The notes under the pieces: generated by a model
Databases searched by the model: none
What the model was told of the DNA's origin: nothing
The model's input: the letters and a program-made list of their open reading frames with translations, nothing else
Translations under genes and position numbers: made by a program
Source of the DNA: an uncultured Pseudomonadota bacterium
GTDB taxonomy: Bacteria; BMS3Abin14
Direction of reading: 5' to 3'
NCBI GenBank assembly: GCA_964454175.1
Contig: CAYVSA010000010.1
Span: 1-42,828, forward strand
Length of the DNA: 42,828 nucleotides
Part shown: positions 1-42,828 of the stretch, in pieces
How positions within the stretch are numbered: position 1 is the stretch's first letter
Layout of the letters: every line of letters begins with the position of its first letter

Positions 1-45
1 AAGTTAAAGTGCTCTGACCCCAGCGGGGGGAGGGGAGGGACGCAC

Positions 46-75
46 TTCTCAAGGGGATGCATCGGATGGTATACT
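46..75 (+). promoter_or_regulatory. Candidate sigma70 promoter (extended -10) upstream of the selenoprotein gene
   Basis: TGGTATACT at 67-75 (TGn + TATACT); weak -35 TTCTCA at 46-51 with 18-bp spacer. Confidence 0.35.
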
Positions 76-161
76 TATGCCTGTGAGTGCAGGTGCCATT
101 AAGATTCTCTTAAATCCCGGCCGGGTTGCTGTCGGGGTGTGGGTTCAGAAAGGGGGAAGTT

Positions 162-1358
162 ATGGGTAGGAAGCTATTGGTATCTTTTCTTGCACTATTG
201 CTTGCGATCGCCGTCGCAGCAGTTGGTCTTGCTGAAAATGAAGTGTTTGAACCTGTGAAGGCACCCTCCCTCGGGCCGGAAGGTGCTCCTGTCACAATAT
301 ACGAGATCGCCGACTTCATGTGACCTTTCTGCAAGGAGGCCGGTCCGACCTTCAAGCGGATAAAAGAAGAGTACAAGGGAAAAGTCAGATTTGTTTTCGT
401 TCCCTACATGAGGTCCTATTCCGAAAATTCGCGGGACACCGCCCTGGCGGCCTTTGCAGCATGGGACCAGGGTAAATTCTGGGAAATGCACGATCTCATT
501 TTCGAGAAAGCGCCCGATATTGACAGGGGGGTACTCGTAGAACTTGCCAGTCAGCTCAGGCTCGATCTGAAAAAATTCACCGCAAGCCTTGATAATAAGG
601 AACACCTGGACGATCTCACCGAAAATCGAAAGCGAGTCAGGGATCTGGATATCTGGAGCACGCCGACGCTCATCATTAACGGCAGGATCCTGAAGGGTGA
701 GCAACCCTTTGAGAAATATAAATCCCTCATTGACGAAGCTCTCGGCTCTCACAGCAGCACCAACCCTGTATGGCGAGCTGTTTCTTCGGTCGCTAGACTT
801 ATTCGGCCGTCGTCGGCTTACGCGTCGGGAGGTGGCGCCTTCGGCGAGGGTAAAGTACCGCTCTTTATCAAGGTCCCGGTCCTGAAACGGGTTAACGACC
901 TCAAAGTGGGCATGAAGGCTCCCGATTTTGAGCTACCCAGCACTCTGGGCCGAAGCATCAGGCTCAGCAGTTACCTGGGCAGAAAGAACGTTCTGTTATC
1001 GTTCATGCCGGCTGCATTTACCCCTGTCTGAACCGGGCAGCTGGCCGCGTACGAAGAGTTACGAGATCGTTTCGCAGCCCTGAACACCCAGGTTCTGGGT
1101 GTATTTGTAAATAACATGCCCACTCTCATGGCCTGGACGCAGGGGATCAACCTGTCCTTTCCAGTTCTCAGTGATTTCTGGCCCCACGGACAGGTTGCTC
1201 TGCTCTACGATGTTCTGAGATCAGAGGGTATTGCCGAAAGAGCTATTTTCGTTATCGACAGGGAGGGCATTATCCGCTACATAGATATCCACGACATTAA
1301 CGAAGACCCCGGGATCAATGCTATTCTGAAAACCCTGGAGGATATAGAGGCCAGGTGA
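162..1358 (+). CDS. Exported DsbA-like thioredoxin-fold / AhpE-like peroxiredoxin fusion selenoprotein, 398 aa, Sec at residues 54 and 290
   Basis: ORFs 126-323, 408-1031 and 1116-1358 share one frame and the gaps are open. ATG 162 follows AGGGGG. Signal peptide MGRKLLVSFLALLLAIAVAAVGLA. TGA 321-323 gives ADFM-U-PFC (CxxC position) with QGKFWEMHDLIF and cis-Pro loop STPTLIING. TGA 1029-1031 gives PAAFTPV-U-TGQL (PxxxTxxC) with APDFEL, LSDFWPHG and ERAIFVID. Confidence 0.88.
328..360 (+). promoter_or_regulatory. Candidate bacterial SECIS hairpin for UGA 321-323
   Basis: TCTGC-AA-GGAGG-C-CGGTCCG-A-CCTTC-AA-GCGGA: stems TCTGC/GCGGA and GGAGG/CCTTC; apical G343,T344 fall at positions 23-24 counting from the U of UGA, as in the E. 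coli fdhF SECIS. Confidence 0.7.
1035..1080 (+). promoter_or_regulatory. Possible weaker SECIS hairpin for UGA 1029-1031
   Basis: GGGC(A)GC 1035-1041 can pair with GC(A)GCCC 1074-1080; inner CGTA/TACG stem with a G-initiated loop at about 1053; folded by eye only. Confidence 0.35.
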
Positions 1359-1372
1359 CGCCCGGTGCCACC

Positions 1373-1402
1373 TTGCAAGGTACTGCCCAATACTGGTATA
1401 TT
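1373..1402 (+). promoter_or_regulatory. Candidate sigma70 promoter for the DUF1844-TPR-DUF4388-phoH operon
   Basis: TTGCAA 1373-1378, 18-bp spacer, TG at 1394-1395 and TATATT 1397-1402. Confidence 0.45.
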
Positions 1403-1469
1403 ACGCGCCACTGGCAAGTAGATGATGTTGCTTGCAAAATGTGGCCTTGTTAAGAGACAATATCGGTGG

Positions 1470-1478
1470 TTATCCACA
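1470..1478 (+). promoter_or_regulatory. Single perfect DnaA-box match
   Basis: TTATCCACA in the intergenic leader; isolated, could be chance. Confidence 0.3.
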
Positions 1479-1563
1479 CAGGCGCCTGGCGATTTTCCGC
1501 CGGTTGTTTGGTGTAAATGTGCAAGAGGTTCTAGAGTATTCCTGATGAATGGAGATTCTGCTG

Positions 1564-1986
1564 ATGGCAGGTGATGAGAACAACGACAATAAATTCAGTG
1601 TTGAGGATCGCAGGACATCTACGGTTGGGACCGAGATCGAGAACGGGCTGGAGGACCAAGACAGCCAGATGGAGCCTGAAGCGGACTCCGGGCCTGACGT
1701 ATCGGAAGCAGGTTCGGCCAAATCGGGCAAGTTTCCACCCGTAGATTTTTCAACTTTTCTGTTCTCACTTTTCAGCTCGGCCCTGATCCAGCTTGGAGAG
1801 ATGGCCGATCCTATCACGGGAAAGCAGGAAAAGAGCCTCGAGTCGGCAAGCCAGACGATCCAGCTGTTCTCAATACTGGAGGAAAAAACCAAAGGTAACC
1901 TAACCGAAGAGGAGGAGAAGTTCCTGAAGAACGCTTCAGCAGAACTCAAGTGGAAATACCTCGATGCTGTAAAGGAGAAAGGATAG
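1564..1986 (+). CDS. DUF1844 domain protein
   Basis: DFSTFLFSLFSSALIQLG..DPITGK...ILEEKTKGNLTEEE typical of DUF1844; acidic N-terminal tail; ATG 1564 preceded by GGAG (ORF track starts at 1549). Confidence 0.8.
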   Translation: MAGDENNDNKFSVEDRRTSTVGTEIENGLEDQDSQMEPEADSGPDVSEAGSAKSGKFPPVDFSTFLFSLFSSALIQLGEMADPITGKQEKSLESASQTIQLFSILEEKTKGNLTEEEEKFLKNASAELKWKYLDAVKEKG

Positions 1987-1994
1987 TTCCTGTT

Positions 1995-3959
1995 TTGAGG
2001 GTTCCCTTGGGCCGATTCCTTCTTTCTGTCGCATTCCTGTTTTCCCTTATCCAGCCTGCGCTTGCCGCGGAGGTGAGCGAGGTCACGGTGGATTTCCCTC
2101 TGTCCGAGATTCTCGATATCAAGCCAGCTGGTGCCAAGACGGCTGGTGATGCGATCGCCAGTCAACCGGTCGGTACCGCAAAGCATGCTTCGTGGGAAGA
2201 TGAGTGGTTTGCCTACAGGCAGAAATCCCTGAGGGGCAATAACAAGGGAGCGTCCGAGCATCTTGACAAGGTAAATGCCTACAGGATGAGCGCAGGGATA
2301 CCCAACCTTTTCATCCCTTCTGCCGCCCTCATGTACGAGTCGTCCCAGGCCAGGAGGCAGGGACGGTATGACGACGCCCTCAGACTCGTAAACTATGCAT
2401 CGCTGCTTTCACCCGATGATCCTGCTCCCCACTTTTACAGGGCCAGAACTTTATATAAGCAGAACAAGCTCAGGATCCTTTCTGCTATTGATGCTGTTTT
2501 CGAGGGATGGGTGACTTTTGCCAGGGACTTTCGATCTTCATTCCCGTGGATGGTAGGTTTTGCGGTCTGGATCCTCACCGGAATAATCATTGCCAGCATA
2601 GTATCCATTTTCATTTACACGATCAGAATTATACCCCGCATCTCGCACGATATATCTCATCTGGTCAGGCTCCCCCAGTGGGTGATCAACCTGAGTTTTC
2701 CGCTCCTCATGGCGGTACTGCTCTTTATCTGGCTGCCGTTCATATGGTGGGTTGTAGCTATTGCGTTCATACCATTTTTACACGCCACAGGCCGCGAACG
2801 CGTTGCTCTGTCTGCAGGGTTGATATTTTTGGTGTGCATTCCACTGCTGGTACACGTCATGGCACTCGGAAACAATTTCAACTCCGGATTTAAGGGGATC
2901 TTGCTTTATGACTCAGAGATGTCAGGAGAAGGGCCAGCCGTCATCCGTAAGCTCGAGACTCTGAGGACCCGTTATCCCCGAGACTCTGAAGTCCTGGTCG
3001 CCATGGCTGCTGTGCTGCGCAGAGATGGAAATATTAACGGTGCCCAGGGCTTTTTGAAGAAAGCGGCGATCCTGAACCCTGAGTCCGGAATTATCATTAA
3101 CAATGCTGCCAACCTCTTGTACGCAAAGGGCCAGATACCAGCGGCCATCGATCAGTACAAAAAGGCGCTTCGATACACTGACAATACAATCATCCACTAC
3201 AACCTCAGCCTCGCCCTTCAGGAAAACCTTCAGCTTGAAGAAGGGGGCAGGGAGTTTCAGAAAGCTCAGTCAATGGATCCCGATCTTATCAGCAGGATAA
3301 CAACCAACAGGCCCGATGGAGTAGAGAATATTGTTCGGGACATTTTCCCTGCCCGGAAGACGTTCTTTCTCAGTGCTCTCAAGCTGGACGATCTGGGCAG
3401 GCAGTGGAGGAATACCATGTGGGGCGGTGTAGTGCCCTGGATCTCCTTTGCTGTGGCTTTGATCGGATTCCCCCTCGCTGGAATAATAATGCTGGCGGGA
3501 TACCCGCTGAGTAAAACATTTTTCTCCTCAGGTATATGCCGCAGATGCGGAAAACTTCACTGTGACAGGTGCAGCGAATCAGCCAAGGATGATCTGTGTT
3601 CACAGTGCCGGCAGATATTTTTCGTTAGAACGGGGGTCGACCCCGCGAGCAGGGTCAGAAAGATGATGCAGATAATGCGCTTTAACAAGAGGCGCTCCAT
3701 TACCGCCAGAATACTGACCGTGATACTCCCCGGTTCAGGCCATGCGTTTCTCGGAGAGGGCTTCAAGGCGGTTATCCTGGTCTCTGTATCTGTTGTGTTC
3801 TGGCTCAAGTGGATGCTCTGGTACGGTCTCTACAGGAGTACAACGATACTCGAGATCCAGCCTGGGACATCACTCAGGGTGATCTTCGCTGTTTTCTTTC
3901 TGGTCTACTACATTTTTGTCTTCCGTTCCCTCGGGCAGGTAATGGAGGAGAGGTTGTGA
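1995..3959 (+). CDS. Multi-pass membrane protein with TPR regions and a Cys-rich Zn-binding motif
   Basis: Signal-peptide-like N-terminus ending ALA; TPR-like segments (NNAANLLYAKGQIPAAIDQYKKAL, IHYNLSLAL); several hydrophobic helices; CRRCGKLHCDRC-x8-CSQC. Start uncertain (TTG 1995 chosen; ORF track 1950). Confidence 0.75.
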   Translation: MRVPLGRFLLSVAFLFSLIQPALAAEVSEVTVDFPLSEILDIKPAGAKTAGDAIASQPVGTAKHASWEDEWFAYRQKSLRGNNKGASEHLDKVNAYRMSAGIPNLFIPSAALMYESSQARRQGRYDDALRLVNYASLLSPDDPAPHFYRARTLYKQNKLRILSAIDAVFEGWVTFARDFRSSFPWMVGFAVWILTGIIIASIVSIFIYTIRIIPRISHDISHLVRLPQWVINLSFPLLMAVLLFIWLPFIWWVVAIAFIPFLHATGRERVALSAGLIFLVCIPLLVHVMALGNNFNSGFKGILLYDSEMSGEGPAVIRKLETLRTRYPRDSEVLVAMAAVLRRDGNINGAQGFLKKAAILNPESGIIINNAANLLYAKGQIPAAIDQYKKALRYTDNTIIHYNLSLALQENLQLEEGGREFQKAQSMDPDLISRITTNRPDGVENIVRDIFPARKTFFLSALKLDDLGRQWRNTMWGGVVPWISFAVALIGFPLAGIIMLAGYPLSKTFFSSGICRRCGKLHCDRCSESAKDDLCSQCRQIFFVRTGVDPASRVRKMMQIMRFNKRRSITARILTVILPGSGHAFLGEGFKAVILVSVSVVFWLKWMLWYGLYRSTTILEIQPGTSLRVIFAVFFLVYYIFVFRSLGQVMEERL

Positions 3960-3960
3960 A

Positions 3961-5163
3961 ATGGCTCTAAAGGGGACGCTGAAAGATTTCGGGCTGTCGG
4001 ATATATTCCAGCTCATAGCCCACCAGAGAAAGACCGGTATCCTTTATCTTGAAGATAAGGGCAAGGATGTTGCTGTCACGTTCGAACAGGGGAAAGTCGT
4101 TGGGGCAGAGCCCAGGACTGACAAGACCCAGGAAAAGGAAAAGGTGGGAGAGATCCTCATCAAGTCAGGGATACTGGACAGGGAACAGCTGTCAAGGGCC
4201 CTTGAGGAACAGAACCGCACCATGAAAAAGCTTGGGATCGTGCTGTCTGAGCAAAAGCTCATAACCCCTGAACTGTTCCAGGAGGTCCTTGCATTCCAGG
4301 TGAGAGAGACTCTTTTTAAACTGTTCCAGTGGACCAGCGGCCACTACCGGTTTGATGCTGGTAAAGTTTCCTACGATCTCCAGTTTGTTACCCCGATGTC
4401 AGCTGAGTTCATCCTCATGGAGGCAGCACGTATAATTGATGAGTGGCCCGGTATCAAGCGGAAAATACCCTCCATGGAAACCGTTTTCGCTCCAGTGCGC
4501 GGTGCCGCCGAGAAAATCACGAGAAGGTCCCAGGTTCAGGTAACTGAAGAAGATGATATCGACATTGACATCTTTGGTGAGAGCAGTGCACCCAGGGACT
4601 TTGACGACGACAGGATCCTGCTATCGGATGCTCAGGAGAGGGTTTTTGACAGGGTTGATGGAAAGAAGACAGTTGGCGTGCTCTCATACCAGACCCTTCT
4701 GGGCGATTTCGAGGTTTTAAAAGCCCTGGTGGAACTGACGGGATACGGTCTTGTCAAGGCGGTGTCGACACCAGCTGCAGCGGCGAAGGAGGATGTTCCG
4801 GCAGAGAGGGCCAAAAGAGGGAAAAATGTCTTTGTGATGGCTTCTTCCCTGACGGCCCTGGGAGTGATCCTCATGCTGTCCTTCTTTGCTCTTAGCCTTA
4901 CGAGTACTCGATTCCTGGCCTTTTCTCAGGTTAGCTGGGAAAAAGCAGCTGCTGTTCGAAAGTCTGTCGCATCTGTTCAGAAGAGGCGACTTGAGCTTGC
5001 CATGGAGGTCTACCGTATGGAAAAGGGTTCCTACCCGGCCACGGTCGAAGACCTGTTCAGAGGTGAGTTCGTCCTGTATTCGGATATCTCCTATCCCTAC
5101 GCCCGGCCCTTCAGGATCACGTGGAACGACCGGGGTTTTCTTATCTCGGATCCGAGAGAATAA
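3961..5163 (+). CDS. DUF4388 (PatA_N-like) membrane protein with MshEN-like insert and GspG-like C-terminus
   Basis: MALKGTLKDFGLSDIFQLIAHQRKTGILYL and LFQWTSGHYRF; one TM helix; RLELAMEVYRMEKGSYPATVEDL. Confidence 0.8.
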   Translation: MALKGTLKDFGLSDIFQLIAHQRKTGILYLEDKGKDVAVTFEQGKVVGAEPRTDKTQEKEKVGEILIKSGILDREQLSRALEEQNRTMKKLGIVLSEQKLITPELFQEVLAFQVRETLFKLFQWTSGHYRFDAGKVSYDLQFVTPMSAEFILMEAARIIDEWPGIKRKIPSMETVFAPVRGAAEKITRRSQVQVTEEDDIDIDIFGESSAPRDFDDDRILLSDAQERVFDRVDGKKTVGVLSYQTLLGDFEVLKALVELTGYGLVKAVSTPAAAAKEDVPAERAKRGKNVFVMASSLTALGVILMLSFFALSLTSTRFLAFSQVSWEKAAAVRKSVASVQKRRLELAMEVYRMEKGSYPATVEDLFRGEFVLYSDISYPYARPFRITWNDRGFLISDPRE

Positions 5164-5168
5164 CAGGC

Positions 5169-6113
5169 ATGAAGAAGGCTCTTATTATTGAAAGCGACCA
5201 GCAGGCAATGATCCTTTCTGGCGAAATGGACAAAAATCTCAAGATGATCGAGAAGCTTACCGGTGTCAAGATCGGCATCAGGGGCGAAAAGGTCTTTCTT
5301 GAGGGCCCAGTCGAACAGGTTGGGGAAGTTGAAAGCATTATTGGAGACATCCAGCAGGCGATCAGCGCTGGTCGCCAGATCTCATCAACGGAGGTTGAAA
5401 ACCTTTTTAAACAGCTGGGAAACGGCAGGCGTAACGTCGTTTCTGATCTCCTGATAGAGTCTGTGGTCGTCTCACCCAGAAAATCCATCGTACCCAAGAG
5501 TGTTAACCAGAAGGTTTACCTGGATAGGATCCTCAACAACGATATCGTATTCGGTATTGGCCCGGCCGGGACCGGGAAAACCTATCTTGCCATGGCTGCA
5601 GCAGTAAAGTCCCTGGTTCAGAAAGAGGTTAGCCGGATCATCCTTGCACGGCCCGCCGTTGAAGCAGGAGAGAAGCTGGGTTTCCTGCCAGGGGATATCT
5701 ACGAAAAGGTCAACCCCTACCTCAGACCATTATACGACGCGCTATTCGACATGCTGAGCTCGGAAAAAGCCCTGAAACTCGTTGAGCGCGGTGTGATCGA
5801 AATAGCGCCACTGGCTTTCATGCGCGGCAGGACTTTGAACGACTCCTTCGTGATCCTCGACGAGGCCCAGAATACAACTGCCGATCAGATGAAGATGTTT
5901 CTCACTCGCCTCGGTTTTGATTCAAAGGCTGTGATCACAGGGGATGTGACCCAGGTCGATCTCCCTTCCAGGGGATCTTCCGGACTGATCCAGGTTGTGG
6001 ATATCCTTGAAGGGATAAAAGGGATATCCTTCGTCAACTTCAATGACAGGGATGTTGTGAGACACCCGTTGGTGCAGGAAATAATCAAGGCTTACGAAAA
6101 GCGGGGGATTTGA
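5169..6113 (+). CDS. phoH: PhoH-family ATPase (YbeZ-like)
   Basis: GPAGTGKTYLA, RPAVEAGEKLGFLPGD, FMRGRTL, ILDEAQN, VVRHPLV. Confidence 0.95.
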   Translation: MKKALIIESDQQAMILSGEMDKNLKMIEKLTGVKIGIRGEKVFLEGPVEQVGEVESIIGDIQQAISAGRQISSTEVENLFKQLGNGRRNVVSDLLIESVVVSPRKSIVPKSVNQKVYLDRILNNDIVFGIGPAGTGKTYLAMAAAVKSLVQKEVSRIILARPAVEAGEKLGFLPGDIYEKVNPYLRPLYDALFDMLSSEKALKLVERGVIEIAPLAFMRGRTLNDSFVILDEAQNTTADQMKMFLTRLGFDSKAVITGDVTQVDLPSRGSSGLIQVVDILEGIKGISFVNFNDRDVVRHPLVQEIIKAYEKRGI

Positions 6114-8611
6114 AGTTGTCCAGACCGGCCGCACCGACAGGCCAGGAGAAAGTAAACCTCGGGCTCAAAAAGCCGGGCTGGTTCGCGTCTCTTTTCACCT
6201 GGGATGAGGAAACCCAGTGGTCCGTGCTCTTCTGGATCACTGCGATAGTGATAACTTTTCTCATACTTCCTCCGCGGCAGCTTCAAAGGTGGAACTACGA
6301 GGTCGGTGATATCGCTCACCGTGACATACGGGCTCCTCAGTCATTCCTTGTGGAGGATCCAGCCTCGACCCAGGCCAGAAAGCTCGAAGCAGAGGCCTCC
6401 GTGCTTGCAGTATATGATTTTGACCGCCGCCAGGAGGTGGACATCCTTTCATCTTTCCGGGAGTTTTTCCAGGAAATGAGAGGGCTCCTCATGAGCCTCA
6501 AGGCCCAGGAAATGGTTCTCCTTAAGAACTATAACAAGAGCAAAGGAGAGCAGAGAGTAAAATTAAAACAGGAGCTGGAGCTGTTCAGACAGCAGGCGGA
6601 AAAACAGAGGATCGAACCCACGACCGCCTTTATCCAATCCGTGGCCCTTGAGATAACTTATGAACAGATGACGCCGCTATTTGCTGACGGCTTTTCTGAA
6701 AAAACCGAGTCGATCATGGTCGATTCTTTCCAGCCCATAGTTGGCACCGGGATAGTTTCCAACCAGGAACTTCTTCTCAGGGAAAGAGGAAAGGGGATCA
6801 ATGTAAGGACCCTGGAAGCGGTTGCCGAAGAGATGGTACTTGACGATTTTTCTTCAATTCTATCTCTCGATGCTGCGCGAAGTAAGATAAGGGACGGTAT
6901 AAATTCGGTTCGGTGGACGAGACAGCAGCTTCCCCTTAAAAAGTTCCTTCTCACATTCTCCCTTGACCTGGTGAGGCCTAACCTGACTTTTAACCGCTCG
7001 GAAACCGAAGAACGCCGGAAAAAAGCTGTGGAGGAAACCAGCGCCGTTTATCACAAGGTCAAAAAGGGGCAGATAATCGTAAGGATGGGGGATCCGGTAA
7101 CTGAGAATAATCTCCTTAAGATCCACTCGCTGAACAACATCGCTCCCAGCAAGGGCAGGATAACAAACGTCCTTGGCGCTTTCATTCTGACGGCGCTTAT
7201 TCTCTTTATCTTTTACAGGGTTCTGGTGCTCGTCGTTCCAGAAGTCCAGAAGGATAACTACAGGCTCATTATGCTTGTAGTCGTTATAGTCATGCAGACG
7301 GGCCTCACACGTATCTTCATGATGCTGGCCCAGGCAGTATCCGCTACGAATCCGTCCATCAGTGAAACGGCGCTTCAGCTTGTCGTGCCCTTCGCGGCTG
7401 GTGCAATGCTCACCGGCACCCTTTTCCCTACAGCCGTCGGTGTCCTTGTCGCGGGTGTGAGCTCTATTTTCTCCGGTGTTATAGGCGACTGGAGTCTCAT
7501 GGTCTTTGTTTATTCCTTCGCTGGAGGAATAATTGCAGCTTTTTCGGTGATCAACTGCAGGCAGAGGTCCTCTCTTGTCAGGGCAGGCCTGATGGTGGGA
7601 GCCGTTAATTCGGCTGTCGCAGTAGTCTCCATCCTCAACGGCGGCGAGCTGTTCACTGTTGCCTCCTTCTATCAGGTCCTTTCCGCACTGGGTGGCGGTG
7701 TCGTGGTCTCCCTCATTGTTTCACTGGCACTGCCCATACTGGAAACCGTGTTCGGGGTTGCCACAGACATGAAGCTGATGGAGCTTGCTAATCTTAATCA
7801 GCCTGCTCTAAAGGAGATGATAGTCAGGGCCCCGGGCAGCTACCATCACAGTGTCCTGGTGGGGTCTCTTGCAGAAGCGGCTGCTGAGGAAATTGGCGCA
7901 AACCCTCTTCTGGCAAGGGTTGCTGCTTCCTATCACGATATCGGCAAGGTCAACAAACCCGAGTATTTCGTTGAGAATCAGGAGGACAGGTACAGCCGCC
8001 ACGAGAGACTTACTCCCAATATGAGTGCCTTGATACTGACAGCCCACGTTAAGGACGGTGTCGAGATCGCAAGAGAGGAAAATCTGCCGCGCAGAATAAT
8101 CGACATAATAAGGCAGCATCATGGTACACGGCTGATCACATTCTTTTACAGCAAGGCCAAGGAGATGGAAGACCCGTCGGTGCAGTCGGTGAACGAAAGC
8201 GATTTTCGCTACCATGGGCCGAAGCCTCACAGCAGGGAGGCCGCTATTATCATGCTCGCTGACGCTGTTGAGGCCGCTTCCAAGGTCCTTGCGGATCCGA
8301 CACCCGCCCGCATCCGGGGCCTTGTGCAGAAGATAATCAACGAAATTTTCATAGACGGGCAGTTGGACGAATCAACTTTGACATTGAGAGATCTTCACCA
8401 TCTCGCCAAGAGTTTCACTCACACACTGACAGGAATATTTCACCATCGCATTGACTATCCACAGCGGCCTCTGGCCTCATCGGTGAGAAAGGACAGGAAG
8501 AAAAAGAAAGATAATGGTGCTGTTGCAGAGCAGGATGGCGTTAAAAACGAGCCTCCGGAAGACGCTCGAGGGCCTGGCGCAAAGGATATTAAGCGACTTG
8601 GACAGGCCTGA
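6110..8611 (+). CDS. 7TM-HD (HDIG) membrane phosphohydrolase, PgpH-like
   Basis: Large extracytoplasmic domain, about 7 TM helices, APGSYHHS, YHDIGK, QHHGT, MLADAVEAA, HHRIDYP; typical position between phoH and ybeY. Confidence 0.9.
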   Translation: MKLSRPAAPTGQEKVNLGLKKPGWFASLFTWDEETQWSVLFWITAIVITFLILPPRQLQRWNYEVGDIAHRDIRAPQSFLVEDPASTQARKLEAEASVLAVYDFDRRQEVDILSSFREFFQEMRGLLMSLKAQEMVLLKNYNKSKGEQRVKLKQELELFRQQAEKQRIEPTTAFIQSVALEITYEQMTPLFADGFSEKTESIMVDSFQPIVGTGIVSNQELLLRERGKGINVRTLEAVAEEMVLDDFSSILSLDAARSKIRDGINSVRWTRQQLPLKKFLLTFSLDLVRPNLTFNRSETEERRKKAVEETSAVYHKVKKGQIIVRMGDPVTENNLLKIHSLNNIAPSKGRITNVLGAFILTALILFIFYRVLVLVVPEVQKDNYRLIMLVVVIVMQTGLTRIFMMLAQAVSATNPSISETALQLVVPFAAGAMLTGTLFPTAVGVLVAGVSSIFSGVIGDWSLMVFVYSFAGGIIAAFSVINCRQRSSLVRAGLMVGAVNSAVAVVSILNGGELFTVASFYQVLSALGGGVVVSLIVSLALPILETVFGVATDMKLMELANLNQPALKEMIVRAPGSYHHSVLVGSLAEAAAEEIGANPLLARVAASYHDIGKVNKPEYFVENQEDRYSRHERLTPNMSALILTAHVKDGVEIAREENLPRRIIDIIRQHHGTRLITFFYSKAKEMEDPSVQSVNESDFRYHGPKPHSREAAIIMLADAVEAASKVLADPTPARIRGLVQKIINEIFIDGQLDESTLTLRDLHHLAKSFTHTLTGIFHHRIDYPQRPLASSVRKDRKKKKDNGAVAEQDGVKNEPPEDARGPGAKDIKRLGQA

Positions 8612-8948
8612 GGCCGAACTGAGTATCCTGGTGACAGACGATCGGGAGATAGAGGGGCTCAACCGAAATTACAGGAACCGCGGCCGACCGACCGACGTCC
8701 TCGCTTTTCCCCAGACACAGGTAAGTCCGGAGCAGAAGAGTTCCGGTCCCACTCTGCTTGGCGATGTGGTCATCTCACTTCAGAGAGCTGAAGCTCAGGC
8801 TCTGGAGCAGGGAGTACCTCTGGAATCCGAGATGCGAAGGCTGCTTGCTCACGGGGTCCTGCATCTCCTTGGTTTTGACCACGAAATTTCCATTGAGAAT
8901 GCAGGGGACATGAGAAAACTTGAAGATAAATATGCGGAATTGGAATAA
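8514..8948 (+). CDS. ybeY: rRNA maturation RNase YbeY
   Basis: LNRNYR..RPTDVLAF, LGDVVIS, HGVLHLLGFDH. Confidence 0.95.
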   Translation: MVLLQSRMALKTSLRKTLEGLAQRILSDLDRPEAELSILVTDDREIEGLNRNYRNRGRPTDVLAFPQTQVSPEQKSSGPTLLGDVVISLQRAEAQALEQGVPLESEMRRLLAHGVLHLLGFDHEISIENAGDMRKLEDKYAELE

Positions 8949-8950
8949 TA

Positions 8951-9065
8951 GACATTGGACATTAGGCGGCAGTTAACATTTGTCAGTAGTCAGGGGTCAG
9001 TGGTCAGTAACCAGAAACCAGAAGCTCCAATTGACCTTGGCCTCTGGATCTTGGCCTTTGGTTTT
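8951..9065. repeat. Heptamer tandem arrays, partly complementary arms
   Basis: GACATTG GACATTA (8951-8964); GTCAGTA GTCAGGG GTCAGTG GTCAGTA ACCAGAA ACCAGAA (8982-9023); TGGCCTC TGGATCT TGGCCTT TGGTTTT (9038-9065). Confidence 0.8.
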
Positions 9066-9110
9066 GAAAATCAGATCATGAATATTTAATGGAGGAATCT
9101 GGAACCTGAT

Positions 9111-9941
9111 ATGTCGCATTCATTGATACAATGGTTGAAAACTCTTATCAGAAACTTCACAAGAGGTCATGTGACCGAAGAGGATATCCAGAGCCTTATC
9201 GATGTGGGGGAGCAGGAAGGCGTGATCGACAGGGATGAGCATGCGATGATAGATGCCGTCCTCGATCTTGGGGACACGAAGGTGCGTGAAGTACAGGTTC
9301 CCAGGACAGAAATGGTTGCTCTTGATAAAGACAGCTCCCTGGAGGGCGCACTGGATACCATTATTCAGGCCGGGCACAGCAGGATCCCTGTTTTTGATGG
9401 TGATATAGACAATATCATCGGGATCCTTTACGCAAAGGACCTCCTGAAATCGTGGGGCTGTACACCACAGGAGATCGACCTTACGAAGGTGCTGCGTAAA
9501 GCATTTTTCGTTCCTGAAAGCAAGGCGGTCAATGATCTGCTCAAGGAGTTCAAAACGAAACGGGTCCACATGGCGGTAGTGGTCGATGAGTATGGGGGTA
9601 CTTCGGGTCTTGTCACCATCGAGGATATTCTGGAGGAAATAGTCGGAGACATTCAGGACGAGTACGACCCTGAAGACGAAGCATCTATAAAAACACTGGA
9701 TGACGGCAGCCATATGTTTGATGCGCGTTGTACTCTGGACGACTTCGGGGAGGAGACGGGGGTGGTGCTGGAGAGGGGTGATTACGATACGCTGGGAGGC
9801 TTCATTACCAGGGTCCTGGGGCACGTGCCGGCGACGGGAGAAGCCTTCTCATATCATGGGCTTGAGTTCGAAATAGAAGATGCGGATGCTCGCCGGGTTA
9901 CCAAGATCCGCGTCAGGAAGTCCGAAGACGGAGCAGCTTAG
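9111..9941 (+). CDS. corC: CorC/HlyC-family CBS-domain protein
   Basis: GHSRIPVF, GILYAKDLL, HMAVVVDEYGGTSGLVTIEDILEEIVGDIQDEYD, YDTLGG; upstream of lnt. Confidence 0.88.
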   Translation: MSHSLIQWLKTLIRNFTRGHVTEEDIQSLIDVGEQEGVIDRDEHAMIDAVLDLGDTKVREVQVPRTEMVALDKDSSLEGALDTIIQAGHSRIPVFDGDIDNIIGILYAKDLLKSWGCTPQEIDLTKVLRKAFFVPESKAVNDLLKEFKTKRVHMAVVVDEYGGTSGLVTIEDILEEIVGDIQDEYDPEDEASIKTLDDGSHMFDARCTLDDFGEETGVVLERGDYDTLGGFITRVLGHVPATGEAFSYHGLEFEIEDADARRVTKIRVRKSEDGAA

Positions 9942-9944
9942 GTC

Positions 9945-11453
9945 ATGCTTAACGGCGCTCTGCTGAGGGCCCTGGCGACCTCTTTTTTCCTGATACTTGC
10001 TTTTCCCAGGCCTGACATCGGGGCCATTTCCCTGGTAGCTTTGATCCCACTGCTCGCAGCAGTAGAGGGAAAAACCGGGCTTAAGGCTTTTTCCACCGGT
10101 TGGATGGCCGGTTTTGTCTGGTTCTTCTTCTCCCTCAACTGGATTGCCGGGACCTTGAGGGAGTTTGGCAGCATTCCATTCCCGCTCAACCAGCTGGTGA
10201 TCGCCCTCCTGTGTACGATCCTTGCACTTTACACTGGTATTTTTTCTCTTCTGGTAGCCTCTTTGGGGAGGGTTTCCCCCTGGAGTGTCCTGCTGTATCC
10301 ATCCTTATGGGTAGCAATTGAATATTTCCGAGCCTCGGTTCCCGTACCGTTCCCGTGGCTGCTGCTGGGCTCGGCGTTCTGGAAAATGCACTTCGCTTCC
10401 GGGCTTTTTGCATTGGTCGGGGTTTATGGCGTCTCCTTCGCCGTAGTTGCCGTAAATACACTGTTATTTTGTTCTTACCGTGAATTAATGGGCCGAAGGC
10501 CAGGGAGTGCCTCGAGGTGGCTTGCGGCGGCAGTGGGTGTTTCTACTGCCCTGTTATTCATTTCCTCGGCGGCGGGCAGGAGTCAGGATGGCACCAGGAT
10601 AACTGTCGCGGTAGTTCAGGGCAACTATGCTCAGGAGATCAAGTGGGAGGAGTCATACCGTGAAGAGGTGATCTCCAGCTATCTTTCCCTTACCAGGCAG
10701 GCCGTATCCGAGGGGGCTGAGCTGGTTGTGTGGCCCGAGACCGCAATGCCGTTTTACTACCAGGTGGAGCCTGAAATAGCCGAGCGCCTGAAAAATATGG
10801 TACGGCAGGAGAAGATTCATCTGGTTTTTGGCAGCCCGGCTTTTAACATAAATGGAAGTGACCTTTTTTTGTACAACCGTGCATACCATATTTCACCAGA
10901 GGGGGTAGAAGAATATTACGACAAGATCAAGCTTGTTCCATTCGGTGAATATGTACCGTTTAAAGCATTGATACCCTTCGTGGAAAGGATTGTTCCAGGA
11001 GTTGGGGATTACGCGAAAGGGCAGTGGACCGCCCCGTTCAGTACCCCTGTCAGGTCCGGGGCCCTGATCTGCTACGAGATCTCCATCCCTGGTCTGACAA
11101 GGCGGGAGGCAGCCGACGGGGCGAGGATGATACTGAACCTCACAAATGACGCCTGGTTCGGGACATCCTGGGGGCCTTATCAGCACCTTGCCATGACAGC
11201 CTTGAGGGCCGCTGAGAACAGGGTTCCGGTCGTAAGGGCAGCCAATACGGGTATCTCCGCAGTATTTGACCGCAGCGGCAGAAAAGTCGACGAGATCGGT
11301 CTGTTTCGTAAGGGGTATATTGTGACCGCCGTTGAGGCCGGATCAGGGCCGAGCATATATACGAAATTTGGGAACATGATTGTCTATCTGTCTGTAATTG
11401 TGATAATATTCAGCGTTTCAAAATACCTTTTAAAAAGGTTTAGGCAGCCATAA
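9945..11453 (+). CDS. lnt: Apolipoprotein N-acyltransferase
   Basis: TM-rich N-half, VQGN, WPETA, YDKIKLVPFGEYVP, LICYE, TNDAWFG, RAANTGIS. Confidence 0.95.
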   Translation: MLNGALLRALATSFFLILAFPRPDIGAISLVALIPLLAAVEGKTGLKAFSTGWMAGFVWFFFSLNWIAGTLREFGSIPFPLNQLVIALLCTILALYTGIFSLLVASLGRVSPWSVLLYPSLWVAIEYFRASVPVPFPWLLLGSAFWKMHFASGLFALVGVYGVSFAVVAVNTLLFCSYRELMGRRPGSASRWLAAAVGVSTALLFISSAAGRSQDGTRITVAVVQGNYAQEIKWEESYREEVISSYLSLTRQAVSEGAELVVWPETAMPFYYQVEPEIAERLKNMVRQEKIHLVFGSPAFNINGSDLFLYNRAYHISPEGVEEYYDKIKLVPFGEYVPFKALIPFVERIVPGVGDYAKGQWTAPFSTPVRSGALICYEISIPGLTRREAADGARMILNLTNDAWFGTSWGPYQHLAMTALRAAENRVPVVRAANTGISAVFDRSGRKVDEIGLFRKGYIVTAVEAGSGPSIYTKFGNMIVYLSVIVIIFSVSKYLLKRFRQP

Positions 11454-11477
11454 ATATTGATCACCGGAGGAAAGAAG

Positions 11478-12603
11478 ATGGACAACCTCGATCAGTTCGT
11501 ACAAGCATTGTCCGAAGCCGATAAAAAGCTGAAAACCCTCTGGAGGCATCTTTGACCCGGACGGAAAAACAAAGCAGATCAAGGAACTTGAAAAAGCCGC
11601 CTCTGAGGCCGATTTCTGGAACGATCATGAAAATGCCCAGTCCAAAACCCGGGAACTGGCACGGTTAAAGAGTGACGTAAATACTTTCCAGAAGATACAG
11701 GACATGATTTCTGATCTCGAAGCAGCCGTAGAGCTCCTCGAGGAGGCCGACAGCAGGGAGGGACAAGACCTTCTTGCAGAATCCGTGTCTCAGTTGACGG
11801 CAATGGAGAGTGCCCTTTCACAACTGGAGCTTCAGTCCCTCCTCGGGGACGAGGCAGACCCAAAGAATGCCATAATTTCCATAAATCCCGGAGCAGGGGG
11901 AGTAGAGTCGCAGGACTGGGCACAGACTCTTCTGAGAATGTACCTGCGCTGGGCTGAACGCAGAGGGTACCAGACGGAGATGCTGGATCATCAGCCTGCA
12001 GAGGAAGCTGGTATAAAGAGCGCCACCTTTGCAGTTGAGGGTGATTATGCTTACGGCTACCTCAAAGCGGAAAGCGGGGTGCACCGGCTGGTCCGCATTT
12101 CACCCTACGATGCCAGCAGCCGCAGGCACACATCCTTCGCCTCTTTGTTCGCGTATCCTGAAGTGGACGAAGACATTGATCTCGAGATCGAGGAAAAAGA
12201 TCTTCGTGTCGATACTTTCCGATCCAGCGGTGCTGGAGGGCAGCATGTGAACGTGACCGATTCTGCGGTGCGCATCACTCACCTTCCCACCGGAATAGTC
12301 GTTACCTGCCAGAACGAGAGATCTCAGCACAAGAACAGGGCAACGGCAATGCGTATATTAAGAGCAAGGATCTACGAACAGCGCAAACGGGAAAAGATGG
12401 AAGAGATAGCCAATACCCAACCTGAGAAAAAGAATATCGCCTGGGGCAGCCAGATACGCAGCTACGTTCTCCATCCATACAGGATGGTCAAAGACCACAG
12501 AACAGGATGTGAGACGGGCAACGTTGACGCGGTGTTAGACGGCGATCTGGATAGGTTCATACAGGCCTTTTTGCTGGGTGAGGGCTTAGAAGATGGCTCA
12601 TGA
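11478..12603 (+). CDS. prfB: Peptide chain release factor 2 (programmed +1 frameshift)
   Basis: ATG 11478, 25 codons to CTT TGA C (11550-11556), continues in +1 frame DPDGK...DFWND into ORF 11704-12603; GAGGQHVN, SPY anticodon-mimic region, WGSQIRSY. Confidence 0.96.
11542..11556 (+). promoter_or_regulatory. RF2 autoregulatory frameshift site
   Basis: GGAGG-CAT-CTT-TGA-C: internal Shine-Dalgarno 3 nt before the slippery CTT TGA C. Confidence 0.95.
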
Positions 12604-13687
12604 TGACGACAGGTTCATGGCAAGGGCGCTGAGGCTGGCTGCCCGGGGACGCGGTACCACGCATCCTAATCCTATGGTGGGTGCGGTAGTTGTAAAGAGT
12701 GGACAGGTGGTTGGTGAGGGCTGGCACTCCCGTCCGGGGGAAAAGCATGCCGAAGACGCGGCACTGGCTGCCGCAGGGCCGGCTGCCGCAGGATCCACCC
12801 TCTACGTCAACCTCGAGCCATGCTGCCACCATGGCAAAACTCCTCCGTGCACGGAGGCGATATTAAAAGCTGGTGTGAAAAGAGTTGTAATCGGGTGCAC
12901 TGACAGGGACACCAGGGTTGCCGGCAAAGGTGAGGCCGCTCTGAGAGAGTCGGGGGTGGCTGTATTTACTGGTGTGGCCGAAAAAAAAGCGAAGGAACTT
13001 AACAGGGCCTACCTGCATTATGCGGCCACTGACAGCCCTTACGTCACCCTGAAACTTGCAGTAACCCTCGATGGCAGAATAGCGACATCTTCTGGTCAAT
13101 CGAAATGGATAACCGGTCGGGAGTCGAGGAAACAGGCTCACCTTCTCAGGGGCGTTGTGGACGGAGTTCTAACCGGTGTCGGCACCGTGTTGGCCGACGA
13201 CCCGCTTCTCACGGCGAGAGCGCCCGGTGTAAAAGTGCAGCCTGAAAGGATCATCCTCGACCCTGCCCTCAGGACCCCGGTCGATGCCAGGCTTGTGGAT
13301 GAAGCCGTCGACGGCAAAACAGTCCTGGTGGTTGGAAAATCAGTTCCTGAGTCCAGGATGGCGCCCTATCTCGACAGCGGTGTCAGGTTTCTCAAACTTT
13401 CCACAAGGCAGGGAACATTCTCCTGGAACGATCTCAGGAGCGGTCTTGTCAGCGAGAACGTTATACATCTGCTCGTGGAGGGAGGCTCCTTCACGGCAGC
13501 GTGGTTCATAAGGGAAGGTGCAGTGAGCAGGGTAGAGCTTTACTATGCTCCCAGCCTCCTTGGATCAGACTCCCTTCCGGCTGTGGGTGAGTTGCTGGTC
13601 GATGACCTTCGGCATGCCCCCAGGTTTGATATGGTGAGCTGCAGGCGGACCGGAAGCGATCTTCACATGATCCTTGATGTTCTCTGA
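12593..13687 (+). CDS. ribD: Riboflavin biosynthesis deaminase/reductase RibD
   Basis: PNPMVGAV, HAE, LEPCCHHGKTPPC, TLDGRIAT, LLVEGG. Confidence 0.96.
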   Translation: MAHDDDRFMARALRLAARGRGTTHPNPMVGAVVVKSGQVVGEGWHSRPGEKHAEDAALAAAGPAAAGSTLYVNLEPCCHHGKTPPCTEAILKAGVKRVVIGCTDRDTRVAGKGEAALRESGVAVFTGVAEKKAKELNRAYLHYAATDSPYVTLKLAVTLDGRIATSSGQSKWITGRESRKQAHLLRGVVDGVLTGVGTVLADDPLLTARAPGVKVQPERIILDPALRTPVDARLVDEAVDGKTVLVVGKSVPESRMAPYLDSGVRFLKLSTRQGTFSWNDLRSGLVSENVIHLLVEGGSFTAAWFIREGAVSRVELYYAPSLLGSDSLPAVGELLVDDLRHAPRFDMVSCRRTGSDLHMILDVL

Positions 13688-13713
13688 TTGACGCTGTTGT
13701 TGATCAATATCTG

Positions 13714-13755
13714 CCTGGGACCTGGGTCATGGGACCAGGGACACAGATTCAGGAC
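13714..13755. repeat. Heptamer tandem array
   Basis: CCTGGGA CCTGGGT CATGGGA CCAGGGA followed by degenerate units CACAGAT TCAGGAC. Confidence 0.7.
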
Positions 13756-13817
13756 GCGAGAAAAGCAAATGGAAAAGAAAATGATTATATTTATCGGGCA
13801 GGGACACGGATAGAAGG

Positions 13818-14474
13818 ATGTTTACCGGCATAGTCGAAGAAGTCGGGAAGATCGGAGCCTCCAGGCGCGTTGACGGAGGTGTGCGTCTGGACATTACTGC
13901 TGACAAGGTCTTGCAGGGCACTGATCCCGGTGACAGCATTGCGGTTGATGGTGTTTGCCTCACGGTAGAAAGCCTCACGCTTAGTTCGTTTTCGTGCTTC
14001 GTTTCTCTGGAGACGCTTGAAGTGACGACTCTGGATGGGTTGTCAGGAGGCCGTGATGTGAACCTGGAGAGGGCCCTCGCTGTCGGGGACAGAGTTGGCG
14101 GCCACCTTATGCCCGGTCACGTGGAGGCGGTAGGGACTGTGAAGTCGATCCATTCTTCCGGAGACGGTCACAGGTTTGACATTTCCTTTCCCGATGATTT
14201 CGCAAAGTATGTCGTCAAAAAGGGGTCTGTTGCGATTGACGGCATAAGCCTGACGGTTTCGGGGCACTCCGGGATGAGTTTCAGTGTCGCGATCGTCCCG
14301 AAAACTCTCGAGAACACCACCTTGCGATTGAAAAGGAGTGGTGATTCTGTTAATTTGGAACCCGACCTGGTGCTTAAATACGTCAGGTCCTCCATGCTCT
14401 CTCTTGCCCAGGACGAAGAGAGTGGGGATATCACCATGGAAAAACTCATAAAGTCGGGGTTTATCTCCGATTAG
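13818..14474 (+). CDS. ribE: Riboflavin synthase (alpha chain)
   Basis: [40 protein letters not shown] (named ribC in E. coli). Confidence 0.95.
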
Positions 14475-14484
14475 GGAGGCAGTG

Positions 14485-15687
14485 ATGTCTGTTTCATGCA
14501 TCGAGAGCGCTCTCGAAGACCTTCGGGAGGGCAAAGTCATAATCCTCGTCGACGATGAAGATCGTGAGAACGAGGGAGATTTCATGGTCGCTGCCGAAAA
14601 GGCGACTCCCGAGATCGTTAATTTCATGGCGCTTCACGGGCGCGGCCTTATCTGTCTTTCACTTACAGAAGAAAAGTGCGAGGCACTTTCGCTGCCCCAG
14701 ATGGTAAACGATAACAGGACCAAGTACGGCACCGCCTTTACGGTATCGGTTGAAGCAAGAAAGGGAGTTACTACGGGGATATCGGCGGCGGACCGTGCAA
14801 CTACGATCCTCACAGCCATAGAGGATGGGTGCGGCCCGGACGATCTTGTAAGACCCGGCCATGTCTTCCCCATCCGGGCGCGTAAGGGAGGGGTCCTCGT
14901 CAGAGCTGGTCAGACGGAGGGTTCTGTTGATCTGGCCAGGGCAGCAGGGTTAAAGCCAGCCGGTGTGATCTGCGAGATCATGAATGAGGATGGTTCCATG
15001 GCCCGGATGCCGCAGCTGAAGGAGGTAGCCGACAGGTTCGGCCTCCGGATAGTTTCGATCGCGGATGTGGTCGAATACAGGATGAAACATGAACGGCTCA
15101 TTGAAAGGGTCGCCACGACGGTGCTCCCGACCAGGTACGGCCTTTTTTCCGCAGCGGCATATAGAAACGGGATCGACGGTCAGGAGCACATGGCTCTCGT
15201 GTTGGGAGAGATCCACAAGGATGTGCCAGCAATGGTCAGGGTCCACTCCGAATGCATCACGGGAGACGTCTTTCACTCACATCGCTGCGATTGCGGCGAA
15301 CAGATGGAGTGTTCCCTGAAAATGATCCAGGAGCAGGGCAGCGGGGTGTTCCTTTACATGGGCCAGGAAGGACGCGGTATAGGCCTTGCCAACAAGCTGA
15401 GGGCATACCAACTCCAGGATGAGGGCAGGGACACCGTTGAAGCTAATCTGGAACTGGGTTTCGCACCGGACCTGAGGGACTATGGAATTGGTGCCCAGAT
15501 ACTGGTTGACCTCGGGGTAGGAATGATACGGCTCTTGACCAATAACCCCAAAAAGATAGTCGGTCTTGAGGGGTACGGTCTGTCCGTTGTCGAGAGAGTC
15601 CCCATTGAGGTTGAAGCAAGGAAGGAAAATATCAGATACCTCAAGACCAAGAAGGACAAGATGGGCCACCTGCTGGGTAAAGTTTGA
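14485..15687 (+). CDS. ribBA: Bifunctional DHBP synthase / GTP cyclohydrolase II
   Basis: [54 protein letters not shown] 14485 fits GGAGG spacing. Confidence 0.96.
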
Positions 15688-15747
15688 TTGTTAATTTCAA
15701 GTCGCGATCTGATGCCCGACGCTGACAACCATCTGGTTGGATCCACG

Positions 15748-15775
15748 TTGGACATTGGACATTGGACTTTGGACG
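15748..15775. repeat. Heptamer tandem array
   Basis: TTGGACA TTGGACA TTGGACT TTGGACG; same unit as GACATTG at 8951. Confidence 0.8.
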
Positions 15776-15837
15776 CGAGGATACACAGGATCGGCCAGTG
15801 AACATCAGGTCGATACCTGTTTGGATAAGGAGAGCAA

Positions 15838-16308
15838 ATGTCAGAATACAAAACGCTAGAGGGTAAGCTGGATGCTGCCGGCCTTAAAGTTGTCATCGTA
15901 GCTTCCAGGTTCAACGATTTCATAACCGGCAGACTGATCGACGGTGCTCTTGACTGTCTCGTCCGTCACGGCGCCGCGAAGTCAGATATCACTCTGGTAA
16001 GGGTTCCTGGTTCTTTTGAGCTGCCCCTAGCGGCCCAGACCATATCCAGGTCCGGTTCTGTGGATGCCATAGTGTGCCTCGGTGCCCTGATCAGAGGGCA
16101 GACACCTCATTTTGATTACATTGCATCAGAGGTTACAAAGGGCATAGCCCTTATTTCTCTTGAGAGCGGGCTCCCCCTGACCTTCGGGGTTATAACCGCT
16201 GACAGCCTTGAACAGGCTATCGACAGGGCCGGTGCCAAAACCGGGAACAAGGGTTTCGAGGCGGCGGCCAGCGCCATTGAGATGGCTAACCTGCTTCGGG
16301 AAATATAA
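15838..16308 (+). CDS. ribH: 6,7-dimethyl-8-ribityllumazine synthase
   Basis: [34 protein letters not shown]. Confidence 0.96.
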
Positions 16309-16320
16309 AGCCGGCAGCAG

Positions 16321-16737
16321 ATGGGCAGTCGACACAGGGCCAGGGAACTGGCTGTCCAGGTTCTTTACGGGCTGGATCTTAATCCGGGCTCCGTCGATCA
16401 GGCGATCTCAGGGAACCGTCATTGGGTCTCTATGACCGACTCAGACAGGGATTTCGCGCGGGATCTGGTAGAGGGCACTGCAGGCAGGCTGCCTGAGTTG
16501 GACTCTCTTATCCTGGCAGCATCACATAAATGGGATCTGAAGCGCATGGCGGTCGTGGACCGCAACGTCCTGAGGATCGCTGTCTACGAGCTGACGCAGC
16601 ACGGTCTGACCCCTGCCCGGGTTGTCATCAACGAGGCGATCGAGCTTGCAAAGGATTTTGGAGGTGAGGAGTCGGGGGTCTTCGTAAACGGATTACTTGA
16701 TCAAATACGCATCAATATCGGGAGAGAAATTGAATGA
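16321..16737 (+). CDS. nusB: Transcription antitermination factor NusB
   Basis: RHRARELAVQVLY, DRNVLR, VINEAIELAK, FVNGLLD; follows ribH. Confidence 0.95.
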   Translation: MGSRHRARELAVQVLYGLDLNPGSVDQAISGNRHWVSMTDSDRDFARDLVEGTAGRLPELDSLILAASHKWDLKRMAVVDRNVLRIAVYELTQHGLTPARVVINEAIELAKDFGGEESGVFVNGLLDQIRINIGREIE

Positions 16738-17267
16738 AGCTTCACCTTCGGGGGTCCGATCCCATGAGTTTTAAGGGGGATGTTCTCATCCTCGGACATT
16801 TCAGTAGTGTGTGTCCGCTGTGGGGATATACGGGGATGCTGGACTGGGTCCTGAATGCATCTGTCAGCAGACTCTGGAAGGAAAAATCCGACCTTTTTGA
16901 TTTCGGGAACGTGACGCTGCTTGCCACTCAGGGCAAGGTTAATGCCGGCCAGATCCTGTTGCTCGGCCTTGGTCGAGAGGATGTTTTTACCCGGGAATTG
17001 AGAAAAGAGGCTTACCGACTCGGGTTCACCTCGGCCGCAGGGTTGGGTGCCCGGAAGCTGGCACTTGAGGCTTTTCCTGTCAATGGAGATCGCGACAGTG
17101 AGATCGATGAAGATCTCATCGCTGTTTATGACGATCTGGATACAAAACCCGAGATAATTTACGTGTACATCGACACCCCCGAAGTCCTTACTTCCCTGGG
17201 AGACCGGATCAGAGGAACCATGGCCGACTCCCTGGATGCCGGCGCACAGCCGCACAGCGGAAGGTAG
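16734..17267 (+). CDS. Stand-alone protein resembling the N-terminal domain of M17 leucyl aminopeptidases
   Basis: PLWGYTGMLDWVLNASVSRL...FGNVTLL...QILLLGLG pattern; no catalytic M17 domain; translationally coupled to nusB. Confidence 0.55.
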   Translation: MKLHLRGSDPMSFKGDVLILGHFSSVCPLWGYTGMLDWVLNASVSRLWKEKSDLFDFGNVTLLATQGKVNAGQILLLGLGREDVFTRELRKEAYRLGFTSAAGLGARKLALEAFPVNGDRDSEIDEDLIAVYDDLDTKPEIIYVYIDTPEVLTSLGDRIRGTMADSLDAGAQPHSGR

Positions 17268-17268
17268 A

Positions 17269-17997
17269 ATGAAGATCGCTATCCTTTCCGATATCCATTC
17301 GAATCTTGAAGCGCTCGATGCTGTGTCCTCACGGTTTGACGATCTGGCGGTGGACGAGGTTTTTTTTGTAGGGGATGTTGTCGGGTACGGTGCTGACCCG
17401 AAAGAGTGCACGAGGTGGGTTGCCGAAAACGCGAGCCTCGCCGTTGCCGGAAATCATGATTTCGCTGCGGTTGGACTTATAGAAGCCGATTCATTTAACG
17501 CTTACGCCCGGGATGCTATTGAATGGAACGCAGAACATATGGGTGAAGAAGCCGTCGATTACCTGAACGGACTGCCCCTGACAGTATCCAGAGACGGTAT
17601 AACTCTGGCTCACGCAAACCCGAGTTTGCCTGATGAGTGGGGATATATTTTTACACTCTGGGATGCCGAGATGAATTTCTCCTATTTTGACGGGTATGTC
17701 TGTTTCGTAGGGCACTCTCATCAGCCGGTTGTCGTCAGAATGGATGGCGATAACGGTGTTTCTGTGGCTCCCGGCGGGCAGGTGAACCTCCTGGAAGACA
17801 GCAAATACCTCATTAATGTCGGAAGTGTTGGTCAGCCGAGAGACGGCAACCCTGATGCCTGTTTCGGCCTGCTCGATACGGATAGCAAGGACTTTACTCT
17901 TATCCGGGTCAGTTACGACATCAACACTACTCACAGGAAAATGACTGATGCGGGCCTCCCTGCCGCTCTGGCCGACAGGCTTCTGGAGGGTAAATGA
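17269..17997 (+). CDS. Calcineurin-like metallophosphoesterase
   Basis: SDIHSN, GDVVGYG, GNHD, GHSH, NVGSVGQPRDG. Confidence 0.92.
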   Translation: MKIAILSDIHSNLEALDAVSSRFDDLAVDEVFFVGDVVGYGADPKECTRWVAENASLAVAGNHDFAAVGLIEADSFNAYARDAIEWNAEHMGEEAVDYLNGLPLTVSRDGITLAHANPSLPDEWGYIFTLWDAEMNFSYFDGYVCFVGHSHQPVVVRMDGDNGVSVAPGGQVNLLEDSKYLINVGSVGQPRDGNPDACFGLLDTDSKDFTLIRVSYDINTTHRKMTDAGLPAALADRLLEGK

Positions 17998-19784
17998 GCT
18001 CAGGCCACGGGAATGGCGTCCCAGGTGAAACCGGGACTGTAATTGATCCTGCCATGAGCCTGGTTGGAAAGCTGGAGGATCTCTCCCTTGGAGAAATATT
18101 GCAGATCGTCAGCCTTTCCCGCAGATCAGGCCTTCTTCGCCTCGAAAGCCCGGAAGGTGATGGTAATGTTTTTATCCGTAACGGGCTGATCATTTTTGCC
18201 AGCAGCTCAGATGAGAGCGAGGGTATTCTGGGCATCCTCTATTCCCAGGGCATCCTTGAGATGGATCAGATCGAGAGCATTAAAGATATGCTGGATGACA
18301 TCGAGAACCCGGCACAACTGAGAAAAATACTTGAAGAAGAACTTGACGTGGCTCCTGTGCCCTTCCAGAAAAGTCTCAAGAAAAAGATCGAAGATCTCCT
18401 CTACTCCTTCTTCATCTGGGAGGAGGGTACTTTCAGCTTCCAGCTGGTGGATGATCAGGATGAGAACAGTCTTTTCAGGAGAATGTCTCCCTTCTTTCTT
18501 GACGATGGGATCAGCTCTCAATTTATCGTTATGGAGGGCGCCAGGAAGAAGGACGAACTGCGCAGGGATCTGGCCAGGGTCAGGGGCGTTTCTTCCGGAT
18601 TCATTGACGCGGGAGAGATCGGAGACGTAGATTCTTCTGATGCGGAGAATTTGATCGCGGAGATCAATGCTTTCGCAGTGCCGGAATCAATGCCCCGCAT
18701 ACCCGACAGGATAGCCAGGGTAGTCATTCTCGTCACTGACAATAAGGATCTCATGACGAAGCTCGCTGAAGCCCTTGTGGATACTGAGTTAAACCTCCTG
18801 CATTTTAACGATGCAGTCTCCTCTCTGGTGAGGATCCAGGAACTGAGAACTCATAGGATATTCCCCTATCTGGTCCTTGATCTGATGTCCAAAGGGATCG
18901 CAGACGGAGTGCAGCTGGGCGGTCTGGATATACTTTCAACCCTGTGGGAACTTGGTAATAATCTCCCTGCCTCACTTGTTGTGTTCAATGGTATCGCTGA
19001 CAAAATGGCCGAGTTACTGTCTGATGTTGAGTCAGTTAACATTGTCCGGATCGATCCAGACGATCTGAACCGGGCGAGAGAAGACTCAGTCGGGGAACTG
19101 GGTGGGCTCGTGGAACTGATCAGTACGGAAATGGAAGCAAGGAGCGGAGACGAGGAGGAGGAATACTATGATCTGGAACGGGAGCTCTCCGACGACCTGG
19201 AAACTCTCGATCTCCCCCTCGATGCCTGGGTCGACGCAGAAGAAGATGTGCCTGAAGACCATGCCGATCCCAAGATGGCGGCGCTGAGCTCTTTTGTTGC
19301 CGAGCTGAACCGTCAGGACATCAGCGGAGAGATCACACTCATGGCTCTGAGATTTGCGTCGGAATTCGCTTCAAGAGCGGTCCTGTTCCTGGTGAGACGG
19401 GACGACCTGAAGGGACTGGGACAGTTTGGTGTTGACCTCGGTGAGGGGAACGATCCCGACAAGGCAGTCAGATCCCTGGCCCTTCCAAGAGATGGAAAAT
19501 CCATATTCAGCCATGTGATCGACTCACATCAGAGCTATCGAGGTGCGCCCCGTGAAGACGAGACGGAAAAAAGCCTCTTGCACTCTTTGGGCAGTGAAAC
19601 TCCGAGTGTCATTTATGTCGGGCCTATCATCAGTATGGGCAAGACCGCGGTAATACTATATTGTGACGATCTGCCCGATAGAGGTGGTATGGAGGATACG
19701 CAGAGCCTTGACATATTCCTCAGCCACATCGGGCTTGCCCTGGACAGGGCTTTCCTTGAGATGAAGTTAAAAGACGGCAAATAG
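17994..19784 (+). CDS. DUF4388 protein with degenerate receiver-like and GAF-like regions, first gene of che cluster
   Basis: MSLVGKLEDLSLGEILQIVSLSRRSGLL, WEEGTFSF; central LVLDLM..GGLDIL; C-terminal RAVLFLVR...AVILYCD; alternative start 18054. Confidence 0.75.
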   Translation: MSSGHGNGVPGETGTVIDPAMSLVGKLEDLSLGEILQIVSLSRRSGLLRLESPEGDGNVFIRNGLIIFASSSDESEGILGILYSQGILEMDQIESIKDMLDDIENPAQLRKILEEELDVAPVPFQKSLKKKIEDLLYSFFIWEEGTFSFQLVDDQDENSLFRRMSPFFLDDGISSQFIVMEGARKKDELRRDLARVRGVSSGFIDAGEIGDVDSSDAENLIAEINAFAVPESMPRIPDRIARVVILVTDNKDLMTKLAEALVDTELNLLHFNDAVSSLVRIQELRTHRIFPYLVLDLMSKGIADGVQLGGLDILSTLWELGNNLPASLVVFNGIADKMAELLSDVESVNIVRIDPDDLNRAREDSVGELGGLVELISTEMEARSGDEEEEYYDLERELSDDLETLDLPLDAWVDAEEDVPEDHADPKMAALSSFVAELNRQDISGEITLMALRFASEFASRAVLFLVRRDDLKGLGQFGVDLGEGNDPDKAVRSLALPRDGKSIFSHVIDSHQSYRGAPREDETEKSLLHSLGSETPSVIYVGPIISMGKTAVILYCDDLPDRGGMEDTQSLDIFLSHIGLALDRAFLEMKLKDGK

Positions 19785-19812
19785 ACCCTCAATCGAGACC
19801 GAGAGGTGTCAG

Positions 19813-20181
19813 ATGATTAAAACGATCCTCGTTGTCGAGGATTCACCCATCACCAGGTCCCTGATAGTTTCTTCACTTGAGGACATGGGTAATTTAAGGG
19901 TAGTTGAGGCTGAAAGCGGTTTCGAAGCTCTCAGGAAACTGCCTGAATTTACACCCGATCTCCTGATAACTGACATCAATATGCCGGATATTAATGGCCT
20001 CGAGCTTATCCGTTTTGCCAAACAGAACGAAAACTACAGGCATATCCCTATTATCATCGTCACCACTGAAGGTCGTGAAGTTGACAGGGAAAGGGGATTG
20101 GGCCTTGGAGCTGACAGTTATATCGTCAAGCCCTTTGTACCGGAGACCCTCCAGGAGCAGGTGTCAAAGCTGCTGGGATAA
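19813..20181 (+). CDS. cheY: CheY-like single-domain response regulator
   Basis: VVEDS, ITDINMPDING, IVTT, YIVKPF. Confidence 0.9.
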   Translation: MIKTILVVEDSPITRSLIVSSLEDMGNLRVVEAESGFEALRKLPEFTPDLLITDINMPDINGLELIRFAKQNENYRHIPIIIVTTEGREVDRERGLGLGADSYIVKPFVPETLQEQVSKLLG

Positions 20182-20202
20182 CGGTTATGCAGGAGTTGGA
20201 TA

Positions 20203-22251
20203 TTGGATCAGTCGCTCAGAGATTTTGTCGCCGAAGCTGAGGATATCCTTGACCATCTCGAAGAGTCCATCAGCCTGCTAATGGACTTGTCCCCCGATGA
20301 TCACAGAAAACCTGACATCATAAATGCCTTTTTCAGGCACGCGCACTCCCTGAAAGGTCTTTCAGGCATGCTGAACCTGAACGACCTCAGCAGCCTGTCC
20401 CACAAGCTCGAAAGCCTCCTTGATTCAATTCGTCTGGATAAAACAGACCTGAGCGACCATGTTGTGGAAGTCCTGTCCAGCGGCGTCCAGCTCCTGATCA
20501 GGATGGTTCGTGCTGTAGCCTCCGGGAAAGGCGACGGTTCAGTCAGTTCGAAGTCTTTTCTGGGGGAACTCGCGAGACTGGAAAATAGTGATACCCAGGA
20601 CGCTGTGGAGGACCTGGTCTTTTTTATTGATGTGCCTGAAAAGCTCCATGAAGTGCTCTCAGAGTACGAAGAACACCGTTTCAGGGACAACATCAGTAAA
20701 AAAATACCGTTTTTCCGGATGAACTGCTCATTCCCCATTGAAACTTTTGATGTCCAGCTCAAGGAAGTAACTGGTCGAATAAAGGAGGAGGGGGAACTCC
20801 TTACCACACTCCCGCAGACAGAGTCTGCCGGGGATGGAATGATAGGTTTTCTGCTCTATTTTACGTCCAGGAATGATGAAAGCTCAATGAAGAGCAGATT
20901 CGCCGAAGTTGGCTTCCCATTTGAACCTGTCCGGTACACGGCGCAGGACACACTGGAGCCCGCAGCGACACCATCAGTGACCACGGCAGTTAAACCGGGT
21001 GATGCTGATACAGCCGATTTTCTGGAAGAGGAGATAAGAGGAGTATCCAATACGGTGAGGGTGGATATACACAAACTTGATCACCTTTTGAACCTGGTTG
21101 GCGAACTGACCATGTTGAGAACAGGCCTGACCGCCATAAACGAACAGATCTTTTCAGGGGACGAAAGAGACCTTGACACACTCTCCCTGGATATGGGTAA
21201 AAATTTAACCGCTATTGGGAGCAAGCTTCTCGATCTTCGTGACGGAGTAATGAATATCAGGATGGTGCCCCTCGGACAGCTTTTTACAAAGCTGCAGAGG
21301 GTGTCTAAGAAACTCGCAAGAGAGACGGGCAAAAACATCAGGGTCGAGTTTGCCGGAGGTGACACTGAACTTGACAAGATGATCATGGAGGAGATCGTGT
21401 CTCCTTTACTGCACATTCTGAGAAACTCTGTTGATCATGGCATTGAGCCGTCACAGGAGAGACGAAGCCTTGGAAAGGGTGATGAGGGCCTGATAAGGAT
21501 CGCCGCTTATCAGCAGGGCAGTCACGTCCTGGTCGAAGTTGTCGACGACGGCCGAGGCATTGACCTTGCCCATGTCATGGAACATGCCCGGAAGGTTGGT
21601 ATGGTTGACGGTGAGGACGTCCTCTCGGAAGAGGAGATCATCTCTATAATTTTCCGCCCGGGGTTTTCAACAAAGGATACAGTTTCACAGGTGTCGGGCC
21701 GCGGTGTAGGTATGGATGTTGTGAAAAGGGAGGTAGAAGAGATCGGGGGTACCGTTGAGTTGACCACCGCCTTCGGCAGGGGCACGAGGATCGTGCTGAC
21801 ACTTCCCATAACCCTTGCGATCCTTCAGGCTCTCCTGGTCAGGAGCGGGAACGAAGTTTATGCAGTGCCAATGGGTTCGGTCCAGGAGACACTGCAGATC
21901 CAGGAGAGTCAGATCAAAACAATAGAGGGAAGACGTGTTATTACCCTGAGAGACAGGATGGTCCCCATTATCAAGCTGGAAGATGTATTCAGCCTCCATG
22001 AAGACGACCATGAGTCCGATGAACTCTTCATAGTAATAATCGGGCTCGGTTCCAGGACAATGGGCATACTCGTTAACGAACTACTGGGAAAACAGGACGT
22101 GGTTATAAAGCCTCTGGGTTCTGCTTTTCCTGATGCAGTCGGGTTGGCGGGCGCTGCTGAACTTGGAGACAGGTCGCCCGTGCTCGTGCTGGATGTGGCG
22201 GGTCTGATGCTGGAAGCGGTCAGGCTTGGAACCCTGAGCGGGAAGGTTTGA
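20203..22251 (+). CDS. cheA: Chemotaxis histidine kinase CheA
   Basis: P1 FRHAHSLKG, LLNLVGEL, HILRNSVDHGIE, DDGRGID, SGRGVGMDVV, C-terminal CheW-like domain; TTG start after AGGAG. Confidence 0.96.
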   Translation: MDQSLRDFVAEAEDILDHLEESISLLMDLSPDDHRKPDIINAFFRHAHSLKGLSGMLNLNDLSSLSHKLESLLDSIRLDKTDLSDHVVEVLSSGVQLLIRMVRAVASGKGDGSVSSKSFLGELARLENSDTQDAVEDLVFFIDVPEKLHEVLSEYEEHRFRDNISKKIPFFRMNCSFPIETFDVQLKEVTGRIKEEGELLTTLPQTESAGDGMIGFLLYFTSRNDESSMKSRFAEVGFPFEPVRYTAQDTLEPAATPSVTTAVKPGDADTADFLEEEIRGVSNTVRVDIHKLDHLLNLVGELTMLRTGLTAINEQIFSGDERDLDTLSLDMGKNLTAIGSKLLDLRDGVMNIRMVPLGQLFTKLQRVSKKLARETGKNIRVEFAGGDTELDKMIMEEIVSPLLHILRNSVDHGIEPSQERRSLGKGDEGLIRIAAYQQGSHVLVEVVDDGRGIDLAHVMEHARKVGMVDGEDVLSEEEIISIIFRPGFSTKDTVSQVSGRGVGMDVVKREVEEIGGTVELTTAFGRGTRIVLTLPITLAILQALLVRSGNEVYAVPMGSVQETLQIQESQIKTIEGRRVITLRDRMVPIIKLEDVFSLHEDDHESDELFIVIIGLGSRTMGILVNELLGKQDVVIKPLGSAFPDAVGLAGAAELGDRSPVLVLDVAGLMLEAVRLGTLSGKV

Positions 22252-22253
22252 TC

Positions 22254-23069
22254 TTGTACGAAGAGTATTACGGTTTTAACAGGAAACCCTTCGGTAAAAC
22301 TCCGGACCCGGATTTTTTGTATCCGAGCCCATCCCACGAAGAAGCTCTTTCAAGGTTGCAATATGGCGCCGAGGAAAGAGAGCTGACTTTGCTGACGGGG
22401 GAGATCGGTACTGGTAAAACACTTCTTTCCAGGGCACTCATTGATCTTCTGGGCGAGAAATACCACCCTGTTCTGATCATAAATCCCCGTCTCACGCCAA
22501 ACCAGTTTCTCAGGACCCTTGCCGCCAGGATCGGTGTAAGCGATCCTGCGTATCATAAAACGGGGCTGCTGGACCAGATCAATGCGGCCATATATAAAAT
22601 GTACGAAGAAGGGATCTGTCCGGTTGTGATCGTCGATGAGGCCCAGCTGATCCCTTCACGTCCGACATTTGAGGAGATCAGGCTTCTTACGAACTACCAG
22701 CTGGACGACTTGAATCTTATCAGTCTCATCCTCATTGGGCAGCCGGAGCTTAAAAGGCGTCTAAACAATACCCCCTATGCTGCAGTACGGCAACGGATCG
22801 GTATTCAGTACCACCTGAACCCCATGGGGCGTCTCGATACCGAAAAATACATATCCTTCAGGCTTGACGTTGCCGGAGGCGACGCGGGCTTGTTCACAGG
22901 TGAGGCGGTTGACGTTATTTACGAATACTCGTCCGGATTGCCCAGGGTAATAAACAATATTGCATCCAATGCCCTCCTGGTGGGACTGTCCAGGGAATCA
23001 AATGCTATCGGGCCGGATATTATTATGGACGTGGTCGAGGACCTCGACCTTGTGTCGACTGTCGACTGA
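22254..23069 (+). CDS. ExeA/GspA-like AAA ATPase
   Basis: MYEEYYGFNRKPF..TPDP.F, Walker A GEIGTGKT, Walker B IVDEAQ, LIGQPEL, GLPRVIN; start TTG 22254 (or 22248). Confidence 0.88.
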   Translation: MYEEYYGFNRKPFGKTPDPDFLYPSPSHEEALSRLQYGAEERELTLLTGEIGTGKTLLSRALIDLLGEKYHPVLIINPRLTPNQFLRTLAARIGVSDPAYHKTGLLDQINAAIYKMYEEGICPVVIVDEAQLIPSRPTFEEIRLLTNYQLDDLNLISLILIGQPELKRRLNNTPYAAVRQRIGIQYHLNPMGRLDTEKYISFRLDVAGGDAGLFTGEAVDVIYEYSSGLPRVINNIASNALLVGLSRESNAIGPDIIMDVVEDLDLVSTVD

Positions 23070-23088
23070 CCACAGGGAGAAAGTTGAG

Positions 23089-23934
23089 ATGGACCTTGTT
23101 GAGATCCGGAAAAGAGCCAAAAGTAAGAAAAAGTCCACCCGGGCATCCGGTAAAAAAACGGTCGAGGTAAAGACCGGGGCCAAAAAAGGCGCAGCTGCTG
23201 CCGGAAAGAGTGCTCCCAAAAAGAAAACAAGGAGTAAATCTGTACCCCCGGAACCTGCCGCAAAAACCCGGACAGTTGTGGAAGAGCCCGAGTCCGTTGT
23301 TGAGGAAACGGCTGTGGCACACCCTGTCGTGGAGCAAAGCGATGTTCCTGCGGTGAAGCCGGTGGAGGAGGCCGTACCAGATCCAGGTGACAGCGGCAGG
23401 ACGCTTCCGGAGATCATGGATGTCGGGTCCCTGGATGAGATACTGATGAGCCAGAGACGAGGTCCGGAGCAGGAGGAAGTTGAGGAATGCCTTCAACTCC
23501 TGACCCTGATGGTTGGCGCTGAAGAATATGGCCTTAATATAATGGATATTAAGGAGATAATACGTCCCCAGGAGGTCACAGAGGTTCCAAGGACGCCTGA
23601 CTACGTCCTCGGCATCATCTCCCTGAGGGGCGTGATCGTACCAGTATTCGACATTCGCCTGCGACTGGGATTGGAGCGTGGGGACAGGGACCGAAAGGCG
23701 AGGGTCGTAGTGGTTAATCTTGATGACAATCTCTACGGGCTCCTTGTTGACTCCGTTGTCCAGGTGTTGAACATTCCCGTCAGCAGAATAGATCCTCCCC
23801 CTGAAATTATTGGTGGAATAGATGCGGATTTTATGAAGGGAGTGGGGAAGGTTGAGGACAGGCTGGTGATACTGATTGATCTTGAGAAAGTGCTTTCCAC
23901 CGAGGAAAAGGAAGCGGGTAGCAGCGATGACTGA
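23089..23934 (+). CDS. cheW: CheW with long Lys-rich and acidic N-terminal extension
   Basis: EEYGLNIMDIKEI, VPRTPDYVLGIISLRGVIVPVFD, GLLVDSV; ATG 23089 after GGGAGA. Confidence 0.92.
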   Translation: MDLVEIRKRAKSKKKSTRASGKKTVEVKTGAKKGAAAAGKSAPKKKTRSKSVPPEPAAKTRTVVEEPESVVEETAVAHPVVEQSDVPAVKPVEEAVPDPGDSGRTLPEIMDVGSLDEILMSQRRGPEQEEVEECLQLLTLMVGAEEYGLNIMDIKEIIRPQEVTEVPRTPDYVLGIISLRGVIVPVFDIRLRLGLERGDRDRKARVVVVNLDDNLYGLLVDSVVQVLNIPVSRIDPPPEIIGGIDADFMKGVGKVEDRLVILIDLEKVLSTEEKEAGSSDD

Positions 23935-23979
23935 AACGGGGATGGACTTCCTGCAAATGTCTTATTCAGGAGCTGAAAA

Positions 23980-24897
23980 ATGAATGATCTCATCGTCTCA
24001 TGTCCCATGTGTTCAAAACGATTCAGGATCCACCCTGATAAGCTCCCGGAAGGTGTGACCTCCTTTAACTGCAGGAAGTGCGGATCACTGGTCAACATTA
24101 AGGCATCAGCCGAGGAACCGCCACCGGCCAGGTTTCAGGCCGGCGGAAAGGCAGTTCTGGTCGTACTGGACGAGGCTGAACTTGCAGGCCTCGTAGCAAA
24201 GATACTATCCAGGGGCAACCTGGGATACAGCGTAGCCAATTCAGGCCAGGAGGCTTTGGAAGCTGTTGAGGAGCAGTCACCGGCAGCTATCCTGGTCAAT
24301 GTTGTACTCCCCGATATGATGGGATATGAATTTGTTGACAGGCTGAGACGATCGGAAAAGGGAAAAGAACTGCCTGTAATTTTCCTTTCTTCACTGCACC
24401 ATGGAACGAGATTCAAAAGGGCGCCATCATCTCTTTACGGTGCCGACGACTACGTTGAAAGACACCACCTGCCGGACCTTCTTATTCCCAAACTCCAGAA
24501 TTTGTTCGAGCTGGGTCCAACAGCGCCCCCACTGGATGCCGACAAGGGTACTTTAAAGTCCCTGACTGATGTGGAGGTGGATGAGAGGAGAGAAATTGAG
24601 AAGATACACGAAGAGCCGGTGAAACCTGGCCAGGGCCTTCCCGATGAGGAAATACGCCGCATGGCGAGAGTTATCGCCGGTGATATCGTGCTGTACAATG
24701 AGGATATCATCAGGGCTGTTTCCCTCAGCGACGCTGTAAAGGCCCTCACCGGGGACATCCAGGAGGGCAGATCAATGCTGGCCGAAAGGTTCCCGGAGTT
24801 TGAGGAGGAAGCAGGTGTTATCCTTTCCGAGGAGACAGTTAAGGTTCTGGAGTCGGCAGGCGTGAACGATCACGAGGAAGGCACAAATGGATCCTGA
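23980..24897 (+). CDS. Zinc-ribbon (MJ0042-type) plus atypical receiver domain protein
   Basis: CPMC-x19-CRKCG; receiver fold with ILVNVVLPDMMG (Asn in place of phosphoacceptor Asp); C-terminal RRMARVIAGDIVLYN. Confidence 0.8.
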   Translation: MNDLIVSCPMCSKRFRIHPDKLPEGVTSFNCRKCGSLVNIKASAEEPPPARFQAGGKAVLVVLDEAELAGLVAKILSRGNLGYSVANSGQEALEAVEEQSPAAILVNVVLPDMMGYEFVDRLRRSEKGKELPVIFLSSLHHGTRFKRAPSSLYGADDYVERHHLPDLLIPKLQNLFELGPTAPPLDADKGTLKSLTDVEVDERREIEKIHEEPVKPGQGLPDEEIRRMARVIAGDIVLYNEDIIRAVSLSDAVKALTGDIQEGRSMLAERFPEFEEEAGVILSEETVKVLESAGVNDHEEGTNGS

Positions 24898-26932
24898 AGC
24901 AAGGGAAACCCTGATAAGCCAGCTCGGGTCCCCGGATGAGGAAGCCCGCAGGTTGGCCATGCTTGCTCTAAAAGACGATATCTCCGAGGAGGATTTCAAA
25001 TGGCTGGAAAACCCCCTTTCCGATGAGAGTTGGCGGGTTAGGAAGGAGGCAATAGAGGGAGCTTCATCTATCAAGCCGTCCGCCTCCCTGGTTCGCCGTC
25101 TTGTGAGCCTGATGGACCCCTCCCATGAGGTCACCCTTCGCAACTCGGTTGTAGAAATACTGGAAAAGATGGGTACGTCTGCCGTGATGCTTCTAAGGGA
25201 GCACCTCGGCATTGACCAGAGCGATACGAGAAAGTTTCTGGTTGACATCCTCGGCAACATCGCAGACCGAGACAGCATACCCGACCTCATTCCGATGCTC
25301 AGGGACCCTGACAACAATATCCGTGCGGCGGCAGCCGAGGCACTGGCGTCCATTGGCGATAAATCGGCCACGAAGGGGCTACTCGATGCTCTGGTGGAAG
25401 CTGATGAGTGGACCGCATACAGTGTTTTAGGAGCCCTTGCTTCCATACCCGCAGTTGAGGCCCTTGGCGAGTTCTTCAAGTACCTTGACAAAGGGATCCT
25501 GGCAAACCAGGCTATTGCCGGTATTGGTGCGGCAGGGGGCCTTGAAGACGGAGTGCGGCTCCTGAAGACGATCAGTTCACTTTCCAGGGGCGGCGCAAAA
25601 GCCGCCTTCCTCGCGTCTGGGCAGATTTACAACAGGGTGGTTCATTCCCTTGGATACGATGGGACAGAAGCCCTTAGAGATGCTGTCAACGAGGCGGTCG
25701 ACCAGGAAATTTTGGAGCACCTTGTCAGCCGGCTGGAAACCAGCGAAAATCTTGAGGAATCAAGAAAAATTATCGCGGTACTGGGACTTCTTGGCGATGC
25801 AGGGTTTTTGAGACCACTTCTGAGACTGATCGAGGACGACGCACTCGAACCAGATGTCACCGATGCCCTTGTGAACCTTGCACGGAAAGACGTTGAGCCA
25901 GTGTTACAGCTTATGGAGGATCCTGACGAACTGGTTCGCAGGAGGGCCCTTTTGGTTCTTTCTAAATTCGGTGGCGATGTATCCCTGGAAAAGATCTACC
26001 CTCTAATGGATGATGAGAGCGGTCATGTGCGAAAACAGGCTGCCCTGACGCTCTCTTCCATAGGCGATGTGGATTCCGTGGACAAAATGACGGCTCTTCT
26101 CGAAGATGACTACTCGGATGTTGCACAGGCCGCAGCAGAGTCCATTGCTGCCCTTGGCAGCAGGGACCCCGATGCTGTCGCCGGTAAGCTGAGGCCTCTT
26201 CTGGAGTCGTCCCCACCAGGAGGGAAGGCCCTGGTCATCAGAGTGCTCGCCCAGGTAGATCCCGAGAGGAACAAAACTGTTTTTTTCAAGGCGCTTCAGG
26301 ATGTTGAACCGACGGTCAGGGCAGCCGGTGTCTCGGGCCTTAAGAAGCTCAAGGACCTTGATACGGCAGTGGTAATAAACAGCCTTGCTGACGAAGACCC
26401 TGGAGTCAGAGTTGAGGCGGCTCTCGTTCTTGAAGAACTTAAAGTGACCGGATCCGCAGGACCCCTGACCGCAGCACTAATGGATACAGATCCATGGGTT
26501 CGTAATGTTGCCGCCTCTGCACTTGTTGCGCAGCCTGAACTGGATGAAAACGATCTTGCTGATCTCCTGGAAACGGATGACCCGATAATAAAAACCTCCG
26601 TTATCGATGCTCTCGCTGCCAGAGCCTCTGGCGGCAGCATGGAGAACGTCGACATCCTTCGGGGGATTTTCGCATCAGAGTCTGTGGAGATCAGGTGTGC
26701 GATCTGCAAGGCAGCCGGGAGGATCGAAGGTAAAAAGAGCCTGGAATTCCTCTTCTTCGCGGCTCAGGACGAAGACAGCACAGTGAGAACTTTCGCTGCC
26801 CATGCCCTCGCCGAGTCCGGAGACAATGATGCCCTCCGGCTCCTGGAAGACTTGTCAGAGAACGACCCGGACAAGAGAGTAAGATCAACCGTTCGGTCAA
26901 TCCTCTCCAGCAGGGCCAGAGATGTTTCCTAG
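24887..26932 (+). CDS. HEAT-repeat (PBS lyase-like) protein
   Basis: Repeated L.D.D..VR..AA..L motifs throughout. Confidence 0.9.
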   Translation: MDPEARETLISQLGSPDEEARRLAMLALKDDISEEDFKWLENPLSDESWRVRKEAIEGASSIKPSASLVRRLVSLMDPSHEVTLRNSVVEILEKMGTSAVMLLREHLGIDQSDTRKFLVDILGNIADRDSIPDLIPMLRDPDNNIRAAAAEALASIGDKSATKGLLDALVEADEWTAYSVLGALASIPAVEALGEFFKYLDKGILANQAIAGIGAAGGLEDGVRLLKTISSLSRGGAKAAFLASGQIYNRVVHSLGYDGTEALRDAVNEAVDQEILEHLVSRLETSENLEESRKIIAVLGLLGDAGFLRPLLRLIEDDALEPDVTDALVNLARKDVEPVLQLMEDPDELVRRRALLVLSKFGGDVSLEKIYPLMDDESGHVRKQAALTLSSIGDVDSVDKMTALLEDDYSDVAQAAAESIAALGSRDPDAVAGKLRPLLESSPPGGKALVIRVLAQVDPERNKTVFFKALQDVEPTVRAAGVSGLKKLKDLDTAVVINSLADEDPGVRVEAALVLEELKVTGSAGPLTAALMDTDPWVRNVAASALVAQPELDENDLADLLETDDPIIKTSVIDALAARASGGSMENVDILRGIFASESVEIRCAICKAAGRIEGKKSLEFLFFAAQDEDSTVRTFAAHALAESGDNDALRLLEDLSENDPDKRVRSTVRSILSSRARDVS

Positions 26933-27779
26933 TTCCCCACCCAAAATAGGTCTTACGGACGAGGAGTTCGACCTTCTTTCGGGCTTCATATACGATTTCT
27001 GCGGCCTTTACTTTGACGACGGCAACAAGTTCCTTCTGGAGAGCAGGCTCCAGAATCGTCTGAAGCTTCATCATTTCGATTCTTTTCTGAAGTACTATCA
27101 GTTTCTCCTCTATCATCCGGAGAAGCAGCAGGAGCTTAACGACCTGGTGGATGTGTTGACCACGAACGAAACCTATTTTTTCAGGGAGAGTAATCAGTTA
27201 AAAGCATTCTCAGAAGAGATCCTCCCCGAGATCGCCCGAAAAAACTCTGATAGAAGGCGTATTCGGATATGGAGTGCCGGATGCTCCACAGGGGAAGAGC
27301 CCTACACTCTGGCAATACTTCTTGCAGAAACCGGTCTCTTCAATACTGGGTGGAAGATCGACATAATTGGTACGGATATAAGTCACCGCGTACTGAAAAC
27401 AGCAAGGAGCTCAACCTACTCCAGGTCGTCATTCAGGGTGACAGAGGACAGGTATCAGAAGCAGTATTTCTCAGAAGAGAACGGTAAATTCCGGCTGGAT
27501 GAATCGATCAGGTCCATGGTTCAGTTCGGCCACATTAATCTTCTCGATAAAAGAATGCATGGCCTCGTGCCACCCTGTGATATTATCATGTGCCGGAACG
27601 TTATTATCTACTTCGACAAGGACGCCAAGGCAAAGGTAATGAATGCCTTCCACCGCAAACTCCAGCCAGGAGGGTATCTTCTCCTGGGTCACTCGGAATC
27701 CCTGATGAATATCACTACTGCATTCAAACTCAAACACCTGAAGCACGTTATGGTCTACCAGAAAGCAGAAGAGGGCTGA
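26922..27779 (+). CDS. cheR: Chemotaxis methyltransferase CheR
   Basis: LTTNETYFFRE, IWSAGCSTGEEPYTLA, GTDIS, CRNVIIYF, LLGHSES. Confidence 0.96.
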   Translation: MFPSSPPKIGLTDEEFDLLSGFIYDFCGLYFDDGNKFLLESRLQNRLKLHHFDSFLKYYQFLLYHPEKQQELNDLVDVLTTNETYFFRESNQLKAFSEEILPEIARKNSDRRRIRIWSAGCSTGEEPYTLAILLAETGLFNTGWKIDIIGTDISHRVLKTARSSTYSRSSFRVTEDRYQKQYFSEENGKFRLDESIRSMVQFGHINLLDKRMHGLVPPCDIIMCRNVIIYFDKDAKAKVMNAFHRKLQPGGYLLLGHSESLMNITTAFKLKHLKHVMVYQKAEEG

Positions 27780-27781
27780 TC

Positions 27782-28879
27782 ATGTCAAAGAGCTCAGGGA
27801 AAATAAAGGTGCTGATCATTGACGATTCAGCCTACAACAGAAAAATGATTGGTTCCATGGTAATGAAAATGGACGAGGTGGAGTCAGCCATGGTCGCCTC
27901 CGATGGCGAAGAAGCCATCAAGAATATCATGAGTGACCCGCCAGACGTAATAACGCTTGACCTGAACATGCCGCGTATGGACGGTTTCACATTCCTGCGA
28001 TGGCTCATGAAGCACAATCCACTACCAGTTGTAGTCGTAAGTGCAGAAGGTAGTGAAAAAAACGTCTTTAAAGCCCTCGACCTGGGAGCCCTAGATTTCG
28101 TGGTAAAGCCGGTAAGGTACGCGTCGGAGCTCATTGCCGGCATTGAGTCGGAGCTTCAACAAAAGATTCGGGCTGTGTCAAGCATGGATATCAGACGCTA
28201 TACAAAGAGGCTGGGCAAGGGGCCGTCGAAGGCTGGAAAGATCTCAGGACCTGCTTCTGCTATCAGGAAGGAAACAGAGGGTGTCGTTGTGATAGGTGCG
28301 TCAACCGGCGGCCCGTCTGCGGTTCAGAAGGTGCTGGCAGATCTCCGGAAAGATTTCCCCCTGTCAATTGTGGTTGTCCAGCACATGCCTCCGGTTTTCA
28401 CTGAGCAATTCGCAAAGAGGCTGGGGAAGCATACCCCCTTTGAGGCCAAGGAGGCAGAAGATGGGGACGTCCTCTACCCGGGCTGCGTCTACGTTGCTCC
28501 CGGCGGAAAACACCTGGAGATCAGCGAGACTGATCATGGAAGGCTTTCCTTGAAGGCAAAGGAGAGTTCGGACAGGTACGTGCCTTCCGTCGATGTCACC
28601 ATGACATCTGCCGCCGCCGGTTTTGGTAAAAGGGCGGTGGGGGTTCTCCTCACGGGAATGGGAAATGACGGTGCCGAGGGGATGCTCAGAATTTTAGGGT
28701 CCGGAGGCACGACCATCGCTGAATCGGAGAAGACCGCAGTGATATTCGGGATGCCCCGGGCAGCGATCAGGAACAAGGCGGCGAGCCTCGTACTGGAACT
28801 GGATAAGATACCGGATATGCTGTCACAGGTCGCATTTAATAACTCCGGGTTGAAAAATGCCCGCGGCGGTGATAATTAG
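27782..28879 (+). CDS. cheB: Chemotaxis methylesterase CheB (receiver + esterase)
   Basis: IIDDS, TLDLNMPRMDG, GASTGGP, VQHMP, LTGMGNDGAEG. Confidence 0.96.
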   Translation: MSKSSGKIKVLIIDDSAYNRKMIGSMVMKMDEVESAMVASDGEEAIKNIMSDPPDVITLDLNMPRMDGFTFLRWLMKHNPLPVVVVSAEGSEKNVFKALDLGALDFVVKPVRYASELIAGIESELQQKIRAVSSMDIRRYTKRLGKGPSKAGKISGPASAIRKETEGVVVIGASTGGPSAVQKVLADLRKDFPLSIVVVQHMPPVFTEQFAKRLGKHTPFEAKEAEDGDVLYPGCVYVAPGGKHLEISETDHGRLSLKAKESSDRYVPSVDVTMTSAAAGFGKRAVGVLLTGMGNDGAEGMLRILGSGGTTIAESEKTAVIFGMPRAAIRNKAASLVLELDKIPDMLSQVAFNNSGLKNARGGDN

Positions 28880-28978
28880 GGGTAGGCTTTTGCTCGGGCT
28901 GCCCTTTCAAACGCACAGGTCAGTATGCTTTCAGCGGAAGCTGCTGGTGCGTTAATCAGACTTTTTATGGAGTGAACT

Positions 28979-29821
28979 ATGGGAGATGATGTAAAGAAGC
29001 CTCTTTTTGACAAAGGGGAGGAATTCCTTGAGATCCTCAGCAAGGGACAGGAGCTAACGCGTGACCTCCTTAAGGAAAACGAGAAGTTGAGATTCAAGGT
29101 TGTCCAGCTGGAGGAGGGCCTGAAGGCAAAACTGCAGCATCCGGATAGCCAGGAGAACGGGGGGGAAGCTAAATATTTTGAGCTCTCCAGAAAGATCGAG
29201 GACTATGAGGACAGGTTGAGGGAGTTAGAGGGTCGCCTGGGTGAGGTGCAGGAGGAGAACAAGGATTATATCCAGCGATTCCTCGATGTTGAGGAGCAGA
29301 ATAACAACCTTGCCAATCTCTATGTTGCCAGCTATCAGCTGCATTCCACGCTGATTTATGACGAGGTTCTTCAGATTATCCTCGAGATAATAATTAACCT
29401 GGTTGGAGCCGAGATATTCGCTGTATTTCTTCTTGATGAAAAGACGAATTCCCTCAGGCCTGTAGCCTCCGAAGGGTTAGATCTGGACAAGATACCCGCA
29501 GTCGGTATGGGCGAGGGAATAGTTGGAAACTGCGCTGCCAGGGGCGAGAGCCACGTGCACGATAACCCGGGGAAGGAGCGCGAAAATTTCCTTGAGGATC
29601 CGCTTGTCGTGTTCCCGTTGATGATCAAGGATTACGTGATCGGAGTGGTGGCGATACACAGGCTGCTTCAGCAAAAAGATTCCTTCTCTCCTGTGGATTT
29701 TGAGCTTTTCACTCTCCTGGCGGGACATGCCGCCACGGCTGTTTTCAGTTCAAGGCTTTATTCCGAATCCCGGAGGAAACTGGACACTTTCCAGGGGTTT
29801 ATTAATTTGTTGACCAAATAG
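28979..29821 (+). CDS. Coiled-coil plus GAF domain protein
   Basis: N-terminal heptad-rich segment; LANLYVASYQLHSTL, GEGIVG, FPLMIKDYVIGVVAI, DFELFTLLAGHAATA. Confidence 0.85.
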   Translation: MGDDVKKPLFDKGEEFLEILSKGQELTRDLLKENEKLRFKVVQLEEGLKAKLQHPDSQENGGEAKYFELSRKIEDYEDRLRELEGRLGEVQEENKDYIQRFLDVEEQNNNLANLYVASYQLHSTLIYDEVLQIILEIIINLVGAEIFAVFLLDEKTNSLRPVASEGLDLDKIPAVGMGEGIVGNCAARGESHVHDNPGKERENFLEDPLVVFPLMIKDYVIGVVAIHRLLQQKDSFSPVDFELFTLLAGHAATAVFSSRLYSESRRKLDTFQGFINLLTK

Positions 29822-29831
29822 GAGTGGTGCG

Positions 29832-30206
29832 ATGGGAAAACTGAAATTCCTCGTTATAGAAGATTCCCCAACAATGAGGCAGCTTATCAGTTTCGCACTC
29901 AAGAGGGTTCCCCGTGCCGAAATAATTGAGGCTACGGACGGCGTAGATGGCCTGAAAAAGCTTTCGTCAAACAGTATCGATATGATCCTGACCGATATAA
30001 ACATGCCCATCATGGACGGGCTTAAACTGGTGACGCTGGTTCGTTCAAACCAGGATTACAAGCACATCCCAATTATTATCATCACCACTGAGGGTGCCCA
30101 GGAAGATCGGGAAAAAGCTATGGCACTGGGCGCTGACGCCTATATCACCAAACCGGTTCAGTCGGCTAATCTGCTTTCAAAAGTGAAAGATCTGCTCAAC
30201 CTTTAG
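29832..30206 (+). CDS. cheY: Second CheY-like response regulator
   Basis: VIEDS, LTDINMPIMDG, IITT, YITKP. Confidence 0.9.
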   Translation: MGKLKFLVIEDSPTMRQLISFALKRVPRAEIIEATDGVDGLKKLSSNSIDMILTDINMPIMDGLKLVTLVRSNQDYKHIPIIIITTEGAQEDREKAMALGADAYITKPVQSANLLSKVKDLLNL

Positions 30207-30208
30207 TG

Positions 30209-30241
30209 CGGATTCAGGGCGGTTTTACTCACCCTGGATCC
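30209..30241 (+). other. Intergenic stem-loop between che cluster and leuS
   Basis: GGATTCAGGG pairs with CCCTGGATCC (one G-U); no U-tract follows, so not a clear intrinsic terminator. Confidence 0.5.
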
Positions 30242-30266
30242 TCGCTGAGAGGGTAAAGGTATACTT

Positions 30267-32753
30267 ATGGCGAAATCACGTTATGTCCCAGGCGAAGTGG
30301 AGAAAAAGTGGCAGTCCAAATGGGAGGAGACTGGATTTAACAAGGCCACAGCAGACCCCGGGAAGAAGAAATTCTATTGCCTGGAGATGTTCCCTTACCC
30401 GTCAGGCGACCTGCACATGGGCCACATGAGAAATTACGCTATCGGGGATGCCTATTCGAGGTTCCTGAGGATGCGAGGATTCAACGTGCTCTACCCGATG
30501 GGTTACGATGCCTTTGGCCTGCCTGCCGAGAATGCCGCTATCACGAGGAATATCAACCCCGCTGAGTGGACCCGTTCCTCCATCGAGAGAATGAAGGAGG
30601 TCCAGAAGAGAATGGGCCTGTCCTACGACTGGGACAGGACACTTGCCACCTGCGAACCGGAGTACTACAGGTGGAACCAGTGGGTATTCCTCAAGCTGTT
30701 TGAACGGGGTTTGGCCTACAGGAAAGCAGCCCCGATAAACTGGTGTCCCTCCTGCCAGACGGTTCTAGCTAATGAGCAGGTAGAAGCTGGCGGATGTTGG
30801 AGGTGCCACTCCGAGGTTACCAAGAAGGACCTCGAGCAGTGGTTCCTGCGCATCACCGCTTATGCTGATGAACTCCTTGAAGATCTCGGCGGTCTCGAGG
30901 CCTGGCCGGACAGGGTCAAGCTCCTTCAGCGAAACTGGATAGGCAGGAGCGAAGGTGCCCAGATCCGCTTCCCTGTTGCTGACAGCGAGTTCGTGATCCC
31001 GGCGTTCACGACCAGACCGGACACTATTTTCGGTGTCACCTACATGGTGCTGGCAGCAGAACATCCCCTTCTCCCTGAACTTGTCAGAGGACTGGATACC
31101 GAGGAAAAAGTCCTGGCCTTCGCCGAGACAGTCAAACAGGAGTCGGCGCTAGACAGGGCATCTGAGGGGCGTGAAAAGGAAGGCGTGTTCACCGGCCGGT
31201 ACTTTTTAAACCCGGTGACAGGTGAGCAGTGCCCCATTTACGTTGCCGACTACGTACTCATGGAATACGGAACCGGTGCTGTAATGGGTGTGCCGGCTCA
31301 CGACCAGCGCGACTTCGAGTTTGCGACCAGGTATCAGCTCTCCATCCGGGAAGTGATCTCCCCGGATGGCGGCAGAGCCCGGGGCGCTCCCCTTGAATGT
31401 GCCTATACCGGGGATGGGGTCATGGTCAATTCGGGACCTTTTGAAGGCGCCGACAACCGGGAGGCCATGGGAGATATTATCAGATTCCTGGAGGACAACG
31501 AGTGGGGTCAGGGTGCTGTCAGTTTCAGGCTGAGGGACTGGCTCATCTCACGTCAGAGGTACTGGGGTACTCCGATCCCTGTACTATACTGTCCAGATTG
31601 CGGAATTGTCCCGGTGCCCGAAAAGGACCTGCCAGTGGTGCTTCCAGAGGACGTGAAGTTCACCGGTGAAGGTAATCCGCTTGAATCTTCCACTGAGTTC
31701 GCTGCGGCTGTCTGCCCGGCCTGCGGCGGCAAGGCTCGAAGGGAGATGGACACAATGGATACCTTCATCGATTCATCGTGGTACTTTTTCCGTTATACAG
31801 ACCCTTCCTACGGTGACGGCCCATTCAGCCCTGAAGAGGCAGCTTACTGGATGCCCGTGGATCAGTATATAGGGGGGATAGAACACGCAATACTGCACCT
31901 TTTATACGCAAGGTTCTTCACAAAAGCCCTTAGAGACCTTGGTCTGACTGGTGTAAATGAACCTTTCAGGAGACTGTTGACCCAGGGCATGGTGATAAAA
32001 GACGGCGCGAAAATGTCCAAATCCATGGGTAATGTGGTCCCGGCCGATGACATGTTGAATAACTACGGCGCTGACACAGCCAGGATGTTCATACTCTTTG
32101 CTTCCCCTCCCGAAAAAGAGCTGGAGTGGAGCGAACAGGGTGTGGAAGGGTCCTTCAGGTTCCTTTCGAGAGTCCATCGTCTGGTTATGAATCACCTGGA
32201 GATTTTCGACGATCCGAAAGATGGTCAAGGCGAGGGTTCTGGCAAAAGGTCCGGGGATCTCACCTACGCAATGCATAAAGCCGTTAAAAAAGTAACGGCC
32301 GATGTAGAAGAACGATTCCAGTTCAACACTGCGATTTCGGCCATTATGGAACTTGTCAACGAAGCGCAAAAGTTCCTCGGTGACAGTGGCTCCATGGTTG
32401 GCCCTGACCGGCAAGCAGCCAGAGAAGCACTATTGACAACTCTGAAACTGATCGCTCCTTTTGCGCCTCACCTTGCAGAAGAGCTCTGGGAGGCGGCTGG
32501 CATGCCCTATAGCGTCTTTAACCACGAATGGCCTTCCTTTGACCCTGAACTTGCCAAAGCTTCTACAGTGGAGATAGCGGTTCAGGTCAACGGTAAGGTG
32601 AGGGCCCGCTTTGAAGCTCCTGCCGATTCCGACAAGAGCTTTCTGGAAAGCGAGGCCTTGTCACAGCCCCGCATAAAGGAGATGCTGGAAAACAGCCAAC
32701 TGATTAAATTAGTCGTAATCCCTGGAAGGCTCGTTTCGCTTGTCCTGAAATGA
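30267..32753 (+). CDS. leuS: Leucine--tRNA ligase
   Basis: [47 protein letters not shown]. Confidence 0.98.
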
Positions 32754-33229
32754 ATGTGAAACGTCGAGCATATATTTTGTTGTGTGCAGGACTTCTCCTG
32801 GCAGCAGGCTGCGGCTACCGGTTCGTGAGCGCCAACTATGGGAGTGGTTTTTCTCTCCTGCGCGTAAAGAACACAACGGCCCAGCCGGGTCTGGGGCCTG
32901 TGATGGAAGATGCTCTTGGGCAGGAGGCAGGCCTCTACAGGGGAGTTGAGGGTCTGAAACTGGGCGTTGCAGTTGATGTTTTCCGGGAGAAAGCATCCGT
33001 TGTCTCTGCCAGCGGGGAGCCCCAGAGGCAGGAACTGGAAATGGGCATCAAGTGGTGGCTACTTGATGACACGGGACGGATAAGCAAAAAGGGAACTGAA
33101 ACAGGTACGCGAACCTATCCATTTTCAGCCGACAGTGTCTCACTGGACTGGCAGAGGAATGCAGCTATAGAGCTGCTGGCAAAGGATATTGCAAGAAATC
33201 TGTCTGAACATCTCAGGGGGATGGATTGA
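32750..33229 (+). CDS. lptE: LptE-like lipoprotein
   Basis: Lipobox LAAGC-GYRF; conserved leuS-lptE-holA order. Confidence 0.75.
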
Positions 33230-34197
33230 AAAACACCGCTTCTGGTCTGGACGGAAAGGCACCCGCCTACCTCCTGCTGTCACCTGAACCACTCTTCCTG
33301 AGAGAGGGGGAAAGAGAGCTTCTCGATTCGGTGATGTCGTCGGAAGGCCGTGAGATGAATTACCTGGCTCTTTATGGCTGGGAAGCTGGTGTGGCAGCAG
33401 TTGTAGAATTCCTCCAGACTATGCCATTCCTGTCAGACCGCAAATTCCTGGTTGTTAGGGAGTTTCAAACCTTTAGTGAATGGAAAGAGCTCCTCGAATA
33501 TCTGAAAGACCCCAATCCATTATCATGTCTGCTCCTGACCAGCTCGGAAATAAAAAGGAATGATCCTGCATGCAGGGTCCTTTCGCCTCATGTTTCGGTC
33601 ATTGAGCGTCGGAGGCCCTACGGAGCTGGTCTGGTTAGATGGGTTATTAACCGTTTCGCCTCACTTGGTATGGAGGCTGATGAGAATACAGCAGGGACCC
33701 TGATCGAGGTGGCGGGAAGCGGCCTCCTGGAGCTGTCGAGCGAAATAGAAAAAATCTCGCTTTACGCTGGCGACAGGAAGGTAGTACAGCAATCGGACCT
33801 TGAAGCGACGGTTCCCGGGGGAGTCGAGAACATATTCTCCCTGCTGGATTCTATCGGAGAACGGAACAGATCAAAGTCCCTTTACCTGATCAGGGCCCTC
33901 GCAGACAGCGGGACCAGGCCTGAGTTCATCCTTCATATGATAGCCAGACATTATCGCCAGCTGCTCAGGGGCAAGGTCATGGTGTCCGGAGGTATGACCT
34001 CTCAGGAGGCGGCAAAGAAGCTCGGCATAAGGTTCGCAGGCCTCCAGAAAAAGTTTGGAAAGCAACTGGGTATTGTTCAGAGAAACGATCTGGAACGCGG
34101 GATCAGGAAGCTGTCCGACTGCGACCTCAAGCTTAAGACTGCCAGCATCCCGGAGGATATACTGCTGGATGATCTACTGGTAGAATTACTGGTTTGA
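33226..34197 (+). CDS. holA: DNA polymerase III delta subunit
   Basis: AYLL..PE, TMPFLSDRK, LSSEIEKISLY, NIFSLLD, DLKLKT; gene order. Confidence 0.88.
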   Translation: MKNTASGLDGKAPAYLLLSPEPLFLREGERELLDSVMSSEGREMNYLALYGWEAGVAAVVEFLQTMPFLSDRKFLVVREFQTFSEWKELLEYLKDPNPLSCLLLTSSEIKRNDPACRVLSPHVSVIERRRPYGAGLVRWVINRFASLGMEADENTAGTLIEVAGSGLLELSSEIEKISLYAGDRKVVQQSDLEATVPGGVENIFSLLDSIGERNRSKSLYLIRALADSGTRPEFILHMIARHYRQLLRGKVMVSGGMTSQEAAKKLGIRFAGLQKKFGKQLGIVQRNDLERGIRKLSDCDLKLKTASIPEDILLDDLLVELLV

Positions 34198-34458
34198 TTG
34201 CAGGCTGTTGAACCTGCGCGTGAGCCTGGAGATCTTTCTGGAAGCTGTCCGCGTGTGAATAGTGCCCTTTGCGGCGGCCTTCTGGATGGCCGGTACGGCC
34301 TCTTCGAGGGCTTTTTTTGCAGTTTCGGTATCGTTGGCGTCCACGGCTGTAATGACGTCCTTGGTGAGATTCTTGATGCGGGTGCGCTGCACCTGATTGT
34401 TGGCCCTGCGCTTGAGGCTCTGGGTATGTCGCTTGATGGCTGATTTGTGATTCGCCAA
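34186..34458 (-). CDS. rpsT: 30S ribosomal protein S20
   Basis: MANHKSAIKR, KGTIH..TASRKISRL; TTG start after AGGAGG. Confidence 0.97.
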   Translation of the reverse strand: MANHKSAIKRHTQSLKRRANNQVQRTRIKNLTKDVITAVDANDTETAKKALEEAVPAIQKAAAKGTIHTRTASRKISRLTRRFNSLQSNQ

Positions 34459-34507
34459 TTTTTTCCTCCTGGTTCAGAATCATTTACCGTAATAATGAAA
34501 GCAATGC

Positions 34508-34536
34508 AATAAAACAGAATATACAGGAGTTGTCAA
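34508..34536 (-). promoter_or_regulatory. Candidate sigma70 promoter for rpsT
   Basis: Minus-strand TTGACA (34536-34531), 17-bp spacer, weak -10 TTTATT in AT-rich divergent spacer. Confidence 0.4.
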
Positions 34537-34563
34537 ACATTTTCTAGGGGATACAGGGAGTTT

Positions 34564-36144
34564 ATGGGAGATCAGGGCCAGAGAAAACCGGAAAGGAGCA
34601 ATATTGCGAAGGCCGCTGGAGTAGTAGGATCCGCAACCCTCCTGTCACGGATACTTGGCCTGATCAGGGATGCTGTTCTGGCCTTCCTTTTCGGTGCTAC
34701 ACCCGCAGCAGATGCGTTTTTCGTTGCTTTCAGGATACCAAACCTTATGCGGCAGCTGCTGGGAGAAGGAGCGTTGTCAGCCGTCTTCGTTCCCGTTTAT
34801 ACGAACACAAGAGATCGGCAGGGCGCGGATGAGGCACGAAGGCTTGCCAATGCCGTATTCACCCTCCTTGCATCGGTCCTTTTGCTGCTCACGGTTCTGG
34901 GAGTAGTGTTTGCACCCCATGTGGTCAGGCTTATTGCCTACGGGTTTGAACCGGGGTCAAGCACATTCGCACTTACTGTAAAGCTTACCCGCTGGATGTT
35001 CCCATACATGTTCCTGGTGTGCCTGGCCGCCCTGGGCATGGGTATCCTCAACGCTCACAAACATTTCCTCACTCCGGCCCTGGCACCGGCACTTCTGAAC
35101 GTCAGCATAATATTCTTTGCCCTTTCATTATCAGGGAATTTGAAGGACCCGATTGTGGGAGTAGCCTGGGGAGTGCTGGTTGGAGGTATGCTTCAGGTCA
35201 TTGTCCAGTACCCGGCCCTGCTTTCCAGAAAAGCAGTTCCTGCTATCAGCACCAGGGTGTTTTCCCCCGCCGTTAAAAAGGTGAGCATCATGATGGGTCC
35301 GGCAGTCCTGGGCGTAGCTGTTTACCAGGTGAACATCCTCATTGACAACCTGATTGCATCCTTTTTGCCGGGTGGAAGCATTACCTACCTGTGGTACGGG
35401 AATCGTATGATGCAGTTCCCGCTGGGGGTGTTCGGGATCGCCCTTGCAACCGCTGCACTGCCGACACTTTCAGAACAGTTTTCCGAAGGCAGGAGCGGGG
35501 ATTTTTCAGGAACGGTATCTTTTGCCATAACTCTGACAGCATTTATTGGTATTCCCGCTTCTGCAGGGCTTATAGCATTAAGAGAACCAATTATGGCAAC
35601 GCTTTTCGGCAGAGGTGCCTTCGGCCCGGCCGATGTAGCTGGAGCTGCATCAGCGCTGAAATATTACTCCCTCGGGCTGTTTTTTTTCATATCCATAAAG
35701 ATCCTTGGCCGGGCCTTTTACGCCATGGAAAATACAGTTATTCCTTTTACCGGAGCTGTGTGTGCCCTTATTGTAAACGTTATTCTCAATCTTCTGCTCA
35801 TGGGCCCAATGAAGCATGCAGGGCTCGCCCTTGCAACTTCCCTCGCTTCTGTTGTCAACTTCCTGGTCCTGGCGTTCCTTTTTACCGCGAGAACTGATGG
35901 GTCGTGGGCTGGTTCAGGTCTTGTGAAGGAGGTGGCCAGGATCCTGGCTGCGTCTGCTTTAATGTACGCTGCGAGCAGTGCGGCTGCAGCACGGATCGAC
36001 TGGTTAGCTGTCAGCACACCGGTCAGGTTTGGTTGGCTGTCAGGTTGTGTGGCCCTGGGTATTGCTGTATACTTTGCCGCTGCCATTGTTCTCCGTGCAG
36101 AAGGCATTGATGTAATTAGGAAAAGGTTTTCTGGCGCAGATTGA
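34564..36144 (+). CDS. murJ: Lipid II flippase MurJ (MviN)
   Basis: SRILGLIRD, DAFFVAFRIPN, GEGALSAVFVP, RMMQFPLGVFG, GLALATS; divergent from rpsT. Confidence 0.96.
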   Translation: MGDQGQRKPERSNIAKAAGVVGSATLLSRILGLIRDAVLAFLFGATPAADAFFVAFRIPNLMRQLLGEGALSAVFVPVYTNTRDRQGADEARRLANAVFTLLASVLLLLTVLGVVFAPHVVRLIAYGFEPGSSTFALTVKLTRWMFPYMFLVCLAALGMGILNAHKHFLTPALAPALLNVSIIFFALSLSGNLKDPIVGVAWGVLVGGMLQVIVQYPALLSRKAVPAISTRVFSPAVKKVSIMMGPAVLGVAVYQVNILIDNLIASFLPGGSITYLWYGNRMMQFPLGVFGIALATAALPTLSEQFSEGRSGDFSGTVSFAITLTAFIGIPASAGLIALREPIMATLFGRGAFGPADVAGAASALKYYSLGLFFFISIKILGRAFYAMENTVIPFTGAVCALIVNVILNLLLMGPMKHAGLALATSLASVVNFLVLAFLFTARTDGSWAGSGLVKEVARILAASALMYAASSAAAARIDWLAVSTPVRFGWLSGCVALGIAVYFAAAIVLRAEGIDVIRKRFSGAD

Positions 36145-36149
36145 AATTG

Positions 36150-36327
36150 TCTCAGATCCCATGTCCCATGCCCCAGGTCATGTCCTGACTCGGGTCTGGA
36201 AAGTCGGTCATGCGCCGGCCTAACTCAGCTCATAGGTATAAATGATCTTGGATCTTGAGTCCCCAGAACGCAGGTATATTGGTCGAAGGAGACATCGGGA
36301 TTTGGTTAAATTACCTGAGTCCTGGGA
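36150..36327. repeat. Heptamer arrays in murJ-dtd spacer
   Basis: TCTCAGA TCCCATG TCCCATG CCCCAGG (36150-36177); GATCTTG GATCTTG (36244-36257); CCTGAGT CCTGGGA (36314-36327). Confidence 0.65.
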
Positions 36328-36352
36328 CCCGATCAAGTCCACCGTCAAAACA

Positions 36353-36790
36353 ATGAAAGCACTTATTCAGCGTGTCAAATGGGCAAAAGTAGAGGTCGAT
36401 GGGCGTGAAATTGCCTCTATCGGCCCCGGTTTGCTGGTTTTCCTGGGAGTATCTGCTGGTGACGGGGAAGACACAGCAGGTGAACTGGCTGGTAAGGTAA
36501 CGCGCTTCAGGATCTTTGAAGATGGTGACGGTAAAATGAACCTGTCGTTGAATGACACTAACGGACAGGTGCTGGTCGTTTCACAGTTTACGCTTGTTGC
36601 TGACACATCGAGGGGCAACCGGCCTGGTTTTGGACAGGCAGCCGCACCCGATGCGGCGAGGGGACTTTATGAACTATTCGTCGCTTCCCTGAAAAGTGCC
36701 GGGATCAGGACAAAAACGGGTTCTTTTGGTGCGGCAATGACCGTGACCCTGGCCAACGACGGCCCAGTCACCTTCATTCTCACCAAGTGA
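36353..36790 (+). CDS. dtd: D-aminoacyl-tRNA deacylase
   Basis: MKALIQRV, RIFED..GKMN, VSQFTL, NDGPVT. Confidence 0.96.
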   Translation: MKALIQRVKWAKVEVDGREIASIGPGLLVFLGVSAGDGEDTAGELAGKVTRFRIFEDGDGKMNLSLNDTNGQVLVVSQFTLVADTSRGNRPGFGQAAAPDAARGLYELFVASLKSAGIRTKTGSFGAAMTVTLANDGPVTFILTK

Positions 36791-36845
36791 TGAAATCCTG
36801 ACTCCGGGTAGGCGAGCGAGCTTCAGAACATGAAAGGAATGAAAA

Positions 36846-37469
36846 ATGCTTTTTGAACATCTTGAAGTGGGTCCGCTCCAGTCAAACTGCTTCATTATTG
36901 CAGACGACGGCGGTACCGAGGCTGTTATAATTGATCCGGGAGGAGACGGGTCCAGGATACTTGATCTCCTGGAAGCAAAGTCGTGGAAGGCGGTGATGGT
37001 ATTAAACACCCACGCGCACTTTGACCACATGGCAGCGAACCAGGAGGTGTTAAAGGCAACAGGTGCCCGGCTGGCAGTCCCGCGACTGGATGCTCCCATG
37101 ATGGGAGAGACGATCATGCAGGCAAAACTGTATGGACTTTCCGTGGAGCCGTCACCTGAACCGGATATCATGCTGGAAGATGGAGATACATTGGAACTGG
37201 GCGGCGAAATGATCGAGGTCCTCGCGACCCCGGGGCACAGCCCGGGCGGGGTTGCCTTCAAAACACCCCTGGGTGTTTTCTGCGGCGATGCCCTGTTTGC
37301 GGGGTCCATCGGGCGAACGGACTTGCCAGGGGGTGATTTCGAAACACTTATCAGGTCCATAAAGGAAAAACTCCTCGTACTTCCTGACGAAACTGAAGTT
37401 TTCCCCGGACACGGTCCGCCCACAACCATAGGCCGTGAGAAGCTCTACAACCCATTTTTGCAGGGGTAG
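36846..37469 (+). CDS. MBL-fold metallo-hydrolase (YcbL/glyoxalase II-like)
   Basis: VGPLQSNC, THAHFDH, TPGHSPG, GDALFAGSIGRTD, PGHG. Confidence 0.92.
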   Translation: MLFEHLEVGPLQSNCFIIADDGGTEAVIIDPGGDGSRILDLLEAKSWKAVMVLNTHAHFDHMAANQEVLKATGARLAVPRLDAPMMGETIMQAKLYGLSVEPSPEPDIMLEDGDTLELGGEMIEVLATPGHSPGGVAFKTPLGVFCGDALFAGSIGRTDLPGGDFETLIRSIKEKLLVLPDETEVFPGHGPPTTIGREKLYNPFLQG

Positions 37470-37476
37470 TACTTTT

Positions 37477-37604
37477 CAGGTTCCACGTTCCATGAACCCG
37501 GTTTCATGTTGATAAAATAGTTAAGAAATGCGACTATTTACGAAGATATATTAAGCCATAACATTAGTACCAATCAGGAACCTGGAACTTGAAACCGGGA
37601 CTCG
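37477..37604. repeat. Inverted pair of heptamer arrays flanking an AT-rich core
   Basis: CAGGTTC CACGTTC CATGAAC CCGGTTT CATGTTG (37477-37511) versus GGAACCT GGAACTT GAAACCG GGACTCG (37577-37604); perfect inverted CCCGGTTTCA/TGAAACCGGG. Confidence 0.8.
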
Positions 37605-37619
37605 GAAAAGGTCGAAACC

Positions 37620-38846
37620 ATGAGCCAAAAAGCGAATTTACAGGGCAAGCAGATCCTGCTCGGTGTTACAGGGGGGATCTCCGCCTACAAGAGCGCCGAA
37701 CTGATCAGGGAGTTTGTCAAAATGGGTGCCGAGGTCTCAGTTATAATGACCCGGAACGCGACACGATTCATAACACCTCTTACCATGGAGAGTCTCAGCA
37801 GGAACCCTGTGGGTCTGGACATGTTTTCCCTGACGGAGGAACGCACTATCAGCCATATAGATAGGGCTAAGTGGGCGGATATATTCCTTGTAGCTCCAGC
37901 GACTGCCAACTACCTGGCAAAAGCAGCTAACGGAGTGGCTGACGACCTGCTCTCCACCATATCCCTTGCGGTCAACTGCCCGGTGCTGGTGGCTCCCGCT
38001 ATGAACAGCGCAATGTGGAGCAATGCCGCCGTTCAGGACAACGTGCGAATTCTCAAGGAAAGAGGCATTAACGTGATCGACCCCGGTGTGGGTGAGCTTG
38101 CCTGCGGCGATGAGGGTGAGGGGAGACTTGCAGACCTTGGGGCTATCGTCAGTGAGGTTTCAGCTGTTCTGGACAGGTCAAATGACCTTGGAGCCGTTAA
38201 TATCCTTGTAACGGCTGGACCCACCAGAGAACCACTCGACCCTGTTCGCTTTGTCAGCAACCGCTCCAGCGGTAAGATGGGCTTCGCCATAGCCGCGGCT
38301 GCGGTATCAAGGGGAGCCAATGTAACACTGATCTCCGGTCCCGTCGCCATCCCGTGTCCTGTTGGAGTCAAGCAGCTGCGGGTTCGGACTGCACAGGAGA
38401 TGCTGGCTGTCACCACAAAAGCTTTGGAAGGGTGCAACTGGCTTATTATGGCTGCTGCAGTGGCTGATTTCAGCCCCGTGGAAGTACGACCGGACAAGAT
38501 TAAAAAGGCGGCATCCGATAACATTCACATCGAGATGGGACTTAATCCGGATATCCTGTTGGAGGTGGCGCCCCTTAAGGGCAGCAAGTTATTCGTGGGT
38601 TTTGCCGCCGAATCGGAGAATGTAGAAGATAATGCGTTCAGGAAACTCGTTGGAAAAGGCCTGGATCTGGTCGTTGCAAATGACATCACAGCTGAAGATG
38701 CCGGATTTGAAAGCGATGATAACCGGGCGGCTCTGATAGGCGAAAGTGGTGTTATCGAGCGGTTTCCATTGATGAGCAAACGTGAGCTTGCCGAAAGGAT
38801 CCTTGATCACTCCCTGAGCCGATGGCTTGCTAAAGAAAATGGATGA
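37620..38846 (+). CDS. coaBC: Bifunctional phosphopantothenoylcysteine decarboxylase/synthetase
   Basis: GVTGGISAYK, APAMN, LACG, TAGPTREPLDPVRFVSNRSSGKMG, GFAAE. Confidence 0.96.
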   Translation: MSQKANLQGKQILLGVTGGISAYKSAELIREFVKMGAEVSVIMTRNATRFITPLTMESLSRNPVGLDMFSLTEERTISHIDRAKWADIFLVAPATANYLAKAANGVADDLLSTISLAVNCPVLVAPAMNSAMWSNAAVQDNVRILKERGINVIDPGVGELACGDEGEGRLADLGAIVSEVSAVLDRSNDLGAVNILVTAGPTREPLDPVRFVSNRSSGKMGFAIAAAAVSRGANVTLISGPVAIPCPVGVKQLRVRTAQEMLAVTTKALEGCNWLIMAAAVADFSPVEVRPDKIKKAASDNIHIEMGLNPDILLEVAPLKGSKLFVGFAAESENVEDNAFRKLVGKGLDLVVANDITAEDAGFESDDNRAALIGESGVIERFPLMSKRELAERILDHSLSRWLAKENG

Positions 38847-39513
38847 TCTATACAAGCTGTACCTGGAAAGCATAGGGATCCATTACCTGCCCCATAATGG
38901 ATCTGAAAACACCAGGGCCTCTTCTGACGACCTTGCAGCCCCTTTCGAAACACTGGAAAGTCTCCTGGACTACATGGGGGACTGTCACCGATGTCCGCTT
39001 GGCAGCAGCAGGACCAGGCTGGTTTTCGGCGTGGGCAATCCAGGGGCGGATCTCGTTTTTGTCGGTGAGGCACCGGGGCATGATGAAGACCAGACTGGCG
39101 AACCATTTGTAGGAAAGGCAGGACAACTGCTGACAAAAATCATTGCGGCAATGGGCCTGTCGAGGGATGATGTCTACATCTGCAACGTATTGAAGTGCAG
39201 GCCGCCCGGCAACAGGGATCCATACCCGGAGGAAGTGTCCACTTGCAGGCCTTTTCTGGACAGGCAGCTGAGTATCCTGTCACCAGGGGCAATTGTCGCA
39301 CTGGGCAGTTTTGCGGCCCAAACCCTTCTGGAGACAGATGCCCGGATCTCAGCGCTAAGGGGCAGCTTCCACGATTTTCACGGGATCCCTCTTATGCCCA
39401 CATACCACCCATCCTACCTCCTTCGCAACTCGAACATGAAGGGCCACGTCTGGGAAGACATGAAAAAGGTTATGGGACACCTTGGTCTCAAAGCCGGCTC
39501 CGGGGAAGATTGA
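38839..39513 (+). CDS. Family-4 uracil-DNA glycosylase (4Fe-4S)
   Basis: [33 protein letters not shown]. Confidence 0.93.
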
Positions 39514-39590
39514 TCAACGGACAAAAGGGCCTGATCGAAGTGTAGAGAAGCAGGCTAATCAAGATCCCTGCCCATGAGAGGTCTACCAGG

Positions 39591-42500
39591 TTGAAACGCC
39601 GCATAATCGCTCTATTTATTCTTCTGGTTGCAGCAGGTCTGACGGTCTCAATCGTCCTGCTTCGCAGCTCGTGGCTCGATGAGGTGATACTGAATTCCCT
39701 CAAGGGGGCGGCCAGGAGCCAGCTTGGGGTGCGCCTGGAGCTCAGATCTTTTTCCCGAGACATGTTTCTCACTCACTTCACACTTGAAGACGTGACGCTG
39801 AGCGATATCAGCGGCGAAACCGAAAGGCTTATTAAAACCAGACGCCTGGTTGTCACACTGGACCCCTTCGCTCCTCTGAGGGGCATCCTCGAAATTAAGG
39901 ACATTCGCCTGGAAGGACTTGATCTTGAGGTCGTTAAAAGCGTTGAGGGACGGTTTTCCGTAAAGCCGGTCTTTCCCTTCTGGGAGCGTGATAAAAAAAG
40001 GGAGAAGGGGCCAGCCGTGCCATTTGGCATTGTCATCGAGAACGTCACTCTTATGGACGTGGACCTCTCCTACTCTGATCTTCAGTCGGGCGTGGATTTT
40101 GACCTGGAAAAAGTCCTCATCAGTATTTCCAGGGGTCGTTTCGATCCGCCTGACAGCAGGAGGATATCTCTGGCATCGAGGGAGGGGAGCTTTGCCTGGA
40201 CGACATTTCCCGAGGGGCGCTCCGTAAGTGTCGACAGACTGAATATTGCCTTCATGTTCACTCCGGAAACGGTTCAGATCTCTGATTTCACACTCATCAG
40301 TGGACCTCTGGACGCCAGGATGTCCGGCAGTATGCCCCTCAGAGGCGGTGAACTGAAGGGTTCCCTCGAACTTGATGCGAACCTCGAAAAATTTCCATGG
40401 CTCCTTGGGGAAGGAAAGGGCACTGTGGTGATTACCGGAGGCGTGAAAGGATCGTTGAAGGATCCGCGATTCAAAGGATTGTTATCTGGTGATGGTGTCG
40501 TCCTGGCGGGCAGGAGGTTGGGAAGCGTCACAGCGGACATCGCATTAGACACTTCCGGAGGTACGCTCAGCAATCTTGTGGTCACCTACGGTGGTGAGCC
40601 GGTACTCGGTGAAATGAAGGTTGGATTTTCGAGAGGATTGCCTTTCACGGCCGGTGTGGACATTGAGCAGTATCCCATTGGGGCCATGCTGGAAGAGATC
40701 AATGCCAGGTCCGATCTTCTCAAGGGGACAGTTACTGCCCGCTGCAGGCTTTCAGGATACCTGACACCGTCCGCAGCAGGCGGCGCCGTTGAGCTCGACC
40801 TGACTGGAACTGCGAGGATCCCGGTATCCGGATCCCACGAAAGAGATTTCGAGTTCTCACTGGGGGGCAGGCTCAAGGACAATGTAGTTTCAATAGGAGC
40901 CATGACGGCAAATTCCGGGGCACTCCTGCTGGAGGCTTCAGGGCAGGTTGCTTCCGACGGGATAGACATGGTCCTGAATATGACTGAATTGGACCTGAGC
41001 ACCTGGCAGGAGATACTTTCTCTTGATGGGCTGGCCGGAGAGCTGCAGGTCAGAGGTACTCTGAAGGGAACACTGGATACGCCTGCAGCAGACATCGACC
41101 TGACATGGCAGAACGCCGGTGCCCTCAAATACACCTCCGATCTGATCAAGGCCAGCCTCGCGATAGACCTGAAGGGGGTCCGGACCAATCTGGCCTCGCT
41201 GAAAGTTGGGTCGAACAGCATTGCCCTCCAGGGGTTCATGCCATGGCAGTCCTCTTCGGGTAAAGGCTGGTGGATCATTGGTACTTCGGGGAGTTCAGTG
41301 GACGACCTGGTGCGTGCGGCGGGACTGGATCTTAACGCAACCGGAAAACTCACAATGCAGGTAGAGCTTTCAGGCAACGGAAGGACCTGGACATCTTCTG
41401 CAGATGGTGTTGTCCGCAACGGCTCGATAATCAACGAAGAATTCCAGGAGCTGAGGATCACGGCCCGCTACGATGCCGGGGGGTTTCACTTCGATCAGCT
41501 GGATATTGTAAAAGGCGGCGTGCTGGTGAGGGGCAGAGGCCATATAAAAGATAGAGAGTTCAGGGTTGAAGCGATCTCCGATGCCCCTGTTCCACTGGAT
41601 GAGGTCAATGCTCTGAGAAATTTGAGAGTCCCCCTTACGGGCGGAGTGTCCATCAAGGCCATCGGCACCGGGGGATTGGATGGGAAAAACATCAAGATCA
41701 ACGGATCGCTCCTGTGGGATCTCATCTTCTACCAGGGCAGATCCTGGAGGGGAGGCAAGTCTAACTTCAGCATCAACGGCCGCGATCTCTTTATGGAAGG
41801 CACCATGATGGGAGATCTGTTCCAGGTGGCAGTCCAGGTTAATCTGGGTGGTGAATTCCCATTTTCAGGGACATTGAAATCCAGTAATAAAGTCTTCAGG
41901 GAAGATATAAATGATTTTCTGGGCCTTAAGATCCCTCCTGATTATTCGGGTCAGATGTCCGCTGACCTCCGCGCTGAGGGTTTTCTGGCTGATCTTGACA
42001 AGACATTTATTGAGGGCCTTATGCTGGATGCCCGCCTGGATATGAAGGGGCTCAAGTTCGATGCGATCGGCGGCACACCCTTCGAATACAGACCTGAAAA
42101 CGGAATCAGCTTCACCAGGCTTAACCTCCGGTCCGGCGATTCCGAACTGAGCGGCAATATACGTATAGGGCCACCTGGTGTTATAGAGGGAAGCCTGGAA
42201 GGAGATGCCGATATCACTGGATTCCGTTACCTGGAACCCACCTTCGATAACTTTACCGGCCGGGCCGCCCTGCAGCTGAAGATCTCCGGACCGCTGGACG
42301 CGCCCGAGGTATCAGGATTTGTTGACGTAATGGAAACTTCCTGCGTTGCCCACATGCCATTCCCCCAGAAGATGACGGACCTTGCCGGGAGGATCGATCT
42401 GCTCAAGAACCGGATGAGAGTAAGTATGATCAGAGGTATTTCCGAGGGGGGCAATGTTGAGATGGACGGAGATATTACCTTTGAAGGTTTCAGGCCGATT

Positions 42501-42828
42501 AAAGGACGCGTTTCAGTCAGGGTTGATTCGGTCCCCGTAAGCTTTCCGGAAGGGCTTGACTCCACTGTACGTGGTGAGATTGTTTTCCGGTTCTCCGGGG
42601 GTAAAGGGGATCTCAGGGGACGAGTCCTGATGGAGGAAGGGAGATACCTGCGCGAGATCGACATAGATAATCTGCTGGCCCTTCTTCAGGAAAAGGATAT
42701 GTTTGTGTGGGACCAGTCCGACAGTGGGGGAGGTGGAGGCGACTGGCTCTCACTGGATGTAGAAATGGAAACACTGGATCCCCTTGATGTGGACATCAAG
42801 CTGGCGAGGGGCGAAGCGAGCGGAGCGC
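39591..42828 (+). CDS. TamB/AsmA-like bridge protein, 3'-truncated by window end
   Basis: TTG 39591 after GAGAGG, N-terminal anchor MKRRIIALFILLVAAGLTVSIVLL, Gly/hydrophobic beta-rich sequence; same frame reads LSLDVEMETLDPLDVDIKLARGEASG at the window end; missing from the ORF track, consistent with no stop in the window (ends checked, middle not translated in full). Confidence 0.8.
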   Translation, partial: MKRRIIALFILLVAAGLTVSIVLLRSSWLDEVILNSLKGAARSQLGVRLELRSFSRDMFLTHFTLEDVTLSDISGETERLIKTRRLVVTLDPFAPLRGILEIKDIRLEGLDLEVVKSVEGRFSVKPVFPFWERDKKREKGPAVPFGIVIENVTLMDVDLSYSDLQSGVDFDLEKVLISISRGRFDPPDSRRISLASREGSFAWTTFPEGRSVSVDRLNIAFMFTPETVQISDFTLISGPLDARMSGSMPLRGGELKGSLELDANLEKFPWLLGEGKGTVVITGGVKGSLKDPRFKGLLSGDGVVLAGRRLGSVTADIALDTSGGTLSNLVVTYGGEPVLGEMKVGFSRGLPFTAGVDIEQYPIGAMLEEINARSDLLKGTVTARCRLSGYLTPSAAGGAVELDLTGTARIPVSGSHERDFEFSLGGRLKDNVVSIGAMTANSGALLLEASGQVASDGIDMVLNMTELDLSTWQEILSLDGLAGELQVRGTLKGTLDTPAADIDLTWQNAGALKYTSDLIKASLAIDLKGVRTNLASLKVGSNSIALQGFMPWQSSSGKGWWIIGTSGSSVDDLVRAAGLDLNATGKLTMQVELSGNGRTWTSSADGVVRNGSIINEEFQELRITARYDAGGFHFDQLDIVKGGVLVRGRGHIKDREFRVEAISDAPVPLDEVNALRNLRVPLTGGVSIKAIGTGGLDGKNIKINGSLLWDLIFYQGRSWRGGKSNFSINGRDLFMEGTMMGDLFQVAVQVNLGGEFPFSGTLKSSNKVFREDINDFLGLKIPPDYSGQMSADLRAEGFLADLDKTFIEGLMLDARLDMKGLKFDAIGGTPFEYRPENGISFTRLNLRSGDSELSGNIRIGPPGVIEGSLEGDADITGFRYLEPTFDNFTGRAALQLKISGPLDAPEVSGFVDVMETSCVAHMPFPQKMTDLAGRIDLLKNRMRVSMIRGISEGGNVEMDGDITFEGFRPIKGRVSVRVDSVPVSFPEGLDSTVRGEIVFRFSGGKGDLRGRVLMEEGRYLREIDIDNLLALLQEKDMFVWDQSDSGGGGGDWLSLDVEMETLDPLDVDIKLARGEASGA

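Follow-up and report, generated by a model that had tools for sequence, protein, structure and literature searches.

A predicted exported fusion of a DsbA-like domain and an AhpE-like peroxiredoxin with two in-frame UGA codons at its catalytic positions

The analysis of a 42.8-kb stretch of DNA, referred to here as the window, identified a single read-through gene that is predicted to encode an exported protein in which a DsbA-like domain with a UxxC motif is joined to a 1-Cys peroxiredoxin (Prx) whose peroxidatic residue would also be selenocysteine (Sec). We are highly confident that this gene is real and that both of its internal UGA codons encode Sec. As put forward in the original prediction, the frame contains only two internal stops, both TGA (codons 54 and 290), each at a redox-active Cys position, and C57 is the only Cys of the 398-residue protein. 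The gene and its two motifs are located as follows:

162..1358, plus strand: whole gene, a single 398-codon read-through ORF with the terminal stop TGA at 1356-1358
321..332, plus strand: redox motif U54-P-F-C57, in the context F-M-U54-P-F-C57, with TGA 321-323 read as selenocysteine
1008..1031, plus strand: peroxidatic motif P283-xxx-T287-xx-U290 (P-A-A-F-T-P-V-U290), with TGA 1029-1031 read as selenocysteine

Translation table 11 breaks this frame into three ORFs of the same phase (126-323, 408-1031 and 1116-1358), and the public entries encountered are either fragments or proteins with W at the recoded positions. Gene callers split the gene, as had been anticipated, or drop it, and the family is therefore invisible in annotation. 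Across all 36 ORFs of the window the only in-frame TGAs are the two of this gene, and the alignment placed codons 54 and 290 in the catalytic Cys columns of their respective families. Since there are just two of them, both in catalytic Cys columns, and since TGA is found there again in independent genomes, this pattern goes beyond chance.

An alternative would be that the gene does not encode a selenoprotein, either because it is decaying and the stops are real or because TGA specifies an ordinary amino acid, as in codes 4 or 25. In keeping with this idea, the public gene call of one homologue (P0002; 399 aa, 59% identical) shows W at exactly both sites; selA, selB, selC and selD were not found among the 36 ORFs of the window, where a tRNA search was also empty; and there was no Rfam match, either in the whole window at gathering thresholds or in positions 100-1500 at E<=10, although Rfam may hold no model covering such an element. 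The comparative data, however, already contradict this alternative, which we consider extremely improbable. TGA terminates 21 of the 36 ORFs, including the gene itself, and the window encodes the UGA-reading release factor RF2, whose gene prfB carries a UGA-dependent CTT-TGA-C frameshift site. In addition, the same two catalytic columns stay TGA in the syntenic loci L001, from the genome CP070698.1, and L003; the 5' end of L002 is missing, but its second TGA is retained. The read-through orthologues of L001 (2917-4113) and L003 (363-1562) comprise 398-399 aa, and the loci have in common the downstream order DUF1844, TPR membrane protein and DUF4388. The residue found in homologues at both columns is Cys, never Trp or Gly; the W of P0002 we take to be TGA read under another code.

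The original prediction named relaxed selection after the UGAs as an observation that would speak against it; instead, selection was strongly purifying downstream of both codons. Synonymous change was saturated and nonsynonymous change low on both sides of the TGAs, with pN 0.14-0.29 versus pS 0.68-0.85 downstream of U54, pN 0.05-0.16 versus pS 0.63-0.73 downstream of U290 (amino-acid identity 72-90%), and dN/dS of 0.04-0.13 in those comparisons where dS was computable. The atypical sequence GVFVNN, to which attention had been called as possible decay, is indeed present, but it represents only a lineage-specific D-to-N change, as the orthologues read GVLTDN. Judged from these comparisons, the frame 162-1358 is a genuine gene, neither a pseudogene nor the product of a code change.

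The Cys/TGA alternation expected among homologues was found at both sites, and the fusion itself is kept in the syntenic loci. Site 1 is Cys in P0009, P0010, P0216, P0258, L004 and L007, and site 2, TGA in L001, L002 and L003, is Cys in 77 of the 77 other loci. Four fusions carry Cys at both sites (the C/C fusions P0009, P0258, L004 and L007). A mixed form, in which only site 2 is TGA and site 1 is Cys, was found among the more distant fusions: several ORFs stop exactly at FTPV before site 2 (P0008, P0010, P0015-17, P0216 and P0248), and P0010 and P0216 have Cys at site 1. In a Prx-domain tree the Sec fusions fell in one clade (support 99) and the C/C fusions in two places, so that the tree cannot tell one origin of the fusion from two; it derives from a quick search with SH-aLRT support only, left out the three glutaredoxin hybrids described below, and is subject to the usual warning about long branches. 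Most of what an all-against-all search of representatives brought up had 3-6 DsbA domains in tandem, and the gain in entries of the fusion type was limited to P0216, P0248 and P0258.

Three hairpins downstream of the UGAs were considered as candidate SECIS elements:

335..353, plus strand: candidate SECIS 1, with an 8-bp stem, a GUC triloop and the loop G at +23 from the UGA
1052..1074, plus strand: hairpin A after UGA-2, at +24 to +46, the usual bacterial SECIS distance
1084..1102, plus strand: hairpin B after UGA-2, ACACCCAG-GUU-CUGGGUGU, 8 bp with a GUY triloop

Folding of the 70 nt after each UGA as single sequences could not be separated from shuffles (z -0.24 and -1.22), so the evidence for these elements comes only from comparison with orthologues and Cys homologues. 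Candidate SECIS 1 spans +15 to +33 and has one C.A mismatch in the window copy. Nowhere in the gene is synonymous constraint stronger than over codons 56-64, where all 7 informative columns are identical (background 27%), and the columns of the hairpin are identical in 6 of 6 cases (P=0.0004). The hairpin is missing in the two Cys fusions for which DNA was at hand, which reached -3.1 and -4.1 kcal/mol versus -8.6 to -11.3 kcal/mol.

For UGA-2, the number of Cys homologues, out of 77, that at the corresponding position equalled or exceeded the stability of hairpin A was 0 for L001, 1 for each of L002 and L003, and 10 for the window. Its substitutions preserve pairs (GU/AU/GC) without synonymous constraint, and the window copy is weak. 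Hairpin B is built like SECIS 1, but it lies at +56 to +74 (loop G at +64), roughly double the spacing that is usual; the consensus spacing used here is that generally known for bacterial SECIS elements, with three other selenoprotein genes as controls. Its six core pairs are invariant in all four Sec genes, the outermost pair being U-U in L002 and L003. Between 0 and 2 of the 77 Cys homologues equal or exceed its stability, and within codons 309-313, 4 of 5 are identical in all four Sec genes versus a background of 14%. As a side possibility, UGA-2 might be served by a long-range or bipartite SECIS, in which hairpin A would be a spacer bringing hairpin B within the reach of SelB.

The domain that contains site 1 showed the hallmarks of DsbA-like oxidoreductases, namely a motif of the CxxC type where helix 1 begins, a loop with a cis-Pro, and helices inserted into the thioredoxin fold:

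264..737, plus strand: DsbA-like (Thioredoxin_4/DSBA) domain, residues 35-192, from Pfam, with a helical insert at about 88-161
660-665, plus strand: cis-Pro loop T167-P168, both residues invariant in 9 fusion sequences

Thioredoxin_4 (PF13462) matched residues 35-192 with 88 bits (cut-off 23.2) and DSBA (PF01323) residues 46-190 with 55 bits, also above its cut-off. Among solved structures, the domain is closest to BdbD (3eu3, E 4e-19) and to proteins of the ScsC type. In the AF2 model of this domain, with pLDDT mostly >90, U54-P-F-C57 opens helix 55-70, and helices 88-161 sit between strands 75-81 and 169-172. The inner dipeptides of the motif are P-F, P-H, T-H or G-Y among the fusions; P-F, P-H and G-Y are of the DsbA/DsbC type, and members of the DsbA-like class are usually oxidases or isomerases, not TlpA-like reductants. 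The protein did not reach the cut-off of NF041057 (Rcas_1661 / DsbG-like selenolipoprotein; 98.2 vs 190), and it also lacks the lipobox Cys.

With respect to site 2, the Prx domain is predicted, from its sequence and its modelled fold, to be an AhpE-like 1-Cys peroxiredoxin with peroxidase activity, as it combines the PxxxTxxU motif, the catalytic Arg and a fold nearest to AhpE:

903..1355, plus strand: AhpE-like 1-Cys peroxiredoxin domain, residues 248-398, from Pfam, PDB match and Foldseek
1239-1241, plus strand: conserved Arg360, in the context ERAIFVID, also in the orthologues

AhpC-TSA (PF00578) matched residues 249-374 with 122 bits (cut-off 26), the best PDB sequence match, for residues 245-377, was M. 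tuberculosis AhpE (E 6.5e-27), and Foldseek against AhpE 1xxu/4x0x gave a TM of 0.93 with an rmsd of 1.3 Å and 38% identity. M. tuberculosis AhpE (PDB 1xvw, 1xxu, 4x0x) likewise has the conserved Arg and a PxxxTxxC motif and, like the Prx domain of the fusion, lacks a resolving Cys; in contrast to the fusion, however, AhpE is cytoplasmic, Cys-based and stands alone. The reductant of AhpE is mycoredoxin-1/mycothiol. The cut-off of NF040737 (PrxU) was not reached (54.5 vs 270).

Two further segments define the overall architecture of the protein:

162..233, plus strand: Sec-type signal peptide, residues 1-24, read by eye, with predicted cleavage after G-L-A24
762..902, plus strand: linker, residues 201-247 (..SSAYA/SGGGAFGEGKVP..), with AF2 pLDDT <50 for 215-233

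The N-terminus, MGRKLLVSFLALLLAIAVAAVGLA/ENE, starts with a basic n-region followed by a hydrophobic core of 20 residues and has small residues at -3/-1, features that agree, by inspection of the sequence, with the Sec-pathway-type signal peptide proposed originally. Its highest 12-residue Kyte-Doolittle mean is 3.09 and AF2 models a helix at 2-21; neither a twin-Arg motif nor a lipobox Cys is visible in the N-terminal sequence. The AF2 single-chain model (pLDDT 88) returned the DsbA-like and AhpE-like folds, both domains with pLDDT >90, in line with the earlier proposal, while the interdomain geometry was not confident (pTM 0.62).

Aligned with the stand-alone Prx proteins, the linker apparently corresponds to the decayed signal peptide of an ancestral stand-alone Prx; this homology comes from the alignment. 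The linker matches both the signal peptide and the mature N-terminus of those proteins, keeps an AxA-like site and is disordered in the AF2 model, as would suit a polyprotein cut in the envelope at what is left of the signal-peptide site (SSAYA/SGGG here, AHA/ES in orthologues), freeing a UxxC DsbA-like protein and a Sec-Prx to act like the two-gene systems. We regard such a cleavage as very unlikely, however, as the hydrophobic core has degenerated: the peak mean over 12 residues, 1.18-1.35, lies below 1.97, the minimum of the 69 real signal peptides at the N-termini of stand-alone Prx proteins (2.70 +/- 0.26). Moreover, the core in the window holds Arg and Ser, so that recognition by signal peptidase is unlikely, and P0016 and P0017 have insertions of about 25 and 50 residues in this segment. 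The identity of the linker to the orthologues is 33-52%.

The genomic context of the related Prx genes gave further support to the idea, contained in the original prediction, that the UxxC domain recycles the Prx. Among 75 non-fusion loci, 72 have a same-strand ORF within 400 nt upstream, and in 69 of these 72 it encodes a thioredoxin-fold, TlpA-like protein, mostly 0-30 nt away. In the four TlpA-like partners inspected, both a signal peptide and a CPxC motif are present. The stand-alone Prx proteins contain a single Cys in 67 of 69 cases and a hydrophobic N-terminus in all 69. This regular pairing with a TlpA-like gene therefore favours the recycling idea. Three of the TlpA-like partners (L017, L054 and L029) carry UxxC, with Sec in place of Cys at the motif position that corresponds to U54. 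The same Prx group is also fused to a glutaredoxin-like CxxC domain in P0031, P0036 and P0041, and joined to a DsbA-like domain in the opposite order in P0020.

Based on these data we propose that the gene product would be one exported polypeptide, of about 41 kDa once the signal peptide has been removed, in which a flexible linker of ~45 residues tethers the U54-P-F-C57 DsbA-like domain to the Prx with peroxidatic U290, both UGAs being recoded by SelB-dependent insertion directed by the hairpins just downstream. The selenolate of U290 would reduce H2O2 or an organic peroxide and become a selenenic acid, following established Prx chemistry. As the Prx domain lacks a resolving Cys, the exposed U54 would attack this selenenic acid, possibly forming an interdomain Se-Se bond, an intermediate suggested by analogy. 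C57 would then resolve this bond to yield a U54-C57 selenenylsulfide and free U290, and an envelope reductant not encoded nearby, e.g. a DsbD/CcdA/ScsB-type relay or a small thiol, may reduce the UxxC motif. A diselenide is hard for a thiol, in this case C57, to resolve, which counts against this mechanism. Taken as a whole, we hold with moderate confidence that the fusion is a module for scavenging peroxide in the envelope that carries its first electron donor within itself. It probably represents, with a similar degree of confidence, a fused selenium version of the two-gene module of a TlpA-like protein and an exported 1-Cys Prx that is widespread in related anaerobes; the partner is DsbA-like, a class usually made up of oxidases or isomerases, so the analogy with the TlpA-Prx operons is functional and not homologous.

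The protein had been described as self-contained, and this part of the original prediction is overstated, as the U54-C57 selenenylsulfide would still need a reductant or a substrate, and a search of the 42.8-kb window and of the 3 kb around each of 80 loci turned up no gene of the DsbD/CcdA type. Eight multi-TM ORFs lie near these 80 loci, two of them already annotated as TPR membrane proteins. The other six, evaluated as DsbD/CcdA donors, did not match DsbD_TM: they were an MFS transporter, CbiQ, CbiM, a cytochrome bd subunit, a cytochrome b561 and one ORF without a family.

The same relay, from the U290 selenenic acid to U54 and on to the U54-C57 bond, could also run into the oxidation of cysteines in envelope proteins, in which case the protein would be a peroxide-driven disulfide oxidase and peroxide would replace DsbB/quinone as the electron sink, like peroxiredoxin 4 (Prx4) for PDI in the endoplasmic reticulum. 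The absence of a reductase gene nearby (in the window and in the 3 kb around 80 loci) fits this reading, as do the DsbA class of the N-terminal domain (BdbD, its closest relative of solved structure, carries the name disulfide bond formation protein) and the motif dipeptides, generally classed as DsbA/DsbC type. A precedent exists in Prx4, which is reported to oxidise members of the PDI family (PMC3018787). We nevertheless judge this function unlikely. The rule among the relatives is a TlpA-like partner (69/72), and a TlpA protein has been shown to be the electron donor to the exported Prx PprX (PMC3322552); in cytoplasmic relatives, this Prx group is joined to a reductant, a glutaredoxin-like domain; and ScsC-type DsbA-like proteins, which are among the nearest solved relatives, are held reduced by ScsB (PMC3322552). 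Furthermore, the relatives belong mostly to anaerobic lineages, in which peroxide would be an unreliable supply of oxidant. The combination of a catalytic interdomain diselenide relay with the use of envelope peroxide to make disulfides in the exported proteins of an anaerobe seems to us a rather remote prospect; if true, it would be the first natural hand-over from a Prx to its reductant wholly through selenium, and a bacterial, single-chain, selenium counterpart of the Prx4-PDI pathway.

Returning to the scavenging module, the fusion may function like the system of Caulobacter crescentus, in which TlpA reduces PprX and is itself fed by ScsB or DsbD (PMC3322552). Both would have an exported thioredoxin-fold CxxC protein recycling an exported peroxiredoxin. 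PprX is a member of the BCP/PrxQ subfamily with a resolving Cys (PMC3322552), whereas the Prx of the window is AhpE-like and 1-Cys. The window protein further differs from TlpA-PprX in that its partner is DsbA-like, it is one polypeptide, both nucleophiles are Sec and a ScsB/DsbD gene is not found nearby; with a DsbA-like, fused partner and no DsbD-type gene, it does not belong to that system proper. The Prx-glutaredoxin hybrids (P0031, P0036 and P0041; PF00462 + PF00578) share the design principle of a Prx fused to its own reductant, but they have no signal peptide, their reductant domain is small and C-terminal, and all their active residues are Cys. The Prx4-PDI pathway would resemble the fusion in that a Prx in an oxidising, extracytoplasmic-type compartment passes peroxide-derived oxidising equivalents to a thioredoxin-fold CxxC protein; it is, however, eukaryotic, consists of separate proteins with a 2-Cys Prx, contains no selenium and makes disulfides on purpose.

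Among known selenoproteins, Table 1 of a 2026 inventory for prokaryotes lists Prx (TxxU), including PrxU of Eubacterium acidaminophilum, and a 'DsbA-like protein form 1' (UxxC), with Sec at the same catalytic positions and the same Pfam families, PF00578 and PF01323 (PMC13188914). These families, as listed there, are each single-Sec and single-domain, in contrast to the two-Sec, two-domain protein of the window, and the combination of DsbA and Prx occurs in none of the 119 prokaryotic selenoprotein families of its Table 1 (PMC13188914). The window protein reached no cut-off of NCBIfam release 20.0, and the literature search returned no description of a DsbA-Prx fusion, with or without Sec. None of these three sources contradicts the view that this two-Sec fusion had not been previously described.

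The C/C, C/U and U/U forms all exist, which makes it possible to compare why a Prx and its reductant both went from Cys to Sec. The fusion would also provide a test bed for envelope peroxide removal in anaerobes and the source of its electrons, as well as for how a bacterial ribosome copes with a short mRNA that contains two SECIS-dependent UGAs, of which one has an unusual hairpin spacing. Finally, the pair formed by a TlpA-like gene and an exported 1-Cys Prx gene is common and apparently unstudied. It was seen in MAGs labelled Deltaproteobacteria, Thermodesulfobacteriota, Nitrospirota and Thermodesulfovibrionia, and also in two MAGs labelled as Verrucomicrobiota-related.

Read through its TGA codons, the window gene is a single frame, called as three ORFs under table 11, with two internal stops that are TGA both times:

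162-1358, + strand: 398-codon reading frame, open once TGA is translated
126-323, 408-1031 and 1116-1358, + strand: the three same-frame ORFs called under table 11
321-323, + strand: internal TGA, codon 54 (U54, UGA-1, site 1), local motif F-M-U-P-F-C
1029-1031, + strand: internal TGA, codon 290 (U290, UGA-2, site 2), local motif P-A-A-F-T-P-V-U
1356-1358, + strand: final stop, likewise TGA

Residues 35-192 are a DsbA-like thioredoxin domain (Pfam Thioredoxin_4, 88 bits; DSBA, 55 bits) and residues 249-374 an AhpC/TSA peroxiredoxin (Prx) domain (Pfam, 122 bits); C57 is the sole cysteine. By eye and by a hydrophobicity scan, the N-terminus is predicted to be a Sec-type signal peptide: it begins with basic residues, continues into a hydrophobic core of 20 residues and has G-L-A ahead of E25, with neither a twin arginine nor a lipobox. 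The original prediction, which had described one frame, two internal TGAs at motif positions, a single C57, both domains and a Sec-type N-terminus, was right in every particular.

Among solved structures, the one closest in sequence to the Prx domain belongs to the 1-Cys Prx AhpE of M. tuberculosis (E 6.5e-27). AhpE chains were also the top structural matches (TM 0.93, rmsd 1.3 Å) of an AF2 model of the protein built on a 52-row alignment (mean pLDDT 88; the two domains mostly >90, the linker, residues 215-233, <50), and Pro283, Thr287 and Arg360 are all present. The nearest solved relatives of the DsbA-like domain are BdbD of B. subtilis and ScsC-type proteins; the domain has a cis-Pro loop (T167-P168) and, in the AF2 model, a helical insert. 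No NCBIfam model reached its cut-off, the best being NF041057 (DsbG-like selenolipoprotein; 98 vs 190), with PrxU at 54.5 vs 270. Domains related to the N-terminal one are found, two to six in tandem, in many long proteins of about 400-1200 aa (database entries P0122-P0271 and P0003-P0007), the few named ones being from Myxococcota.

Orthologues, Cys/Sec alternation, selection and an unchanged genetic code are four lines of sequence evidence which argue that the window gene is live and that both its UGAs are recoded. Scanning one genome per species gave 599 matching stretches, of which 580 were confirmed and the best 80 kept (loci L001-L080). Three of these 80 are close relatives: L001 (a 2.03-Mb chromosome, CP070698.1) and L003 have TGA at both sites, and L002, cut off by the end of its contig so that it covers residue 69 onwards, has TGA at site 2. 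The window, L001 and L003 have in common the downstream gene order DUF1844, TPR membrane protein, DUF4388, and are therefore orthologous loci. P0002, a metagenome protein of 399 aa (59% identical), has W at exactly both TGA positions, which from its sequence we read as the product of gene calling with TGA=Trp, and five other database entries (P0008, P0015, P0016, P0017 and P0248) are "middle pieces" ending at ..FTPV. Alternation of Cys and TGA at both sites in a retained fusion, the check proposed with the original prediction, was found in L001 and L003 together with the complete fusions having Cys at sites 1 and 2 (P0009, P0258, L004 from Sumerlaeota, and L007) and with P0010 and P0216, which carry CPFC at the first site, stop at ..FTPV and represent, as far as their sequences tell, the form pairing a site-1 Cys with a site-2 TGA. 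The form with U at site 1 and C at site 2 was not seen among the fusion sequences compared; the site-2 column is Cys in 77/77 other Prx loci of the best 80 of 580.

When the four Sec genes (window, L001, L002, L003) were compared codon by codon in pairs, synonymous sites proved saturated (pS 0.57-0.89). Nonsynonymous change was low, with pN of 0.14-0.29 for the DsbA part beyond U54 and of 0.05-0.16 for the Prx part beyond U290; the latter is the best-conserved segment (72-90% amino-acid identity). Wherever dS was computable, dN/dS was 0.04-0.13. As pN is low against saturated pS past both UGAs, the relaxed selection that would have spoken against the prediction is not seen there. A reading in which the window gene is not a selenoprotein gene is barely plausible: TGA terminates 21 of the 36 window ORFs taken as genes, the only in-frame TGAs among these 36 are the two of the window gene, and the window encodes release factor 2 with a CTT-TGA-C +1 frameshift site. 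A reassigned genetic code is contradicted by the 21/36 ORFs ending in TGA and by this UGA frameshift site of RF2:

11478-12603, + strand: prfB (release factor 2), classic programmed +1 frameshift, with the site at 11550-11556

This gene starts with ATG at 11478 and runs for 24 sense codons to CTT TGA C, with GGAGG ahead; the downstream frame continues into the 11704-12603 ORF, where the Pfam match starts at PCRF position 49.

The SECIS evidence is convincing at site 1 and ambiguous at site 2, where two hairpins are candidates:

335-353, + strand: candidate SECIS 1, 8-bp stem with GUC triloop, loop G at +23 from UGA-1
1052-1074, + strand: candidate hairpin A, +24 to +46 from UGA-2
1084-1102, + strand: candidate hairpin B, 8 bp with GUY triloop (GUU in the window), +56 to +74 from UGA-2

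The site-1 hairpin is found in 3/3 genes covering the site, with one C.A mismatch in the window copy. Synonymous constraint along the gene peaks at codons 56-64 (7/7 informative columns identical across three genomes vs 27% overall), and in the hairpin 6/6 informative columns are identical (binomial P=0.0004); the two Cys fusions with DNA fold weakly at this position. Hairpin A lies at the usual SECIS distance, and among the Cys homologues in the best 80 of 580 loci its stability is equalled or exceeded by 0/77 (L001), 1/77 (L002), 1/77 (L003) and 10/77 (window). Its substitutions in the four Sec genes preserve pairing; synonymous constraint is absent and the loop is without GU. Hairpin B is built like the site-1 element: six core pairs are invariant in 4/4 Sec genes, only 0-2 of these 77 homologues equal or exceed its stability, and synonymous change is suppressed (4/5 codons identical vs 14% background). 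Its position, with the loop at +64, is about twice the usual SECIS distance, and hairpin B could act as a SECIS in long-range or bipartite fashion, or else be an unrelated RNA element. The covariation rests on four Sec genes, and Rfam gave zero matches of any kind in the window. In three further selenoprotein genes encountered among the loci, the hairpins lie at +14 to +40.

The most likely mechanism is a four-step peroxide-reduction relay. U290 would reduce peroxide and turn into selenenic acid, the chemistry of the Prx family; because the Prx domain has no resolving Cys, U54 of the tethered DsbA-like domain would then attack oxidised U290, C57 would close a U54-C57 selenenylsulfide with release of U290, and an envelope reductant would regenerate the UxxC motif. 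A DsbD/CcdA-type donor gene is absent from the window and from up to 3 kb around each of the best 80 of 580 loci, so that "self-contained", as the protein had been called, is too strong. The main alternative, in which the same relay would deliver the oxidising equivalent to protein substrates in the manner of Prx4 and PDI, appears rather doubtful to us, and is kept alive because the N-terminal domain belongs to the DsbA class.

The 75 non-fusion loci among the best 80 of 580, to which the following counts refer, encode stand-alone relatives of the Prx domain. A hydrophobic N-terminus was present in 69/69 measurable cases (2.70 +/- 0.26, minimum 1.97) and a single Cys in 67/69, and from these features the family is predicted to be an exported 1-Cys Prx. 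A same-strand ORF ends ≤400 nt upstream in 72/75 loci and is of the thioredoxin-fold TlpA/Redoxin kind in 69/72, usually 0-30 nt away; outside the 69 are L069, L072 and L054, where the piece is short because the partner motif is UxxC. A signal peptide and the motif SMYCPxC were present in each of the four partners inspected. Three loci have a TlpA-like partner with an in-frame TGA at the first CxxC position (SMYUPHC, DAYUPIC):

ending at 2835 in L017: UxxC partner ORF, in-frame TGA
ending at 2832 in L054: UxxC partner ORF, in-frame TGA
ending at 2516 in L029: UxxC partner ORF, in-frame TGA

These Sec-containing partners stand beside a Cys-Prx, and about 23-40 nt downstream come typical hairpins with a GGU loop, so the first-position Cys-to-Sec swap also occurs outside the fusion, in the Prx neighbour. 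By record titles, the pairs come from MAGs of Deltaproteobacteria, Thermodesulfobacteriota, Nitrospirota and Thermodesulfovibrionia, and two from Verrucomicrobiota or Limisphaerales. The passages of PMC3322552 on the TlpA-PprX pathway describe, in Caulobacter, an exported Prx, PprX, reduced by TlpA, which is fed by ScsB, with DsbD able to substitute; this two-component envelope system has the same logic as our pairs, and the module of an exported TlpA-like CxxC protein plus an exported 1-Cys AhpE-like Prx looks like a widespread, apparently unstudied analogue of it.

In L028, L058, L063, L079 and L080 the gene directly after the pair encodes a c-type multihaem cytochrome, about 500 aa long, and in L033 and L068 a DsbH/DUF255 thioredoxin-like protein follows; these genes may hint at a link of the pair to envelope electron carriers. 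The Prx group is also fused to a C-terminal glutaredoxin-like CxxC domain, without signal peptide (P0031, P0036, P0041), and in P0020 the Prx comes first and the DsbA-like domain second. Downstream of the exported Prx, L011 (589-846 and beyond) and L053 (1117-1374 and beyond) have a second Prx gene, of 2-Cys type and cytoplasmic-looking; its peroxidatic position is TGA (DYTFVUPTE), and it resembles the known selenoprotein PrxU.

In alignment, the linker of the window protein corresponds to signal peptide plus mature N-terminus of the stand-alone Prx, its hydrophobic core having decayed (1.18-1.35), which suggests that the fusion arose from a gene pair. The alignment would place a relic signal-peptide site in the linker, with this decayed core; cleavage there is improbable. 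Insertions rich in Gly, Arg and Ser, of about 25 residues in P0017 and about 50 in P0016, both "middle-piece" homologues, indicate that the linker tolerates large length changes.

Both halves of the protein belong to known kinds of selenoprotein: Table 1 of a 2026 inventory (PMC13188914), which covers 119 families from prokaryotes, lists Prx (TxxU) and "DsbA-like form 1" (UxxC), as well as double-Sec fusion proteins of other kinds, and has no entry for the DsbA plus Prx combination. The passages covered from the selenoprotein-fusion section of the GOS study (PMC2398784) make no mention of such a fusion, those covered from the Olavius symbiont study (PMC1976440) have DsbA-like and Prx separately, and a full-text literature search, with Haft & Tolstoy 2025 outside its scope, found no description. 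Cys/Cys fusions carry generic database names ("redoxin domain-containing protein", "peroxiredoxin/protein-disulfide isomerase"). The two-Sec DsbA-Prx combination thus covered appears new, yet not categorically so, and is of solid interest for selenoprotein and envelope-redox specialists.

Relatives of the window LeuRS are 62-85% identical, the named ones nearly all "bacterium" and one "Deltaproteobacteria bacterium"; the LeuRS of the L001 genome is 68% identical to it, and its next best matches are Bacillota, at about 60%. The organism itself falls in an uncultured and unclassified group whose genomes span about 2-2.8 Mb. Positions 17994-29821 of the window hold a chemotaxis-type signalling cluster (CheA, CheW, CheR, CheB, receiver domains, a HEAT-repeat protein and DUF4388 proteins), which appears unrelated to the window gene.

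Follow-up and report, generated by a model that had tools for sequence, protein, structure and literature searches.

A conserved DsbA-like–peroxiredoxin fusion gene with two predicted selenocysteine codons and a candidate signal-peptidase site in its linker

Do three apparently separate open reading frames on a contig of an uncultured Pseudomonadota bacterium encode one exported enzyme with two selenocysteines, and how would electrons pass through such a protein? In the window analyzed here (the whole stretch of DNA, 42,828 nucleotides), the forward-strand frame at 162–1358 is interrupted internally by just two stop codons, TGA in each case (codon 54 at 321–323 and codon 290 at 1029–1031), and otherwise translates into 398 residues. 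The initial annotation had read the three frames as one on these grounds, and its placement of both TGAs at redox-active positions also stands, as the two codons align to catalytic cysteines of homologs. Translation likewise bears out that C57 is the sole cysteine of the fusion, leaving the peroxiredoxin domain with no resolving cysteine. The precursor mass is ~44.5 kDa (42.1 kDa without the signal peptide). The prediction that gene callers would split the gene also came true: the ORF listing of the locus holds only fragments (408–1031, 207 aa; 1116–1358, 80 aa), and database forms of the fusion are either fragments, such as the 207-aa P0142 from this same contig, or carry tryptophan at both selenocysteine sites (P0002). 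At the level of sequence, 162–1358 is thus confirmed as a single conserved gene whose exported product is predicted to have selenocysteine at two active sites. Its boundaries and export signal are as follows.

Positions 162–1358, forward strand: whole gene, 398 aa, with two in-frame TGA codons predicted to be read as selenocysteine.
Positions 151–156, forward strand: ribosome-binding site AGGGGG.
Positions 1356–1358, forward strand: true stop codon TGA; orthologs end at the same place with TAA, TAG or TGA.
Positions 162–233, forward strand: N-terminal Sec-type signal peptide, residues 1–24, with cleavage probably after G-L-A.

A G-rich site precedes the start codon in 11/11 complete orthologs. 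The export signal claimed earlier is upheld by a basic n-region and hydrophobic core in the same 11/11, a heuristic call made from hydrophobicity and motif alone (best 11-residue Kyte-Doolittle mean 3.1). Rfam and ARAGORN searches of the window returned no matches.

The fusion is conserved. Among 16 genomes of the phylum, all from one family, 12 carry it, with eleven full-length copies containing two TGAs and one copy truncated by a contig end. G011 retains a remnant with a large deletion and a premature TAA, and the fusion was not found in G004, G006 (77% complete) or G015 (71%). Only single-domain matches occur among the matches listed for 45 genomes of other families, and eight further loci from the scan are repeats of sequences already counted. 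TGA is present at site 1 (codon 54) in 11/11 and at site 2 (codon 290) in 12/12 genomes spanning them, while the terminal stop varies among the 12 orthologs (3 TGA, 4 TAA, 5 TAG); because the two internal TGAs are invariant where the terminal stop is not, both are more than chance. In 15 metagenome loci, a set that includes near-duplicates and a frameshifted locus (L140) in which site 1 is not displayed, every visible site is TGA (site 1 in 10 loci, site 2 in 9).

Selection on the encoded protein extends past both TGAs. Uncorrected pN/pS values (pS is near saturation) are 0.25 upstream of U54, 0.27 within the DsbA domain, 0.37 for residues 216–289 and 0.21, the lowest in the gene, after U290, compared with 0.88 in the linker (195–215). 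Relaxed selection downstream of the UGAs, raised earlier as a sign of decay, is therefore absent. The atypical GVFVNN segment, raised in the same way, is no such sign either: most orthologs have GVLTDN, N replaces D in 3/12, and standalone relatives carry similar GITVDN-type variants. Together, conservation and selection led us to reject a pseudogene or a sequencing error. We also rejected a genetic code in which TGA encodes tryptophan, since TGA is the terminal stop in 3/12 orthologs, the two sites align to catalytic cysteines, and tRNA-Sec(UCA) is present. In most relatives a divergent mazG-like gene (named by eye) flanks the fusion gene on one side and a DUF1844-TPR-DUF4388-phoH cluster on the other, and no redox partner gene is found among these conserved neighbors. 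We conclude that the double selenoprotein is real and vertically inherited.

The machinery that selenocysteine insertion presupposes is in place. In this genome (2.17 Mb, 135 contigs, 98.5% complete by markers), tRNA-Sec (UCA; selC), selB and selD score over cut-off, selD with its own TGA, and selA is present as a contig-cut, 40-residue tail adjoining selB; full selA occurs in 12/15 relatives. A SECIS element follows the first UGA and a candidate one the second.

Positions 335–353, forward strand: SECIS 1, an 8-pair stem with one mismatch in this genome and a GUC loop 19 nt after the UGA.
Positions 1045–1077, forward strand: candidate non-consensus SECIS 2, a long, bulged hairpin that is weak in this genome.

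Under our own implementation of the bSECIS consensus model given in the available part of PMC13188914, which 69/204 control codons pass, site 1 fits in 16/16 sequences and site 2 in 4/17, this genome not among them. The stem at site 1 is 95.8% paired over 18 sequences (8/500 shuffles as high), and two of its pairs change on both sides, in these 18 sequences and also in an 11-sequence set. Codons 56–64 are synonymously frozen, and the best 11-codon window after U54 has a codon identity of 0.92 (median of 330 windows, 0.49). At site 2, a bulged hairpin from +17 to +49 after the UGA reaches 86.7% paired cells (a level reached by 13/500 shuffles), RNAalifold returns a different, weak consensus structure, and single-sequence folding gives z-scores that are not significant at either UGA (0.19 at site 2 here). 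Five relatives have a second exported TxxU peroxiredoxin, with a long hairpin from a similar offset (5/7 regions matched). According to the available part of PMC13188914, some bSECIS elements fail the consensus model.

Both domains of the product are intact and thioredoxin-fold, and their features and nearest relatives place them as follows. On the 398-aa frame, Pfam places Thioredoxin_4/DSBA at residues 35–192 (E 9e-25) and AhpC-TSA at 249–374 (E 1.5e-35), and no NCBIfam model exceeds its own cut-off for the fusion (best NF041057, 98.2 vs. 190).

Positions 264–737, forward strand: class II DsbA-like (BdbD-like) domain, residues 35–192 (Pfam PF13462/PF01323).
Positions 321–332, forward strand: U54-P-F-C57 redox motif, with TGA at 321–323; TGA in 11/11 genomes.
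Positions 663–665, forward strand: P168 of the S-T-P cis-proline loop, invariant and aligned to BdbD "ATPT".
Positions 840–863, forward strand: conserved FGxGxVPL, the start of the peroxiredoxin N-terminal extension, invariant.
Positions 906–1352, forward strand: AhpE-like 1-Cys-type peroxiredoxin domain without cysteine, residues 249–397 (Pfam PF00578).
Positions 1008–1031, forward strand: P283-x-x-x-T287-x-x-U290 peroxidatic motif, with TGA at 1029–1031; TGA in 12/12 genomes.
Positions 1239–1241, forward strand: R360, the catalytic Arg conserved in peroxiredoxins, encoded after the second TGA, invariant and aligned to the AhpE Arg.

The N-terminal domain scores over cut-off for both PF13462 (88 bits) and PF01323 (55 bits), and its best PDB sequence match is Bacillus subtilis BdbD (3eu3, E 1.7e-19). 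It has the features of a class II DsbA-like protein: a thioredoxin fold with a helical insertion, [C/U]xxC, and a cis-Pro loop in which P168, as in the family, would take the cis form. For the C-terminal domain, the top PDB sequence matches are all Mycobacterium tuberculosis AhpE (E 1e-27), and the ten best Foldseek matches of the deep AlphaFold model are AhpE chains; PxxxTxx[C/U], the catalytic Arg and the lack of a resolving Cys complete the profile of an AhpE-like 1-Cys peroxiredoxin. The NCBIfam PrxU model (NF040737) scores 54.5, below its cut-off of 270. P283, T287, U290 and R360 are invariant among orthologs, and FGxGxVPL matches an F-x-G-K-I-Y-like segment that follows the signal peptide of standalone exported peroxiredoxin relatives. 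AlphaFold gave a poor model from a shallow 12-row alignment (pLDDT 59.7, pTM 0.49); with 94 rows, pLDDT is 89.6 and pTM 0.82 across both domains, which suggests a defined arrangement of the DsbA-like and peroxiredoxin domains in the predicted structure.

Homologs show the expected alternation of Cys and TGA, with Cys at both sites in relatives and TGA in orthologs. At site 2 the full motif with Cys is present in 119 of the best 120 peroxiredoxin matches, the remaining one being the fragment from this contig. In 113 of those 119 the domain contains a single Cys, and in 113 the N-terminus is signal-like; because the nearest standalone peroxiredoxins are mostly single-Cys and exported-looking, they need a resolver from outside. 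At site 1, P0010, P0360 and P0392 have C-P-F-C and stop at T-P-V, immediately ahead of site 2, and their DsbA domains group with the double-Sec clade (SH-aLRT 99) in a quick tree of 21 rows, with nine candidates skipped and a long-branch warning. Cys/Cys DsbA–peroxiredoxin fusions with identical domain order and a signal peptide are found in P0009 (named for a Myxococcales bacterium) and P0389. Both of their domains branch apart from the double-Sec clade in unrooted trees, so a separate origin is likely, and this seemingly independent fusion of the same partners indicates a functional pairing. By eye, their linkers are Pro-rich and lack an amphipathic-helix/AxA motif. A profile search of representative proteins returned mostly multi-DsbA repeat proteins, its only additions being P0299, P0360 and P0389.

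The linker of the double-Sec protein has two elements of its own.

Positions 765–803, forward strand: amphipathic linker helix, residues 202–214, a helix in both AlphaFold models.
Positions 807–824, forward strand: P-S-S-A-Y-A (216–221), a signal-peptidase-I-like c-region with hypothetical cleavage after A221.

Although linker residues 195–215 vary freely, P216 (12/12 genomes), A219 (11/12) and A221 (12/12) are retained. In 26/27 distinct linkers (one duplicate dropped, ten sequences without anchors skipped), P-x-x-[A/V]-x-A stands 3–5 residues before FGxG despite upstream insertions of up to ~70 residues; the 27th, from P0010, reads P-x-A-x-A, as by eye do those of P0360 and P0392. The motif has a background of 0.0008 per position and is over-represented at signal-like N-termini in this genome (13/149 vs. 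1.8 expected). In standalone exported peroxiredoxins the end of the signal peptide falls in register with this motif, with A, G or S there in 55/62, these 62 being the standalone relatives with a matching F-x-G motif (the other 58/120 had no regex match). Signal peptidase I favors small residues at −3/−1, Pro near −6 and no Pro at +1, and 26/27 linkers have all of these features. A signal peptidase I gene is present in the genome, and residues 220–233 are low-confidence in the deep AlphaFold model. The 11 residues before the motif are amphipathic (mean hydropathy 1.1, range 0.1–2.3; mean hydrophobic moment 0.49 over 26 linkers), and the hydrophobic transmembrane h-region of a classical signal is absent before the internal site (1.1 vs. 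~3.1 for N-terminal signals). An internal start yielding a separately exported peroxiredoxin was considered and rejected, as there is no in-frame ATG, GTG or TTG in this linker or in four other orthologs, and the remaining orthologs share no internal start position in the linker.

We infer that the ancestral signal peptide of the peroxiredoxin lost its role in export and kept its peptidase site under selection, since a pure relic should decay like the neighboring residues and P0009/P0389 do without the motif. From sequence features, cutting of the P-x-x-A-x-A end by signal peptidase I after export is a serious possibility, if somewhat short of an even chance; a membrane-binding or structural role of the motif is possible. 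More tentatively, the double-Sec frame may encode a polyprotein that, after a single export step, signal peptidase I splits into two selenoenzymes moving electrons to peroxide. A bacterial precedent with a true internal signal is the Bradyrhizobium FbcH precursor. Signal peptidase also cleaves after an amphipathic helix at the pestivirus Erns/E1 junction, where, in the available part of the source, the internal site likewise has an amphipathic rather than transmembrane helix before its −3/−1 motif (PMC3937272). The likeness is an analogy only, as the peptidase at that junction is a eukaryotic ER enzyme, the helix is much longer, and a transmembrane anchor lies downstream. We found no report of a bacterial internal amphipathic signal peptidase site in the literature listings searched, mostly of open-access papers.

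What might two selenocysteines in one exported chain do? The reading we prefer, with moderate confidence, is an antioxidant relay from U290 through U54 to C57: the exported double selenoprotein would be a cell-envelope peroxidase module in which UxxC recycles the seleno-peroxiredoxin, the chemistry being taken from family knowledge. After export, U290 would reduce H2O2 or an organic peroxide and become a selenenic acid. Because the peroxiredoxin domain has no resolving Cys, U54 would be the attacker, forming a mixed Se-Se bond that C57 would resolve, leaving a U54–C57 selenenylsulfide and restoring U290. The oxidized UxxC may then be reduced by periplasmic thiols, sulfide or an unrecognized membrane carrier, a donor that in most carriers would not be a recognizable DsbD/CcdA. 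The linker helix is probably bound to the inner membrane on its outer side, and electrons could be relayed inside a single chain or from one cut half to the other.

The source of electrons bears on the earlier description of the protein as self-contained. That description has to be qualified in two respects: the cut-like site in the linker means that the halves may separate, and an electron source is still needed, with no DsbD/CcdA, DsbB or canonical VKOR found in the genome. For DsbD/CcdA, two HMMs and tblastn gave no match in this gapped assembly. DsbD-family models match 5/12 carriers and no DsbD/CcdA-family match occurs in the other 7/12, including this genome and G001, a single-contig, 100%-complete genome. 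DsbB was found in 0/16 genomes of the phylum, several of them incomplete. VKOR matches in 4/16 genomes are atypical membrane proteins, apparently without the loop Cys pair, beside an epimerase-like gene and not DsbA. They occur in 3/4 genomes without the fusion and 1/12 with it, an anticorrelation that we set aside given their atypical character and apparent lack of loop cysteines. Of the 16 genomes, two have heme-copper oxidase-like genes; this genome is one of them and also contains cytochrome bd-like domains. The lineage is probably mostly anaerobic and meets oxygen at times.

One alternative, which we consider unlikely, turns the flow around, with the peroxiredoxin using peroxide to oxidize the DsbA-like domain and, through it, exported proteins, in place of DsbB/VKOR. 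The failure to find DsbB (0/16 genomes), the four atypical VKOR matches not beside DsbA and the 7/12 carriers without a DsbD-family match are all in its favor, and BdbD, the nearest solved relative of the N-terminal domain, acts as an oxidase. Selenenylsulfides, on the other hand, are more stable than disulfides and hence weaker oxidants, which counts against it. A Prdx4–PDI pair in the ER offers a precedent, as far as the available part of PMC12781119 describes it. Against such a pathway, an even number of Cys is only slightly favored among the exported-like proteins of this genome (an even-Cys fraction of 0.41 among those with Cys vs. 0.32 expected, n=104, by heuristic gene and signal calls), and with heme-copper oxidase-like genes in 2/16 genomes the peroxide supply is probably episodic. 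Several two-Cys members of the exported-like set are CxxC redox proteins. The set includes several TlpA-like CxxC proteins, which suggests a reducing envelope. This, with the weak even-Cys bias, favors an unrecognized donor over a busy disulfide-forming pathway. The TlpA-like CxxC exported proteins would need a reductant too.

It is also doubtful that the gene is simply a co-expression polyprotein cut into two independent enzymes, with sulfide or other thiols recycling the peroxiredoxin, the DsbA-like half acting on substrates of its own, and the fusion merely fixing stoichiometry and making the peroxiredoxin selenium-dependent. The linker fits this idea, with its P-x-x-A-x-A in the ancestral signal-site register, its tolerance of ~70-residue insertions upstream and the low-confidence residues 220–233, and H2S recycles AhpE, according to the available part of PMC8113037. 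Yet P0009/P0389, with Pro-rich linkers lacking the motif by eye, suggest that the pairing itself is useful, and the pTM of 0.82 suggests that the domains adopt a defined arrangement. It is very improbable that one or both TGAs, most plausibly the second, are real stops of a pseudogene or split genes: the poor SECIS fit of site 2 (4/17, own genome failing; z-score 0.19; weak RNAalifold structure) is outweighed by a codon that is TGA and never TAA/TAG (12/12 genomes, 9/9 metagenome loci), by the lowest pN/pS of the gene downstream (0.21), by the lack of conservation of the sole possible restart, M319, by the quite different look of the truly decayed copy in G011 (large deletion plus TAA), by similar long hairpins in other TxxU peroxiredoxin genes of the phylum, and by bSECIS elements elsewhere that fail the model (available part of PMC13188914).

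Each half of the fusion has known counterparts. The available part of a 2026 inventory tabulates 119 prokaryotic selenoprotein families, including TxxU peroxiredoxins, UxxC DsbA/DsbG-like proteins and several double selenoproteins (PMC13188914). A DsbA–peroxiredoxin fusion is absent from that table, in line with the initial annotation, which knew of no description of the two-Sec form; the available parts of PMC2398784 and PMC1794560 describe other fusions only, and we found no report of the double-Sec fusion in the literature listings searched, mostly of open-access papers. The halves are thus known selenoprotein types and Cys/Cys fusions are known; the double-Sec form appears to be new.

The peroxiredoxin domain resembles M. 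tuberculosis AhpE (PDB 1xxu, 1xvw, 4x0x; TM 0.84–0.88 by target and 38% identity among the top ten Foldseek matches) in PxxxTxx[C/U], the catalytic Arg, an LSDFWPHG segment and the lack of a resolving Cys, and differs in having Sec for the peroxidatic Cys, in its predicted export and in its fusion to a DsbA-like domain. AhpE itself is recycled by mycoredoxin/mycothiol or H2S (available part of PMC8113037). Bacterial Sec-peroxiredoxins (TxxU, PF00578; prototype PrxU of Eubacterium acidaminophilum) share PxxxTxxU, but are tabulated, in the part of the inventory available, with one Sec and one domain (PMC13188914). UxxC selenoproteins (DsbA-like form 1 and the DsbG-like NF041057/Rcas_1661 family) and BdbD share the class II DsbA fold and T-P cis-Pro loop, the former also UxxC; the selenoproteins are single-domain with one Sec, while genomes with the fusion have no match to a DsbB/BdbC partner. 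The closest known system is Caulobacter ScsB-TlpA-PprX, in which, in the available part of the source, an exported thioredoxin-fold protein likewise recycles an exported peroxiredoxin; there, however, PprX, a BCP/PrxQ, has a resolving Cys, the components are separate proteins that rely on Cys, and the electrons are supplied by ScsB/DsbD (PMC3322552), neither of which was found in the fusion's genome. Prx-glutaredoxin hybrids (Haemophilus influenzae 1NM3; P0031, P0041) also join a peroxiredoxin to a thioredoxin-fold redox domain, but these hybrids, like the Cys/Cys DsbA–peroxiredoxin fusions, have no Sec and no amphipathic-helix/AxA linker.

The locus represents a conserved, phylum-wide double selenoprotein overlooked by annotation, and its second UGA exemplifies a Sec codon that no consensus SECIS follows. 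By combining two catalytically distinct Sec sites in a single exported chain, the protein offers a natural system in which to test a Se-to-Se relay. The fusion also raises the question of what serves as envelope electron donor or acceptor in bacteria without recognizable DsbB or DsbD, and of whether signal peptidase in bacteria processes internal amphipathic-helix sites so that a single gene yields two proteins. If the polyprotein reading is true, a 22.5-kDa helix-tethered Sec-DsbA-like protein and a 19.6-kDa Sec-peroxiredoxin would together carry electrons to peroxide in an envelope without recognizable DsbB or DsbD.

Around the fusion gene, the window combines a conserved cluster whose gene and domain content is of an ordinary kind with putative transcription signals called by consensus match only:

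Window 46–75, upstream of the fusion gene: putative sigma-70-like promoter with an extended -10
Window 1486–1503, downstream of the fusion gene: putative weak terminator-like hairpin
Window 1549–15687: conserved cluster

The cluster holds DUF1844, a TPR protein, DUF4388, phoH, a 7TM-HD hydrolase, ybeY, a corC-like gene, lnt, a release factor, ribD, lumazine-binding riboflavin synthase and ribBA. Two database proteins are annotation artefacts: P0142, the record of the window's own fusion gene, is only a 207-aa fragment, and P0002 has Trp at both Sec sites.

A decayed copy of the fusion and a diverged homolog occur at one locus each:

L035:1498–1780 (genome G011): fusion remnant at the syntenic locus
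L148:1241–1753: diverged homolog with a U-I-F-C motif

In the remnant, the bulk of the gene is deleted and a premature TAA is present, and G011 retains selA despite this decay. The diverged homolog has a SECIS-like stem with altered pairs, as well as a TAA directly after the signal peptide, which is either a sequence error or the mark of a pseudogene.

Five relatives (G002, G009, G001, G010 and G012) encode a further hidden selenoprotein, and selD of the window's genome also carries an in-frame TGA:

L167–L171 (relatives): small TxxU peroxiredoxin, peroxidatic site T-[P/S]-A-U
L018 (contig C134, window's genome): selD with in-frame TGA

The small peroxiredoxin has a signal-like N-terminus and a mature part without cysteine, and a long hairpin begins approximately 18 nt 3′ of its UGA; a search of the window's own genome did not find it. 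The selD TGA is followed by a GGA-loop hairpin, and a YedF/SirA-like gene (named by eye) precedes selD.

VKOR-matching proteins occur patchily within the phylum:

L156–L159: membrane proteins of ~470 aa each

These have a C-terminal CxxC only, and in 3/4 loci an NAD-dependent epimerase-like gene lies upstream. The window's genome encodes several exported TlpA/ResA-like CxxC proteins (loci L054 and L055; contigs C83, C68, C89, C21 and C90), some fused to, or adjoining, multiheme cytochromes. DsbD/CcdA is not detectable in this genome, and its exported CxxC proteins could be a hint of an electron carrier that has escaped recognition.
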